From: Escherichia coli
Lineage (GTDB): Bacteria; Pseudomonadota; Gammaproteobacteria; Enterobacterales; Enterobacteriaceae
Direction: 5' to 3' (one strand)
Assembly: GCF_044324785.1 (NCBI RefSeq)
Contig: NZ_CP172127.1
Length of the DNA: 64,000 bases
The notes beneath the pieces were generated by a model. It ran no database searches and was not told the origin of the DNA. It saw nothing but the letters and a program-made list of their open reading frames with translations. The position numbers and the translations under genes are program-made. Positions 1 to 64,000 of this stretch are shown here, piece after piece (position 1 is the first letter of the stretch; each line of letters begins with the position of its first letter).

Positions 1-1530
1 CTGTACCCAACCGTTTTGCGTAAAGACAAAACCGTCGAGATGCTCGCCAAAGTATTCCACCATGTCATTACGCTCGGCCTCGCCATGCACCAGCACATCC
101 AGACCTAAACGTTCCTGCTCAACAATGGCCTGCTTGATATGTTCCGCAATGCCCGTACGGTAGTTGTTGGCGTCGAGATTACCCTTTTTGAAATCCAGAC
201 GCAGGGTACGAATTTCCGTGGTTTGCGGGAAGGAACCAATCGTGGTGGTCGGCCACGCGGGCAGTTTAAAACGCGCACGCTGGGCTTCAGCACGCACTTC
301 ATAGACATTCGCACGCTGACTGTCCTGGGCGGTGATCGCCGCCAGACGCTTTTCTACCGCCGGATTATGGACACGGGTAGAGTGACGACGCGCCTGAATC
401 GGAGCGCTCCACTCTGCCAGAGCTGCCGTATCACCACTGTTCAGCGCATCGCGCAGTAGTGCCAGTTCGTGACATTTTTGTAGAGCGAAGGCAAACCAGC
501 TTTTCACTTCTGCATCAAGACGCGTTTCCACGCTCAGGTCGATGGGGCTGTGCAGCAGTGAGCAGGAAGATGCCACCCACAAATCACGTTTGCCGACAAA
601 GTCCTTAATTTGCGCATATTTCTCGGTAAGATCGGCGCGCCAGACGTTACGACCATTGATAAGACCCGCAGACAGTAGCCAGTCTGAAGGCAGACGCTTG
701 TGCAGTTCAGCAACGTCATCTTTACCATGTACAAGGTCCACATGCAGCCCCTGAACAGGCAGCGCAGTAATCGTGTCGAGATTTGGCGTTACGCCTTCAA
801 AATAGGTAGTCAGCAGCAGTTTCACCTGGCCCTGGAGCGCGTCGTAAGCGGGTTTGTATGCGTCCAGCCACGCCTGCGGCAGTTCCAGAACCAGCGCGGG
901 TTCGTCGATCTGTACCCACTCAATGCCGCGTTTTGCCAGTTCTGCCAGCACTTGCTGATAAACCGGCAGAATGTCGTTCAGCAGGCTAAGGCGATCAAAC
1001 TGTTCACCTTTCACTTTACCCAGCCACAGGTAGGTAATCGGCCCCAGCAGCACAGGTTTCACCTTGTGGCCCAGCGCCAGCGCCTCGTCCACTTCCTCCA
1101 GCAGCTGCGTCCAGGTCAGTTTGAACTGTTGGCCTTTAACGAACTCCGGCACCATGTAGTGATAGTTGGTGTTAAACCATTTGGTCATTTCCGCTGCCGC
1201 CGCAGGTTCGCCAGTCGGTGCACGTCCACGACCAATACGGAACAGGGTGTCGATATCTACCGAACCATCGTTGTTCTGATGACGTGGCGGAACATTACCC
1301 AGCAGCAGACTGGTGGTCAGTACATGATCGTACCAGGCAAAATCGCCCACCGGCAGCAGGTCGATACCCGCTTGCTTTTGTTGATCCCAGTGACGAGCAC
1401 GCAATTCACGCCCTACTGCCAGCAGTTCTTCACGCGTGGAGTTCCCCGCCCAATAACTCTCTTGCGCTTTTTTCAGCTCGCGACGCAGGCCAACGCGAGG
1501 GAAACCGAGGGTGTGATTAAGAATTGTCAT
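1..1530 (-). CDS. metE: Cobalamin-independent methionine synthase, N-terminal ~510 codons; the gene runs off the left edge of the window
   Basis: Reverse complement from 1530 translates to [35 protein letters not shown]..., which I recognise as the MetE N-terminus; start codon is 'cat' at 1528..1530 on the + strand. Absent from the ORF track only because it is truncated by the window edge. Confidence 0.92.
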
Positions 1531-1647
1531 TATATGCCCCTTATGGAATTTTTAGTATTTAGCCGTCCAGATGTTTACACATCCATAATTGGCGGTTACT
1601 GTATATTCCTCAAGCGCAAATTATTCATGCCGAAGTGAAGGACTTTC
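1531..1647. promoter_or_regulatory. metE-metR divergent control region (expected MetR activation site and MetJ boxes)
   Basis: 117-bp spacer between divergent metE and metR starts; contains near-palindromic 8-mers resembling the MetJ box AGACGTCT (e.g. 'ccgtccagatgtttacacatcc'). Exact operator positions not resolved. Confidence 0.5.
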
Positions 1648-2601
1648 ATGATCGAAGTAAAACATCTGAAAACGCTACAAGCGTTGCGGAACTGCGGCTC
1701 GCTCGCAGCCGCTGCGGCGACGTTGCATCAGACGCAATCCGCCCTGTCTCACCAGTTTAGCGATCTGGAACAACGCCTTGGCTTCCGGCTATTTGTGCGT
1801 AAAAGCCAGCCGCTTCGCTTTACACCGCAGGGAGAAATCCTGTTGCAACTGGCAAATCAGGTGCTGCCGCAAATCAGCCAGGCACTGCAAGCCTGCAATG
1901 AACCGCAGCAGACGCGTCTGCGCATCGCCATTGAGTGCCATAGCTGTATTCAGTGGCTGACGCCCGCGTTAGAAAATTTCCATAAGAACTGGCCGCAGGT
2001 CGAGATGGACTTTAAATCGGGCGTGACATTTGACCCGCAGCCCGCCTTGCAACAGGGAGAGCTGGATCTGGTAATGACGTCCGATATTCTGCCGCGCAGT
2101 GGCCTGCATTATTCGCCGATGTTCGACTATGAAGTACGCCTGGTGTTAGCACCTGACCATCCATTGGCGGCAAAAACGCGTATTACACCGGAAGATCTCG
2201 CCAGCGAGACGCTGTTGATTTATCCGGTGCAGCGTAGCCGACTGGATGTCTGGCGGCATTTTCTTCAGCCGGCAGGCGTCAGCCCGTCACTGAAAAGCGT
2301 CGATAACACCTTATTGTTGATTCAGATGGTTGCCGCGCGGATGGGTATTGCCGCCCTGCCGCATTGGGTAGTAGAGAGTTTTGAGCGCCAGGGTCTGGTG
2401 GTGACCAAAACCCTGGGCGAAGGCTTGTGGAGCCGACTGTACGCCGCCGTGCGCGATGGCGAGCAGCGTCAGCCGATTACTGAAGCGTTTATTCGCTCAG
2501 CGCGCAATCACGCCTGCGATCATCTGCCGTTTGTGAAGAGCGCGGAGCGACCCACTTACGATGCACCCACAGTGAGGCCAGGATCACCAGCGCGCCTGTA
2601 A
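1648..2601 (+). CDS. metR: LysR-family transcriptional activator of metE/metH
   Basis: 317-aa [48 protein letters not shown]... with an N-terminal LysR helix-turn-helix; divergent from metE. Confidence 0.93.
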
Positions 2602-3388
2602 TGAACGTTGGCCAGTGCGGCTGTTGGTGCCAGATAGCCAGGTTTACCAGCAGCCCTGCCGGAACGTGCATATTATTCATAATGCCCAGCGTTCCGGCGT
2701 CCACCTGCGTCGCGCCGTAGTTCCACATAAAGTAGCCAATCCCGGAAGCCACCACGCCAAGAAACACCAGAATGCCCCATTGCAGCGTGGTTTGCGGCAT
2801 TTTCTGCGCATTTCCCAGCAAGAACCATGCAATCACCGCCACCAGGAACGCGCCAAGATAGAACCACGCAAAGGCGTTATGCTGCGGCATCGGGCGAGTT
2901 TCCATCAGACGTTTGTAACCCACCATGCCGATGGCAAAAGTGATATTGGAGAGCTGCACCAGCAGCAGGCCAGTCCAGAAGTGGTCGGTGACCTGATCAT
3001 AGCGAATAATCCCGGCACCAATCACCGCCAACAAGGCGCTAAAAGCATAGCCCCAGCGCAGACGGCGCTGACTCATGATGTCATAAATCAACGTGATGTA
3101 GAGCGGCGTCAGTACGGTGAACAGCAACAATTCGGAGACCGTCAGGTAGAGATAGGCGCGAAAACTCAGCATATACATCACGCCGAGCTGCATCGCGCCC
3201 ACCAGCATATACAGGCCGACCGTTTTCAGGCTATTGCCACGGGTACGCAGAAACGGTAAAAAAACGAGTGCCGCCAGGCCAACGCGCACCAGCACCGCAA
3301 AATAGCTATCGACGTGCCCCGCAAGGTACTCGCCATAAAAGCTAAAGGAGAAGGCCCACAGAATCGTGGTGATGATAAGTAGCGCCAC
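2489..3388 (-). CDS. yigM: EamA/DMT-family inner membrane transporter
   Basis: 299-aa polytopic hydrophobic ORF in the conserved position between metR and yigL; its 3' end overlaps the metR 3' end convergently. Confidence 0.85.
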
Positions 3389-3463
3389 AATGGAAAACTC
3401 TTTGATTAACGAGTATCCATTGTAGCGAAGTATCAGGTTGACAACTGACCAAATAAAGAACGA

Positions 3464-4264
3464 TTACGATAAATAGAGCTTACGCAGATAATGCGGCACT
3501 GCGTCCTCGGCGTTAGTACCAATCACTTCCAGCTCCGGATGCAGATCTTTCAGACGCTGGTGCGCACTGCCCATAATGCAGCCTTTCCCCGCCATCGACA
3601 GCATTTCGGCGTCGTTCATGCCATCGCCAAAGGCAATGCAATCTTGCAGGCTGTAGCCCAGTTTCTTCGCCACCGCTTCCAGCGCATGACCTTTCGACAC
3701 GCCGCCCGCCATCACTTCCAGACAGGTTAAGGTAGAGAAACTAACGTTGACGCGATCGCCCCAGCGAGCGTTGATCGCCTGCTCCAGCGGCAGAAGTTGT
3801 TCATGGGAATCGCAGGTGAAGAACACTTTGCTGACGCCTTCCGGCTCCAGTAATCCCGGCTCATACAGCGCATATTTGAACACCGCTTCTTTAAAAAAGC
3901 GCATCTCTTCCGGGCGATGGCGATTCATAAACCATTCGTCGTCGCGATAAACATTAGTAATGATGTCCGGATTGTCGTTGACTACGCCAAACAGATCGCT
4001 GGCAATGTCGCGATCCAGGTTATGAGCAAAAATCAGATTGCCATCCAGATCGTGAACGCGCGCGCCATTGGAGGTAATCATGTAAGACTTAATCTCCAGA
4101 TTATCGCGAATTTGCCCCACATCAACGTGGTGACGACCGGTCGCAAACACAAAGTTGATGCCGCGCGCGGTGAGCAGCTTCAGAGTTTCTTTGGCGTAAG
4201 GGGATAACGTATGGTCGGGAGAAAGTAACGTGCCATCTAAATCAGACGCAACAACCTGGTACAT
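3464..4264 (-). CDS. yigL: HAD-superfamily (Cof-type) sugar-phosphate phosphatase
   Basis: The ORF extends to 4390, but the start is placed at the internal Met (MYQVVASDLDGTLLSPDHTLSPYAKETLKLL...) giving ~266 aa; HAD motif DxDGTL at the N-terminus; 'cat' at 4262..4264. Confidence 0.85.
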   Translation of the reverse strand: MYQVVASDLDGTLLSPDHTLSPYAKETLKLLTARGINFVFATGRHHVDVGQIRDNLEIKSYMITSNGARVHDLDGNLIFAHNLDRDIASDLFGVVNDNPDIITNVYRDDEWFMNRHRPEEMRFFKEAVFKYALYEPGLLEPEGVSKVFFTCDSHEQLLPLEQAINARWGDRVNVSFSTLTCLEVMAGGVSKGHALEAVAKKLGYSLQDCIAFGDGMNDAEMLSMAGKGCIMGSAHQRLKDLHPELEVIGTNAEDAVPHYLRKLYLS

Positions 4265-4271
4265 AAGAAAT

Positions 4272-5294
4272 TTAAACCTCTGTAGAGCGGTTTCCGCTGG
4301 GTGAGTTATGCCTGTTGAAAAAATCAACGATGGCGTGGAGCGCGACTGAGCGCATTGCGTCCTTTTCAAAAAGGATCTCATGGTACGCACCTTTAATTAC
4401 CAACGGCCGTCCTCCTTCGACAGGATGGCCCGCGGCGGTGCGGAGTTCACAAAAACGATCGTGCATGCGGTTATCCACCACGCGTTCCTCTTCAGCTTGT
4501 AAGAGAAGCGTTGGCGTGGCGTCATCACCCGCACCGGCTAACACCTGTTCGCCAGCCAGAATACTTTCGCGTACCCAATGGTAGGTTGGCCCACCGACGC
4601 GAATCGTTGGGTCATCAGCATAGAAGCGTAAGTTACGTCGATATCGCTGTCTGCTGTGGGTCAGTACGTTGATAGCAAACGGCAACGCGCGCCAGCGCCC
4701 GGTGCCTATTGCATAGCCATCACGGAAACGTGGATGCGCTTCGGCCCAGTTGAGGATTTGCCGTGCCATAAATGACGGCATACGAATCACGATCCCAAAC
4801 ATTGGCGCAGTTAGCGCAATGGCGTCACATACACCTGGATGGCGTTGCAGAAATAATGTGGAGATCGCACCGCCCATTGAATGTGCCAGTATATAGCGTT
4901 TACGCCACGGACCGGGCTGAACCTCCTGTTGCCAGAATGCCGCCAGATCATCAACATAATCATTAAAGCGATTAACATGCCCGAGATGCGGATCGGCTAA
5001 CAGGCGACCGGAACGTCCCTGCCCGCGATGGTCGATGATTAAGACATCAAACCCCAAATGGAACAGGTCATAGGCCAGTTCCGCATATTTTACGTAGCTC
5101 TCAATACGCCCCGGGCAGATGACTACCACCCGGTCATGGTGCTGTGCGCGAAAACGGACAAAGCGCACCGGAATGTCATCCACACCAGTAAATTCTGCTT
5201 CATCACGCTGACGCCAGAAATCAGTCAGCGGTCCCATGGTAAAAGCAGCAAACGCGTTTTCTCTTGTTTCCCAGTCTTTTTGCTGCTGAAACAT
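4272..5294 (-). CDS. pldB: Lysophospholipase L2 (alpha/beta hydrolase)
   Basis: 340-aa ORF MFQQQKDWETRENAFAAF... with GHSMGG nucleophile-elbow motif; immediately upstream of yigL on the same strand. Confidence 0.92.
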   Translation of the reverse strand: MFQQQKDWETRENAFAAFTMGPLTDFWRQRDEAEFTGVDDIPVRFVRFRAQHHDRVVVICPGRIESYVKYAELAYDLFHLGFDVLIIDHRGQGRSGRLLADPHLGHVNRFNDYVDDLAAFWQQEVQPGPWRKRYILAHSMGGAISTLFLQRHPGVCDAIALTAPMFGIVIRMPSFMARQILNWAEAHPRFRDGYAIGTGRWRALPFAINVLTHSRQRYRRNLRFYADDPTIRVGGPTYHWVRESILAGEQVLAGAGDDATPTLLLQAEEERVVDNRMHDRFCELRTAAGHPVEGGRPLVIKGAYHEILFEKDAMRSVALHAIVDFFNRHNSPSGNRSTEV

Positions 5295-5404
5295 CGGGTA
5301 ATCTGCCTCTTAAACCACGTAAAATCGTTTTTTTAAGCGTGCCTGACACAACGCTGCGACAGTAGCGTATTGTGGCACAAAAATAGACACACCGGGAGTT
5401 CATC

Positions 5405-6025
5405 ATGACCTTAGAATGGTGGTTTGCCTACCTGCTGACATCGATCATTTTAAGCCTGTCGCCAGGCTCTGGCGCAATCAACACCATGACCACCTCGCTC
5501 AACCACGGTTATCGCGGCGCGGTGGCGTCTATTGCTGGGCTTCAGACCGGACTGGCGATTCATATTGTGCTGGTTGGCGTGGGTTTGGGGACGCTATTTT
5601 CCCGCTCAGTGATTGCGTTTGAAGTGTTGAAGTGGGCGGGCGCAGCTTACTTGATTTGGCTGGGAATACAGCAGTGGCGCGCCGCTGGCGCAATTGATCT
5701 TAAATCGCTAGCCTCTACTCAATCGCGCCGACATTTGTTCCAGCGCGCAGTGTTTGTGAATCTTACCAATCCCAAAAGTATTGTGTTTCTGGCAGCGCTA
5801 TTTCCGCAATTCATCATGCCGCAGCAGCCACAACTGATGCAGTATATCGTGCTCGGCGTCACCACTATTGTGGTCGATATTATTGTGATGATCGGTTACG
5901 CCACCCTTGCTCAACGGATTGCTCTATGGATTAAAGGACCAAAGCAGATGAAGGCGCTGAATAAGATTTTCGGCTCGTTGTTTATGCTGGTGGGAGCACT
6001 GTTAGCATCGGCGAGGCATGCGTGA
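5405..6025 (+). CDS. rhtB: LysE/RhtB-family homoserine/homoserine-lactone efflux protein
   Basis: 206-aa membrane [34 protein letters not shown]...; conserved position divergent from pldB. Confidence 0.92.
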
Positions 6026-6033
6026 AAAATAAT

Positions 6034-6063
6034 GTCGGATGCGGCGTAAACGCCTTATCCGAC
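6034..6063. repeat. REP (repetitive extragenic palindromic) element
   Basis: 'gtcggatgcggcgtaaacgccttatccgac' is a canonical imperfect palindrome of the GCCGGATGCGGCGTGAACGCCTTATCCGGC type, between convergent rhtB and rhtC. Confidence 0.8.
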
Positions 6064-6086
6064 TTACTCTGATGACGCGTCTGGCA

Positions 6087-6707
6087 TCAACGCGAAATAA
6101 TCAAATGAATGCCAAATCCGGCAAATAACGCCCCGGCAAAACCATCAATCCACTTCGCCAGACGTTGATAACCACGGCGCATTTGCGGCAGGGCAAACAG
6201 GCTGGCAACGACGGTAAACCACGCCAGTGTTTCGATAATAATCAACGCGAAAATGCCCCAGCGCTCAGTGGTGCCGACGTTATCGCCGACAAACAGCGAG
6301 AATACCGAACCAAAGTAGATAATCGCTTTCGGATTAGCGAGATTGGTCAGTAAGCCTTTCAGGAAACTGCGTCCGCTTTTTGCCAGTTCTACCTGTGGCG
6401 CAGGCGCAGAAACGACCTCTTTTTTCAGTGCGCTACGCAGCATCTGATAACCCATCCAGCAGAGATACAGGCCACCGCCCACCATAATCAGCGTATGCAG
6501 CCAGGCCATTTTTTCGATAATCAAATGCAGGCCAAGCAACGCAATCCCAGCCCAAACCATTACGCCGCAGGTAATGCCCAGCACGCCCATCATCGCTTCT
6601 TTACGGGAACGACTGACAGCGGTCTGAGAGACAAAAAAGAAATCGGGACCGGGGCTCATAAGCGCCACAATGTGCACCATGGCGACGGTGAGGAATAACA
6701 TCAACAT
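6087..6707 (-). CDS. rhtC: LysE/RhtB-family threonine efflux protein
   Basis: 206-aa hydrophobic ORF MLMLFLTVAMVHIVALMSPGPDFFF..., a paralogue of rhtB in the conserved adjacent position. Confidence 0.9.
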   Translation of the reverse strand: MLMLFLTVAMVHIVALMSPGPDFFFVSQTAVSRSRKEAMMGVLGITCGVMVWAGIALLGLHLIIEKMAWLHTLIMVGGGLYLCWMGYQMLRSALKKEVVSAPAPQVELAKSGRSFLKGLLTNLANPKAIIYFGSVFSLFVGDNVGTTERWGIFALIIIETLAWFTVVASLFALPQMRRGYQRLAKWIDGFAGALFAGFGIHLIISR

Positions 6708-6770
6708 ACATTAGACTCGCGGGGGAAACGTTTACGGAGTCTTCATCCTGGCACTTTTTTATCCTGCTGA

Positions 6771-8606
6771 CTACTCTTCGTCATCGCCATCAACATGCGC
6801 ACGAATCAGCGCCATGAACGGTTTGCCAAAGCGTTCCAGCTTGCGCATCCCAACGCCGTTAACGCTGAGCATTTCGCTGGCAGTGATCGGCATCTGTTCC
6901 GCCATCTCAATCAAGGTTGCGTCGTTAAATACCACGTACGGCGGGACATTGCTTTCATCGGCAATCGATTTACGCAGTTTGCGTAATTTGGCGAACAGTT
7001 TGCGATCGTAGTTGCCGCCGAAGGATTTCTGCATCGCTTTCGGTTTGAGCGCCACGATACGCGGCACGGCAAGTTGCAAAGAGGATTCGCCGCGCAGCAC
7101 CGGGCGCGCGGCCTCTGTCAGTTGTAGGGCAGAATGCTGGGCAATATTTTGCGTCACCAGGCCGAGGTGAATCAGCTGGCGGATCACGCTAACCCAATGT
7201 TCATGGCTTTTATCACGGCCCATGCCATAGACTTTCAGTTTGTCATGACCATAGTCGCGGATACGCTGGTTATTAGCGCCACGAATCACTTCCACCACAT
7301 AACCCATCCCAAACCGCTGATTCACACGACCAATGGTGGAAAGGGCAATCTGAGCATCGGTTGAACCATCGTATTGTTTCGGCGGATCGAGGCAGATATC
7401 GCAGTTCCCGCACGGCTCCTGCCGCCCTTCGCCAAAGTAGTTCAGCAGCACCAGACGACGGCAAGTTTGCGCTTCGGCAAACGCGCCCATCGCATTGAGT
7501 TTATGGCGCTCGATATCCTGCAACTGCCCCTGCGGTTTCTCTTCCAGACAACGGCGCAGCCACGCCATATCCGCTGGATCGTAAAACAGCATCGCTTCCG
7601 CGGGCAGGCCATCACGCCCGGCGCGTCCGGTTTCCTGATAATAGGATTCGATATTGCGCGGAATATCAAAGTGGACCACGAAGCGGACGTTTGGTTTATT
7701 GATGCCCATGCCGAACGCCACCGTCGCCACCACAATTTGCAGGTCATCGCGCTGGAATTTCTCCTGCACGTCGGCGCGAATATTATTTTCCAGCCCGGCA
7801 TGATAGGCCGCCGCGCTAATTCCCTTGCTTTGCAGGCGCGCAGCGGTGTCTTCTACTTTCGCCCGGCTGTTGCAGTAAATAATCCCCGACTTACCGCGTT
7901 GTTCCTGCACGTAGCGCATCAGCTGATCGAGAGGTTTGAACTTCTCCATCAACATGTAGCGAATATTCGGACGGTCAAAACTGCTAATTTGAATCAGCGG
8001 ATCGTTCAGCCCCAGCAGGCGCACGATATCCTGCCGCGTGGTGTCGTCGGCGGTGGCAGTCAGCGCCATAAACGGCAGCGTCGGAAAACGCTGACGCAGC
8101 TGACCGAGGGCAGCGTATTCCGGGCGGAAATCGTGGCCCCATTGGGAGATACAGTGCGCTTCATCAACGGCTAATAACACCGGATTCCAGTGCGCCAGAT
8201 GCTCAAGAAAGTTATCCAGCATCAGGCGTTCCGGCGCGATATAAAGCAGGCGGATTTGCCCGGTGCGACAGCCTGTCATAACTTCAAGTTGCTGCTCGCG
8301 GGTTTGCGTCGAGTTAAGGCACGCCGCCGCCACGCCGTTGGCTTGCAGTTGATCCACCTGATCTTTCATCAACGAAATCAGCGGTGAAACAACCACGGTA
8401 AGGCCGTTTAGCAATAAGGCAGGAATTTGATAGCAAAGGGATTTTCCGCCACCAGTGGGCATAACAACCAGGCAATCGCGACCGGAAAGTACGGTGTCGA
8501 TAATCTCTTCCTGGCCGGGGCGAAACTGTTGGTAGCCAAAGGTTTCTTGTAAAACCTGTTTAGCCCCTGACTCCAGATTCAACACTTCCGCCTGCGCCAC
8601 ATTCAC
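6771..8606 (-). CDS. recQ: ATP-dependent DNA helicase RecQ
   Basis: 611-aa ORF with helicase motifs (PTGGGKS, DEAH) and a C-terminal HRDC-like region; the true start may lie 2 codons downstream of the ORF start. Confidence 0.93.
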
Positions 8607-8618
8607 CCCGATTGCCTG

Positions 8619-8649
8619 AAATAAAAACAGGCGCTATTTTCAGCGCCTG
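8619..8649 (-). terminator. Intrinsic terminator upstream of recQ (terminates the pldA/8670..9128 transcript)
   Basis: Inverted repeat 'caggcgct...agcgcctg'; on the minus strand the stem is followed by a T-run (plus-strand 'aaataaaaa' at 8619..8627). Confidence 0.6.
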
Positions 8650-8669
8650 CGCGAGAAACTGCAATGCTT

Positions 8670-9128
8670 TTAGCGTCTGGCTGGATAATGTTGGATGCTG
8701 GATTCCAGATTTGCCAGGATCAAAGCGACATCGGCATCCGCCAAACGAAATTCCGCCTGCCATATATTCTCTGACGTATGAAATGTAGGGCATAGCCCGC
8801 AAGCCAGTATCACTTTGATAATAATGACATCACCGGAATACCCTGTGTATTCGAACTCCAGGCATGGCTCGGTAAATTCCAGATTTTTCTCCGGGTAGCC
8901 ATCGGGAGAAGGGCGCTGCAACAATGTGGTAAACCACCTATGAAGCTTTGTTAAGTCATATGTCCCTATTGCCGGATCTATCTTTTCAAACCGCTGATTT
9001 CCCTGCGTCACGCCCACTTTGAGGAATAACCAGTTACCATCCCAGAAATTACTGGCATCAGGATACTGATACCCCATAACATCCAGCGTCAAAGTAACGG
9101 CCAGCTCACTATTGCTTAACGTAATCAT
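8670..9128 (-). CDS. Hypothetical 152-aa protein (candidate accessory gene between pldA and recQ)
   Basis: Intact ORF MITLSNSELAVTLTLDVMGYQYPDASNFWDGNWLFLKVG...; no signal peptide or transmembrane segment seen; does not match any protein I recognise; sits between two core genes. Confidence 0.55.
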   Translation of the reverse strand: MITLSNSELAVTLTLDVMGYQYPDASNFWDGNWLFLKVGVTQGNQRFEKIDPAIGTYDLTKLHRWFTTLLQRPSPDGYPEKNLEFTEPCLEFEYTGYSGDVIIIKVILACGLCPTFHTSENIWQAEFRLADADVALILANLESSIQHYPARR

Positions 9129-9176
9129 ATCATTTGATTTTTAAACAAAAATTAGGTGCTGGCACTCTACCATGCA

Positions 9177-10046
9177 TTAAAACAGGTCGTTTAGCATAAC
9201 CCCCACACCAACGCGGGTCTGGTTGAAGTTATAGTCGATGAGCGATTCGCCATAGCCGCTGTAAACCTGAGTATAAAGGCGCACATGTTTGGTGATCGGG
9301 TAACTTAAGCCTAACTCCGCACCGCCGTAGCCCGTGTTCCAGTTGTACTGCCCTTTCGCACTGAGCACCGCATCACCGAGGTGATAGCCGATTTTAAGCT
9401 GGTAGTAACCCATATATTTGGTGATATCCGGGTTATCGTCAGTATTACCCACCACATACCACGGCTTCACCTCTACCAGCCAGTTACCGTTTTCTGCCAT
9501 CAGGCGTGTATAAAGGCGGTTCCAGCTGCGGGAGGTCGGGTCTGAACGCCCGTTAGAGTCGTGGTTATACCCCATCTCCACATCGCGCAGCGTCCAACCT
9601 GCAAAACGGTAATCGGTGGCAAAACCGAGGAACAATTGCGGTTCGTAGTTGGTTTCACGAAACGGTGAAGACTCTTCGCTATTGGACAGTTGCCACCAGG
9701 ATTTTTGCGTGTAAGACGCACCCAATACCGAGTTCGGGCCTAAAATCCCACGCCACAGCGGAAATGCCAGGCTCAACTGAAACTTTACTTCATCCTTACG
9801 CGCATTTTCCGCCCAGTCGTAACTGGCAATCGCTTCTTTATTCAGATCGCTGGTTTGGGTGTAGATGAGGTAGTTAGTGTCATAAGGATAGAGTGTGAAC
9901 GGATTGTCATGCTCCTGCAGCATATTGGCGATAATACTGCCACGCACCGCAGGCGCGTCATGCACCTCTTTCACCGTTGCCTCTTGTGCATATACTGCCA
10001 TAGGCAACATAAACACCGGCAACAACCAGCCCTGCAGAGTCCGCAT
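9177..10046 (-). CDS. pldA: Outer membrane phospholipase A
   Basis: 289-aa ORF MRTLQGWLLPVFMLPMAVYAQEATVKEVHDAPAVRGSIIANMLQEHDNPF... with N-terminal signal peptide. Confidence 0.93.
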   Translation of the reverse strand: MRTLQGWLLPVFMLPMAVYAQEATVKEVHDAPAVRGSIIANMLQEHDNPFTLYPYDTNYLIYTQTSDLNKEAIASYDWAENARKDEVKFQLSLAFPLWRGILGPNSVLGASYTQKSWWQLSNSEESSPFRETNYEPQLFLGFATDYRFAGWTLRDVEMGYNHDSNGRSDPTSRSWNRLYTRLMAENGNWLVEVKPWYVVGNTDDNPDITKYMGYYQLKIGYHLGDAVLSAKGQYNWNTGYGGAELGLSYPITKHVRLYTQVYSGYGESLIDYNFNQTRVGVGVMLNDLF

Positions 10047-10210
10047 CGGTCGTGTTCTCCGTAACGAATTATTGATAAGGTGAATATTTTTCTGCGGGCT
10101 ATTTTACATACTTAACTCCATAGCCGTTAGTTATCCCTTCCTAAAGTAGAAACCAACAACAAAGAAGCATAAAATCAACATTTCATTAACTAATGAAGTG
10201 TAAGGATGAT

Positions 10211-10678
10211 ATGTCTGCCGTACTGACCGCTGAACAAGCCCTGAAATTAGTGGGTGAGATGTTTGTTTATCACATGCCATTTAACCGCGCATTGGGGATG
10301 GAACTGGAGCGTTACGAAAAAGAGTTCGCACAGCTGGCCTTTAAAAATCAGCCAATGATGGTGGGTAACTGGGCGCAAAGCATTTTGCACGGCGGGGTCA
10401 TTGCATCGGCGCTGGATGTCGCCGCCGGTCTGGTGTGCGTGGGAAGTACCTTAACCCGCCACGAAACCATCAGTGAAGATGAACTACGCCAGCGGCTATC
10501 GCGAATGGGGACCATTGATCTTCGCGTTGATTATCTGCGCCCTGGCAGAGGCGAGCGTTTTACTGCTACCAGTAGCCTGTTGCGGGCAGGCAATAAAGTC
10601 GCCGTCGCCCGCGTTGAATTACACAATGAAGAACAGCTTTATATTGCCAGCGCTACCGCCACCTATATGGTAGGTTGA
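10211..10678 (+). CDS. yigI: PaaI/hotdog-fold acyl-CoA thioesterase
   Basis: Start placed at the internal ATG ([29 protein letters not shown]...), 155 aa; divergent from pldA. Confidence 0.85.
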
Positions 10679-10729
10679 TAACGTAAAAGCAGGTAAACTG
10701 CTGTTACCAATTAAAAATGAGTATTCCCG

Positions 10730-11620
10730 ATGGATGCAAAACAAACGCGGCAGGGCGTATTACTCGCTCTTGCCGCTTATTTTATTTGGGGTATTGCGCC
10801 AGCGTACTTCAAGCTGATTTACTACGTGCCCGCCGATGAGATCCTGACGCATCGCGTGATCTGGTCGTTTTTCTTTATGGTGGTGCTGATGAGCATCTGC
10901 CGCCAGTGGTCCTATTTAAAAACGCTGATTCAGACGCCACAGAAAATTTTTATGCTGGCAGTCTCTGCCGTGCTGATTGGTGGCAACTGGCTACTGTTTA
11001 TCTGGGCGGTGAACAATCACCATATGCTGGAAGCGAGCCTTGGTTACTTTATTAACCCGCTGGTGAACATTGTGCTGGGGATGATTTTCCTCGGCGAGCG
11101 ATTCCGCCGGATGCAATGGCTGGCGGTGATTCTGGCGATATGTGGCGTGTTGGTTCAGTTGTGGACTTTTGGTTCACTGCCGATTATCGCGCTGGGGCTG
11201 GCGTTTAGTTTTGCCTTCTACGGCCTGGTACGCAAGAAGATTGCTGTTGAAGCGCAAACCGGCATGTTAATCGAAACTATGTGGTTGCTGCCCGTGGCGG
11301 CGATTTACCTGTTTGCTATTGCCGACAGCTCAACCAGCCATATGGGGCAAAACCCGATGTCACTGAATTTACTGCTGATCGCCGCCGGGATTGTCACTAC
11401 CGTACCGCTGTTGTGTTTTACTGCGGCTGCGACACGCCTGCGTCTCTCAACGTTAGGCTTTTTTCAGTACATTGGCCCGACGCTGATGTTCCTGCTGGCT
11501 GTGACGTTTTATGGTGAAAAACCGGGTGCCGATAAGATGGTGACCTTCGCCTTTATTTGGGTGGCGCTGGCAATTTTTGTGATGGATGCGATTTATACGC
11601 AGCGTAGAACGTCCAAATAA
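10730..11620 (+). CDS. rarD: EamA-family membrane protein RarD
   Basis: 296-aa polytopic ORF MDAKQTRQGVLLALAAYFIWGIAPAYFKLIYY... Confidence 0.9.
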   Translation: MDAKQTRQGVLLALAAYFIWGIAPAYFKLIYYVPADEILTHRVIWSFFFMVVLMSICRQWSYLKTLIQTPQKIFMLAVSAVLIGGNWLLFIWAVNNHHMLEASLGYFINPLVNIVLGMIFLGERFRRMQWLAVILAICGVLVQLWTFGSLPIIALGLAFSFAFYGLVRKKIAVEAQTGMLIETMWLLPVAAIYLFAIADSSTSHMGQNPMSLNLLLIAAGIVTTVPLLCFTAAATRLRLSTLGFFQYIGPTLMFLLAVTFYGEKPGADKMVTFAFIWVALAIFVMDAIYTQRRTSK

Positions 11621-11714
11621 AAAATAAATATATTCTGAAAAAATATGCCGACTCTTGCATGAGAGTGGGCATATTGCCATGCTGACAGGAGACTCACACA
11701 AGGATGTAAAATTT

Positions 11715-12095
11715 ATGTTACGTATGTTTATCCCAACATCTAATGGTAAGATTTCCAGACGCCGTTATATATTTTCATTTATTTTAATAAATTTCATTTT
11801 TGCCTTTCTTATTATCTTTTTTAACGATGGGGAAGCAGATTTTCTTGTTATAGTCTCTACCATCGTACTCCATTATCTCGTCATCAACTTGAATTGCCAA
11901 CGACTCCGTGATAGTGGTTTCGTCTATATAAAAACTTATGTTTTTGGTACATTAGCAGTATATATCATCTCTATCATCACAATGATAGCCGAAGATTTTG
12001 CCTGTTCAGGCAATGGTTCGATGATTTTTTTGATTTGTTATTTTTCCACTTTCAGTATGCTAATGCTTGCACCTACTGATTCATCAAAACAATAG
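11715..12095 (+). CDS. yigF: Small inner membrane protein (DUF805-like RRLxDxG motif)
   Basis: 126-aa product from [20 protein letters not shown]... with two hydrophobic segments and the motif NCQRLRDSG; AT-rich; Shine-Dalgarno 'aagga' upstream of ATG 11715. Confidence 0.75.
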
Positions 12096-12108
12096 TTATG
12101 GAGTATTT

Positions 12109-12489
12109 ATGAGTAAGGAATATATGAACGATGGTTCATTAAGTGAAAAATGGAAATACCGATTTAATTTTTATGATCAACATGGCTTTCCAGGATTCTG
12201 GGGGGCAACACCAGAATATAAAGCAGCATTTAAAACATTAAAAGTAAGACAACGATTAACTATTCAAATGAATTTCATTGCTTTCTTCTGTTCCTGGATC
12301 TATTTATTTGTTCTGGGATTATGGAAAAAAGCAATTATAGTTCTATTACTTGGCATTCTATCTCTATTTGTTGGTGCACTAATTGGCGTTAACATTCTGG
12401 GAATTGCCGTAGCAGCCTATGTTGCTGTTAACACGAACAAATGGTTTTATGAGAAAGAGGTAAAAGGGTTAAATACCTGGAGCCTTTGA
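12109..12489 (+). CDS. yigG: Small inner membrane protein
   Basis: 126-aa product from MSKEYMNDGSLSEKWKYRFNFYDQHGF... with two hydrophobic helices; AT-rich. Confidence 0.75.
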   Translation: MSKEYMNDGSLSEKWKYRFNFYDQHGFPGFWGATPEYKAAFKTLKVRQRLTIQMNFIAFFCSWIYLFVLGLWKKAIIVLLLGILSLFVGALIGVNILGIAVAAYVAVNTNKWFYEKEVKGLNTWSL

Positions 12490-12496
12490 ATAACAG

Positions 12497-12530
12497 GTGG
12501 CTTAGCCAGGCTAAGCCACCGCCTTCTTTT
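12497..12530 (+). terminator. Intrinsic terminator after yigG (bidirectional hairpin at the ancestral yigG/corA junction)
   Basis: Stem 'ggtggcttagcc / ggctaagccacc' followed by 'gccttctttt'. Confidence 0.65.
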
Positions 12531-12679
12531 TACAACCAGTTCTTCCGCTTAAAGTACAGATACGGTGCCAGGCCCGCGAGGATCATAAAGATAATCGCGC
12601 CAGGGTAGCCGAAACTCCACTTCAGTTCCGGCATAAACTCAAAGTTCATGCCATAGCTGGAGGCAATCCGCGTAGGAAA
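12530..12679 (-). pseudogene. corA: Displaced 3'-terminal fragment of corA (last ~48 codons, no start)
   Basis: ~150 bp that is a near copy of corA 14241..14390 (identical over the first 70 bp, a handful of mostly silent mismatches afterwards, then diverging); encodes ...[44 protein letters not shown], identical to the CorA C-terminus. The 67-aa ORF 12530..12733 is this fragment fused to unrelated upstream sequence. Confidence 0.85.
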
Positions 12680-12856
12680 AAGTTTCCTAATCGGTAAATT
12701 CAACATTTTGTTATTAACAATGAGCAAGACCAATCATTAACGACGTTCTCTTCAGAGATGTAATGAAAAAATGTGAAGTGTACTTCTTTTCTAAATATTT
12801 TTTTACCCTAGCATTTGTTCTCGAATTGATATTGAGCTTAAATATAACTAAGGCAA

Positions 12857-13711
12857 ATGCAAATGAATAACATATTACTTCCGCCAATTAATATTCCCTG
12901 TACACTTTTCGAAACTATTAGTTTATTCGATGATTTTTCTGCTGATGATATGCAATATGGTGATATGGTAGAACAAGACTTTCTCTCACTCGGCCTAAGC
13001 GATATCTCAGCAAAAGTTGATCCTTACCGACTTATTAAATACCATTTCCCTGGCCCAGGTTCTATTAATGTTGCTTTTAGTGCCTCAAGTTCCGGAACAA
13101 AAATATCACAACGTGAATGCACTGATATTTTATTTGCAGAAATGAAAGAACTAGCAAAAATGTTTTCCTTTTTTGGACAATATAAAACACTTATCGAAGA
13201 TCTGATTGAAAATTTTAGATATGGAAATGGCAGCAATTTTCATAGCCAACAATTAAATTTATCTTTTCATGAAAAAATAAATAAATATGGTTATAATAGT
13301 CCAATACGAATAATCAAAGAATGTATCGAAAATGGCATTAATTCAACTCCCTCGACAGGATACCAACCTCTTATCCTGCAAAGCATTAAAACCAAATTAC
13401 TTTCATCAAGACTAAATAAATTTAATGACTTCAAGGACAGTTTTAATGGCTTAGGAATCAGTGTTCATGATATTTCAGCTCAAAAAATATCTCTTTTAAG
13501 TTTTCAAAAATACGCTATAGGATGGAGTGCAACAATTCATTTTGTAGCACAGGACCACTTCGGTCTCGATGTAACTGATATCAAAAACAAGACTTATAGC
13601 AAATATAGATTTTTTCGCATATGGTTCTTTTTACAACGGCATAAAGACTTTGCTTTCAAACCTTTTTTCACCAATTTTAACACTATAGAAAGAATCGAAA
13701 ATTATCTATGA
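12857..13711 (+). CDS. Hypothetical 284-aa protein, no signal peptide (candidate toxin/effector or defence protein of an inserted cassette)
   Basis: Intact ORF in strongly AT-rich DNA; better Shine-Dalgarno spacing suggests the second ATG (12863, MNNILLPP...) may be the start; contains a Cys (QRECTD) and downstream His residues (SVHDIS, TIHFVAQDHFGLD); stop overlaps the start of the next ORF. Confidence 0.65.
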   Translation: MQMNNILLPPINIPCTLFETISLFDDFSADDMQYGDMVEQDFLSLGLSDISAKVDPYRLIKYHFPGPGSINVAFSASSSGTKISQRECTDILFAEMKELAKMFSFFGQYKTLIEDLIENFRYGNGSNFHSQQLNLSFHEKINKYGYNSPIRIIKECIENGINSTPSTGYQPLILQSIKTKLLSSRLNKFNDFKDSFNGLGISVHDISAQKISLLSFQKYAIGWSATIHFVAQDHFGLDVTDIKNKTYSKYRFFRIWFFLQRHKDFAFKPFFTNFNTIERIENYL

Positions 13712-14199
13712 AAAGCAAACTCCAGAAAATTATATTATGTTTATTTCTTCTATGCTGCATCTATAATTTATGGACATTGCGTCCTGTACAGATTTTGTAT
13801 ACATACTCTGATGCTGGCAATTCAGTCTTTCTGGTCGTTGATCATCTGCCATGGACTGACAGCGATAAAATAAATTGGTATCTGAAGCATCAGAATGAAA
13901 TTAAAAATCAACATCCCCTACCAGAAGGTAGTTGGCATACCTGGTATGTCATTGATATCGGTAATGGCTTCACTGACTATAAAAAATATATTGAAGGGCC
14001 GTATGAAGATCTCTACTGTTTCCCGACAATTAAGAGCAATGATAATTGCATCGTGAAAAATTACTTAATGGTTATTAATGAATACCCTTATCGTAACACT
14101 CATATTGGTATTAACGATTTTACTGAGTATCAATTAACACAAGAAAATAAAATAGAGCGAGTTTTCAATCCGCATGACTTTAAAAAAGACAATTTTTAG
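13708..14199 (+). CDS. Hypothetical 163-aa protein with N-terminal signal/anchor segment (candidate immunity or partner protein)
   Basis: MKSKLQKIILCLFLLCCIYNLWTL... hydrophobic N-terminus; start ATG overlaps the upstream stop (ATGA at 13708..13711), implying translational coupling; AT-rich. Confidence 0.65.
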   Translation: MKSKLQKIILCLFLLCCIYNLWTLRPVQILYTYSDAGNSVFLVVDHLPWTDSDKINWYLKHQNEIKNQHPLPEGSWHTWYVIDIGNGFTDYKKYIEGPYEDLYCFPTIKSNDNCIVKNYLMVINEYPYRNTHIGINDFTEYQLTQENKIERVFNPHDFKKDNF

Positions 14200-14205
14200 A
14201 AATAA

Positions 14206-14233
14206 GCCGGATAAAAAAATAGCTTTATCCGGC
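14206..14233. terminator. Hairpin between convergent cassette ORF and corA (putative bidirectional terminator)
   Basis: Inverted repeat 'gccggataaa ... tttatccggc' with an A-rich loop. Confidence 0.5.
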
Positions 14234-14240
14234 ACTCATA

Positions 14241-15191
14241 TTACAACCAGTTCTTCCGCTTAAAGTACAGATACGGTGCCAGGCCCGCGAGGATCATAAA
14301 GATAATCGCGCCTGGGTAGCCGAAACTCCACTTCAGTTCTGGCATAAACTCAAAGTTCATCCCGTAGCTGGAAGCAACCAGCGTCGGTGGCAGGAACACC
14401 ACGGATACCACCGAGAAGATTTTGATGATGCGGTTCTGCTCGATGTTGATAAAGCCCATAGCCGCCTGCATCAGGAAGTTCACCTTCTGGAACAGGGATT
14501 CGTTATGCGGCAGCAGGGATTCGATATCTCGCAGGATTTCACGCGCCTGCTCCAGTTGCCCACCCGGTAAGCGTGCTTTACGTACCAGGAAGTTGAGCGC
14601 GCGCTGGGTATCCATCAGACACAGGCGAACTTTCCAGCCGATATCTTCCAGTTCCGCCAGCGTGGAGAGCGCCTCGTCGTACTCATCGCCCTGATGCCCT
14701 TCCATAATTACCCGGCTCAACTGCTCCAGGTCGCTGTAGATATTTTCAATTTCATCTGCCAACTGTTCGATTTTGGTTTCGAACAGATCCAGCAGCAGCT
14801 CGTAGGCATTACCGTCTACCATCGACTGGCTACGGGCACGCATACGATACAGACGGAATGCAGGCAATTCACGCTCACGCAGAGTAAACAGACGACCATC
14901 ACGGATGGTAAATGCCACAGTGGAGTTACCGGCGTGATCTTCCGCATCTTCAAAGAAGAAGAAGGAGTGAATATGCAGGCCGTCATCGTCTTCAAAGAAA
15001 CGTGCCGATGCTTCGATGTCTTCCAGTTCCGGGCGGGTTGCCAGGCTCTGGCCAAGTTCAGATTGTACGCGCAGTCGCTCGTCGTCGTCCGGTTCGACAA
15101 GATCAATCCATACTGCATTTACAAGGGGTTGTGACTCTTCGACTTCCAGCCGGGTCAGTCGGTTATTTTCCAGTTGAAATGCGCTCAGCAT
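14241..15191 (-). CDS. corA: Mg2+/Co2+ transporter CorA
   Basis: Start placed at [31 protein letters not shown]... (316 aa); C-terminal GMN motif ([11 protein letters not shown]); 'cat' at 15189..15191. Confidence 0.93.
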
Positions 15192-15560
15192 GACCGGGAC
15201 TCCCAATGCTTAAAATATCGGACAGTTCGGTGGGCACACAGAAACAAATTGGGTTTCAGACCATTAAACAGCCTGACTCAGCGCGACGGGAAAAATTGAG
15301 GTCGCTGACAACCGCTAAGGCTATCAGCAAAAAGGGATAGCCTTAGGAGTTGATCCTGGATGACAGGATAGTGAGCCAGTATCTACTGGGTGTGTCCAAG
15401 GCGAATGTCCTCTTAGAGTGATCGTGCGCGCATGTTACGCCAGCAAAATTTTGCCGTCAACACGCAACAGAACACCACAGAACAATAGTTGAACTTCGCG
15501 CTTTTTGGTACTCGTCAAGGTCGCTAACAGGATAAAAAAATCCCACATCCAGGACCTATA

Positions 15561-16325
15561 ATGGCGCATCGGCTACTCATTGGTAAAGGAATGATCACCT
15601 TGAATCTCAAACGGATTTTTCTCGCCCTCACCTTACTTCCCTTGTTTGCTGTTGCCGCTGATGATTGCGCACTCTCAGATCCGACGCTGACCGTACAGGC
15701 GTATACCGTTAATCCTCAAACAGAGCGGGTGAAAATATACTGGCAAAAAGCCAATGGCGAAGCGTGGGGAACGTTACATGCTCTGCTGGCGGATATGAAT
15801 AGTCAGGGTCAGGTGCAGATGGCGATGAACGGCGGCATCTATGATGAAAGCTATGCGCCGCTCGGTTTGTACATCGAAAACGGTCAGCAGAAGGTGGCGT
15901 TAAATCTCGCTTCAGGTGAAGGGAATTTCTTTATTCGTCCTGGCGGCGTGTTTTATGTCGCGGGAGATAAAATCGGCATCGTTCGTCTGGATGCCTTTAA
16001 AACCAGTAAAGAGATTCAGTTTGCGGTGCAGTCAGGGCCAATGTTGATGGAAAACGGCGTAATTAATCCGCGTATTCATCCCAACGTCGCCTCACGTAAA
16101 ATTCGTAACGGTGTTGGGATTAATAAACAAGGGAACGCCGTGTTTTTGTTGAGCAAGCAGGCGACAAATTTTTATGATTTTGCCTGTTATGCCAAAGCGA
16201 AACTGAACGTTGAGCAGCTGCTTTATCTTGATGGCACGATTTCACATATGTATATGAAAGGCGGGGCAATCCCGTGGCAACGCTATCCTTTTGTCACCAT
16301 GATTTCCGTCGAGCGGAAAGGTTAA
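15561..16325 (+). CDS. yigE: DUF2233-family secreted protein
   Basis: 254-aa ORF with signal peptide (…LALTLLPLFAVAADD); conserved position divergent from corA. Confidence 0.8.
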   Translation: MAHRLLIGKGMITLNLKRIFLALTLLPLFAVAADDCALSDPTLTVQAYTVNPQTERVKIYWQKANGEAWGTLHALLADMNSQGQVQMAMNGGIYDESYAPLGLYIENGQQKVALNLASGEGNFFIRPGGVFYVAGDKIGIVRLDAFKTSKEIQFAVQSGPMLMENGVINPRIHPNVASRKIRNGVGINKQGNAVFLLSKQATNFYDFACYAKAKLNVEQLLYLDGTISHMYMKGGAIPWQRYPFVTMISVERKG

Positions 16326-16407
16326 GCATTGTACACTCGAGGAGGCCAGACAAACTGGGGCTGGCTACACAGCTGGAAAATCATCAGATAAATGAAGGGA
16401 AACAAAA

Positions 16408-17310
16408 ATGAAAAAAACGCTCGCAACGTTATTTTTATTAACGTGTCTGGGATCATCATCCGCTTATGCGGATAACGCTTTGATTTTACAAACTGATTTT
16501 AGCCTGAAAGATGGTGCCGTCTCGGCGATGAAAGGGGTCGCATTCGGTGTTGACCATAATCTTAAAATATTTGATTTAACACACGAAATTCCACCGTATA
16601 ACATCTGGGAAGGCGCTTACCGCCTGTATCAGACCGCCAGTTACTGGCCGCAAGGTTCGGTATTTGTCAGTGTGGTCGATCCTGGTGTTGGTACAGACCG
16701 TAAATCGGTAGTGCTGAAAACCAAAAACGGTCAATACTTCGTTTCACCAGATAACGGTACGCTCACTTTGGTGGCACAAACTCTGGGTATTGATAGCGTC
16801 CGGGAAATCGACGAAAAAGCTAACCGCCTGAAAGGTTCTGAAAAGTCATATACCTTCCACGGTCGTGACGTGTATGCCTACACCGGTGCGCGTCTGGCTT
16901 CCGGGGCGATTACGTTCGAACAGGTGGGGCCAGAGCTTCCTGCAAAAGTTGTCGAACTTTCTTATCAGAAAGCAAAAGCAACAAAAGGTGAAGTGAAGGG
17001 CAATATCCCGATTCTCGATATTCAGTACGGCAACGTCTGGAGCAATATCAGCGACGAGTTGCTGAATCAGGCAGGAATCAAACTCAACGACACGTTGTGT
17101 GTGACCATTTCCGAAGGTTCCCAGCAAAAATACGCAGGGAAAATGCCGTATGTCGCAAGCTTCGGCGATGTGCCGGAAGGCCAGCCGATGGTGTATCTGA
17201 ACAGCTTGTTGAATGTTTCCGTGGCGCTGAATATGGATAATTTTGCGCAGAAACATCAGGTTGCGTCTGGTGCTGACTGGAATATTGATGTGAAGAAGTG
17301 CGCTAAGTAA
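16408..17310 (+). CDS. SAM hydroxide adenosyltransferase (DUF62) family protein with N-terminal signal peptide
   Basis: 300-aa ORF; signal peptide MKKTLATLFLLTCLGSSSAYA; then LILQTDFSLKDGAVSAMKGVAFGVD...THEIPPYNI...VSVVDPGVGTDRKSVVLKTKNGQYFVSPDNGTL, which matches the DUF62 N-domain pattern as I remember it. Confidence 0.7.
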   Translation: MKKTLATLFLLTCLGSSSAYADNALILQTDFSLKDGAVSAMKGVAFGVDHNLKIFDLTHEIPPYNIWEGAYRLYQTASYWPQGSVFVSVVDPGVGTDRKSVVLKTKNGQYFVSPDNGTLTLVAQTLGIDSVREIDEKANRLKGSEKSYTFHGRDVYAYTGARLASGAITFEQVGPELPAKVVELSYQKAKATKGEVKGNIPILDIQYGNVWSNISDELLNQAGIKLNDTLCVTISEGSQQKYAGKMPYVASFGDVPEGQPMVYLNSLLNVSVALNMDNFAQKHQVASGADWNIDVKKCAK

Positions 17311-17319
17311 GGTGCTGAT

Positions 17320-17350
17320 GCGGAATGCGGTGTGGCGCACCGCATTCCGC
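17320..17350. terminator. Perfect 31-bp palindrome between convergent 16408..17310 gene and uvrD
   Basis: 'gcggaatgcggtg tggcg caccgcattccgc'; no clear U-run, so could be a terminator or a REP-like structural element. Confidence 0.4.
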
Positions 17351-17354
17351 AACG

Positions 17355-19517
17355 TCACACCGTCTCCAACCGGGCGTAAGCCGCCACCAGCCATTTAATA
17401 CCCTGGCCCTGGAACGCCACCTGCAAACGGCTATGCTCACCGCTGCCTTCCATATTGACGATGGTGCCTTCACCAAACTTAGCGTGGCGTACGCGCTGGC
17501 CGAGCTTGTAGCCGCTGTCGTTCTCGACCATCGGCGTACCCATCCGTTGATGGCTGACCGGGCGGCTTACCGTGGCGCGCAGGCGCACCTCTTCCACACA
17601 CTCTTCCGGCAACTCACCGATAAAGCGCGACGGGCGATGGTAAACCTCTTTGCCATACAGACGGCGGGTTTCCGCGTAGGTCAGCGTCAGTTTCTGCATC
17701 GCGCGGGTTACGCCAACGTAGGCCAGACGGCGTTCTTCTTCCAGACGTCCGCCTTCATCCAGCGACATCTGACTTGGGAACATACCCTCTTCCATACCGA
17801 CGATAAACACCTGCGGGAACTCCAGCCCTTTCGCCGAGTGTAGCGTCATCAACTGCACCGCGTCCTGCCAGGTATCCGCCTGCCCTTCACCTGCTTCCAG
17901 TGCCGCATGGGAGAGGAACGCCTGCAGCGGCATTAAATCTTCGTCTTCTTCGTTGTAGCTGAACTGGCGCGTCGCCGTCACCAGTTCCTCCAGGTTTTCG
18001 ATACGCGTCTGACCTTTTTCGCCCTTCTCCTGCTCGTACATGGTGCGCAAGCCGGAGTCTTTAATTACCCGGTCAGTCTGTACATGCAGCGGCATATCGG
18101 CAGTTTCCTGCGCTAAGGCGTCGATCAGTTCCATAAACCGTTGCAAGGCACTGGCAGCACGTCCGGCGAGGGCTTTTTCCTGCAACAGTTCACGACATGC
18201 CTGCCAGAGTGTTAACTGACGATCGCGCGATGTCTGACGTACCACGTCCAGCGTCCGGTCACCAATACCCCGCGTTGGCGTATTCACCACGCGCTCAAAC
18301 GCCGCGTCGTCGTTGCGGTTGGCAATCAGGCGCAGATACGAGAGCGCGTCTTTGATTTCCTGGCGTTCGAAGAAGCGCATCCCGCCGTAAATACGGTACG
18401 GCATACTCGCCTGCAACAGTGCTTCTTCCAGCACACGCGACTGGGCGTTACTGCGGTAGAGAATGGCGCACTCGGCGAGCGCCCCGCCGTTGTCCTGCCA
18501 GGTCTTGATACGGTTAACCACAAAACGCGCTTCGTCGAGTTCGTTAAAAGCGCAATAGAGGGAAATCGGCTCACCGTCCGCGCCATCGGTCCACAGTTTT
18601 TTACCCAGACGCCCGTTGTTGTTTTCAATCAGGGCGTTAGCGGCGCTCAGAATATTGCTGGTAGAGCGGTAGTTTTGCTCCAGACGAATAGTTTCGGCAC
18701 CGGGGAAATCATTAAGGAAACGCTGAATATTCTCCACCTGCGCCCCGCGCCAGCCGTAGATTGACTGGTCGTCATCGCCAACGATCATCACTTTGCCGGT
18801 GTCGCCCGCCAGCAGGCGGATCCACGCGTACTGAATGTTGTTGGTATCCTGGAATTCGTCCACCAGGATGTTAGTAAAACGTTCGCGGTAGTGTTGCAGG
18901 ATATGCGGCTTGTTAAGCCACAACTCGTGAGCACGTAGCAGCAGCTCGGCGAAGTCCACCAGGCCCGCGCGGTCACACGCTTCCTGATACGCCTGATACA
19001 CCTTCTGCCAGGTCTGCTCCACCGGATTACCGTAGCTTTGAATATGATGTGGACGCAGGCCTTCATCTTTCTGGCTGTTGATGTACCACATTGCCTGGCG
19101 CGGCGGCCACTGCTTCTCGTCGAGGTTCATCGCCTTGATTAGGCGTTTGAGCAGGCGTAGCTGGTCCTCGCTGTCGAGGATCTGAAAATCCTGCGGCAGA
19201 TTGGCGTCCATATGGTGCGCACGCAGCAGACGGTGCGCCAGCCCGTGGAAGGTGCCGACCCACATGCCGCCCTGGCTGGTGCCCATCAGCTGCCCGATAC
19301 GATGACGCATCTCCGCCGCCGCTTTGTTGGTAAACGTTACCGCCATAATCGAGTATGGCGAGCAGTTTTCCACGCTCATCAGCCAGGCGATACGATGCAC
19401 CAATACGCGCGTCTTACCACTGCCCGCGCCCGCCAGCACCAGAAGGTTGCTGCGTGGCGCGGCCACCGCTTCGCGCTGTTTGTCATTAAGGCTGTCGAGC
19501 AGGTAAGAAACGTCCAT
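17355..19517 (-). CDS. uvrD: DNA helicase II (UvrD)
   Basis: The ORF extends to 19703, but the start is placed at [38 protein letters not shown]... (720 aa); 'cat' at 19515..19517; SF1 helicase motifs. Confidence 0.93.
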   Translation of the reverse strand: MDVSYLLDSLNDKQREAVAAPRSNLLVLAGAGSGKTRVLVHRIAWLMSVENCSPYSIMAVTFTNKAAAEMRHRIGQLMGTSQGGMWVGTFHGLAHRLLRAHHMDANLPQDFQILDSEDQLRLLKRLIKAMNLDEKQWPPRQAMWYINSQKDEGLRPHHIQSYGNPVEQTWQKVYQAYQEACDRAGLVDFAELLLRAHELWLNKPHILQHYRERFTNILVDEFQDTNNIQYAWIRLLAGDTGKVMIVGDDDQSIYGWRGAQVENIQRFLNDFPGAETIRLEQNYRSTSNILSAANALIENNNGRLGKKLWTDGADGEPISLYCAFNELDEARFVVNRIKTWQDNGGALAECAILYRSNAQSRVLEEALLQASMPYRIYGGMRFFERQEIKDALSYLRLIANRNDDAAFERVVNTPTRGIGDRTLDVVRQTSRDRQLTLWQACRELLQEKALAGRAASALQRFMELIDALAQETADMPLHVQTDRVIKDSGLRTMYEQEKGEKGQTRIENLEELVTATRQFSYNEEDEDLMPLQAFLSHAALEAGEGQADTWQDAVQLMTLHSAKGLEFPQVFIVGMEEGMFPSQMSLDEGGRLEEERRLAYVGVTRAMQKLTLTYAETRRLYGKEVYHRPSRFIGELPEECVEEVRLRATVSRPVSHQRMGTPMVENDSGYKLGQRVRHAKFGEGTIVNMEGSGEHSRLQVAFQGQGIKWLVAAYARLETV

Positions 19518-19575
19518 TGGCACCGCCGCGTAAAAATAGGTTGGGCGGAGAAGCGCAACGCCCTCCGCCAAAAAG

Positions 19576-19591
19576 CTGGGTATATATACAG
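19576..19591 (-). promoter_or_regulatory. LexA operator (SOS box) of uvrD
   Basis: Minus-strand CTGTATATATACCCAG fits CTG-N10-CAG with a TA-rich core, ~60 bp upstream of the uvrD start. Confidence 0.8.
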
Positions 19592-19600
19592 ATTTGCTGA

Positions 19601-20317
19601 TTATATCAGCGAGGTCAGAGATGCCAACCGGGAAATTTCCAGATGCGGGAGTAAACGGCTGTCCCAGGTTTGCATCAGATCGCCATTTTCCGGTCTGATC
19701 CAACAGGCCTGCATTCCGCTGCGAATTGCCCCACCCACGTCAGTGGTGAGATCGTCCCCGACATGTAAGATCTCGCCGATCGGCACGTTGAGTTTTTCCG
19801 CCGCCAGGAAGTACATATCGCTGAACGGTTTTGAGCGCCCGTGCGGGCCAGCGCGCAACACAAACTCAAAATAATCCCCTAAACCAAACAGCTCCGGCTG
19901 GGCGTTACCGTTGGTGATCGCCACCAGCGGCCATTTCTTCGCCAGCTGTTTTAAGGTGTCGTGGGTTTGCTGCGGGACCTCGATCCGGCTGCGCCATTTG
20001 GCAAAGTTGATCATTGCTGCATGTGCGCCTGCACTGGCTTCTTCGGCACTCAACCCGGCGTCGAGCATCGCTTGTTCAATCGAACGAAAACGCCAGCGCG
20101 TCACGTCGTGATAAATCTCGGGTTCCGCTTCCCGTACCGCCTGGCGCAGGCGTTGCAGATCTTCATTCTGGAAGCTGCGCAGCGCCGGATGGTAATTTTG
20201 CACAAAGGTAAGCGCCTCTCGCTCGGTGCGCAAAATCACCGGACGGTTATCGTAAAGGGTATCATCCAGGTCAAAGGTGAGCGCCGAGATGCGCCCCAAA
20301 GGCCGGTAAAAACGCAT
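19601..20317 (-). CDS. yigB: HAD-family phosphatase (FMN/5-amino-6-ribitylamino-uracil phosphate phosphatase)
   Basis: 238-aa ORF with HAD motif ([10 protein letters not shown]); last gene of the lptM-dapF-yigA-xerC-yigB operon. Confidence 0.88.
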
Positions 20318-21213
20318 TATTTCCCCCGTTTGGCGCGTGGATGCGCCGCATCGTACACCGAGGCAAGGTGTTGAAAATCAAGATGAGTATAGATTTGCGT
20401 GGTGGAGAGGTTGGCATGACCCAGCAGCTCCTGCACACCACGAAGATCGCCGCTCGACTCCAGCATATGCGTGGCGAACGAGTGACGTAATTTATGCGGG
20501 TGAACGTGATTATTCAGCCCTTGTTTTATGCCCCATTCGGCAAAGCGTTTCTGCACATTACGCGCGGAGATACGCTTGCCCAGTTTCGACAGAAAAAGCG
20601 CGTCGTCTTCGCTACCAAACAGGTCGCGCAAATCAAGCCAGTGCTCAATCCACGCCACAGCGTTGCGACCAATCGGCAGGCGGCGCTCTTTGCTGCCTTT
20701 CCCCATCACCCACACTTCGCCGGACTCCAGGTCGAGGTGTTTGATATCGAGCCCCACCAGTTCGGAAAGACGTAGACCCGCGCCGTACATCACTTCCAGC
20801 ATTGCCCGATCGCGCACGGCGAGGGGATCGTTGATATCAATATCCAGCAGCCGATTCATATCATCGACGTCGATGTTTTTCGGCAGATGACGCGGCGCTT
20901 TCGGTGCCGAAACACCTTTCGCCGGGTTGGCTTTGAGTTCGTTCTGGCTGACCAGCCAGTCAAAAAAGCTACGTAGCGCAGAAAGCCGTAACGCCAGACT
21001 TGCAGCTCCCAGCCCTTTACGGCGACTGCGTACAGCGAAATTGCGCACCATCGTCACATCACATTGCTGCCAGCTTTGCAGGCCGTTTTCACTGGCAAAA
21101 TTGATGATCGCCTCAAGCTGACGCTGATAGTTAAGCAGGGTTATCGGGCTAAGCTGACGCTCCACGCTCAGATAACGTAGGTAGCGTTCTACATCGGTGT
21201 GTAAATCGGTCAT
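20317..21213 (-). CDS. xerC: Tyrosine site-specific recombinase XerC
   Basis: 298-aa [36 protein letters not shown]... with C-terminal R..H..R..Y catalytic signature ([12 protein letters not shown]...TQIYTH). Confidence 0.93.
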
Positions 21214-21917
21214 ACGCGTTCAATCCAACGCTCCAGAAGCTCCGGCAACATCAGCGCAATTTCATGAAGTAACTGCGTTCCCTGCCCTTGTTGATAGTGA
21301 CTGGCATCGCGACTGGTAAACAGCACGACACCCAAATCAGCATCGCTTCCCAGCATCGACATCGCCACCGATCCCACCGCTTTCGCTTCCGGTAGCACCA
21401 CCAGAAGCTCCGGTCCGTTAAGCGGCCCCAGATAGTGCTGTTCCTGCCCCAGACGCTGAATACGCAGCGGTTCGAAAGACTGACGGCTTAATGCCAGATG
21501 AGTGTGGTTCGACGGCGCACCTAAGCGCCAGCGATCTGGAAACAGCCGCAAACTCGCCCCTGCCAGGCCGAGATCGCGCGCCCAGCGGTGAAAGCGCATC
21601 AGCATATCATCGAGACTGCTGGCGGCGGTGAGACTACGCTGCAAGTAGAGTAAGCGATAAAACAGGCCTTCGTTGGCGATAGCCTGTTCCATCAACAGCG
21701 CCATGTTCTCTTCCAGAACATGAATATGATTACGTGCGCGGGCCATGTGCCATTCGACCAACGAAACGGTGCCGCGTACCGGATGCGGCACACGTATCGC
21801 TTCAACTGCGCGCGCATTGCGGATAAAAAACTCAGGATTTTTAATCAGATAATCGACAACCGCCCGGTCATCAAGCTCCGTGAGTGTTTCCTGCAGTTCT
21901 TCCCCTGGTTGCTTCAT
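21210..21917 (-). CDS. yigA: DUF484-family protein
   Basis: 235-aa ORF between dapF and xerC with start/stop codon overlaps on both sides. Confidence 0.85.
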
Positions 21918-22738
21918 AGATGAATAAATCCGTCGTAGACATGTACCGCCGGGCCAGTCATATATAACGGGTGACCCGGACCTTTCCAGGCGATATCAAG
22001 ACGACCGCCGGGGAGATCCACGCGTACTTCTTCGGCCAGCAAACCTTGCTGGATCCCTACCGCCACCGCCGCACATGCGCCGCTGCCGCAGGCCTGGGTT
22101 TCTCCTGCCCCACGCTCATAAACGCGTAAACGAATATGCTCGCGCTTAACCACTTGCATAAAACCGATATTGGCGCGCTCCGGAAAACGCTCGTGGCTTT
22201 CCAGAACAGGACCAAGCGTTTCTACCGCCGCGGTATCGACATCATCGACCTGAATCACGCAGTGCGGATTTCCCATCGACACCACGCCGCATAAGATTGT
22301 CTGCTCGGCGGCGCGCATAATATAGGTCTTTTCCGCTTTGTTAGCGCGAAACGGCACGGCAGAAGGTTCGAAGTTGGGTTCGCCCATATTTACGCGGACC
22401 AGATCATCATCGGTGACGGTAAGAACCATCCGCCCGTTGGCGGTGCTGACGCGGATATCGCGCTTATTAGTCAGCCCTTTCAGACGCACAAAACGGGCAA
22501 AGCAGCGTGCGCCGTTGCCGCACTGCGCCACTTCACTGCCATCAGCATTGAAAATGCGATAGTGAAAATCCAGTTCAGGATCATACGGCGGCTCAACCAC
22601 CAGCAGTTGGTCAAACCCTACCCCCAGGTGCCGATCAGCCAGGCGACGAATCAGCTCCGGTGAAAAAAAGACATTCTGCGTTACCGCGTCGACGACCATA
22701 AAATCGTTGCCAAGGCCATGCATTTTCGAGAACTGCAT
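21914..22738 (-). CDS. dapF: Diaminopimelate epimerase
   Basis: [33 protein letters not shown]...; 274 aa. Confidence 0.93.
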
Positions 22739-22774
22739 CATTTACTCCAATCACGCGGGTACAGAAACTGACTT

Positions 22775-22978
22775 TTAGTAATTCACCTGGGATGGACCAT
22801 CGCCAGTGGCGCGGTCGTTTTTATCCGGCAACGTGGATTGCGTTTGCGTCTCTACCGGTTTGGTCGGCGGCGGTGTGTTTTTATCTGCAGGCGGGAAATA
22901 GAGCGGACCTTTCAGACCGCAGCCCGTCAGGCTGAAGAGAGTAAGTAATACAGTGAGTGCCTTAAACACGTTTTTCAT
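22775..22978 (-). CDS. lptM: Small lipoprotein LptM (YifL)
   Basis: 67-aa ORF MKNVFKALTVLLTLFSLTGCGLKGPLYFPPADK... with lipobox LTGC. Confidence 0.88.
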   Translation of the reverse strand: MKNVFKALTVLLTLFSLTGCGLKGPLYFPPADKNTPPPTKPVETQTQSTLPDKNDRATGDGPSQVNY

Positions 22979-23136
22979 TATGGATTGCCTGTAAAGTTCA
23001 TCGCTTTCTGCTTTCTATCATCGCAGGAGAAGGCGTAAAAGCAAGCGTTTAGCGACTCTTTATGAAGTCTGAAAAGTGAGGAAATGCTGCGAGTATAACG
23101 CTTACTCGTGGGGATTTATGTTTTGCTGGTAGTTTC

Positions 23137-24645
23137 GTGATCGGCACCTCGCGCCAGGATGGCTTTATGCACTATCGCAATGTGGTTTGTTTGTTGTCTT
23201 GTTCGTTGTTTTTATCGTCGGCATGGGGATGTCGGCTTTCCGCGCCTGAACATAATATTTACCAGAAACAGGGAAAAGGCGTGGTATACCTGCGCCCTTA
23301 TAAAGAAACAAATCTTTCTCTTCCTGACGTGAATTACAAAAGTTTGCGTCGGTTACCCAATTTATTAATAGACCCGACAACACTAGACGAATGGGATAAA
23401 GAACCGCCTCTGACTGATTTGACAACCGACTACCTCTATGAAGGCGCACAGGCCTGGTATCCTCATTACTCCTGGCATAGCGATGGTCGCTATATCCTTT
23501 ACGCGGGTGAAGTTGTGCAAAACCCGCCAGACAAACCTCCCGTCGATGTCGCCTCGTTCAAGGCGTGGGGTGATTTTGCCGCAGATAAACACAGTCTCTA
23601 TTTCGAAGGCAAGCGCACCGATAACAATGGCGGGGGAAATAGCTTAGATATCAAAACACTGCATCAGGTGGAATTCCGGCCTCCCTGGAAACCTGACTTA
23701 CTGGGGCTGATATTACGTGACGCTAATTTCTTATATATCAATGGGCATCGCCTCGCTGACCCCGAGAGTTTCCGTGTGCTGGCGCAGAAGTCCTGGGATC
23801 AGCGAGGAAAGTTTTCTACCGCGTTTAATCCCTGTGTGGCTATGCCATTTGGCCCCTGGGATACCCTGGCTCGTACACGGACCAAAATCCTGATCAACGG
23901 CGAACAGCTTGATGCCGACCCGGACACCTTTTCCGTCGTGCGCTGGATGCCCGGCTCACTCTTGACCTGGCGTGATAAAAACGGGCTACAGCGTAAAGTC
24001 CTCGACAAGGAAAATCTGGCGTGGGATGAAGATTTAACAAAGCACTGTCTGGATTTTTCTCTGCTGGAAAAGAAAGTGTTCTGGCGTAAAGGGCCTGACT
24101 GTAAACAGGAAGAGTTACCGGGGCTCGATCCTGAACAGTTCCACCCCATCAGTGATGCTGTCGCCCAGTATCAGGATTCGCTTTATACCATCATCGAAAC
24201 AGAGTCTGGTGACCGCAAGCTGGAGATCGTGAAACTTGATGATCCCAATCTTATTATCAACAAACGTTTCAACGCCGGGAAACGCCACGGCTATTTACTT
24301 ACGCGTGCCGAAGGGTGGCCATACCATTCCGGTTTACACGTGTTTGAATCTGACGGACCGCTGATCTTACTGGATAACCGCTCTCCGGATGAACGCGAAG
24401 CCCATCTTAATGACCATCCCTTTTTGCGCAGATGGTATGCCCGCGATAACCGCTACATTTACAGCTTTGATGGCGCGCAGCTCTGGCGATACCGCATCGC
24501 TGATCCGAAACAAGTTCGCTTAATCTGGAAGGAACAACATTCGGGATATGGCTATGGCGTAAATTACAAAACGGGATATCTGGACGGAAAAATTACTGAT
24601 GACGGCGAATTTATTCCTGCCCCGCGCAATGAGGCGACAAAATGA
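23137..24645 (+). CDS. Secreted repeat protein (DKNYY-like repeats), first of a tandem paralogue pair
   Basis: 502-aa ORF (an alternative start at 23167, MHYRNVVCLLSCSLFLSSAWGC..., gives a signal-like N-terminus); recurring motifs DKHSLYFEGKR, DANFLYINGHRL, DNRYIYSFDG; collinear similarity to the downstream ORF. Confidence 0.65.
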   Translation: MIGTSRQDGFMHYRNVVCLLSCSLFLSSAWGCRLSAPEHNIYQKQGKGVVYLRPYKETNLSLPDVNYKSLRRLPNLLIDPTTLDEWDKEPPLTDLTTDYLYEGAQAWYPHYSWHSDGRYILYAGEVVQNPPDKPPVDVASFKAWGDFAADKHSLYFEGKRTDNNGGGNSLDIKTLHQVEFRPPWKPDLLGLILRDANFLYINGHRLADPESFRVLAQKSWDQRGKFSTAFNPCVAMPFGPWDTLARTRTKILINGEQLDADPDTFSVVRWMPGSLLTWRDKNGLQRKVLDKENLAWDEDLTKHCLDFSLLEKKVFWRKGPDCKQEELPGLDPEQFHPISDAVAQYQDSLYTIIETESGDRKLEIVKLDDPNLIINKRFNAGKRHGYLLTRAEGWPYHSGLHVFESDGPLILLDNRSPDEREAHLNDHPFLRRWYARDNRYIYSFDGAQLWRYRIADPKQVRLIWKEQHSGYGYGVNYKTGYLDGKITDDGEFIPAPRNEATK

Positions 24646-25952
24646 AGGGTCAAATAATCACAGTTGCACTCATCCTGTTGGGGCACACATTTCTGACACC
24701 TGCTGTACAGGCCATAGAGTTCGACTATTACAATGATCACGGTGTCATGTCTTACGGTAAAGGTTATTGGGGGGATAAGAAAATCATTGCCCAATTTCCG
24801 AAGATGAACAGGGCCGATTTGCGCCTTGTGAAAAATATATCCGGGGAGACGGATTATATACCTTCCGATGAAATGAGCATAAAAAATGAGGAATACCACT
24901 GGGTGACAGACGGCCACGTTATTCTCTGGCGTGGCAAAATCGTTAGCAATCCACCGGGAACACCCACTGTCGATATTGCCAGCTTTCAGGCTATGGGCCG
25001 CTTCGCGGTCGATAAATATAGCCTCTATTTTGACGGACAGCGCACCGAAAGTAATAGCGGCGCGTCACGTGTTGATCTGGCGACACTAAAAGCTATCGAA
25101 GGTAACTCTACCACGCTGGTGGATAGTAAAAATCTCTACTTGTCCGGTAGACGTCAGGGGAGCAGCAGTAATGTTACTGTATTAGAAAAAAGATGGTGGG
25201 GTATTAATCCACGTCTTATGAGTGTAAACAGAAATTTGTATTCCAATGATCTGCTTATCCGCAGTGGGCAGAATATTTATTTAAATGGCGTTCACCTTAC
25301 GGCGAATGCAGACTCATTTGAGATAATTCGCTGGATACCTCATTCACTGCTGGTTTTTCGCGATAATAAGGGTATGCATCGTTATCCCTTTGGGCAATTG
25401 TCTGGCAAAGCGATACCCGTAGATGATGACGTCTCTTTTGAAGTAGGAGAAAGTCGCGTTCGCTGGCGTAAACAGCTCACGCCCGACCGTCAGTGGAGCA
25501 AGTGGATAGACCTACCAGGTATTGAACCTGAACAATTCCATCTGATTACTGGCAATATTGCGCAATATAAAGATCGGTTGTATGTAACAAAATTATCGAC
25601 ATTTGGTGAAGACCAGCTTGAGATAATCCCGCTGGATACGCCAGACCTGGTCATTGATCGCTCATTTAATAGCGGCAAACAGCATGCTTATTTTATCCGC
25701 CAATTACGGTCAAAGAGCGTGCAAATTATTCCAGTTAACGGTCCGCTAACTAAAAACGATCGCTTCGCTTATGACGATCGCAATGTTTATACATGGACCG
25801 ATACAGAGGTAAGGATTACGCCCTCCCCCTGCCCGGCGAAAACACGCGTCAGAGAAGAGAATGTGCGTGAACTTCACAACAGAGACATTATTATTCCGTT
25901 GACGGATGAATCATGCCAGAACGCAGCAGACGAGCAAACTTTGAAGCCCTGA
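24642..25952 (+). CDS. Secreted repeat protein (DKNYY-like repeats), second of the tandem paralogue pair
   Basis: 436-aa ORF with signal peptide MKGQIITVALILLGHTFLTPAVQA; start overlaps the upstream stop (ATGA); motifs DKYSLYFDGQR, DSKNLYLSGRR, QNIYLNGVHL, DRNVYTW. Confidence 0.65.
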   Translation: MKGQIITVALILLGHTFLTPAVQAIEFDYYNDHGVMSYGKGYWGDKKIIAQFPKMNRADLRLVKNISGETDYIPSDEMSIKNEEYHWVTDGHVILWRGKIVSNPPGTPTVDIASFQAMGRFAVDKYSLYFDGQRTESNSGASRVDLATLKAIEGNSTTLVDSKNLYLSGRRQGSSSNVTVLEKRWWGINPRLMSVNRNLYSNDLLIRSGQNIYLNGVHLTANADSFEIIRWIPHSLLVFRDNKGMHRYPFGQLSGKAIPVDDDVSFEVGESRVRWRKQLTPDRQWSKWIDLPGIEPEQFHLITGNIAQYKDRLYVTKLSTFGEDQLEIIPLDTPDLVIDRSFNSGKQHAYFIRQLRSKSVQIIPVNGPLTKNDRFAYDDRNVYTWTDTEVRITPSPCPAKTRVREENVRELHNRDIIIPLTDESCQNAADEQTLKP

Positions 25953-25999
25953 CCCCATGCCGCTATACTGCCGCCATCACTTAAAAACAGGATACAACA

Positions 26000-26320
26000 A
26001 TGAACGACAGTGAATTTCATCGCCTGGCTGATCAACTCTGGCTGACCATTGAAGAGCATCTGGACGACTGGGATGGCGATAGCGATATCGACTGCGAAAT
26101 CAACGGCGGCGTACTGACCATTACCTTTGAGAACGGTAGCAAAATCATTATCAACCGTCAGGAACCGCTGCACCAGGTGTGGCTGGCAACCAGGCAGGGC
26201 GGCTACCATTTCGACCTGAAAGGCGATGAGTGGATTTGCGATCGCAGCGGCGAAACCTTCTGGGATTTGCTGGAACAGGCGGCGACGCAGCAGGCGGGTG
26301 AAACAGTCAGTTTCCGCTAA
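26000..26320 (+). CDS. cyaY: Frataxin homologue CyaY
   Basis: 106-aa [59 protein letters not shown]... Confidence 0.93.
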
Positions 26321-26359
26321 TATTGCATGCCGGATAAGCTTCGCTTTCCGGCACGCTCA

Positions 26360-28906
26360 TCACGAAAAATACTGCTGTAATAGCGGCGTGTCGTGATCCT
26401 GATTGGCAGGCGGCATGTTGCCGATAGATTTGGTGCGGAACGGAATCACCTGTTCACGACCATCAACCTTCACAATCTGATAGAACTGCGGCAGGTTGAA
26501 GTTGATGAAGCTTGAGCCGTAGGTAAAACGGTCGTGCGATGACGAGTAGAAGCGACTGACGTCACGCACCAGCTCCTCTTTGCTGCCTTCGCAGTGGTGA
26601 TACACCTCAACCCGGTTGCTTTCGTCGAGAATGTAGATATTAAAGCCATTCTCGTCTTGCGTTTCTTCGAAGAAGAACTGGATGATCCCTTCGCTGGCAA
26701 AGCCGTCCACCACCGCCGGTAATTTGACGTGATTGGTTTCAACCTGCACTGACAGGCCGTGCAGTTTGTTATGCGAAATAGCGCCATAAAACTCGATGGC
26801 GTTTTCCAGTTTCTGTACCGATACATTCAGGCGTTCGAAGAACAAGCCCCAGGTTTGACCAGAAACGCGCAGCGCCTTGAAACGTCCGGTTTCCTGGCGG
26901 GTGCTGGAAAGACGCAATTCAATACACTCAGAAACCAGTTGCTGCACGCGAGTACGGATTAAGCCGCGCAGATGCTGGCTGTAGCAGAAGACTTCCACGC
27001 TATCTGGCGGTGCGGCGTCCTGATGCATTTTGCCGAGAATAGTTTTCAGGGCTTCGATCATCGATTGCTCGCCGTTGAAGTGCAGCGTACGCACTTCGTT
27101 CCACGAGTTGCGGTACAGCAGGTCCACGCTACCCACCAGGCAATTTTGGTTTTCGCCAAAGCTGAAGACATCCAGCTTACGGAAATCAAAATGCACCACC
27201 TGATTGCGGAACGCAGCTGTCGGGTCATATTCCAGGTTAACGATAATCGCCAGATGGCGAATTTCACACGGGCTGTAGAGCGCTTTTGGCGTCGGTGCAG
27301 GCAGGCGCAGCGGGAAATGGTGTGACACATCGGCGACCATCTCCTGCAACTTAGGCAAATCGACAATGCCGTTACCTTTAATATACAAACGGGTACGCGA
27401 GGTCAGCAGGCCGTTAAACCATGCCCACGCCACCAGTTTATTCAGGTAACGGTTATATTCCAGCGGCTGATGGCTGATGATCGACTCAATATTTGGCGCG
27501 CGGTTATACAGATACCAACCTGAACGGTTAGCCCGGCCCGGCGGCACATAAATAAAGGTCAGATTCGGTTCCGAGAGATCGGGTGAAATCTGCGGGTTTA
27601 CCAGCGTCACTTTACCCGGCAATGCTTCAAACGCGGCATACAGCTTACGCGTCAGCACGCCGATATCCTGCGGACTGGCGGAGACGCTCAGGTTATTGCG
27701 ACGCGCAAAGCGGATCAGATTGCGGTAGCTCTGCATCATCGCGTCGAGCAACTCGTTGTGCGCCTCACGCACCTGATCAATCTTCCAGTTAGCGCGGTTA
27801 TCGAGCATTGCCAGACGCGCATCGTCCCATTCCCACTCTTTCACTAACTGGGTTAGCACTTCACGACGCCAGCCTACACAGGCGCGTTCACGGCTGAGTT
27901 TTTCGCACACTTTTAAATAGAAGCAGCGACGTACTAAATCCAGACGGGTGAAATCTTCAATCGCCGTCAGGTATTCAGTAACACGCTCCAGCATCATGCA
28001 GTACGGATCGAGGCCAAACGATACAATCTCGCCGTCGTGCAAACGCTGTTTGATATCTTTCGCCAGCAGTCGTGGGTTCGGGTATTCCCAGGAATAGGCT
28101 TCCAGCAGCAGTGTTTTCAGCACCGCTTTGTATGGGGAATCGATACTCTTATAGAGCTGCCAAAGGCTGGCACCAAAGTACTCTTCAGCAGAAAGTGAGC
28201 TTAAGCCACCGAGATCCAGCCATTCATTTGGCGTCAGCACGCCCTGCGCGTAAAGCGTCATCACATAGTCATCGTAATGCTCTTCTTCGTCGCACGGCAC
28301 CATATTCCACAGAATACGCTTACCGGCGAGACGCACGGCGGTACGATAAAATTCGTCAAGCAGCAGTATATGCTGGGTGGAGCCACAATCTTCGCCCCCC
28401 AGGCTGCCGCTTTCATTATGACGGAAGCGGTTTTCATCAATCAGGAAGAAGCTAACTTCCACGCCCAGCGAGGCGGCCCAGCTTTCCAGCAGGCTGCATT
28501 TACGTTGTAGTAACTGGCGCTCTTCGCTATCAAGCCAGGATTGATGACAGACCCAGATATCAAGGTCAGAGGAACAACTTTGCCCTACGGACGAGGTGCT
28601 GCCCATGGTGTATACACCAGTAATTGGAAGCTCACCTTTCGGCGGGTCCTGTACTGACATTCCACGATACAGTTCAAGCTCGTTCAGATAGTGGCGTTGA
28701 GTTTCATCAGGCGTGTAAAGGCAAATGCCTTTGGGAACGTTACCATCAAGGTAACCCGGCATTAGCGGATGGTGATAGTGCAACAATGTCGGCAGTAGAC
28801 TGTAGACCTGTTGGAATGCAGGCCCCATAGCAGCAAGCGCGCGATCCACACGCAATTGATTTATGGCATCCAGTCTCTGTTTCAGAGTCTCAATATAGAG
28901 GTACAA
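26360..28906 (-). CDS. cyaA: Class I adenylate cyclase
   Basis: 848-aa [38 protein letters not shown]...; initiation codon is TTG (plus-strand 'caa' at 28904..28906). Confidence 0.93.
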
Positions 28907-29292
28907 GACGTATCGCCTGATTTGCTACCCGTCATGACTGTGATTCCGCCAACATCAACGGTAACACGCGGCATTCGGGATATTTCGTATGTCAAAGGTA
29001 ACCGTTACCACTTTTCGCGCCTGGTTTTTTTAGTTTCACGACGAAAAAATGGTCTAAAACGTGATCAATTTAACACCTTGCTGATTGACCGTAAAGAAAG
29101 ATGCGCTACATACAAGTGTAGCACCGTTTATTCTCTGTAAATTCCTTATTACGACGGCGTGAAACGCCTGTCAGGATCCACTGCCAGACCTCATTTTACG
29201 GTTTGCGCAGGCGTCTACGTTTCACCACAACACTGACATCGCTCTGGCAAGGATGTTAGGATGGACCACGGATGATAATGACGGTAACAAGC

Positions 29293-30234
29293 ATGTTAGA
29301 CAATGTTTTAAGAATTGCCACACGCCAAAGCCCACTTGCACTCTGGCAGGCACACTATGTCAAAGACAAGTTGATGGCGAGCCATCCGGGCCTGGTCGTT
29401 GAACTGGTACCGATGGTGACGCGCGGCGATGTGATTCTTGATACGCCGCTGGCGAAAGTAGGCGGAAAAGGCTTATTTGTAAAAGAGCTGGAAGTCGCGC
29501 TCCTCGAAAATCGCGCAGATATCGCCGTACATTCAATGAAAGATGTGCCGGTTGAATTCCCGCAAGGTCTGGGGCTGGTCACCATTTGCGAGCGTGAAGA
29601 TCCTCGCGATGCCTTTGTGTCCAATAACTATGACAGTCTGGATGCGTTACCGGCAGGCAGTATCGTCGGGACGTCCAGTTTACGTCGCCAGTGCCAACTG
29701 GCTGAACGCCGCCCGGATCTGATTATCCGCTCCCTGCGCGGCAACGTCGGCACTCGCCTGAGTAAACTGGATAACGGCGAATACGATGCCATCATTCTTG
29801 CCGTAGCCGGACTAAAACGTTTAGGTCTGGAGTCACGCATTCGCGCCGCGTTGCCACCCGAGATTTCTCTTCCGGCGGTAGGACAAGGTGCGGTGGGCAT
29901 TGAATGCCGCCTTGATGATACACGCACTCGCGAGCTGCTTGCCGCGCTGAATCACCACGAAACTGCACTGCGCGTTACCGCAGAACGCGCCATGAATACC
30001 CGTCTCGAAGGCGGATGTCAGGTGCCAATTGGTAGCTACGCCGAGCTTATTGATGGCGAAATCTGGCTGCGTGCGCTGGTCGGCGCGCCGGACGGTTCGC
30101 AGATTATTCGCGGTGAACGCCGCGGTGCGCCGCAAGATGCCGAACAAATGGGGATTTCGCTGGCAGAAGAGCTACTGAATAACGGCGCGCGCGAGATCCT
30201 CGCTGAAGTCTATAACGGAGACGCCCCGGCATGA
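29293..30234 (+). CDS. hemC: Porphobilinogen deaminase (hydroxymethylbilane synthase)
   Basis: Start placed at [27 protein letters not shown]... (313 aa); the ORF has 7 additional upstream in-frame codons. Confidence 0.92.
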
Positions 30235-30971
30235 GTATCCTGGTCACCCGCCCGTCTCCCGCTGGAGAAGAGTTAGTGAGCCGTCTGCGCACACTGGGGC
30301 AGGTGGCCTGGCATTTTCCGCTGATTGAGTTTTCTCCGGGTCAACAATTACCGCAACTTGCTGATCAACTGGCAGCGCTGGGGGAGAGCGATCTGTTGTT
30401 TGCCCTCTCGCAACACGCGGTTGCTTTTGCCCAATCACAGCTACATCAGCAAGATCGTAAATGGCCCCGACTACCTGATTATTTCGCCATTGGACGCACC
30501 ACCGCACTGGCACTACATACCGTAAGCGGACAGAAGATTCTCTACCCGCAGGATCGGGAAATCAGCGAAGTCTTGCTACAATTACCTGAATTACAAAATA
30601 TTGCGGGCAAACGTGCGCTGATATTACGTGGCAATGGCGGTCGTGAGCTAATTGGGGATACCCTGACGGCGCGCGGTGCTGAGGTCACTTTTTGTGAATG
30701 TTATCAACGATGCGCAATCCATTACGATGGTGCAGAAGAAGCGATGCGCTGGCAATCCCGCGAGGTGACGACGGTCGTTGTTACCAGCGGTGAAATGTTG
30801 CAGCAACTCTGGTCGCTGATCCCACAATGGTATCGTGAGCACTGGTTACTACGCTGTCGACTATTGGTCGTCAGTGAGCGTTTGGCGAAACTCGCCCGGG
30901 AACTGGGCTGGCAAGACATTAAGGTCGCCGATAACGCTGACAACGATGCGCTTTTACGGGCATTACAATAA
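30231..30971 (+). CDS. hemD: Uroporphyrinogen-III synthase
   Basis: 246-aa ORF; start overlaps the hemC stop (ATGA). Confidence 0.9.
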
Positions 30972-30992
30972 CTCTCATAACAGGAAGCCATA

Positions 30993-32240
30993 ATGACGGA
31001 ACAAGAAAAAACCTCCGCCGTGGTTGAAGAGACCAGGGAGGCCGTGGACACCACGTCACAACCTGTCGCAACAGAAAAAAAGAGTAAGAACAATACCGCA
31101 TTGATTCTCAGCGCGGTGGCTATCGCTATTGCTCTGGCGGCGGGCGTCGGTTTGTATGGCTGGGGTAAACAACAGGCCGTCAATCAGACTGCCACCAGCG
31201 ATGCCCTGGCTAATCAACTTACGGCACTGCAAAAAGCCCAGGAGAGCCAAAAAGCCGAGCTGGAAGGCATTATCAAGCAACAGGCTACGCAGCTTGAACA
31301 GGCGAATCGTCAGCAAGAAACGCTGGCAAAACAGTTGGATGAAGTCCAACAAAAGGTCGCCACCATTTCCGGCAGCGATGCTAAAACCTGGCTGCTGGCT
31401 CAGGCTGATTTCCTGGTGAAACTCGCCGGACGGAAGCTGTGGAGCGATCAGGACGTCACGACCGCTGCAGCGTTGCTGAAAAGTGCAGACGCCAGCCTGG
31501 CGGATATGAATGACCCGAGTCTGATTACCGTTCGTCGGGCAATTACCGATGATATTGCCAGCCTTTCTGCGGTATCGCAGGTGGATTATGACGGCATTAT
31601 CCTTAAGCTGAATCAGCTTTCAAATCAGGTAGATAACCTGCGTCTGGCTGATAATGACAGCGATGGTTCGCCGATGGATTCCGACGGTGAAGAGCTTTCC
31701 AGTTCCCTCAGCGAATGGCGTATCAATCTGCAAAAAAGCTGGCAGAACTTTATGGACAACTTCATTACGATTCGCCGTCGTGATGACACCGCCGTACCGC
31801 TGTTAGCGCCGAATCAGGATATCTATCTGCGCGAAAATATTCGCTCTCGCCTGCTGGTCGCTGCACAAGCTGTACCGCGTCATCAGGAAGAGACTTATCG
31901 CCAGGCGCTGGAGAATGTCTCCACCTGGGTACGTGCTTACTACGATACTGATGATGCCACCACCAAAGCGTTCCTCGACGAGGTGGACCAGTTAAGCCAG
32001 CAAAATATCTCGATGGATCTCCCGGAAACCCTGCAAAGCCAGGCGATGCTGGAAAAACTGATGCAGACTCGCGTGCGTAACCTGCTGGCACAACCGGCAG
32101 CGGGGACAACGGAAGCTAAACCTGCACCTGCACCTGCACCTGCACCTGCACCTGCACCTGCACCTGCACCTGCACCTGCACCTGCACCTGCACCTGCACC
32201 GCAAGCTGATACTCCGGCAGCCGCGCCGCAAGGAGAATAA
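30993..32240 (+). CDS. hemX: HemX (membrane-anchored coiled-coil protein with C-terminal Pro-Ala repeat)
   Basis: 415-aa [55 protein letters not shown]...; ends ...AK(PA)13[13 protein letters not shown]. Confidence 0.9.
32121..32198 (+). repeat. Perfect hexanucleotide tandem repeat (CCTGCA)13 within hemX, encoding (Pro-Ala)13
   Basis: Thirteen uninterrupted CCTGCA units counted directly from 32121 to 32198; in frame. Confidence 0.95.
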
Positions 32241-32242
32241 CC

Positions 32243-33439
32243 ATGCTAAAAGTGTTATTGCTCTTTGTTTTGCTGATTGCGGGGATAGTGGTTGGCCCGA
32301 TGATTGCCGGTCATCAGGGTTACGTGCTGATCCAGACCGACAACTACAATATTGAAACCAGCGTCACTGGCCTGGCGATTATTTTGATTCTGGCGATGGT
32401 AGTGCTGTTTGCCATTGAGTGGCTACTGCGGCGGATCTTCCGCACTGGCGCGCACACCCGTGGGTGGTTTGTCGGACGTAAGCGTCGCCGTGCCCGTAAG
32501 CAGACCGAACAGGCGCTGCTGAAACTGGCGGAAGGCGATTATCAGCAAGTTGAAAAGCTGATGGCGAAAAATGCCGATCACGCTGAACAACCGGTGGTGA
32601 ACTATCTACTGGCTGCCGAAGCCGCGCAACAACGTGGTGATGAAGCACGCGCCAACCAACATCTGGAACGCGCAGCGGAGCTGGCCGGCAACGACACAAT
32701 TCCGGTAGAAATCACCCGTGTACGTCTGCAACTGGCCCGTAATGAAAACCATGCAGCACGTCACGGCGTTGATAAGCTGCTGGAAGTTACGCCACGCCAT
32801 CCGGAAGTATTACGTCTGGCGGAACAGGCGTATATCCGCACAGGTGCATGGAGTTCGCTGCTGGATATCATCCCATCAATGGCGAAAGCCCACGTTGGCG
32901 ATGAAGAACATCGTGCAATGCTGGAACAACAGGCATGGATTGGCCTGATGGATCAGGCGCGCGCCGATGACGGTAGCGAAGGTTTGCGAAACTGGTGGAA
33001 AAACCAAAGCCGGAAAACGCGTCATCAGGTGGCGTTACAGGTGGCAATGGCGGAACATCTTATTGAATGTGACGATCATGATACTGCTCAGCAAATTATC
33101 ATCGACGGCCTGAAACGCCAGTATGATGATCGTCTGCTGCTGCCGATCCCGCGTCTGAAAACCAATAACCCGGAACAGCTTGAAAAAGTGCTGCGCCAGC
33201 AAATCAAAAACGTCGGCGATCGCCCGCTGTTGTGGAGCACACTGGGTCAGTCGCTGATGAAGCACGGAGAATGGCAGGAAGCATCGCTCGCCTTCCGCGC
33301 AGCGCTGAAACAACGTCCGGACGCCTACGATTACGCATGGCTTGCCGACGCGCTGGACAGACTGCACAAGCCGGAAGAAGCCGCAGCGATGCGTCGCGAT
33401 GGCTTGATGTTAACGTTGCAGAACAACCCGCCACAGTAG
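32243..33439 (+). CDS. hemY: HemY (TPR-containing inner membrane protein)
   Basis: 398-aa ORF MLKVLLLFVLLIAGIVVGPMIAGHQGYVLIQTDNYNIETSVTGLAIILIL... Confidence 0.9.
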   Translation: MLKVLLLFVLLIAGIVVGPMIAGHQGYVLIQTDNYNIETSVTGLAIILILAMVVLFAIEWLLRRIFRTGAHTRGWFVGRKRRRARKQTEQALLKLAEGDYQQVEKLMAKNADHAEQPVVNYLLAAEAAQQRGDEARANQHLERAAELAGNDTIPVEITRVRLQLARNENHAARHGVDKLLEVTPRHPEVLRLAEQAYIRTGAWSSLLDIIPSMAKAHVGDEEHRAMLEQQAWIGLMDQARADDGSEGLRNWWKNQSRKTRHQVALQVAMAEHLIECDDHDTAQQIIIDGLKRQYDDRLLLPIPRLKTNNPEQLEKVLRQQIKNVGDRPLLWSTLGQSLMKHGEWQEASLAFRAALKQRPDAYDYAWLADALDRLHKPEEAAAMRRDGLMLTLQNNPPQ

Positions 33440-33486
33440 TTCTTTCTCACCCGGAGGCAAGCACCTCCGGGACCTTTCTGATACAT

Positions 33487-33693
33487 AAAAAAACGCCTGC
33501 TCTTATTACGGAGCAGGCGTTAAAACAGGTCTGTATGACAACAAGTGGGTGCTTCACTCAACGTTGTGTCCATGGTGTCTGATGAGGCATAAGCGACATC
33601 TGTCAGTGGACGATAAGCACCGTAAACGGCTCTGCGTCATTCCGGAGTTTATGAGGCACTAAGGCGAACATAAGAGATGGAATGAGCATCTAC
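33487..33693 (-). ncRNA. glmZ: Small regulatory RNA GlmZ
   Basis: Minus-strand sequence GTAGATGCTCATTCCATCTCTTATGTTCGCCTTAGTGCCTCATAAACTCCGGAATGACG...AACGCCTGCTCCGTAATAAGAGCAGGCGTTTTTTT matches the GlmZ sequence as I recall it, including its terminator hairpin and U-tail; located in the hemY-aslA spacer. Confidence 0.9.
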
Positions 33694-34117
33694 TCGTTTA
33701 TTATGCCACAGAGAACCGGGAAATAACATCCCTTAACACTTGTTATGAGATAATTCTGTAATCCTCTTTGCTTCCTGAGTAATAACTTCCTGAGTGAATA
33801 TTTCTCCTGCGCACGATTCTACACATATATATAATGAATAATAAAAGTCATTCAATTAATAACATATATATTAATTGCCGTTAAAACTAAAAACAGCATC
33901 AATAATCAACGCGATATAACATCACCGCCTTACATATCACCTGCGCCAGAGGTAGGATTGAAAACGCTCTCCTGATTTTCCAATTCATTTTCTGGATAAA
34001 TAAATAATTTATTTTTATCACTATTATTTATGCAATCATCCTGTCAGGGAGAGGGATCTCAATTATCAATGCTTAATTACGTCAACATTTTGACGACATG
34101 AAACCGGAGCATTTTGC

Positions 34118-35773
34118 ATGGAATTTTCGTTTTCACCCAAACTTCTTGTTGTGGCTGTCGCCGCCGCTCTTCCACTCATGGCCAACGCAGCAGATACCCC
34201 GTCAACCGCCACCGCACGCAAAGGCTTTGCCGGATACGATCACCCAAACCAGTATCTGGTTAAACCGGCGACCACTATTGCCGACAACATGATGCCGGTG
34301 ATGCAGCATCCTGCACAAGACAAAGAAACCCAGCAGAAGCTGGCAGAACTTGAGAAAAAAACCGGTAAGAAACCGAACGTGGTTGTTTTCTTGCTGGATG
34401 ATGTGGGCTGGATGGATGTTGGCTTTAACGGCGGCGGCGTGGCGGTGGGTAACCCTACACCAGATATCGACGCCGTTGCCAGCCAGGGGCTGATTTTAAC
34501 TTCGGCGTATTCTCAACCGAGTTCTTCCCCAACCCGCGCCACGATTCTTACCGGACAATACTCCATCCACCACGGCATTCTGATGCCGCCAATGTACGGG
34601 CAACCGGGCGGTCTGCAAGGGTTAACCACTCTGCCGCAGTTGCTGCACGATCAGGGCTACGTCACTCAGGCCATCGGGAAATGGCATATGGGGGAAAACA
34701 AAGAGTCGCAGCCGCAGAACGTTGGCTTTGATGATTTCCGCGGCTTTAACTCGGTATCCGATATGTATACCGAATGGCGTGATGTTCACGTCAACCCGGA
34801 AGTCGCCCTGAGCCCGGATCGTTCTGAATACATCCAAAAACTGCCGTTCAGCAAAGATGACGTTCATGCCGTGCGCGGCGGTGAACAGGAAGCCATTGCC
34901 GACATTACGCCGAAATATATGGAAGACCTGGATCAACGCTGGATGGAATATGGCGTTAAGTTCCTCGACAAGATGGCGAAGAGCGATAAGCCTTTCTTCC
35001 TCTACTACGGCACTCGCGGCTGTCACTTCGATAACTACCCAAATGCGAAATATGCGGGTAGCTCTCCGGCGCGCACCTCTTACGGCGACTGCATGGTGGA
35101 GATGAACGATATCTTCGCCAATCTGTATAAAGCACTGGAGAAAAACTGTCAGCTTGATAACACGCTGATTGTGTTCACCTCTGATAACGGTCCGGAAGCC
35201 GAAGTTCCGCCGCACGGTCGCACACCGTTCCGCGGTGCGAAAGGTTCTACATGGGAAGGCGGCGTTCGTGTGCCAACCTTCGTTTACTGGAAAGGCATGA
35301 TCCAACCGCGTAAATCTGACGGCATTGTCGATCTGGCGGATCTCTTCCCTACGGCGCTGGATCTGGCGGGGCATCCTGGGGCGAAAGTAGCGAATTTAGT
35401 ACCGAAAACCACCTTTATCGATGGTGTGGACCAGACATCTTTCTTCCTGGGAACAAATGGTCAGTCTAACCGTAAGGCCGAGCACTACTTCCTCAACGGT
35501 AAACTTTCTGCTGTGCGTATGGATGAGTTCAAGTATCACGTCCTGATCCAGCAACCGTACGCGTATACCCAGAGCGGGTATCAGGGTGGATTCACCGGCA
35601 CAGTAATGCAAACGGCGGGATCGTCGGTGTTTAACCTGTACACCGATCCGCAGGAAAGCGACTCCATCGGCGTGCGCCATATCCCAATGGGTGTACCGCT
35701 ACAGACCGAAATGCACGCGTATATGGAGATCCTGAAAAAATATCCACCACGCGCGCAGATTAAATCTGATTAA
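34118..35773 (+). CDS. aslA: Arylsulfatase (sulfatase family, periplasmic)
   Basis: 551-aa ORF with signal peptide and sulfatase active-site region (…[17 protein letters not shown]…). Confidence 0.9.
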
Positions 35774-35809
35774 GCCGGCGCTATCGCTACATCGGGCCAC
35801 ACTGACCTT

Positions 35810-35839
35810 GCCGGATGCGGCGTGAACGCCTTATCCGGC
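35810..35839. repeat. REP element
   Basis: 'gccggatgcggcgtgaacgccttatccggc' is the canonical REP palindrome, between convergent aslA and aslB. Confidence 0.85.
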
Positions 35840-35851
35840 AATCAACCGCAG

Positions 35852-35876
35852 GCGGCCACAAAATGGCCGCTTTTTT
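35852..35876 (+). terminator. Intrinsic terminator downstream of aslA
   Basis: Stem 'gcggcca caaaa tggccgc' followed by 'tttttt'; overlaps the aslB stop codon. Confidence 0.6.
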
Positions 35877-37110
35877 ACTTATTCACCACCATCAAATGCG
35901 CCTGCATAATGTCGCTGGCCGGACGACCGTGCGCCAGCAAATCAGCCATTGCTTTAAGATATGGCGGTAGATGGCGGAAATAACGCTGATACCCGGCACA
36001 CAAATAATTCAGCCCGGGTTTGCCGCTGGCATCGAGCATAAAGCGGTGTTTCGGACAGCCTCCCCAGCACGCTTTTAACACGTTGCAACTGCGACACTGC
36101 GCCGGTAACTGCTTAAATTTATCTTCACCAAACACCTGCTGTTGCGGGGAATCGATCATTTCTGCAATTGTTTGCTGGTGCATATTCCCCAGCCGATATT
36201 GCGGATAAACATAGTGATCGCAGGCGTAAACGTCGCCGTTGTGCTCAACAATCACCGAGCGCCCACAGGTTGGCTGATGATGGCAAACCGCACCTGGCGC
36301 ACCGACAAAATTGGCAAACGTCCATTCGATATTCATCACGAAAATCTTGCCGACGTCGCGTTTAATCCAGTGGTCGAATATCGCCACCAGAAATTCACCA
36401 AATTCATCGGGGCGCACCGACCATTCCGTCAGTTCGCCCTGAATATCGCCAGGCGCATGCAATTTCAGTCCATCGCGGGCAGCTGTTTCATCAGCCAGAC
36501 GCTCGACCACCGGAATAAACTGGATGAATTCCACTCCCGCATCGCACAAAAAATCATAAACCTGCAACGGTTGCTGCGCGCTGGTGCGGTTGACGCAGAC
36601 CAGCACGTTATAGTCGACATGATGTTTTTGCAGGAGCGTCAGGGCACGCATCACCAGCTTATGCGTTGGTCTGCCGCCTTTGGTCACGCGATATTGATTG
36701 TGGATCTCAGCCGGACCATCCAGCGATAACCCAACAAGAAAATGATTTTCTGCCAGAAATGCACACCATTCGTCATCAAGCAGAACGCCGTTAGTCTGGA
36801 AGCTGTTACTTATCTTCCTGCCAGCACCATATTTCGCCTGTAGCACCACGGCACGGCGGTAAAAATCCAGCCCGAGTAACGTTGGTTCGCCACCCTGCCA
36901 GGTAAAAGCCACTTCGTTTTGGGTTTCGCTGGCAGCGATATAGTGACGGACATACGCTTCCAGCGTGTCATCGTCCATATGAGTGACTGGCTTTTCGCGG
37001 TAAAGGGATTGTTTTTCGAGATAAAAACAGTAGTCACAGTTCAGATTACAATCGGAACCGCTCGGTTTCGCCATCACATGAAAAGCACGCGTTGGAACCT
37101 GTTGCAGCAT
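35875..37110 (-). CDS. aslB: Anaerobic sulfatase-maturating enzyme homologue (radical SAM)
   Basis: Start placed at MLQQVPTRAFHVMAKPSGSDCNLNCDYCFYLEKQ... (411 aa); CxxxCxxC radical-SAM motif; 'cat' at 37108..37110. Confidence 0.88.
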   Translation of the reverse strand: MLQQVPTRAFHVMAKPSGSDCNLNCDYCFYLEKQSLYREKPVTHMDDDTLEAYVRHYIAASETQNEVAFTWQGGEPTLLGLDFYRRAVVLQAKYGAGRKISNSFQTNGVLLDDEWCAFLAENHFLVGLSLDGPAEIHNQYRVTKGGRPTHKLVMRALTLLQKHHVDYNVLVCVNRTSAQQPLQVYDFLCDAGVEFIQFIPVVERLADETAARDGLKLHAPGDIQGELTEWSVRPDEFGEFLVAIFDHWIKRDVGKIFVMNIEWTFANFVGAPGAVCHHQPTCGRSVIVEHNGDVYACDHYVYPQYRLGNMHQQTIAEMIDSPQQQVFGEDKFKQLPAQCRSCNVLKACWGGCPKHRFMLDASGKPGLNYLCAGYQRYFRHLPPYLKAMADLLAHGRPASDIMQAHLMVVNK

Positions 37111-37223
37111 GGTCGCTCCTTGCCTGAAGTCATCCTTCAATAAGTTAAGGGCGAAATCATACCGTGGCGCAATGAGTTATTACGGGCGTTTATTGCGAAG
37201 GGAAAGTGACGAAATGCACAGAA

Positions 37224-37250
37224 AACAAAAAACCCCGCCGAAGCGGGGTT
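37224..37250 (-). terminator. Intrinsic terminator of the argX-hisR-leuT-proM tRNA operon
   Basis: Minus-strand 'ccccgcttcggcgggg' stem followed by 'ttttttgtttt' immediately 3' of proM. Confidence 0.8.
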
Positions 37251-37256
37251 CAAAAT

Positions 37257-37333
37257 TGGTCGGCGAGAGAGGATTCGAACCTCCGACCCACTGGTCCCAA
37301 ACCAGTTGCGCTACCAAGCTGCGCTACTCGCCG
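37257..37333 (-). tRNA. proM: tRNA-Pro
   Basis: Minus strand reads CGGCGAGTAGCGCAGCTTGGTAGCGCAACTGGTTTGGGACCAGTGGGTCGGAGGTTCGAATCCTCTCTCGCCGACCA, with encoded CCA. Confidence 0.95.
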
Positions 37334-37375
37334 AAATACTGCTTTTTGAATTTTTAGTTCAATTCTTTAAAGTCG

Positions 37376-37462
37376 TGGTGCGAGGGGGGGGACTTGAACC
37401 CCCACGTCCGTAAGGACACTAACACCTGAAGCTAGCGCGTCTACCAATTCCGCCACCTTCGC
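37376..37462 (-). tRNA. leuT: tRNA-Leu (anticodon CAG)
   Basis: Minus strand reads GCGAAGGTGGCGGAATTGGTAGACGCGCTAGCTTCAGGTGTTAGTGTCCTTACGGACGTGGGGGTTCAAGTCCCCCCCCTCGCACCA (long variable arm). Confidence 0.95.
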
Positions 37463-37482
37463 ATTGTCACAACTTCTAATAA

Positions 37483-37559
37483 TGGGGTGGCTAATGGGAT
37501 TCGAACCCACGACAACTGGAATCACAATCCAGGGCTCTACCAACTGAGCTATAGCCACC
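37483..37559 (-). tRNA. hisR: tRNA-His
   Basis: Minus strand reads GGTGGCTATAGCTCAGTTGGTAGAGCCCTGGATTGTGATTCCAGTTGTCGTGGGTTCGAATCCCATTAGCCACCCCA (with extra 5' G). Confidence 0.95.
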
Positions 37560-37616
37560 ACTACAAATCTTGTTACGCGGTATTACTACCACCGCAGCTC
37601 AAGCGCCGGGACTAAA

Positions 37617-37693
<77 letters not shown>

Positions 37694-37795
37694 TTAGCGC
37701 CGTTGCGGGGGTGGATAATACGGACTTCCCACCCCTCTGTCTAGTCCCTTTTTAAATAAATTGCGCGTTTGGTTACGGTTTGTGCGTTTTGCTGC

Positions 37796-39181
37796 TTATT
37801 CCTCCAGTTTATGCGCTTTACCGTGGCGATTAAGCCCAAAAACTTTATAAATCGCCGTCACCGCCAGCATAAAGATGATGCCGACAAACAGCGACATACG
37901 CGTATCTTCATTAAAGTACATGCCGATCAAAACGCAAATCAGGAATGCCATTGTTACGTAGTTGGCCCACGGGAACAGGATTGAGCGGAACGGATGGCTG
38001 GCAATCGCCGCTTTATGCGCACGACGAAAACGCAGCTGGCTTATCAATATCACAAACCATGGCACCATCCCCGGAAGCACGCTGGCACTGTAGACGTAGA
38101 CAAACACACGCTGCGGATTGGGAATGACGTAGTTCAGGCATGAGCCAATTAACAGGATAGCAATAGATACTGCCACACCCGCAACCGGTACGCCGTGACG
38201 GGAAACTTTCGCCATCGCCGCCGGTAACTGACGGTTTTTCGCCAGTGCGTAGAGCATACGTCCGCAACTGTACATGCCGCTGTTACAGCCAGAGAGCGCA
38301 GCCGTCAGCACCACAAAGTTGATAATGCCCGCCGCTGCGGTAATACCGATTTTGGCGAAAGTCAGTACGAACGGGCTGCCGTTACTGCCTATTTCATTCC
38401 ACGGGAAGATGGTGACGATAACGAAAATCGCGCCTACGTAGAAAATCAGGATACGCCACAACACTTTGCCTACGGCACTGCGCAGCGTCACCTGCGGATT
38501 CTTCGCTTCACCGGCAGTAATGCCAATCAGCTCCACGCCCTGGTAGGACGCCACCACAATACACAATGCGGTCAGGAACCCTTTCCAGCCACCCGCAAAG
38601 AAACCGCCATGCTCTGTGAGATTGCTAAAACCAATCGACTGCCCGCCATTGCCAAAACCAAAGAAAATCACGCCCAGGCCAATGACAATCATCACGATAA
38701 TCGTGGTGACTTTGATCATCGCGAACCAGAACTCGATTTCGCCGTACAACCGCACCGCCGCCAGATTCGCCAGCGCCACCAGCGCCACCGCGATCAATGC
38801 GGGTATCCACTGCGCCATCTCCGGGAACCAGAACTGGACATAAACGCCAATGGCGGTGATTTCTGAGATCCCCACCGCCATCCACATAAACCAGTAAGAC
38901 CAGGCGGTGAGATAACCAAAGAACGGGCTCATATAACGATGCGCGTAAACGGCGAACGAACCGGTAACCGGTTCGAGGAACAACATTTCGCCCATTGAAC
39001 GCATGATGAAAAAGACGAACAGCCCGGCGATGATATAGGCCAACAATACGGATGGCCCGGCCCATTTCAGGGTACTGGCGGCCCCCATAAACAGGCCGAC
39101 GCCAATGGTGCCCCCCAGGGCGATGAGTTCGATATGTCGAGCTTCCAGCCCACGCTGTAGCTCTGGTTTGTTATCTGCCAT
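37796..39181 (-). CDS. yifK: APC-family amino acid permease
   Basis: 461-aa 12-TM-like [40 protein letters not shown]... Confidence 0.9.
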
Positions 39182-39371
39182 AAATCCTCGTGTTGTGTTT
39201 GCATGCTTTCCGGTGTTACCGGTTATCGTTATGGGTACATCGAGTGTTGCGAATGTTTTCGTAATTCAGGAGAAATGGCAAATAAAGCATTAAAAATTTG
39301 AATGCTTTGTGTAATAAAAAAGCAGACAGGCGACGAAGTGACCACTCCGTCGCTTTACAAAGAGAGGAAAA

Positions 39372-40112
39372 TCAGAGGTTGCCGGTGTAATGCCAGCGTA
39401 AATAACGCAGCAAACGAAGCTGACGCTTAATGCGGCTCGGCTGCGAAAGTAGGCGGTAGAGCCACTCCAGCCCCAGCGTTTGCCAGATTTTCGGTGCGCG
39501 TTTCACGTGACCGGTGAAAACATCGTAAGTCCCGCCAACGCCCATATACAGCGCATCCGGATGCACCAGACGGCAGTCGCGCATGAAGATCTCCTGCTTT
39601 GGCGATCCCATCGCAACGGTGACGATTTGCGCTCCACTGGCATGAATGCGTTCAAACAGCGCCTGACGCTGCTCGGGTTTAAAATAACCATCCTGACTGC
39701 CAACGATATTCACATTCCACTGATTGCGCAGTTTAGCTTCAGTTTGCGCCAGCACTTCATGTTTACCGCCTACAAGAAATACCGGCGTCCCTTCTTTGCC
39801 TGCGCGCGCCATCAGCTCTTCCCAGAGATCGGCCCCGGCAACGCGGGAAACCTGCGCCTGCGGGTACTTTTTACGTACTGAACGTACAACGCTGATGCCA
39901 TCCGCATATTTAAATTCGGCAGCGTTAATTAACTCCCGGACCTCGGCGTTATCTTCAATGGTCAGCATTTTTTCGGCATTAATGGCAACCAGCGTTCCCT
40001 GCTTAAGCTGCCCGTCAGCGAACAGATAATCGAGGGCGTGCTGCATATCACGCCAACCAATCAACTGTAAGCCACGCAGCGTATAGGTCGGTGCCGTGGT
40101 ATTGTTATTCAT
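39372..40112 (-). CDS. wecG: UDP-N-acetyl-D-mannosaminuronic acid transferase (ECA biosynthesis)
   Basis: 246-aa ORF, last gene of the wec/rff cluster by position. Confidence 0.88.
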
Positions 40113-40114
40113 TG

Positions 40115-41467
40115 TTATCCTTCAACCTGCGTCCGGAGCGATGATTTTGTTCGTTTATGAATGAGTCCGGCGCTTTCAAAAAGCCAGTACAACAGTTTTG
40201 CGATCATCAGACATGCGCCGAAGACCACGATAAAAAAGACCACGCGTGAGACAAACGAATCCAGCCCTTCACGCGCCAGCACGATCATATTGAAGATCGC
40301 CCCAAAGCAGAAACTGTGCAATATCGCAGCCTTATAGCGATTAGTCTCTCGGTTGCCCAGCTCATACAGCCAGTCGAACCATTTGATGATCAGTCCAACC
40401 ACGATCGCCCCGAGCGGGATGAACAACGCGCCGCCCATAACAACCAGTGAGCCTATAAGCGTAGGCGAGATCGCCAGCCCGGAGTGGTTATTCAGCACTT
40501 CCCAGGTAAAGTAGTTGGCGGAGTTCAGTACCATACTCGGGCGACCCGGCCACAGCCAGGAAGGGATAAAGACATAGAAATCGCGGACAATGGGAGCCAG
40601 ACCCTGGAAGTCGATGTTGTCGTAGTTCTGCAACAGCAATGCCAGATTCTCCCACGGCGAAAAGGTATCGCGGGTGAGATAGAGAAACGTATAGAACGCT
40701 TCATCACCGCTCACATTCATTCCATAGCGTTTTAGCGCCAGCCAGAACATGCCAACAATCCCCAGCACGCCCGCTGCCGCCAGCATCCACAACGAAATCC
40801 AGCCGCGAATAATGCCAATAAACAGGAAGATAGCGAATGCGATGATGATATTGGCGCGAGTGCCGCCGACAATCATATAAGTCAGCAAGCCAAAAGCGAC
40901 CGTGCTGACGAGGAAAAACAGCCACGCTTTGCTGTCCTGGCGCAGAAAGTAGACCACCAGCATCGCCGGGATGAAAAAGTAAAAGAAGCGTTTTAACGCC
41001 ACGCCGGAGACTTCACTGGAGAAGATCTGACTGTAGGAGTTAAGCCGGAACAGCAAAAAGCCGTTGTGCATGAAGAAGATGCCGACGCTTACCAGCGCGA
41101 TGCCCATCAGGATCACCCACGTAAGATTGGTCTCCACGCGGTTCATGGTAAACAGCGGACGGCGCGGTACATCAGCAACGCGTTTGCGTAGGCGGGTTTT
41201 GTAGGTGACGTAGTAAACCGCGTAGAAGCAGCCCGCAGAAAGCAACGCCTGCAACAAGATTTCTGGCGGCGCGACACCAACATCAAAGCGAAATACCAGC
41301 ACGCTGGTCAGCGGGAAGCCGAAGAAAAAGGTGAGCAAAAACAGCAATGAAAAGAAGACATTGAAGTTAAAGCGCACACGGCGAAACTCAAACCAGGTCA
41401 GCGTGGCAATAAACAACGTACAGAGCAGCCAGACAACAAACAGGCCACTGAATTGCAGCAGACTCAT
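40115..41467 (-). CDS. wzyE: ECA polymerase
   Basis: 450-aa polytopic membrane ORF; start overlaps the wecF stop. Confidence 0.88.
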
Positions 41468-42543
41468 GCGACCTCCCCGGCGGCAATAGCCAACGCCCGC
41501 TGCCAGCCTTGCAGATAGTTCGGGCTAAAGAAGGCAATGGTGTTTTTATCCACCGACGCCAACTGGCGCTGCGCTTCACGCACAATATCCTCGTTGAGAT
41601 CATCGGTAGTAAACAGTACTGGCAAATGCTGTTCCGTCATATCCTGCCAGAACGGATTTTCCCGGTTAAGCACACAAGGAATGCCCGCCTGAATCAGTAA
41701 GCAAAGCGTACCAATGCCCTGCTGGCGGGCAAAAATAAAGTAACCGAGATCGCACTGGCGAAGTAGCGTCAGATAGGCGTCAAATTCCAGTTTTTCGCTC
41801 AGAACTTGTAGATTTTCTTCGCTGAATAACTCCAGTCCCGCCTGACGAACTTCCTCGATGTACGCTTCGTTATTAGGCGGATATCCCATCGGCACCACCA
41901 CTTTTACCGTATCGCCAAATTGCTGATGAACGGCGCGCAAGGCAGCAATATGCTCATTGCTGCGGTCACCGGAGTTCCCCACCAGAATGGTCATTTTTCC
42001 TTCACGTTGCCGATCGTTCGCCATCGTATTAAGAGAAGGGTCCATCCGCGTCGGGAAGTACAGCAGTTCTCCCCGCACCTTTGGATGCGTTTTGGCAAAA
42101 AAGCTCAAATCACCGCGGGTGGCAAATACACAGCCGACTCTCTTTTGCGCCAAGCGACGTAGCGGGTAAAAAAGCTTATATCTCAAGCCACTGGAAAGCT
42201 CGTACAGGTCTGCCCCCCAGATATGCCAGTAAAACTGGCTGGGCTTAATGCCACCACTCAGCAGAGCCAGCCACAGTGTGGGATTGAACTGACCGTGGAA
42301 GAAAAAACGCTGCTGACGGTTAGCTTTTGCTTTCGCGATGACCGCTTCCGCCAGCGATTTTTTCCCAGGGAAAAATTGCACAGAAAGCGTCGGACAGCTA
42401 TCACTTAAGCCGTCGTCCTTGCCAACAACCATAAACTCGCGCGCGTGCTCGCTCGTCGCGGCCAGCGCGTCATTGAAAAACCGCAAAACGGTTCGGTTAT
42501 GGTGAGGGATATCCGATCCCAGTACGTGAATCAGTACAGTCAT
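41464..42543 (-). CDS. wecF: TDP-Fuc4NAc:lipid II Fuc4NAc transferase
   Basis: 359-aa [28 protein letters not shown]... Confidence 0.88.
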
Positions 42544-43790
42544 GCCCGCCTACGCCAGAGTAAAAACACGCCACAACAAAGAGAAAAATAGACGATATAA
42601 GTTGCCATATATGCCTGCGCCGCGCCCAGTGCACCATGCGCAGGGATTAGCCAGTGGGCAAATACCATCAATAAAGTGAACTGGCTGACTTCCGCCAGAA
42701 TATAAAACCGCAATGACGCTTTGGCGATCACCAGATAACCAAAGACATAAGCGCCCACTTTTAACACATCACCCACCAACTGCCAGGCAAAGAGATCGCG
42801 CATAGCGGTAAATTTATTCGACAACAGCAGCCAGATAGCAAAATCACGCAGCAACCAGACGGTAAAACTCGCCGCCGCCACTGCCGGTAAGACGAATTTC
42901 AGCGATTTAACCACTTCCCGGGTGATATCGCGCTTTTCCGTTAGCCGCGACAACGTGGGCAGCAAATATACGCTGAACGATGCCGTAATAAATTGCAGGT
43001 AGGCATCGGAAATACTACTCACCCCTTGCCAGATCCCCACTTCATCCCAGCTATACTGCGCCGCCAGCAGTTTACGCATCATGATGTAAGCAACGGGCAA
43101 GGTCACCGACGTAATCAACGCCATGAGCGTAAATTTGCTCAACTGCCCTGCCAGGCCGTTATCCCAGCTGGGTTTCAGATAGCTTAACGGGATTGCACCA
43201 CGCTTAATTAGCATGATGACGGCAGGAATCACCACCAGCGCGGGAATCAACGCCAGCCCCAGCAACGCCCCTTCATAACCGCCCAAACGGTAACTGACGT
43301 AGTACGCGAGAACGCCAATCAGGCTGCCGACAATCAGGGATAACGCATTACCTGCGGCATCGCGAAAGCCTTTCATCAACGCCAGTAACAGGTTGCCCCA
43401 GGCGATCCCCATTTGCACCAACGCCACTAAACGCACCAGCCCCTGATAGTCGGTATTACCAAACAATCCCTGGCTAATTGGGGCTGCCGCTAGCACAAAA
43501 ACCAGCGCCATCAGCGTAGAGAAGCCAAGTACCATCGCTGATGAAGTGCCTACCACGCGGCGCAGCTGCTGCGGATTATCATGGTACTGAGCAACGTATT
43601 TGGTTACGCCATTAAAGATGCCCGCCCCGGCAAGCACGCCGAGCACGGTAATCAACTGGCGGAAATTTGCCGCCAGCCCAAGCCCCGCAGGACCAAATGA
43701 CACCGCCAGCAACTTACCTACCAGTAACCCGGCACCAATCTTGACCAGTGTACTGGCCGCCGTCCACAAGGACGCTTTTGCCAACGACAT
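42540..43790 (-). CDS. wzxE: ECA lipid III flippase
   Basis: 416-aa polytopic membrane ORF; overlapping stop/start with neighbours. Confidence 0.88.
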
Positions 43791-43791
43791 A

Positions 43792-44922
43792 TCAGGAGAA
43801 GTAGTTCAACAAGGTCGCAATTACCGTGCGCTGATTGACGGGCGACAGGTTGTAGAACAACGGCAGGCGCAGCAGGCGCTCGCTCTCTTTGGTGGTGTAG
43901 CGATCTTCACCGTGGAACTCACCAAAGCGTTCCCCCGCAGGGCAACCGTGCAGCGGAATGTAATGGAACACCGCCATGATTTCCGCTTCTTTCAGAAAGT
44001 TAATCAACGCGCTCCGGTCATCAATATCCCGCAGTTTAATGTAGAACATATGCGCGTTCTGCACGCAGCCATCGGGAATCGACGGCAGCTCGATACGCCC
44101 GGCTTTCGCCAGAGGTGCTAACGCATCGTAGTAGTTTTGCCACAGCGCCAGACGTTGCTGATTGATACGATCCGCTGCTTCCAGTTGCGCCCACAGGTAC
44201 GCAGCTTGCAGATCGGACATCAAATAGCTGGAGCCGATATCGCGCCAGGTATATTTATCGACCTGACCACGGAAGAACTGGCTGCGGTTAGTGCCTTTTT
44301 CACGGATGATCTCGGCGCGTTCGATCAACGCTTTATCGTTAATCAGCGTCGCACCGCCTTCACCGCCCGCCGTGTAGTTTTTGGTTTCATGGAAGCTAAA
44401 GCAGCCAATATGACCAATGGTTCCCAGTGCACGCCCTTTGTAAGTGGACATCACGCCCTGAGCGGCATCTTCCACCACAAACAGATTATGCTTTTTCGCC
44501 AACGCCATAATGGTGTCCATTTCGCAGGCCACACCCGCGTAATGGACCGGTACGATAACGCGCGTTTTGTCGGTGATCGCTGCTTCAATCAACGTTTCGT
44601 CGATGTTCATGGTGTCCGGGCGAACATCCACAAAAACGATTTTCGCGCCACGCAGCACAAAGGCATTGGCGGTGGAGACAAAGGTGTAGCTCGGCATGAT
44701 CACTTCATCGCCAGGCTGGATATCGAGCAGCAGCGCCGCCATCTCCAGCGAAGCGGTGCAGGATGGCGTCAGTAACACTTTGGCGCTGCCAAAACGTTGC
44801 TCCAGCCACTGCTGGCAGCGACGGGTAAAACCGCCATCGCCGCACAGTTTGCCGCTACCCATTGCCGACTGCATATAGTCGAGTTCGGTTCCCACCACCG
44901 GCGGTGCGTTAAATGGAATCAT
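43792..44922 (-). CDS. wecE: dTDP-4-amino-4,6-dideoxygalactose transaminase (DegT/AHBA family, PLP-dependent)
   Basis: 376-aa ORF MIPFNAPPVVGTELDYMQSAMGSGKLCGDGGFTRRCQQWLEQRFG... Confidence 0.9.
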   Translation of the reverse strand: MIPFNAPPVVGTELDYMQSAMGSGKLCGDGGFTRRCQQWLEQRFGSAKVLLTPSCTASLEMAALLLDIQPGDEVIMPSYTFVSTANAFVLRGAKIVFVDVRPDTMNIDETLIEAAITDKTRVIVPVHYAGVACEMDTIMALAKKHNLFVVEDAAQGVMSTYKGRALGTIGHIGCFSFHETKNYTAGGEGGATLINDKALIERAEIIREKGTNRSQFFRGQVDKYTWRDIGSSYLMSDLQAAYLWAQLEAADRINQQRLALWQNYYDALAPLAKAGRIELPSIPDGCVQNAHMFYIKLRDIDDRSALINFLKEAEIMAVFHYIPLHGCPAGERFGEFHGEDRYTTKESERLLRLPLFYNLSPVNQRTVIATLLNYFS

Positions 44923-44926
44923 GTGA

Positions 44927-45601
44927 TCACCTGTATAACCAGTACGCGGTGCTTTCTACATTCGCACCACTTTGTATGTATCGTTTTAGCGCGGCGGTGT
45001 TGCCCATTTGGGTCGCCACCCGCAAAGTTGTTTTACCGCGAGCATACGCCCAGTTTAGCGCCGTTTGCATCAGCTCAGCACCTGCACCTCGTCCAGCCAG
45101 CAGGCCAATTCGCGCATCTGTCGCATTGAGTTCCCGTAAAGAGACATAGCCGCGAATATCGCCGGACGCCGCACGTAAAATCAGACATTGATGATCAAAG
45201 GTGCCGCGCACGGCATTTTCAATCCACTGTGCATAAAAGCGTCCGCTGGCGTCAGGCGCATACCACGGCGCACGAAAACGGCTTTGCGCAAATGCGGCGC
45301 TGGCTAACTGACGTAATGCGGGAATATCGGTCTCTTGTGCCACTACAGCACCACTATCACTGACATTGTTCACGGGTAGCGCCAAATCAACTTCACCTTC
45401 TACCAGGGAGAATCCCAGCTGTTGCAGGGCATCCAGTTCACCCGTATTTGATGCCGCAATTTTGGCCTGTACCCGTGACCACGGCGCTAAGGTGTCTGAC
45501 GTCAGGAGCGGTGCTTCAGGCGTGATGCGCACGATGGCGCTGTTAACACCAAAGAAGGCGTTTTCCCAGGTTAGTGGCTCAATACTGGCGCGGACGGGCA
45601 C
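44927..45601 (-). CDS. wecD: dTDP-fucosamine acetyltransferase (GNAT)
   Basis: 224-aa ORF; overlaps the 3' end of rffH by 23 nt; the start codon is uncertain and shorter forms are possible. Confidence 0.8.
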
Positions 45602-46460
45602 GAAGTAACTCCAGCAGATATTGGCCGTAGCCGGTTTTCGCCAGCGAGCTGGCGGCGCGCTTCACGCCTTCGTCATCAAGCCAGCCGTTACGCCAGGCGA
45701 TCTCTTCCAGGCAGGCAATCTTAAAGCCCTGGCGTTTTTCTACCGTCTGTACAAAGGTACTGGCTTCAATCAGGCTGTCGTGAGTACCGGTGTCCAGCCA
45801 GGCAAATCCGCGCCCGAGCAGTTCAACGGTCAGGTTACCCGCCTCGAGGTACATCTGGTTGATGGAGGTAATCTCCAGTTCACCACGCTCCGACGGCTTC
45901 ACCTGCTTTGCGTACTCCACGACTTTACTGTCGTAGAAATAAAGTCCGGTCACCGCCCAGTTTGACTTCGGCTGTTTTGGCTTTTCTTCCAGCGAGATAG
46001 CGCGGAAATTGTCGTCAAACTCCACGACGCCAAAGCGTTCCGGATCCATCACCTGATAGCCAAATACCGTCGCGCCTTGCGTGCGCGCCGCAACATGACG
46101 CAACTTCGGACTGAAGCCCTGTCCGAAGAAGATGTTATCGCCCAGCACCAGACAAGAAGGTTCACCGTTGAGGAAGGTTTCACCGATGATAAAGGCCTGC
46201 GCCAGACCGTCCGGACTGGGCTGTTCGGCATATTCCAGCTGGATACCGAACTCACTACCATCGCCCAGCAGGCGCTGGAAATAACCTTTATCTTCCGGCG
46301 TAGTGATGATGAGAATTTTGCGGATACCGGCCAGCATCAGCACCGACAGCGGATAGTAAATCATTGGCTTATCGTAAATCGGCAACAGTTGCTTCGATAC
46401 GCCGCGCGTAATCGGATGCAATCGGGTACCGGAACCGCCTGCCAGGATAATACCTTTCAT
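45579..46460 (-). CDS. rffH: Glucose-1-phosphate thymidylyltransferase
   Basis: 293-aa [49 protein letters not shown]... Confidence 0.92.
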
Positions 46461-46478
46461 GTTTGCCTCCGCTGAAAA

Positions 46479-47546
46479 TTAGCCTTTCAGACCTAAACGC
46501 TCGCCCTGATAGCTACCGTCCTGCACCTGCTTCCACCAGCTTTCATTAGCCAGATACCACTGCACCGTTTTACGCATTCCACTTTCAAAGGTTTCCTGCG
46601 GCAGCCAGCCAAGTTCACGGGCAATTTTCGAAGCATCAATGGCATAACGCAGATCATGCCCCGGACGGTCAGCGACAAAGGTGATCAGGTCACGATAGTG
46701 CGCCACGCCGTGCGGCTTGTTCGGGGCCAGTTCTTCCAGCAACTCGCAAATGGTTTCCACAACATCGAGATTCTTACGCTCGTTGTGACCACCAATATTA
46801 TAGGTTTCACCGACTTTCCCGGTGGTCGCCACGCAATACAGCGCGCGGGCGTGATCTTCCACATACAGCCAGTCACGGATTTGCTGCCCGTTGCCATATA
46901 CCGGCAGCGGTTTACCCGCCAGCGCGTTGAGGATCATCAGCGGGATCAGTTTTTCCGGAAAGTGGTAAGGACCGTAGTTATTCGAGCAGTTGGTGATAAG
47001 CGTCGGCAGACCATAGGTCCGCAGCCAGGCGCGTACCAGATGGTCGCTGCTGGCTTTTGAAGCGGAATAAGGGCTGCTCGGCGCATACGGCGTGGTTTCG
47101 GTGAAGAAATCATCCGTCGAGTGCAGGTCACCATATACTTCGTCGGTGGAAATATGATGAAAACGGAACGCTGATTTTTTATCTTCCGTCAGCGCATTCC
47201 AGTAAGTCCGCGCCGCTTCAAGCAATGTATAAGTCCCGACAATGTTGGTTTCAATAAACGCTGCCGGGCCGTCAATAGAACGGTCAACATGGCTTTCGGC
47301 TGCCAGATGCATGACACAGTCTGGCTGATGCTCAGTGAATACGCGCGCCAGTTCTGCCCGATCGCAGATATCAACTTTCTCAAAGGCAAAGCGCTCGCTT
47401 TGCGCGACCGGTGCCAGCGACATCAGATTTCCGGCGTAGGTCAGCTTATCGACCACTATCACCGCGTCGCTCGTTTCGTTGATGATATAACGCACCAGCG
47501 CTGAGCCAATAAACCCGGCACCACCTGTTATCAGAATCTTTCTCAT
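46479..47546 (-). CDS. rffG: dTDP-glucose 4,6-dehydratase
   Basis: 355-aa [25 protein letters not shown]... with Rossmann motif and YxxxK. Confidence 0.92.
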
Positions 47547-48808
47547 CAGCGCCAGACTCCTTTGGCATCGACGACATACTGCTGATGGACATTGTCGCCA
47601 TTGATAACTTTGAACTGACTATGATCGACCAGCATCACCAGCACGTCTGCCGTTGCCAGCGCCTCGTCAAGCTGCGCCAGAGTACAAAGCCCAGTCAGTT
47701 TCTTCGGCAACTGGTGGATGTTAGGCTCAACAACCAGCGTTTCGCCGCTGTGCCACTGGGCGATCAGTTCAGCGATTTCCATCGCCGGGCTTTCGCGCAG
47801 GTCATCAATATTCGGTTTAAACGCCAGACCAAAGCAGGCGATTTTCAGTTCGCTGGCGCGTTTATCGGTAGCCGCCAGGCAGTCGGCAACCGCCGCTTTC
47901 ACCTGATCGATAACCCAGAACGGTTTGTGATCGTTCACTTCGCGCGCGGTACGGATAAGCCGCGCCTGCTGGGGGTTCTGTGCCACGATAAACCACGGAT
48001 CAACAGCGATGCAGTGGCCGCCCACGCCAGGGCCAGGCTGAAGAATATTGACGCGAGGGTGACGATTCGCCAGGCGAATCAGTTCCCAGACGTTAATTCC
48101 CTGATCGGCACAAATCAGCGACAATTCATTAGCAAAAGCGATATTCACATCGCGGAAGCTGTTTTCGGTGAGCTTACACATTTCCGCCGTCCGCGAGTTA
48201 GTGACGACACACTCACCTTCGAGGAAAATTTTGTACAGTTCGCTGGCGCGGGCCGAACAAACCGGCGTCATACCACCAATCACGCGATCGTTTTTAATCA
48301 GCTCGACCATAACCTGGCCCGGTAACACGCGTTCCGGGCAGTAAGCAATGTTGACGTCCGCCTGCTCGCCCACCTGCTGTGGGAAAGTGAGATCCGGACG
48401 CATCTCTGCTAACCATTCTGCCATCTTCTCGGTTGACCCCACCGGCGAGGTGGATTCAAGGATCACCAGCGCGCCTTTTTTCAGCACTGGCGCAATGGAG
48501 CGAGCAGCCGATTCAACGTAGGTCATATCTGGCTCATGATCGCCTTTAAACGGCGTGGGTACAGCAATCAGCCAGGCATCCGCTTCAACTGGCGTCGTGC
48601 TCGCTCGTAAAAAACCGCCTTCTACGGCAGTTTTTACTACGCTCGCCAAATCAGGTTCGACGATATGGATTTCGCCACGATTGATGGTATCAACCGCATG
48701 TTGGTTGATATCGACACCAATCACCTGTTTTTGCCGTGAGGCAAACGCTGCTGCTGTAGGCAGCCCGATGTAACCCAGTCCGATAACAGAAATGGTCGCA
48801 AAACTCAT
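47546..48808 (-). CDS. wecC: UDP-N-acetyl-D-mannosamine dehydrogenase
   Basis: 420-aa [36 protein letters not shown]... Confidence 0.92.
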
Positions 48809-49935
48809 AGTGATATCCGATTATTTTTTAACGCTTCCAGAATGCGAGAGCATGCCTGACCATCACCATACGGGTTATGGGCGCGGCTCATAGTTTGATA
48901 TTCGTTTTCGTCTTTTAAAAGACGCGTCACTTCCTCGACAATTCGCTGCTTATCCGTGCCTACCAGACGCACCGTACCCGCCGTCACCGCTTCCGGACGC
49001 TCAGTGGTATCGCGCATCACCAGCACCGGTTTCCCCAGCGAAGGCGCTTCTTCCTGAATGCCGCCTGAGTCGGTCAAAATCAGCCAGGCGTGGTTCATCA
49101 GCCAGACAAACGGTAAATACTCCTGGGGATCGATCAGAATGACATTTTTCACATGCCCCAGAATGCGATTGACCGGCTCTCTGACGTTCGGGTTGAGATG
49201 CACCGGATAGACAATCTGGATGTCCTGGTGCGTGGTGGCGATGTCTGCCAGCGCATGGCAGATTTCTTCAAAGCCACGACCGAAGCTCTCACGCCTGTGA
49301 CCGGTCACCAGAATCATTTTTTTATTGGGGTCGATAAACGGGTAATTTGCCGCCAGTTCTGAACGCAGCGTATCGCTGCTCATCACCTGGTCACGCACCC
49401 ATAACAGTGCATCAATAACTGTATTACCGGTAATGAAGATTCGGCTGTCAGCAACATTTTCACGCAGCAAGTTTTGCCGGGAAGTTTCGGTTGGAGAGAA
49501 GTGATACATCGCCAGATGCCCGGTCAATGTACGGTTAGCCTCTTCCGGCCACGGCGAATAGAGATCGCCCGTGCGCAGACCAGCCTCAACGTGACCAACA
49601 GGAATACGCTGATAAAACGCCGCCAGGCTGGTTGCCAGCGTTGTAGTAGTATCGCCGTGAACCAGCACGACGTCTGGTTTGAACTCGGCAAGAATTGGTT
49701 TTAGCCCTTCCAGAATCCGACAGGTTATCTCTGTCAGGCCCTGTCCTGGCTGCATTATGTTGAGATCGTAGTCAGGTACAATGGAAAAGAGTTTCAGCAC
49801 CTGATCGAGCATCTCCCGATGCTGCGCAGTGACGCAAACTTTAGCCTCAAAAAAAGGATCTTTTGCCAACGCATGCACCAACGGAGCCATCTTGATGGCT
49901 TCCGGGCGCGTACCAAATACAGTCAGTACTTTCAC
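48805..49935 (-). CDS. wecB: UDP-N-acetylglucosamine 2-epimerase
   Basis: Start placed at a GTG codon (plus-strand 'cac' 49933..49935) giving [26 protein letters not shown]... (376 aa); the ORF has 14 additional upstream in-frame codons. Confidence 0.9.
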
Positions 49936-49990
49936 ATCGATTCTCTTCGAATAAGCGGCGAGCGCCTTTGCGCTCACCGCAGCAGTGTTG

Positions 49991-51040
49991 CTATTTCGAG
50001 CAACGGCGGGTTAATGCGACACCAGCCCCGGTCAGCCCCCCGACAATGCCCCACATAATCATCAGGAAGGCACGACGTGGGCTATCGCGTTTTACCGGTT
50101 CTTCCGGCGTACGCAAATAGCGATAGGTCTGAAAACGCGGATCCAGGGTTGGACCAACATTCAGGGTGTTTAACATGGCCCGATTCTGATCATAGTCGAG
50201 ATCAAAGGCCGGACCGACGGCCTGTAAATTTTCCAGTCGAGCCTGGAGCATTGGACGCCCAAGCAGGAACATTTCTGAATCAGGCAATTCCTCGGCAGGC
50301 ACATCTGTCGCACTGCGCGAAATATTATGCTGCTCTGCAATTTTCAGCGCCTGTTCAATACTGTTCATCCGGCGGTCGTAGATGGCTTTCGCCACCTCTT
50401 CCTGACGCTTCACCTGTGCTTTCATCTGGATGGTGCGCGCCGCCCATGCACCTTTCAGCTCATCATTCAGATGGCTGGCTGCACGCTGGCTGGCAAAAGC
50501 AACATACTGACGTAACAGGTTATTAGCGTCAGGCGCGGTTTCGGCAATCAGCTTCACGCTGTCATTGACCGCGCGGGTAAAGTCTCCGGGGATAAACTGG
50601 ATGTTATTAATCATTTCATCCAGCAACGCCGCATCGGCTTTGCTGTTGCCCACCATCCGCTGCTTGTAATAGTCGGTTTGCAGCCAGAACTCTCTGCGGG
50701 TATCCCACGAGGCCAGTTGCATAACAAACTCTTTATAGGCTTCGTCCATGACCGATGGTTGGTCGGCAGAAGCCATGTTTGAACGGACATCCAGGTTACG
50801 CAAAAATTGCTGCTGTGAGTAATATCCCCCCAGCATATTCACCGTTGGACGATCGGTAATCGCCGTCGAGCTCCACTCCTGACGAGCAAAAAAAGTATAC
50901 GCCAGCGCGATTAACGCAAACGCCAGTCCCATGCCAATAATCCACAGCTTCCCAGCCCACAAGGTACGAAACAACCCACGAATATCCAGTTCATTTTCAG
51001 CGTCTTCGGCCGGTTTCCCAGGCATTGGTTGTGTCATCAC
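49991..51040 (-). CDS. wzzE: ECA polysaccharide chain-length modulation protein
   Basis: 349-aa ORF with N- and C-terminal transmembrane segments flanking a periplasmic coiled-coil domain. Confidence 0.9.
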
Positions 51041-51048
51041 ATCCTCAT

Positions 51049-52152
51049 TTATTTGGTTAAATTGGGGCTGCCACCACGATTTCTACGCAGTCTGCGTTTT
51101 ATGCGCTTAATAAAGCGAGCAACTTTCCAGGCACGCTTAATGCAATATCCATAGAGGAAGAATGCTAGCAAAAAGAGCACCAGCATGACCCACTCCGGGA
51201 CAAAATGAGAGTATTCTGCCAGCACGCCAATAGAGGCAAGCAGTGCTGCGGCAAGGGTAATCAGCACAAATGCCTGGCGGGAAGTAAACCCGGCACGCAT
51301 GATCAAATGGTGAATATGCTGACGGTCAGGAGAGAACGGGCTCATGCCTTTACGCAGGCGACGGTACATAATCGCCACCATATCCATTAGCGGAATGGCG
51401 ATAATCCATAATGCGGTAACCGGGCTTATTGGGTGCGTTTTTCCCTGAGTCGTTTCCAGCAGGATCCAGATAACGGTAAAACCAATCAGCGTACTACCCG
51501 CATCACCCATGAAGACTTTGTAGCGGCGCCCGAGGATACCAAGGTTGAGCATGATATAGGGCAGGATGGCGGCGATCATCGCAAAGCACCAGATTGCGAG
51601 GCTGGTTTGCCCGTCGAACCACAAAATCATACCGATTGCTGCAAACGAGACGCAGGACAGCCCACCCAGCAAGCCATCAATGCCATCGACCATGTTGAAT
51701 GCATTAATGGCCGCCCAGACGGCAAATAGCGTCAGGAAGTAGCCAAACGGTCCGAGCACCATCTCCCAGGAGCCAAAGATATAACCCAGGCTACTGAGAT
51801 ACAGTTTGCCGAACACCATCATAACAATGCCAACAGCGGCCTGTATGGTGGCACGGATTTTTACGCTGATATCAAAACGGTCATCCAGCGCGCCAATGAA
51901 AACAAGCACACCGGCACAAGCGAGATAGAGAGATGCATGCGGAATATAGTAATCGACGATTCCGAACGTGAAGCAAATCCCTGCGTAAACCGAAATCCCC
52001 CCAACGAGAGGTATCAATCCCTGGTGACGTTTGCGGAAGTTTGGTTTATCCACTAAACCGACTTTTTTTGCCACCTTACGGGCAAAAAACAGAAACAGTG
52101 TCGTGAATAAAAAAATACTGATGAGATCAGTACTCACTGTCAGTAAATTCAC
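51049..52152 (-). CDS. wecA: UDP-GlcNAc:undecaprenyl-phosphate GlcNAc-1-phosphate transferase
   Basis: 367-aa polytopic membrane ORF MNLLTVSTDLISIFLFTTLFLFFARKVAKKVGLVDKPNFRKRH... Confidence 0.92.
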   Translation of the reverse strand: MNLLTVSTDLISIFLFTTLFLFFARKVAKKVGLVDKPNFRKRHQGLIPLVGGISVYAGICFTFGIVDYYIPHASLYLACAGVLVFIGALDDRFDISVKIRATIQAAVGIVMMVFGKLYLSSLGYIFGSWEMVLGPFGYFLTLFAVWAAINAFNMVDGIDGLLGGLSCVSFAAIGMILWFDGQTSLAIWCFAMIAAILPYIMLNLGILGRRYKVFMGDAGSTLIGFTVIWILLETTQGKTHPISPVTALWIIAIPLMDMVAIMYRRLRKGMSPFSPDRQHIHHLIMRAGFTSRQAFVLITLAAALLASIGVLAEYSHFVPEWVMLVLFLLAFFLYGYCIKRAWKVARFIKRIKRRLRRNRGGSPNLTK

Positions 52153-52330
52153 AATGCATGCTCTCAGAGAAAAATATTAGCAGAAGTATAACCACGAAGG
52201 CCTTTATTCAGAAGGGAAACTCTGCTCTGAACCCACCAACCTTGTGCAAAAAACAACCACGTGATTCGTGTTATGCGCAATAAACAAACATAACTCGTAT
52301 TTGTTATAACGCCGTTAAGATTACAGATAT

Positions 52331-52365
52331 AAAAACAAAACGCCACGTAAATACGTGGCGTTTTT
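52331..52365 (-). terminator. Intrinsic terminator downstream of rho
   Basis: Hairpin 'cgccacgta aata cgtggcg' flanked by A/T runs on both sides (bidirectional). Confidence 0.7.
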
Positions 52366-52379
52366 GGCATAAAACAAAT

Positions 52380-53639
52380 TTATGAGCGTTTCATCATCTC
52401 GAAGAAATCGTCATTGGTCTTGGTCATTGCCAGTTTATTAATGAGGAATTCCATTGCATCGATTTCGCCCATCGGGTGAATGATTTTGCGCAGGATCCAC
52501 ATTTTCTGCAGTTCTTCCTGAGTAGTGAGCAGCTCTTCTTTACGGGTACCGGAACGGTTGTAGTCGATTGCCGGGAAGACGCGTTTTTCAGCGATCTTAC
52601 GAGAGAGGTGCAGTTCCATGTTGCCTGTACCTTTAAACTCTTCGTAGATAACTTCGTCCATCTTGGAACCGGTATCGATAAGCGCGGTAGCGATGATGGT
52701 CAGGCTGCCGCCCTCTTCCACGTTACGCGCCGCACCGAAGAAGCGTTTCGGACGATGCAGGGCGTTGGCATCCACACCACCGGTCAGCACTTTACCTGAC
52801 GCCGGAACAACGGTGTTGTAAGCGCGCGCCAGACGAGTGATGGAGTCGAGCAGAATGATAACGTCTTTCTTGTGCTCAACCAGGCGTTTCGCCTTCTCGA
52901 TCACCATTTCCGCAACCTGAACGTGGCGAGATGCGGGTTCGTCAAAGGTAGAAGCAACAACTTCACCTTTTACCAGTCGCTGCATCTCGGTTACTTCTTC
53001 TGGACGTTCGTCGATCAGCAGAACCATCAGCACACAATCCGGGTGGTTGTAAGCAATGCTCTGAGCAATGTTCTGCAGCAGCATGGTTTTACCGGCTTTC
53101 GGCGGTGCCACAATCAGACCACGCTGACCACGACCGATAGGTGATGCCAGATCCAGTACGCGAGCGGTTAAATCTTCAGTAGAACCGTTACCACGTTCCA
53201 TACGCAGACGAGAGTTTGCGTGCAGCGGGGTTAAGTTCTCAAAGAGGATTTTGTTGCGGGCGTTTTCAGGTTTGTCGAAGTTAACTTCGTTAACTTTCAG
53301 CAGCGCAAAATAGCGTTCACCTTCTTTCGGCGGGCGAATCTTACCAGAGATGGTATCACCAGTGCGGAGGTTGAAACGGCGGATTTGGCTAGGGGAAACG
53401 TAGATGTCATCAGGACCGGCGAGGTAGGAGCTGTCTGCGGAACGGAGGAAACCAAATCCATCCTGCAATATCTCCAGTACGCCATCACCAAAGATATCTT
53501 CGCCACTCTTTGCGTGCTGCTTCAGGATGGCAAAAATAATGTCCTGCTTACGCATACGAGCCAGGTTTTCCAGCCCCATATTTTCGCCGAGAGTGATCAG
53601 CTCAGAAACCGGCGTATTCTTTAATTCGGTAAGATTCAT
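52380..53639 (-). CDS. rho: Transcription termination factor Rho
   Basis: The ORF extends to 53711, but the start is placed at [57 protein letters not shown]... (419 aa). Confidence 0.95.
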
Positions 53640-53723
53640 AGTGGTGTGAGTTCTTAAACTTGGGGTAAATCTCGAACTTAATGTTGTGAATGGTATGGCA
53701 GGATCATCCATGCCTGTTTACGG

Positions 53724-53825
53724 TCATCGACTCATGTCTTTTCGCTGTCTGGTCACAGGAGAGTACGCAGAACTGAAACGACAAGACGGATTGAGTGACG
53801 AGCCAGAAATCTGTTCACTTCGCAT
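53724..53825 (-). CDS. rhoL: rho operon leader peptide
   Basis: Minus strand encodes MRSEQISGSSLNPSCRFSSAYSPVTRQRKDMSR (33 aa) in the rho 5' leader. Confidence 0.8.
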   Translation of the reverse strand: MRSEQISGSSLNPSCRFSSAYSPVTRQRKDMSR

Positions 53826-53965
53826 TTAAGATAAAACGGGAAGCGTTGGAAATTACAAGATTCAAACTTAATAAGGTATGTTTAATACGAAGTCAACACT
53901 AAGTTAGCATGACTCACGCCGGGCGTCCAGTTTTTAGCGACGGGGCACCCGAACATGAAATTCCC

Positions 53966-54295
53966 TTACGCCAGGTTAGCGTCGAGGAACTCTTTCAACT
54001 GACCTTTAGACAGTGCGCCCACTTTGGTTGCCGCCACTTCACCGTTTTTGAACAGCAGCAGAGTCGGGATACCACGGATACCATATTTCGGCGCAGTGCC
54101 AGGGTTTTGATCGATGTTCAGTTTTGCAACGGTCAGTTTGCCCTGATATTCGTCAGCGATTTCATCCAGAATCGGGGCGATCATTTTGCACGGACCGCAC
54201 CACTCTGCCCAGAAATCGACGAGGATCGCCCCGTCCGCTTTGAGTACATCCGTGTCAAAACTGTCGTCAGTCAGGTGAATAATTTTATCGCTCAT
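53966..54295 (-). CDS. trxA: Thioredoxin 1
   Basis: Start placed at [50 protein letters not shown]... (109 aa, WCGPC active site); the ORF extends upstream to 54400. Confidence 0.95.
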
Positions 54296-54425
54296 ATATA
54301 ACTCCACAGGAATAAGCCTGGCGTGTTGGTTTCGTTGTTGGTGTAACATTAACCAACTTAAGGTTGACTTTATTTCACCGGATACGCTTTCGTAAAGCAA
54401 TAGTAAGCTGATATTCTACCACACT

Positions 54426-55691
54426 ATGAGCAAAACACATTTAACAGAACAGAAGTTTTCCGACTTCGCCCTGCATCCGAAGGTTGTAGAAGCCCTTGAA
54501 AAAAAAGGGTTTCATAACTGTACGCCCATTCAGGCACTGGCCCTTCCGCTGACGCTGGCGGGTCGTGACGTAGCCGGGCAGGCGCAAACCGGTACCGGGA
54601 AAACGATGGCGTTTCTTACGTCAACGTTTCATTATCTTCTCTCTCATCCCGCGATTGCCGATCGCAAGGTGAATCAACCGCGTGCCTTAATTATGGCACC
54701 GACGCGTGAACTTGCCGTGCAGATCCACGCCGACGCAGAGCCACTTGCGCAAGCTACCGGCCTGAAGCTGGGTCTGGCTTACGGTGGTGATGGCTACGAC
54801 AAACAGCTGAAAGTGCTGGAAAGCGGCGTTGACATTCTGATTGGCACCACGGGGCGTTTAATTGACTACGCCAAGCAGAACCACATTAACCTCGGTGCCA
54901 TTCAGGTAGTGGTACTGGACGAAGCCGATCGCATGTACGATCTGGGCTTTATTAAAGATATCCGCTGGCTGTTCCGCCGTATGCCGCCTGCAAACCAGCG
55001 CCTCAACATGCTGTTCTCCGCCACGCTTTCGTACCGGGTACGTGAACTGGCGTTCGAGCAGATGAACAATGCCGAATATATTGAAGTGGAACCGGAACAG
55101 AAAACGGGCCACCGTATTAAAGAAGAGCTTTTCTACCCTTCTAACGAAGAAAAAATGCGTTTGCTGCAAACGCTGATCGAAGAAGAGTGGCCAGACAGAG
55201 CGATTATTTTCGCCAACACCAAACACCGTTGTGAAGAGATCTGGGGCCACCTGGCGGCAGATGGTCATCGTGTCGGTTTGTTGACAGGCGATGTCGCGCA
55301 GAAAAAACGTCTGCGTATTCTTGATGAATTTACCCGTGGGGATCTGGATATTCTGGTTGCCACCGACGTTGCCGCGCGTGGCCTGCATATCCCGGCTGTG
55401 ACGCACGTCTTTAACTACGATTTACCCGATGACTGTGAAGATTACGTTCACCGTATTGGTCGTACAGGTCGTGCAGGCGCAAGTGGTCATTCCATCAGCC
55501 TGGCATGTGAAGAGTATGCATTGAATTTGCCTGCTATTGAGACCTATATTGGTCACTCAATTCCGGTAAGCAAATACAATCCGGACGCATTGATGACCGA
55601 TCTGCCAAAACCGCTGCGCCTCACGCGCCCGCGCACAGGCAATGGTCCGCGTCGTACTGGCGCTCCGCGTAATCGTCGTCGTTCAGGTTAA
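54426..55691 (+). CDS. rhlB: DEAD-box ATP-dependent RNA helicase RhlB
   Basis: 421-aa ORF with Q-motif, GTGKT, DEAD and SAT motifs. Confidence 0.93.
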
Positions 55692-55825
55692 ATAAAAATG
55701 TCATACTCAAAATCATTCAAACTGTATCAAGATGGCAAGAGAATGAATCCCGATGCGCATGCTGTAGTAAGTGATTTGGGTGAAAGAACGCAGCCAACGC
55801 AGAGACAGATTGAAGGATGAAGAGT

Positions 55826-57310
55826 ATGGGTTCCACCTCGTCGCTGTATGCAGCCATTGATCTCGGTTCGAATAGTTTTCATATGCTGGTTGTGCGCGAG
55901 GTGGCTGGAAGCATCCAGACGCTGACGCGAATTAAACGCAAAGTGCGTCTGGCTGCTGGCCTGAACAGCGAAAATGCCCTGTCTAATGAAGCAATGGAGC
56001 GCGGTTGGCAATGTCTGCGCCTGTTTGCTGAACGTCTGCAAGATATCCCTCCCTCGCAAATTCGCGTTGTCGCTACGGCGACATTACGACTTGCCGTCAA
56101 TGCGGGTGATTTTATTGCCAAAGCGCAGGAAATCCTCGGTTGTCCGGTACAGGTGATCAGCGGTGAAGAGGAAGCGCGTCTGATTTATCAGGGCGTTGCT
56201 CACACCACTGGCGGTGCCGATCAGCGCCTGGTGGTGGATATAGGTGGTGCCAGTACTGAACTGGTAACCGGCACGGGTGCACAAACCACCTCTTTGTTCA
56301 GCCTGTCGATGGGCTGCGTCACCTGGCTGGAACGCTATTTTGCCGATCGTAATCTGGGGCAGGAAAATTTTGATGCTGCAGAAAAAGCGGCACGCGAAGT
56401 GTTACGTCCGGTTGCCGATGAATTACGGTATCACGGCTGGAAAGTGTGCGTTGGCGCTTCCGGCACTGTGCAGGCGTTACAGGAAATCATGATGGCACAG
56501 GGGATGGATGAACGCATTACCCTGGAAAAGTTGCAGCAACTGAAACAGCGCGCCATTCATTGCGGTCGGCTGGAGGAACTGGAGATTGACGGGCTGACGC
56601 TGGAACGTGCGTTAGTGTTCCCGAGTGGTCTGGCAATCCTGATAGCCATTTTTACCGAACTGAATATTCAGTGTATGACCCTGGCGGGCGGTGCGCTGCG
56701 TGAAGGCCTGGTCTACGGCATGTTGCATCTGGCCGTCGAGCAGGATATTCGCAGCCGTACGCTGCGTAATATTCAACGCCGCTTTATGATCGATATTGAT
56801 CAGGCACAGCGCGTAGCCAAAGTTGCGGCTAACTTCTTCGATCAGGTGGAAAACGAATGGCATCTTGAAGCAATAAGCCGCGATTTGCTCATCAGCGCCT
56901 GCCAGCTTCATGAAATCGGCCTGAGCGTTGACTTCAAACAAGCGCCGCAACATGCTGCTTATCTGGTACGTAATCTGGATCTTCCCGGTTTTACCCCCGC
57001 ACAGAAAAAATTGCTGGCGACGCTACTGCTCAACCAGACGAACCCGGTCGATCTCTCATCGCTGCATCAGCAAAATGCCGTACCGCCGCGCGTCGCAGAA
57101 CAACTCTGTCGTTTACTCCGCCTGGCCATCATTTTTGCCAGCCGTCGTCGTGACGATCTCGTGCCAGAGATGACATTACAGGCTAACCATGAACTGTTGA
57201 CCTTGACGCTTCCGCAAGGTTGGCTAACCCAACATCCGCTGGGTAAAGAGATTATTGATCAGGAAAGCCAGTGGCAGAGCTATGTCCACTGGCCGCTGGA
57301 AGTGCATTAA
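55826..57310 (+). CDS. gppA: Guanosine pentaphosphate phosphohydrolase / exopolyphosphatase
   Basis: Start placed at [33 protein letters not shown]... (494 aa). Confidence 0.93.
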
Positions 57311-57356
57311 TGAGTAAGTGCCGGATGCGATGCTGACGCATTTTTTCCGGCCTTGA

Positions 57357-59378
57357 TTATTTCCCTCGTTTTGCCGCCATCATCGCTTTCAGATTCGCCA
57401 GATGGCTTTGCCCTTTCTGCATCCGTTCTTCGGCGCTCACCACTTTGCGCTCCTGTTCCCAAATCAGATCATCCTGCGGCAGCTCCAGCAAAAAGCGGCT
57501 CGGCTCCGGGCGCACCAGTTCGCCGTACTGACGGCGTTCTTTACACAGCGTAAAGGTCAATTCCTTCTGGGCGCGGGTAATGCCGACATAGGCCAGCCGC
57601 CGCTCCTCATCGATATTATCTTCATCGATGCTGCTCTGGTGCGGCAAAAAACCTTCTTCCATACCGACCATGTAGACATAAGGAAACTCCAGCCCTTTCG
57701 ACGCGTGCAGAGTCATCAGTTGTACCTGATCCAGCTCTTCCTCACTCTCGCCGCGCTCCATCATGTCGCGCAGAGTAAAGCGCGTCACCACCTGGGTGAG
57801 CGTCATCGGCTCATCCAGTTCGCTGCCTTCCAGCATCTCCGTCATCCAGCTAAACAGTTGGTTGACGTTCTTCATGCGCATTTCGGCAGCTTTCGGGCTG
57901 GGCGATGTTTCGTACAGCCAGGATTCATAATCCATGCCGTGGATCAGATCACGCACCGCGGCAATCGGCTCCCGCTCCGCCAGGCGCTGGATTTCTGCCA
58001 ACCAGTGAGTGAAGCGGGTCAATGCTTCATAACCACGTCCGCTAAGCGTCTGACTCAGGCCCATATCAAAGCTGGCGGTAAACATGCTTTTATTGCGCGT
58101 CATCGCCCACTCACCCAGCTTTTTCAGCGTAGCCGGGCCAATCTCTCGCTTCGGCGTGTTAACGATACGCAGAAATGCGCTGTCATCGTCCGGGTTAGTC
58201 AGCACGCGCAGATAAGCCAGCAAATCCTTGATTTCAGGACGAGAGAAAAACGACGTACCACCAGAAATTTTGTACGGGATGCGGTTTTGCATCAGGAATT
58301 TTTCAAACACCCGCGACTGATGGTTACCGCGATAAAGAATGGCGTAATCTTTGTACTGCGTTTTATTGACGAAGTGATGGGCGATCAGCTCGCCAGTAAC
58401 GCGCTCGGCTTCATGTTCTTCGTTATTCGCGCTTAAAACTTTTAGCTCCGCGCCATAGCCCAGTTCGGAGAACAGACGCTTTTCAAAGACGTGCGGGTTA
58501 TTGGCAATGAGGATGTTCGCCGCTTTCAGAATACGTCCGGAAGAGCGGTAGTTCTGCTCAAGCTTAATCACCTTCAGTGCCGGGAAATCCTGACTCAGCA
58601 GCACCAGGTTTTGCGGACGTGCGCCGCGCCAGGAGTAGATCGACTGGTCATCATCACCCACCACGGTAAAGCGCGCGCGGCTGCCCACCAGCAGTTTCAC
58701 CAGCTCATACTGGCTGGTGTTGGTGTCCTGATATTCGTCCACCAGCAGGTAGCGAATTTTGTTCTGCCAGCGTTCACGAACTTCTTCATTGCGTTGCAAC
58801 AGTAACGTCGGCAATAAAATCAGGTCATCGAAGTCGAGAACGTTACAGGCTTTCAGGTGTGCATCATACAGCCCATAACAATGGGCAAAAATACGATCCC
58901 GCTCGCCCTTTGCCTCTGCCGCCGCCTGCGCCGGAGTTTTGAGATCGTTCTTCCAGTTGGAGATGGTCGAAATCAGCTGTTGCAGGAGAACTTTGTCATC
59001 TTCAATCAGCCCCTCGGTCAGCTCTTTAAGCAAAGCAAGCTGATCGGTATCGTCAAACAACGAGAAGTTTGCTTTCATCCCAAGCGCCGCATACTCTCGT
59101 TTGATGATATCCAGCCCCAGTGTGTGGAAGGTGGAGATCATTAGCCCACGCGCCTCTTTGCGACCCAGCGTCTGCCCGACACGCTCTTTCATCTCGCGCG
59201 CCGCCTTATTGGTAAAGGTCACCGCCGCGATATGTCGCGCCTGATAACCGCAACCGCGGATCAGATGGGCGATTTTATTGGTGATAACACGAGTTTTACC
59301 GGAACCCGCGCCCGCCAGCACCAGGCAGGGGCCGGTAACGAATTCGACAGCTTGTTGTTGGCCGGGGTTTAGACGCAT
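57357..59378 (-). CDS. rep: ATP-dependent DNA helicase Rep
   Basis: Start placed at [40 protein letters not shown]... (673 aa); 'cat' at 59376..59378. Confidence 0.93.
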
Positions 59379-59416
59379 AGGAAAATCGCTCAATGAAAGT
59401 CGGGAGGGGAAAATAA

Positions 59417-59746
<330 letters not shown>

Positions 59747-59750
59747 CAGC

Positions 59751-59775
59751 AAGGCCTTCTCCGGGAGAAGGCCTT
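59751..59775. terminator. Bidirectional hairpin between convergent ppiC and ilvC
   Basis: Inverted repeat 'aaggccttctcc ggg agaaggcctt'. Confidence 0.6.
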
Positions 59776-59791
59776 GAACTCTGAATCGCAC

Positions 59792-61267
59792 TTAACCTGC
59801 AACAGCAATACGTTTCATATCCGTCATATAGCCGCGCAGTTTCTTACCTACCTGCTCAATCGCATGGCTGCGAATCGCTTCGTTCACATCACGCAACTGC
59901 GCGTTATCTACCGCACCTTCCGGAATAGCTTTACCCAGGTCGCCCGGTTGCAGCTCTGCCATAAACGGTTTCAGCAGCGGCACACAAGCGTAAGAGAACA
60001 GATAGTTACCGTATTCAGCGGTATCAGAAATAACCACGTTCATTTCATACAGACGCTTACGGGCGATGGTGTTGGCAATCAGCGGCAGTTCGTGCAGTGA
60101 TTCATAGTAAGCAGACTCTTCGATGATGCCGGAATCAACCATGGTTTCAAACGCCAGCTCAACGCCCGCTTTTACCATCGCGATCATCAGTACGCCTTTA
60201 TCGAAGTACTCCTGCTCGCCGATTTTGCCTTCATACTGCGGCGCGGTTTCGAACGCGGTTTTGCCGGTCTCTTCACGCCAGGTCAGCAGTTTCTTATCGT
60301 CGTTGGCCCAGTCAGCCATCATACCGGAGGAGAATTCGCCGGAGATGATATCGTCCATATGTTTCTGGAACAGCGGTGCCATGATCTCTTTCAATTGCTC
60401 AGAGAGCGCGTAAGCGCGCAGTTTCGCCGGGTTAGAGAGACGGTCCATCATCAGCGTGATGCCGCCCTGTTTCAGTGCTTCGGTGATGGTTTCCCAACCG
60501 AACTGAATTAGTTTTTCTGCGTATGCCGGATCGGTGCCTTCTTCCACCAGCTTGTCGAAGCACAGCAAAGAGCCAGCCTGCAACATGCCGCACAGGATGG
60601 TTTGCTCGCCCATCAGGTCAGATTTCACTTCCGCAACGAAGGACGATTCCAGCACGCCCGCACGGTGACCACCGGTTGCTGCCGCCCATGCTTTAGCGAT
60701 CGCCATGCCTTCGCCTTTCGGATCGTTTTCCGGGTGAACGGCAATCAGCGTCGGTACGCCGAATCCACGTTTGTACTCTTCACGCACTTCGGTGCCCGGG
60801 CATTTCGGCGCAACCATTACTACGGTGATGTCTTTACGGATCTGCTCTCCTACTTCCACGATGTTGAAACCGTGCGAGTAACCCAGCGCCGCGCCATCTT
60901 TCATCAACGGCTGTACGGAACGCACAACGTCGGAATGCTGCTTATCCGGCGTCAGGTTAACCACCAGATCCGCCTGCGGGATCAGTTCTTCGTAAGTACC
61001 AACTTTAAAGCCGTTTTCGGTCGCTTTACGCCAGGACGCGCGCTTCTCGGCAATCGCTTCCTTACGCAGAGCGTAGGAGATATCGAGACCAGAATCACGC
61101 ATGTTCAGGCCCTGGTTCAGACCCTGTGCGCCACAGCCGACGATGACCACTTTTTTACCCTGAAGGTAGCTCGCGCCATCGGCGAATTCATCGCGCCCCA
61201 TAAAGCGACATTTGCCCAGCTGTGCCAGCTGCTGGCGCAGATTCAGTGTATTGAAGTAGTTAGCCAT
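59792..61267 (-). CDS. ilvC: Ketol-acid reductoisomerase
   Basis: The ORF extends to 61489, but the start is placed at [49 protein letters not shown]... (491 aa); 'cat' at 61265..61267. Confidence 0.95.
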
Positions 61268-61416
61268 GGTGATTCCTCGTGATGTTGTGCTTCTTATTGT
61301 TCGGTTCGCGTTTGCGAGATTGAATTCACTATATGACAGGAAATTTATTGCGGAAATTGATATATTCACAACGTCACATTGCAATTTCTGCAACGTCAAC
61401 ATCGAGGGCTGCGCCT
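61268..61416. promoter_or_regulatory. ilvC-ilvY divergent promoter/operator region (IlvY binding sites expected)
   Basis: 149-bp spacer between divergent ilvC and ilvY starts; A/T-rich with partial dyads. Operator positions not resolved. Confidence 0.5.
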
Positions 61417-62307
61417 GTGGATTTACGCGATCTGAAAACCTTCCTGCATCTGGCGGAAAGCCGCCATTTTGGCCGTAGCGCGCGGGCAATGCACGTTAGC
61501 CCGTCTACGCTTTCGCGACAAATACAGCGCCTGGAAGAAGATCTCGGTCAGCCGCTGTTTGTGCGTGATAACCGCACGGTAACGCTGACGGAAGCGGGCG
61601 AAGAACTGCGCGTTTTCGCCCAGCAAACACTGTTGCAATATCAGCAATTGCGCCACACCATCGACCAGCAAGGGCCGTCGCTCTCTGGTGAATTACATAT
61701 CTTCTGCTCGGTGACCGCTGCCTACAGCCATCTTCCACCGATTCTCGACCGCTTCCGCGCGGAACATCCGTCAGTGGAGATCAAACTCACTACCGGTGAT
61801 GCGGCCGATGCGATGGAAAAGGTGGTCACTGGCGAAGCGGATCTGGCGATTGCGGGTAAACCGGAAACCTTGCCGGGCGCAGTGGCGTTTTCGATGCTGG
61901 AGAATCTGGCGGTGGTGCTGATTGCTCCCGCGCTGCCCTGCCCGGTGCGTAATCAGGTATCTGTCGAAAAGCCCGACTGGTCTACAGTGCCGTTTATCAT
62001 GGCCGATCAGGGACCGGTACGCCGCCGCATTGAACTGTGGTTTCGGCGTAACAAAATCAGCAACCCAATGATTTACGCCACGGTTGGCGGGCATGAAGCG
62101 ATGGTATCGATGGTGGCGCTCGGCTGTGGCGTGGCGCTGTTGCCGGAAGTGGTGCTGGATAACAGCCCGGAACCGGTGCGTAACCGCGTGATGATTTTAG
62201 AGCGCAGTGATGAAAAAACGCCGTTTGAGCTGGGCGTGTGCGTACAAAAAAAGCGGCTTCATGAGCCGCTGATTGAGGCGTTCTGGAAGATTTTGCCGAA
62301 CCACTAA
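61417..62307 (+). CDS. ilvY: LysR-family regulator IlvY
   Basis: GTG start at 61417 giving (M)[47 protein letters not shown]...; the ORF extends upstream to 61333. Confidence 0.9.
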
Positions 62308-63848
62308 CCCGCCAAAAAGAACCTGAACGCCGGGTTATTGGTTTCGTCGTGGCAATCGTAGCCCAGTTCATTCAGCCGGGTTTCAAAATCCGGTTCATGA
62401 TCGCCAAGCTCGAACGCCGCCAGTACGCGCCCGTAGTCGGTACCGTGGCTGCGATAATGGAACAGCGAGATGTTCCAGTGCGTACCCAGCGTGTTGAGGA
62501 AGCGCAGCAGCGCGCCCGGTGATTCCGGGAATTCGAAGCTGTATAGGCGTTCCTGCAACGGATGCGATGGACGCCCGCCAACCATATAGCGCACGTGTAG
62601 CTTCGCCATTTCGTCGTCGGAGAGATCAACCACGCTGTAGCCGCCGTCGTTGAGCATCTGCAAAATTTCTTTGCGCTCTTCGAGACCGCGGCTCAGGCGC
62701 ACGCCGACAAAAATGCAGGCGTTTTTGGCATCAGCAAAGCGGTAGTTGAACTCGGTGACCGAGCGCCCACCAAGTAACTGGCAGAATTTGAGGAAGCTGC
62801 CCTTTTCTTCCGGAATGGTCACCGCCAACAACGCTTCACGCTGTTCGCCCAGTTCGCAGCGTTCCGAGACGTAGCGCAGACCGTGAAAGTTCACGTTGGC
62901 ACCGGAAAGAATATGCGCCAGCCGTTCACCGCGAATGTTGTGCTGGGCGATGTATTTTTTCATCCCTGCCAGCGCCAGCGCGCCAGAGGGTTCAGCCACC
63001 GCGCGTACATCTTCGAACAGGTCTTTCATCGCCGCACAGATGGCATCGCTATCGACGGTGATGATGTCGTCAAGATACTCCTGGCACAAACGGAAGGTTT
63101 CATCGCCGATGCGTTTTACCGCGACGCCTTCAGCAAACAGCCCCACGCGGGGCAGATCAACGGGATGACCCGCATCCAGCGCTGCTTTCAGGCAGGCGGA
63201 ATCTTCCGCTTCCACGGCGATCACTTTGATTTGCGGCATCAGTTGTTTGATCAGTACCGCGACGCCCGCCGCCAGACCGCCGCCGCCGACCGGTACAAAT
63301 ACGCGGTCGAGATGGGCGTCCTGCTGGAGCAGTTCCAGCGCCAGCGTGCCTTGCCCGGCGATCACCATCGGATGGTCGAACGGCGGTACCCAGGTGAAAC
63401 CCTGCTGCTGTGACAGTTCGATCGCTTTCGCTTTCGCTTCATCGAAATTTGCGCCGTGAAGCAGCACTTCGCCGCCAAAGCCGCGCACCGCATCAACTTT
63501 GATATCGGCGGTGGCGGTTGGCATGACGATCAGCGCCTTCACGCCTAACCGTGCGGAAGAAAACGCGACGCCCTGCGCGTGGTTACCCGCAGAAGCGGTG
63601 ATCACGCCGTGCGCTTTTTGTTCTTCCGTCAGGCCCGCCATCATGGCGTATGCGCCGCGCAGCTTAAAGCTGTGTACTGGCTGGCGATCTTCGCGCTTCA
63701 CCAGAATCACGTTATCAAGACGCGACGACAGTTTTTCCATTTTCTGTAGCGGCGTGACCTGCGCCGCTTCGTAGACCGGCGCGCGCAGCACCGCTCTTAA
63801 ATATTCGGCACCTTCCGGGGTACCGGACAGGGGTTGCGAGTCAGCCAT
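62304..63848 (-). CDS. ilvA: Biosynthetic threonine dehydratase
   Basis: 514-aa ORF MADSQPLSGTPEGAEYLRAVLRAPVYEAAQVTPLQKMEKLSSRLDNVILVKREDRQPVHSFKLRGAY... (PLP-lysine motif); 3' end overlaps the ilvY stop by 4 nt. Confidence 0.93.
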   Translation of the reverse strand: MADSQPLSGTPEGAEYLRAVLRAPVYEAAQVTPLQKMEKLSSRLDNVILVKREDRQPVHSFKLRGAYAMMAGLTEEQKAHGVITASAGNHAQGVAFSSARLGVKALIVMPTATADIKVDAVRGFGGEVLLHGANFDEAKAKAIELSQQQGFTWVPPFDHPMVIAGQGTLALELLQQDAHLDRVFVPVGGGGLAAGVAVLIKQLMPQIKVIAVEAEDSACLKAALDAGHPVDLPRVGLFAEGVAVKRIGDETFRLCQEYLDDIITVDSDAICAAMKDLFEDVRAVAEPSGALALAGMKKYIAQHNIRGERLAHILSGANVNFHGLRYVSERCELGEQREALLAVTIPEEKGSFLKFCQLLGGRSVTEFNYRFADAKNACIFVGVRLSRGLEERKEILQMLNDGGYSVVDLSDDEMAKLHVRYMVGGRPSHPLQERLYSFEFPESPGALLRFLNTLGTHWNISLFHYRSHGTDYGRVLAAFELGDHEPDFETRLNELGYDCHDETNNPAFRFFLAG

Positions 63849-63850
63849 TA

Positions 63851-64000
63851 TTAACTCCCCAGTTTCGATTTATCGCGCACCGCACCTTTGTCGGCGCTGG
63901 TTGCCAGGCTGGCGTAGGCGCGCAACGCAAAGGAGACCTGACGTTCGCGATTTTTCGGCGTCCAGGCTTTGTCGCCACGAGCTTCCTGCGCTTCACGACG
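63851..64000 (-). CDS. ilvD: Dihydroxy-acid dehydratase, C-terminal end only (gene continues beyond the right edge)
   Basis: Open minus-strand frame ending ...[23 protein letters not shown] with stop at 63851..63853, immediately upstream of ilvA on the same strand, consistent with the ilvD-ilvA operon order. Confidence 0.75.

Follow-up and report, generated by a model that had tools for sequence, protein, structure and literature searches.

The segment 39372-52152 (minus strand) of the Escherichia coli DNA analyzed here, a stretch of 64,000 nucleotides referred to below as the window, is almost certainly the canonical wec (rfe-rff) operon by which E. coli synthesizes enterobacterial common antigen (ECA), and the operon looks complete and apparently functional from its sequence. 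The segment is filled exactly by 12 uninterrupted minus-strand ORFs in the order wecA, wzzE, wecB, wecC, rffG, rffH, wecD, wecE, wzxE, wecF, wzyE, and wecG, and all 12 predicted proteins exceeded the cut-off of the matching NCBIfam model over their full length, at the equivalog level. The cluster is flanked by rho upstream and, downstream, by thrP/yifK and the argX-hisR-leuT-proM tRNA genes (four tRNAs at window positions 37260-37693). The start codon is GTG in wecA, wecB, and wecD, and ATG in the other nine genes.

In the ECA pathway, WecA puts GlcNAc-1-P on undecaprenyl phosphate; UDP-ManNAcA is made by WecB and WecC and added by WecG; dTDP-Fuc4NAc is made by RffH, RffG, WecE, and WecD and added by WecF; and lipid III is flipped by WzxE and polymerized by WzyE, with chain length set by WzzE (PMC7439462, PMC12212991). 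The window wecA (rfe; 51049..52152) opens with GTG and codes for the 367-aa UDP-GlcNAc:undecaprenyl-phosphate GlcNAc-1-P transferase (TIGR02380, 575 bits), which differs from the K-12 protein by one residue. This GTG was found at the homologous codon in all loci with a 5' end, except the Pasteurellaceae locus L058. The gene for the ECA chain-length regulator, wzzE (49991..51037; NF008645, 691 bits, full length), encodes 348 aa from an ATG preceded, at a distance of 4 nt, by the Shine-Dalgarno motif GAGGA; the longest ORF opens one codon earlier, at GTG 51040, and the K-12 annotation also gives 348 aa.

The two UDP-ManNAcA genes follow: wecB (48805..49935), coding for the 376-aa UDP-GlcNAc 2-epimerase from a GTG (TIGR00236, PDB 1f6d), and wecC (47546..48808), coding for the 420-aa UDP-ManNAc dehydrogenase (NF008286, 860 bits), a protein that shows no difference from K-12. 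The genes for dTDP-Fuc4NAc are rffG (46479..47546; dTDP-glucose 4,6-dehydratase 2, 355 aa; NF007582, 831 bits), rffH (45579..46460; glucose-1-phosphate thymidylyltransferase 2, 293 aa; TIGR01207, 533 bits), wecD or rffC (44927..45601; dTDP-fucosamine acetyltransferase, 224 aa, GTG start; NF008212 full length, PDB 2fs5), and wecE or rffA (43792..44922; dTDP-4-keto-6-deoxyglucose transaminase, 376 aa; TIGR02379, 737 bits; one residue different from K-12). The remaining genes encode the lipid III(ECA) flippase WzxE (42540..43790; 416 aa; NF011679, 809 bits), the Fuc4NAc transferase WecF (rffT; 41464..42543; 359 aa; NF002752, 858 bits), the ECA polymerase WzyE (40115..41467; 450 aa; NF002820, 868 bits), and the ManNAcA transferase WecG (rffM; 39372..40112; 246 aa; NF002980, 444 bits), the last with two residues different from K-12.

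A sequence-only reading of the window had taken the 12 genes to be intact on the minus strand. This was upheld by the NCBIfam matches, by RefSeq annotation (the same 12 gene names in strain N3 and K-12), and by a base-by-base comparison, and re-annotation revealed no internal stop or frameshift in any of the 12 ORFs. No observation spoke against this identity of the cluster. Alignment with the reference cluster of K-12 MG1655 (3967916-3980696) showed two segments of 12,781 nt each, with 279 mismatches and no indel; all 12 ORFs are of reference length, and the proteins carry 0-6 amino-acid changes each, for a total of 27. Megablast recovered the segment from 5,425 of 5,426 complete E. coli genomes, with strain N3 matching best (99.5%). 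The wecA of N3 is frameshifted, and this annotation in the closest genome could be taken as a sign of partial decay in the cluster, in the form of a cryptic pseudogene. Such decay is extremely improbable in the window, where wecA is a full 367-aa ORF one residue away from K-12 and where every wec gene is free of internal stops and length changes. On the plus strand, the four largest antisense ORFs (149-246 aa) had no Pfam match and were taken as spurious.

The start sites of wecB and wecD, two genes once annotated differently, were examined by homology. Two in-frame GTGs precede wecB, and the longest ORF opens at GTG 49977 (390 aa). The predicted start is nevertheless the GTG at 49935 (376 aa), as residue 15 in the 390-aa ORF is where position 1 of TIGR00236 and residue 1 of PDB 1f6d both align. 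A GTG occupies the codon homologous to 49935 in 53 of 54 sequences, and it is preceded by a conserved AAGAGA motif. Initiation at 49977 would yield a 390-aa protein and leave a 13-nt gap after wzzE, and this GTG is shared by E. coli and some Citrobacter. We consider this highly improbable: GTG 49977 has no Shine-Dalgarno match upstream (+0.4 kcal/mol) and lies within a conserved hairpin stem, the structural and profile homologs of WecB all begin 14 codons after it, and both RefSeq and K-12 annotate a protein of 376 aa. Moreover, the extension is interrupted in many relatives, an in-frame stop being found at most 14 codons upstream of the wecB start in 36 of 54 sequences (E. albertii plus 35 further loci). 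The GTG start of wecB noticed earlier was thus borne out at 49935, the start also used in K-12.

For wecD, the predicted start is the GTG at 45601 (224 aa), which is the first possible start of the ORF given the in-frame stop upstream. The crystallized 224-aa WecD (PDB 2fs5) covers residues 2-224, and NF008212 matches at full length. The homologous start codon and a 23-nt overlap with rffH were found in all 28 sequences carrying the rffH 3' end, with ATG instead of GTG in more distant genera. The crystal form and these 28 sequences both favor the reference start for wecD. The cross-species tables support 376 aa for WecB and 224 aa for WecD, and they show the wec overlaps and GTG starts to be ancient.

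Junction distances were expressed as nucleotides between genes, with negative values for overlaps. In operon order they are wecA>wzzE +11, wzzE>wecB +55, wecB>wecC -4, wecC>rffG -1, rffG>rffH +18, rffH>wecD -23, wecD>wecE +4, wecE>wzxE +1, wzxE>wecF -4, wecF>wzyE -4, and wzyE>wecG +2. Five of the 11 junctions are therefore overlaps (4, 1, 23, 4, and 4 nt) and four are gaps of 1-11 nt, three of them of 1-4 nt; the five overlaps, all listed in the sequence-only reading, proved exact on recount. The 4-nt overlaps (wecB/wecC, wzxE/wecF, and wecF/wzyE) all read ATGA, and the 1-nt overlap of wecC/rffG reads TGATG.

In a sample of about 55 related genomes, the wecB and wecD starts and most of the overlaps hold. 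The -4 overlap was found in 44 of 53 loci for wecB/wecC, 48 of 54 for wzxE/wecF, and 46 of 53 for wecF/wzyE, and the +1 gap between wecE and wzxE in 43 of 54. All 31 loci examined for wecC/rffG have an overlap, of -1 with ATG in Escherichia and Citrobacter and of -4 with TTG or GTG elsewhere. The modal geometry is kept in 83-100% of loci at the five overlapping junctions (wecB/wecC, wecC/rffG, rffH/wecD, wzxE/wecF, and wecF/wzyE). The overlap pattern is real but unexceptional. Overlaps of 1 or 4 nt are as frequent at the other tight same-strand junctions of the window (6 of 11, in the colinear N3 annotation: hemC/hemD, dapF/yigA, yigA/xerC, xerC/yigB, and two accessory gene pairs) and are thus a generic operon feature.

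Translational coupling at the wec junctions is a plausible reading, strengthened by the order-wide conservation of the overlaps. Ribosomes ending one wec gene would start the next one through the abutting or overlapping junction, and coupling would most likely be needed at wzxE and wecC, as these lack a good Shine-Dalgarno sequence: wzxE, set off from the wecE stop by a single nucleotide, has no match (anti-SD duplex of +0.4 kcal/mol), and the wecC site is weak (-3.3 kcal/mol). Several downstream genes need not rely on coupling, since strong sites of their own precede rffG, rffH, wzyE (-11.7 kcal/mol), and wzzE. The overlaps might instead be neutral consequences of compaction of the operon and of dual-coding constraint, with each gene initiated independently and no coupling device involved. 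This has the frequency of short overlaps elsewhere in the window in its favor, together with Shine-Dalgarno sequences that rffG, wzyE, wecF, and wecD could use within the preceding gene; an overlap, once present, is also constrained by both frames, so that its conservation alone is no proof of function. We nonetheless regard neutrality as the less likely of the two, if a serious contender, because, in some 80% of the loci or more, wzxE and wecC stay within 1-4 nt of the preceding stop despite their poor Shine-Dalgarno sequences, and because the overlap phase outlived changes of start codon (TTG/GTG/ATG at rffG and ATG/GTG at wecD). The literature searched contained nothing specific on coupling within wec; one paper matched both "translational coupling" and "wecB", where wecB is merely a CRISPRi target.

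The only long gap of the operon, the 55 nt between wzzE and wecB, contains a conserved GC-rich hairpin (49955..49980, minus strand) with an 11-bp stem and a 4-nt loop, followed by UUAUUCG. The 66-nt region folds at -29.6 kcal/mol (z = -4.5). Among 22 Enterobacteriaceae, compensatory changes were found in seven of eight pairs, and 87.5% of the alignment cells were paired, compared with 40-69% when the partner was slid. A published genome-wide Term-seq table for K-12 places an RNA 3' end at 3970120, 13 nt before wecB and 7 nt past the hairpin stem; the window equivalent is 49948, and the sequence is identical. The signal at this end is weak (about 1,100-1,200 reads, with coverage falling only from 176 to 130), its intrinsic terminator score is 2.88 (below 3.0), and its Rho score of 1.37 ("No") classes it as not Rho-dependent. 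The tail in E. coli has 4 U in 7, an imperfect U-tract, and the terminator scan of the window did not pick up the hairpin. A good U-tract is present in E. albertii and in locus L030 and is missing in Citrobacter, Enterobacter, and most other genera. The hairpin is probably a leaky terminator or an element that forms RNA ends, and it would separate wecA-wzzE from wecB-wecG. No RNA family was detected inside the cluster with Rfam (whole window at gathering thresholds; 39000-52500 at E <= 1), the only hit, a snoRNA match in 39000-52500 at E = 0.45, being attributed to chance. In the literature searched, we found nothing specific on a wzzE/wecB stem-loop and no paper treating the hairpin individually.

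Upstream of the operon, the rho-wecA intergenic region (52153..52379, minus strand) was studied by terminator scan, alignment with K-12 and other genera, and allele frequency. It contains the rho terminator hairpin (52337-52364), a 66-nt segment (52249-52314) that replaces 78 nt of K-12 and is a minority allele (361 of 5,425 genomes), and a conserved proximal region with the wecA leader and a TATACT hexamer (52185-52190). Repression of the wec operon by PdeL has been reported (PMC8669472). Internal promoters were unsupported in the promoter scan, with 8 sigma-70-like sites compared with 15.6 in shuffled sequence. Another K-12 Term-seq 3' end lies 30 nt into wecA, where the hairpins nearby are weak, at about -7 kcal/mol, and vary from one family to another.

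The GTG starts of wecA and wecB are near-invariant (about 50 of about 52 lineages). We tentatively raise the possibility, on balance a doubtful one, that the hairpin and these weak starts form an undescribed post-transcriptional set-point uncoupling wecA-wzzE from wecB-wecG, which could be conserved in Enterobacteriaceae and partly across the order. If true, it would limit both the flux into ECA intermediates that consume undecaprenyl phosphate and the supply of the N4 phage receptor glycan that depends on WecB. The hairpin, mildly interesting in itself, is the sole lead of any further interest in the region.

Several known systems can be set beside the cluster. Like leaky intrinsic terminators and intercistronic hairpins, the wzzE-wecB element has a covarying GC-rich stem, a site between cistrons, and, in K-12, an RNA 3' end 7 nt past the stem; it differs from them in having no Rfam family and a U-tract that most genera lack or have only in poor form, and its effect on expression is putative. 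RffG and RffH are paralogs of the rfbB and rfbA products of the O-antigen rfb/rml cluster, carry out the two reactions of those enzymes, and are in part redundant with RmlB and RmlA (PMC7439462). In contrast to rfbB and rfbA, rffG and rffH sit inside the wec operon; RffH does not reach the cut-off of NF012024, the model specific for RfbA (444 vs 588 bits), and the K-12 counterpart of 45579..46460 is annotated as rffH. In other Enterobacterales (Citrobacter, Serratia, Yersinia, Edwardsiella, Photorhabdus, and others), the wec clusters share with the window the gene order, GTG as the start codon of both wecA and wecB, the three ATGA overlaps, and the 23-nt rffH/wecD overlap. They differ in that rffG and rffH are both missing in 22 of 52 cluster-spanning loci, and rffH only in 5 of 52, and in a wzzE-wecB spacer that ranges from an overlap to 184 nt. 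The closest comparison is the K-12 MG1655 operon (b3784-b3794 and b4481; wecA-wzzE-wecBC-rffGHC-wecE-wzxE-wecF-wzyE-rffM), which has the 12 genes, their order, lengths, and start codons, every junction distance, and the flanking rho and thrP in common with the window and is set apart by the substitutions at 279 nucleotides and 27 amino acids. This genome is confirmed to have the complete ECA operon of the textbooks, a result of use for annotation quality control only; with its gene order, overlaps, and GTG starts matching those of K-12, it is an ordinary and already known wec operon.

The segment at 39372-52152 is filled by 12 contiguous minus-strand ORFs in the ORF list of the window and, by megablast, was matched in 5,425 of 5,426 complete E. 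coli genomes, nearly always over its full length, with 99.5% identity in one genome (strain N3) and 95-99% in the others. The RefSeq gene names under this match in N3 and K-12 MG1655 are wecA, wzzE, wecB, wecC, rffG, rffH (annotated as rfbA in N3), rffC/wecD, rffA/wecE, wzxE, rffT/wecF, wzyE, and wecG/rffM. Each of the 12 proteins matched an NCBIfam model from end to end and scored above its curated cut-off. The 12-gene enterobacterial common antigen (ECA) cluster proposed for the minus strand by the sequence-only reading is thus confirmed by both the gene names and the protein families. The cluster is flanked by rho upstream and by thrP and four tRNA genes downstream, and the full 64-kb window is colinear with N3. 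In ECA synthesis, WecA initiates chain assembly on undecaprenyl phosphate, ManNAcA is added through WecB, WecC, and WecG, and Fuc4NAc is added through RffH, RffG, WecE, WecD, and WecF, while WzxE is responsible for flipping, WzyE for polymerisation, and WzzE for setting the length (PMC7439462, PMC12212991).

The genes were also predicted to be intact, and alignment with the K-12 reference bears this out. When extracted at reference boundaries, all 12 are in frame, exactly of K-12 length, and free of internal stops. The 12,781-nt cluster differs from K-12 3967916-3980696 by 279 mismatches and zero indels (97.8% identity), and each protein differs by 0-6 residues, for a total of 27. The wecA gene of the window is intact, unlike that of N3, which is annotated with frameshifted wecA (L001 14678-15780) and hemD (L003 30784-31523); these N3 frameshifts may be assembly errors or real lesions.

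Distances between each stop and the following start were measured along the operon (negative values are overlaps). They are +11 nt for wecA-wzzE, +55 for wzzE-wecB, -4 (ATGA) for wecB-wecC, -1 (TGATG, 47544-47548, minus strand) for wecC-rffG, +18 for rffG-rffH, -23 for rffH-wecD, +4 for wecD-wecE, +1 for wecE-wzxE, -4 for both wzxE-wecF and wecF-wzyE, and +2 for wzyE-wecG. All five overlaps listed from the sequence alone (wecB/wecC, wecC/rffG, the 23-nt rffH/wecD, wzxE/wecF, and wecF/wzyE) were therefore correct. As a baseline, we took the other tight same-strand junctions of the window from the N3 annotation: 6 of these 11 overlap by 1 or 4 nt (hemC/hemD, dapF/yigA, yigA/xerC, xerC/yigB, and two accessory gene pairs). 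The wec overlap pattern is real, yet it is ordinary operon architecture.

WecE was used to scan species-representative genomes, which gave 80 loci. The 12 proteins were mapped onto each of the wec clusters from across Enterobacterales (L005-L059, with L058 from a Pasteurellaceae genome), taking the start codon nearest the E. coli-homologous position. The rffH/wecD overlap is exactly 23 nt in all 28 sequences carrying the rffH 3' end. Within it, wecD starts with GTG in the Escherichia/Citrobacter group and with ATG in Serratia, Yersinia, Edwardsiella, Photorhabdus, and similar genera, a difference that corresponds to an Arg-to-His change in the overlapping RffH frame. The 4-nt overlaps are kept at wecB/wecC (44/53 loci), wzxE/wecF (48/54), and wecF/wzyE (46/53). 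The wecC and rffG genes overlap in 31/31 loci; the -1 arrangement with an ATG start is found only in Escherichia/Citrobacter, and elsewhere (L014-L056) rffG starts at the same residue position with TTG (19 loci) or GTG (6 loci) and a -4 overlap. Among the 52 loci spanning the cluster, 25 have 12 genes, 22 have 10, without rffG and rffH (L009, L011-L013, L015-L020, L024, L025, L030, L037, L041, L044-L046, L049, L050, L053, and L058), and 5 have 11, without rffH only (L022, L039, L042, L043, and L057). In some reduced clusters (Kluyvera L022, Pseudocitrobacter L009, and the locus L017), wecD still opens with the old 23-nt rffH-overlap sequence, which suggests secondary loss.

The GTG start proposed for wecB was upheld by N-terminal conservation, and the codon could be specified. 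The longest ORF opens at GTG 49977 (390 aa), and the favoured start is the second GTG, at 49935 (376 aa). Residue 15 of the 390-aa ORF is where the TIGR00236 profile starts, as do the sequence of the E. coli crystal structure (PDB 1f6d) and those of more distant epimerase structures; RefSeq and K-12 also use 49935; and GTG stands at the homologous codon in 53/54 sequences, with an almost invariant AAGAGA motif ahead of it. Since an in-frame stop lies at most 14 codons upstream of this start in 36/54 sequences, including E. albertii, the 390-aa ORF is not conserved, and a start at 49977 was rejected. For wecD, whose start had also been singled out for checking, the ORF has no possible start before GTG 45601, which is supported by the crystallised protein of PDB 2fs5 (residues 2-224), by the end-to-end match of NF008212, and by the conserved 23-nt overlap. 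For wzzE, the preferred start is ATG 51037, which lies one codon into the longest ORF and 4 nt after GAGGA. The wecA gene starts at GTG 52152, as in K-12, and with GTG in all loci but the Pasteurellaceae one. Across about 52 Enterobacterales lineages, the weak GTG starts of wecA (52152) and wecB (49935), both on the minus strand, are essentially invariant while nearby third-codon positions vary, a pattern that suggests selection for low or tunable initiation at both genes.

Translational coupling in the wec operon may be inferred from the sequence, and no experiment on it was found in the searched literature. By predicted anti-Shine-Dalgarno duplex energy, the site of wzxE is very weak (+0.4 kcal/mol) and that of wecC weak (-3.3); rffG (-8.2), rffH (-9.5), wzyE (-11.7), and wzzE (-7.0) each have a strong one. 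Because the wzxE and wecC sites are weak and both starts lie 1-4 nt from the upstream stop, termination-reinitiation would be the likeliest route for translation of these two genes.

The sole long spacer, between wzzE and wecB, contains an 11-bp GC-rich hairpin (49955-49980, minus strand) that has no match in Rfam. The 66-nt region folds at -29.6 kcal/mol (z = -4.5 versus shuffles). In 22 Enterobacteriaceae spacers, the stem sequence varies and pairing is kept: compensatory changes occur in 7 of the 8 consensus pairs, pairing holds in 87.5% of cells versus 40-69% with the 3' partner slid, and two-sided changes number 29 cells versus 10.9 ± 3.3 in shuffles. The spacer is longer and holds two hairpins in Yersiniaceae, Hafniaceae, and Budviciaceae; it is nearly or wholly absent in Pantoea, Erwinia, and Rahnella. 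In K-12, Term-seq placed a weak RNA 3' end at 3970120 under two growth conditions (Adams et al. 2021, PMC7815308, supplementary files 1 and 3), with a Rho score of 1.37 (not Rho-dependent), an intrinsic-terminator score of 2.88, just below the authors' threshold of 3.0, and read coverage falling from 176 to 130. The surrounding sequence is identical in the window, where the end corresponds to 49948, 7 nt past the stem and 13 nt short of where wecB starts. We found no paper treating this end or the hairpin individually; the end is already in the genome-wide table. Most likely, the hairpin acts as a leaky terminator or forms RNA ends. Given that the U-tract behind it is of low quality in E. coli and missing from many genera, it might equally well shield the upstream RNA from 3' exonucleases. 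A leaky terminator or end-forming element would let wecA-wzzE expression run somewhat above that of wecB-wecG.

Transcription of the wec genes starts from promoters upstream of wecA. In the rho-wecA spacer, about 66 nt upstream of the proximal promoter (52249-52314, minus strand) are unrelated to the 78 nt present there in K-12 and E. albertii. Of 5,425 complete E. coli genomes, only 361 carry this allele at 95% identity or more, and it may bear on the reported PdeL or NsrR sites. A weak ORF-internal Term-seq 3' end lies 30 nt into wecA (rfe; K-12 3967945, window ~52123, minus strand), near weak hairpins (about -7 kcal/mol) that differ between families. Elsewhere in the window, a 144-bp corA 3' fragment is duplicated at 12530-12673 and 14241-14384 (95% identity); in N3, two accessory genes (YPO3983 family and DUF943) adjoining corA lie between the copies, and the arrangement looks like a small insertion islet. 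Two overlapping accessory genes (DKNYY-family and hypothetical) lie between lptM and cyaY in the N3 annotation (L003 23705-26505), at ~23200-26000 of the window by colinearity, and are presumably absent from K-12 at that position. The GlmZ sRNA (33487-33693), the trxA 5' UTR thermometer (54266-54365), and a four-tRNA cluster (37260-37693; argX-hisR-leuT-proM in K-12), all on the minus strand and at Rfam gathering level, are expected for this chromosomal region.

Every detail of the sequence-only reading at the sequence level was confirmed, and its interpretation is supported, with coupling as a plausible part of it. The locus is the already known, textbook ECA operon of E. coli; the conserved hairpin and the GTG starts that wecA and wecB keep across the order are small leads rather than discoveries.

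Follow-up and report, generated by a model that had tools for sequence, protein, structure and literature searches.

The upstream ORFs tnaC and mgtL are equipped with working initiation signals, and their sensing codons or peptides are conserved. The leaders of tnaC-tnaA, mgtL-mgtA, and toiL-topAI (in the last of which the upstream ORF likewise has functional initiation signals and conserved sensing codons or a conserved peptide; PMC12121999) share a simple layout with the leader of rho: a short ORF lies over a C-rich stretch, upstream of a zone of Rho-dependent termination. Unlike these three, the ORF in the rho leader, rhoL, lacks a Shine-Dalgarno sequence, has a base-paired AUG, and is not conserved. 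Leaders of the trpL, hisL, or pheL type are recognized by a ribosome-binding site, a terminator hairpin with a U-run, and an ORF that is conserved in related genera; the rhoL leader shows none of the three.

The rho gene is itself autoregulated: Rho attenuates transcription in its own leader (PMC6582626; bioRxiv 10.64898/2026.05.02.722398). The autogenous Rho-dependent attenuation for which later papers cite Barik 1985, Matsumoto 1986, and Kung 1984 concerns the same locus and the same leader as treated here, and the published 3' ends and Rho-dependent zone map to positions 53734, 53589, and 53552 of the window, i.e. of the whole stretch of DNA analysed (64,000 nucleotides of the Escherichia coli contig NZ_CP172127.1, from a non-K-12 strain). 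For Salmonella, the sRNA SraL (RyjA) is reported to pair with the rho '5' UTR' and to counteract Rho-dependent termination there (Silva 2019, as cited in later papers); past the promoter elements, E. coli shares ~90% of the leader sequence with Salmonella enterica arizonae, in which ACG stands at the place of the E. coli rhoL ATG. When E. coli RyjA was matched to the leader by simple duplex energies, the best local duplexes reached -22.5 and -20.6 kcal/mol, as against a mean of -22.6 for shuffled sRNAs; they are thus no better than the shuffled controls, and no SraL pairing site is placed.

On the minus strand of the window, trxA (54295-53966), rhoL (53825-53724), and rho (53639-52380) follow each other in this order, with rhlB divergent from them on the plus strand. 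The rhoL ORF, as given by the ORF listing, has an ATG start, 33 codons, and a TGA stop, and encodes the peptide MRSEQISGSSLNPSCRFSSAYSPVTRQRKDMSR; it begins 140 nt after the trxA stop (53966), and its start and end lie 186 and 84 nt upstream of the rho ATG (53639). The sequence-only reading had quoted this ORF and its peptide correctly, leaving only the strand unstated, and had named it rhoL of the rho 5' leader, an assignment which is borne out from several sides. The NCBIfam equivalog NF007433, 'rho operon leader peptide RhoL', covers it over positions 1-33 of 33 with 95.2 bits (E 1.5e-27; the curated whole-protein cut-off is 85 bits), and its place is the one expected of this family, between trxA and rho, on the rho strand, and upstream of rho. 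It coincides base for base in its coordinates with the annotated rhoL CDS of E. coli 042 and of MG1655 (b3782, 3966231..3966332), the comparison which the sequence-only reading had proposed, and an identical peptide stands in a public protein collection under 'rho operon leader peptide RhoL' and LPRH_ECOLI. Relative to MG1655, the window differs in rhoL by one synonymous AGG/AGA codon, leaving the protein unchanged. Given the coincidence with RefSeq and the NF007433 score, the earlier identification is correct, and the feature is the known rhoL of E. coli, same in gene, peptide, and place, and already annotated; its position and anatomy are direct observations in the window.

Within the species the locus is nearly uniform. 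The 401-nt trxA-rho region (query 53600-54000) is matched in 5425 of 5426 complete E. coli genomes, in 5379 of them at an identity of at least 99%, and among the matches listed the annotation reads rhoL, rho, and trxA, with rhoL annotated in each. A single complete genome has no match, though the region holds an essential gene, and a few genomes match it at two places, one such place being a plasmid. The length of the rhoL ORF is no greater than expected by chance: when the sequence is shuffled with its dinucleotides preserved, 19% of the shuffles made from the 222-nt leader and 37% of those made from the 326-nt intergenic region contain a closed ATG ORF of at least 33 codons.

A consensus scan for promoters and terminators over 53500-54450, on both strands, returned no promoter and no intrinsic-terminator-like site; promoter candidates were thus read by eye and judged by conservation. 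Candidate A (minus strand, 53868-53896) consists of TTGACT (53896-53891) and TATTAA (53873-53868), spaced by 17 nt; its predicted start near 53861 would yield a leader of ~222 nt, and its -10 element is not conserved outside Escherichia, Salmonella, and Citrobacter. Candidate B (minus strand, 53901-53929) consists of the -35-like TGGACG (53929-53924) and, after 17 nt, the extended -10 element TGcTAACTT (53909-53901); its predicted start near 53894 would yield a leader of ~255 nt, and in most Enterobacterales, as well as in Aeromonas, a match to TGNTAANNT lies towards the trxA end of the trxA-rho spacer. As a sequence motif, candidate B is far better conserved than candidate A. From either, the leader between the putative rho promoter and the rho start would be long, with a predicted 222 or 255 nt.

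Just after trxA, on the minus strand at 53897-53935, lies a highly conserved block, CTGGACGCCCGG...TGCTAACTTAG, within which CTGGACGCC is invariant in most Enterobacteriaceae; it overlaps the extended -10-like motif as well as published trxA-side RNA 3' ends (MG1655 3966142/3966145, window 53914/53911). The variable sequence upstream of this block is complementary to CGCCCG, suggesting a 3' stem-loop lacking a U-run.

The composition of the leader is skewed towards C (26% C, 17.6% G), and two stretches with C in excess of G stand out on the minus strand, both defined by composition only. The first (53742-53816, i.e. -177 to -103 relative to rho) lies inside rhoL, has a C/G ratio of ~1.6 and 13 YC dinucleotides per 60 nt, and includes a conserved 25-nt block at 53765-53789. 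The second (53592-53696, -57 to +47) runs from the rho-proximal part of the leader ~47 nt into rho, has a C/G ratio of 1.6-2.7, and includes a conserved 16-nt block at 53662-53677; further into rho, the ratio drops below 1. Both are C-rich, G-poor stretches of the kind that could act as Rho loading (rut) sites ahead of the termination points, and we regard them as candidate rut regions.

The Rho-dependence of termination and the positions of the RNA 3' ends come from the literature on MG1655, whose leader is nearly identical to that of the window (PMC12121999; PMC7815308 supplements); published MG1655 positions were placed on the window via the rhoL and rho coordinates. A Term-seq RNA 3' end falls inside rhoL, 95 nt upstream of the rho ATG (minus strand, 53734; MG1655 3966322), and a Rho-dependent termination zone early in rho (minus strand, 53552-53589) extends from a Term-seq 3' end at +50 (53589; MG1655 3966467; Rho score 7.07) to a bicyclomycin-sensitive peak at +87 (53552; MG1655 3966504; score 7.8, p 1.3e-215; all PMC7815308 supplements). 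Both C-rich stretches are thus followed downstream by a published 3' end or termination zone. In the rho R66S mutant, RNA polymerase occupancy in rho rises 12-fold relative to the rhoL region (PMC12121999). The further claim of the sequence-only reading, that this is the leader through which Rho is known to autoregulate by attenuation, thus agrees with a literature that documents attenuation in this leader (PMC6582626, PMC12121999, PMC7815308 supplements).

The name 'leader peptide' might, together with the hairpins in the leader, recall attenuation of the classical trp/his type, where stalling in the leader peptide chooses between an antiterminator and an intrinsic terminator hairpin. Nothing else speaks for such a mechanism, and its probability is close to nil: neither strand between trxA and rho holds an intrinsic-terminator-like site, termination is bicyclomycin- and Rho-dependent (PMC12121999; PMC7815308 supplements), and the rhoL ORF is not conserved.

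The E. coli leader folds at -50.3 kcal/mol (z = -1.94), with three hairpins that have comparative support. The 5' hairpin, CGCUUC.CGUUU-UAUCUU-AAAUG.CGAAGUG (minus strand, 53816-53845; found by folding and comparison), is predicted in all 31 species folded, with a loop of variable length and compensatory changes in the stem; its 3' arm pairs the AUG of rhoL (53825-53823). The long central hairpin (minus strand, 53721-53805) reaches from codon 7 of rhoL to just past its stop, with a C/U-rich 5' arm and a purine-rich 3' arm; across its 22 pairs, 95-97% of cells are paired, and 4 pairs are changed on both sides, a modest covariation. The small hairpin GGCAUGGAUGAUCCUGCC near -70 (minus strand, 53697-53714), within a conserved 33-nt block at 53686-53718, appears in the predicted folds of 55 of 58 distinct variants; in Proteus, Moellerella, Providencia, and Gullanella, its stem has changed in a clearly compensatory way. 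The 'structured leader' of the sequence-only reading is thus moderately supported, by the z-score of -1.9 (-1.27 when 60 nt of rho are added) and by these hairpins.

RNAalifold also proposed long-range helices between the proximal leader and nucleotides 2-16 and 27-33 of rho, by which the start codon of rho would be hidden. Within Enterobacteriaceae these helices do not vary; across 84 Enterobacterales sequences, the few variants that occur produce mismatches, and no change in them is compensated on both sides, so that they are not relied on here and were dropped as unsupported. A search of Rfam 15 gave no match over the rho leader at E-values up to 10. The only match above its gathering score in the region searched is TrxA_thermometer (RF02773), over the 5' UTR of trxA (minus strand, 54266-54365; 78.7 bits against a gathering score of 58, E 1.8e-13).

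In the main rival reading, rhoL could be a genuine regulatory upstream ORF of Escherichia, whose ribosomes would cover the first C-rich stretch, open the central hairpin, hinder the loading of Rho, and raise rho expression when translation is efficient, much as other upstream ORFs control Rho-dependent termination. The overlap of rhoL with the first C-rich stretch is in its favor, as is the annotation of rhoL in all E. coli genomes listed and in other Escherichia species. The comparison with relatives speaks against it. Species-representative genomes were scanned with a pattern tied to the N-terminus of rho, which gave 120 loci from Enterobacterales, Aeromonadales, and a few others; trxA is upstream of rho in nearly all of them, i.e. 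trxA-rho synteny is conserved, with spacers of 170-830 nt. Onto an alignment of 38 Enterobacteriaceae spacers from this set, the E. coli rhoL frame was projected. Its start is ATG in only 3 of the 38, namely E. coli, E. albertii, and one Enterobacter, in which a stop follows after three codons; apart from the ACG of Salmonella enterica arizonae, most other species have GCG. Of 36 species outside Escherichia, 35 thus lack the start; Salmonella is among them, although the same autoregulation and control by SraL have been described for its '5' UTR'. Length differences that are not a multiple of three shift the frame in 22 of the 38, stops interrupt it at codons 2-5 in many, and it is intact only in Escherichia in this sample.

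Nor does the frame carry a coding signature: divergence from E. coli at the first, second, and third codon positions is 0.211, 0.242, and 0.215 in the 38-species alignment, without an excess at the third. A conserved upstream ORF in any other frame was considered and rejected as well, since ATG ORFs of at least 25 codons, in any frame, occur in 17 of the 38 leaders where 17.8 are expected from shuffles. The RhoL protein cluster comprises E. coli, Shigella, E. albertii, E. fergusonii, and E. ruysiae; within Escherichia the C-terminus and the stop position vary, with 32-residue forms in a divergent E. coli strain and in E. albertii. ORFs of the Citrobacter freundii complex (39-47 residues) and of Klebsiella (30-33 residues), also named 'rho operon leader peptide', form separate clusters; they share the core frame of rhoL, start elsewhere, and are patchy in their distribution, sister Citrobacter species having lost the frame by a 1-nt insertion. 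That starts arose separately in one and the same frame is a point in favor of the upstream-ORF reading, and could reflect selection that has repeatedly favored such an ORF. The NF007433 scores in relatives all fall below 85 bits (E. albertii 84.4, Citrobacter 72.6, Kluyvera 62.8, Klebsiella 47.7). rhoL thus looks like a lineage-specific ORF, confined to Escherichia. The sequence-only reading had implied a role for the leader peptide and had tied it to conservation of the ORF in relatives; outside the genus Escherichia, start codons, frameshifts, and the chance-level frequency of ORFs all show that this conservation is missing, and the role is not supported.

The translation signals argue in the same direction. 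rhoL has no Shine-Dalgarno complementarity (anti-Shine-Dalgarno duplex +1.2 kcal/mol, compared with -5.9 for trxA and -1.4 for rho), and its AUG is base-paired in a conserved hairpin of -10 kcal/mol; the functional ribosome-binding site that characterizes ribosome-mediated attenuators is not found. A Ribo-RET data set from E. coli reports initiation reads at the rhoL start that increase by a factor of at least 3 in low Mg2+, in one replicate (bioRxiv 10.1101/2024.09.13.612970); rhoL may thus be translated under some conditions, a point for the ribosome-covered leader, and its translation is probably at most weak or conditional. Tetracycline causes no significant change of RNA polymerase occupancy in rho (PMC12121999), which also speaks against a leader governed by translation of rhoL. 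Taken with the unconserved start, the absent coding signature, and the variable C-terminus, this makes regulation by ribosomes on rhoL a rather unlikely explanation. In rho itself, which has almost no Shine-Dalgarno complementarity, a C/A-rich stretch upstream of the AUG (minus strand, 53640-53660) is conserved across Enterobacterales.

What is conserved in this leader is the RNA. The consensus frequency has its minimum, 0.48-0.62, around the rhoL ATG, rises to 0.87 over codons 9-34 of rhoL and to 0.92 in the interval separating the rhoL stop from the rho ATG, and reaches ~1.0 over nucleotides 1-30 of rho; conservation thus grows towards rho, and it extends into the coding sequence, where even synonymous sites are affected over the first 20 codons. 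Across 35 Enterobacteriaceae, synonymous codons of rho agree with those of E. coli at a frequency of 1.00 in codons 1-10 and of 0.95 in codons 11-20, compared with 0.70 in codons 31-300. In the rho CDS (minus strand, 52380-53639), the first ~60 nt (53580-53639) are almost invariant, and the near-invariance of their synonymous sites points to constraint at the RNA level. The 33-nt block at 53686-53718 and the 16-nt block at 53662-53677 stand at a constant distance from the rho start codon in most of the Enterobacterales families that were sampled; the 25-nt block at 53765-53789, which lies inside rhoL, is shared among Enterobacteriaceae only.

Several variations of the spacer were also observed. 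In Salmonella enterica arizonae, it measures 418 nt, as against 326 nt in E. coli, with an insertion of ~90 nt directly after the trxA stop. In the Pluralibacter group (four loci: L027, L043, L069, L100), CAAGTTTAAGAA is lost through a deletion of 12 nt shortly before the rho ATG; of the weak hairpin that lies closest to the rho start, this segment is the 3' half, and the flanking blocks are still conserved where it is deleted. In Aeromonas (for example in L009, L042, and L085), an 8-residue ORF, MRS(L/F)CFIT, recurs just after trxA, ~180 nt upstream of rho, which may merely reflect low divergence within the genus. In E. coli, an in-frame ATG at 53711 lengthens the rho ORF by 24 codons, to 443 residues (53640-53711, minus strand); in other genera, the frame from this ATG meets a stop after 9-10 codons, and the extension is thus not conserved.

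Phenotypes have been reported for a rhoL deletion, for transposon insertions in rhoL, and for a multicopy rhoL clone (PMC11188689; PMC9765468), all of which also alter or titrate the leader RNA. When rhoL is deleted, the signal of an RpoS-dependent reporter drops transiently, and selection in lake water enriches for insertions in rhoL (PMC11188689), as might be expected if RhoL were a small protein acting in trans, for example on the activity of RpoS. Such lesions disrupt the rho leader too, and should thus change the level of Rho, explaining their pleiotropy without a trans-acting peptide; moreover, Pfam offers no domain or model for the RhoL peptide, its C-terminus is variable, and it is absent outside a few genera. 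A trans-acting RhoL is, on this evidence, very improbable.

These considerations favor a leader of ~220-255 nt, with rhoL lying in it, that acts as a Rho-dependent attenuator and in which the functional unit is the leader RNA, not the RhoL peptide, a reading to which we assign a probability of roughly three in four. The long and largely untranslated leader RNA would expose C-rich, G-poor stretches for the loading of Rho, which would then halt RNA polymerase at the end of the leader (near -95) and in the first ~90 nt of rho (+50 to +90); more Rho would mean less full-length rho mRNA, closing a negative feedback. The conserved, presumably functional unit would comprise the hairpins, the C-rich stretches, and the start of the rho CDS, while the rhoL frame would probably be a by-product of conserved, stop-poor sequence, with a start codon poorly placed for initiation. 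A role of the RhoL peptide as a sensor is unlikely, and we infer that RhoL is dispensable.

The attenuating leader RNA and a translated rhoL could also be combined: rhoL may be a young upstream ORF, specific to Escherichia, inside a much older Rho-sensing leader RNA that is conserved across the order. Its conditional translation, to which the Ribo-RET reads in low Mg2+ would correspond, would then add a lineage-specific tuning to Rho autoregulation, in a frame that gained independent starts in Citrobacter and Klebsiella. We hold this layered scenario to be doubtful.

The rho leader is a textbook locus, already annotated, and its feedback loop matters, as Rho sets the level of factor-dependent termination genome-wide. 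The label 'leader peptide' calls to mind a mechanism like that of trp, for which the sequence offers no support, and it should be used with caution. The comparative data place the selective constraint on the RNA, i.e. on the hairpins, the C-rich stretches, and the first ~60 nt of rho; deletions of rhoL and transposon lesions in it should therefore be treated as lesions of the leader RNA in work on rho autoregulation.
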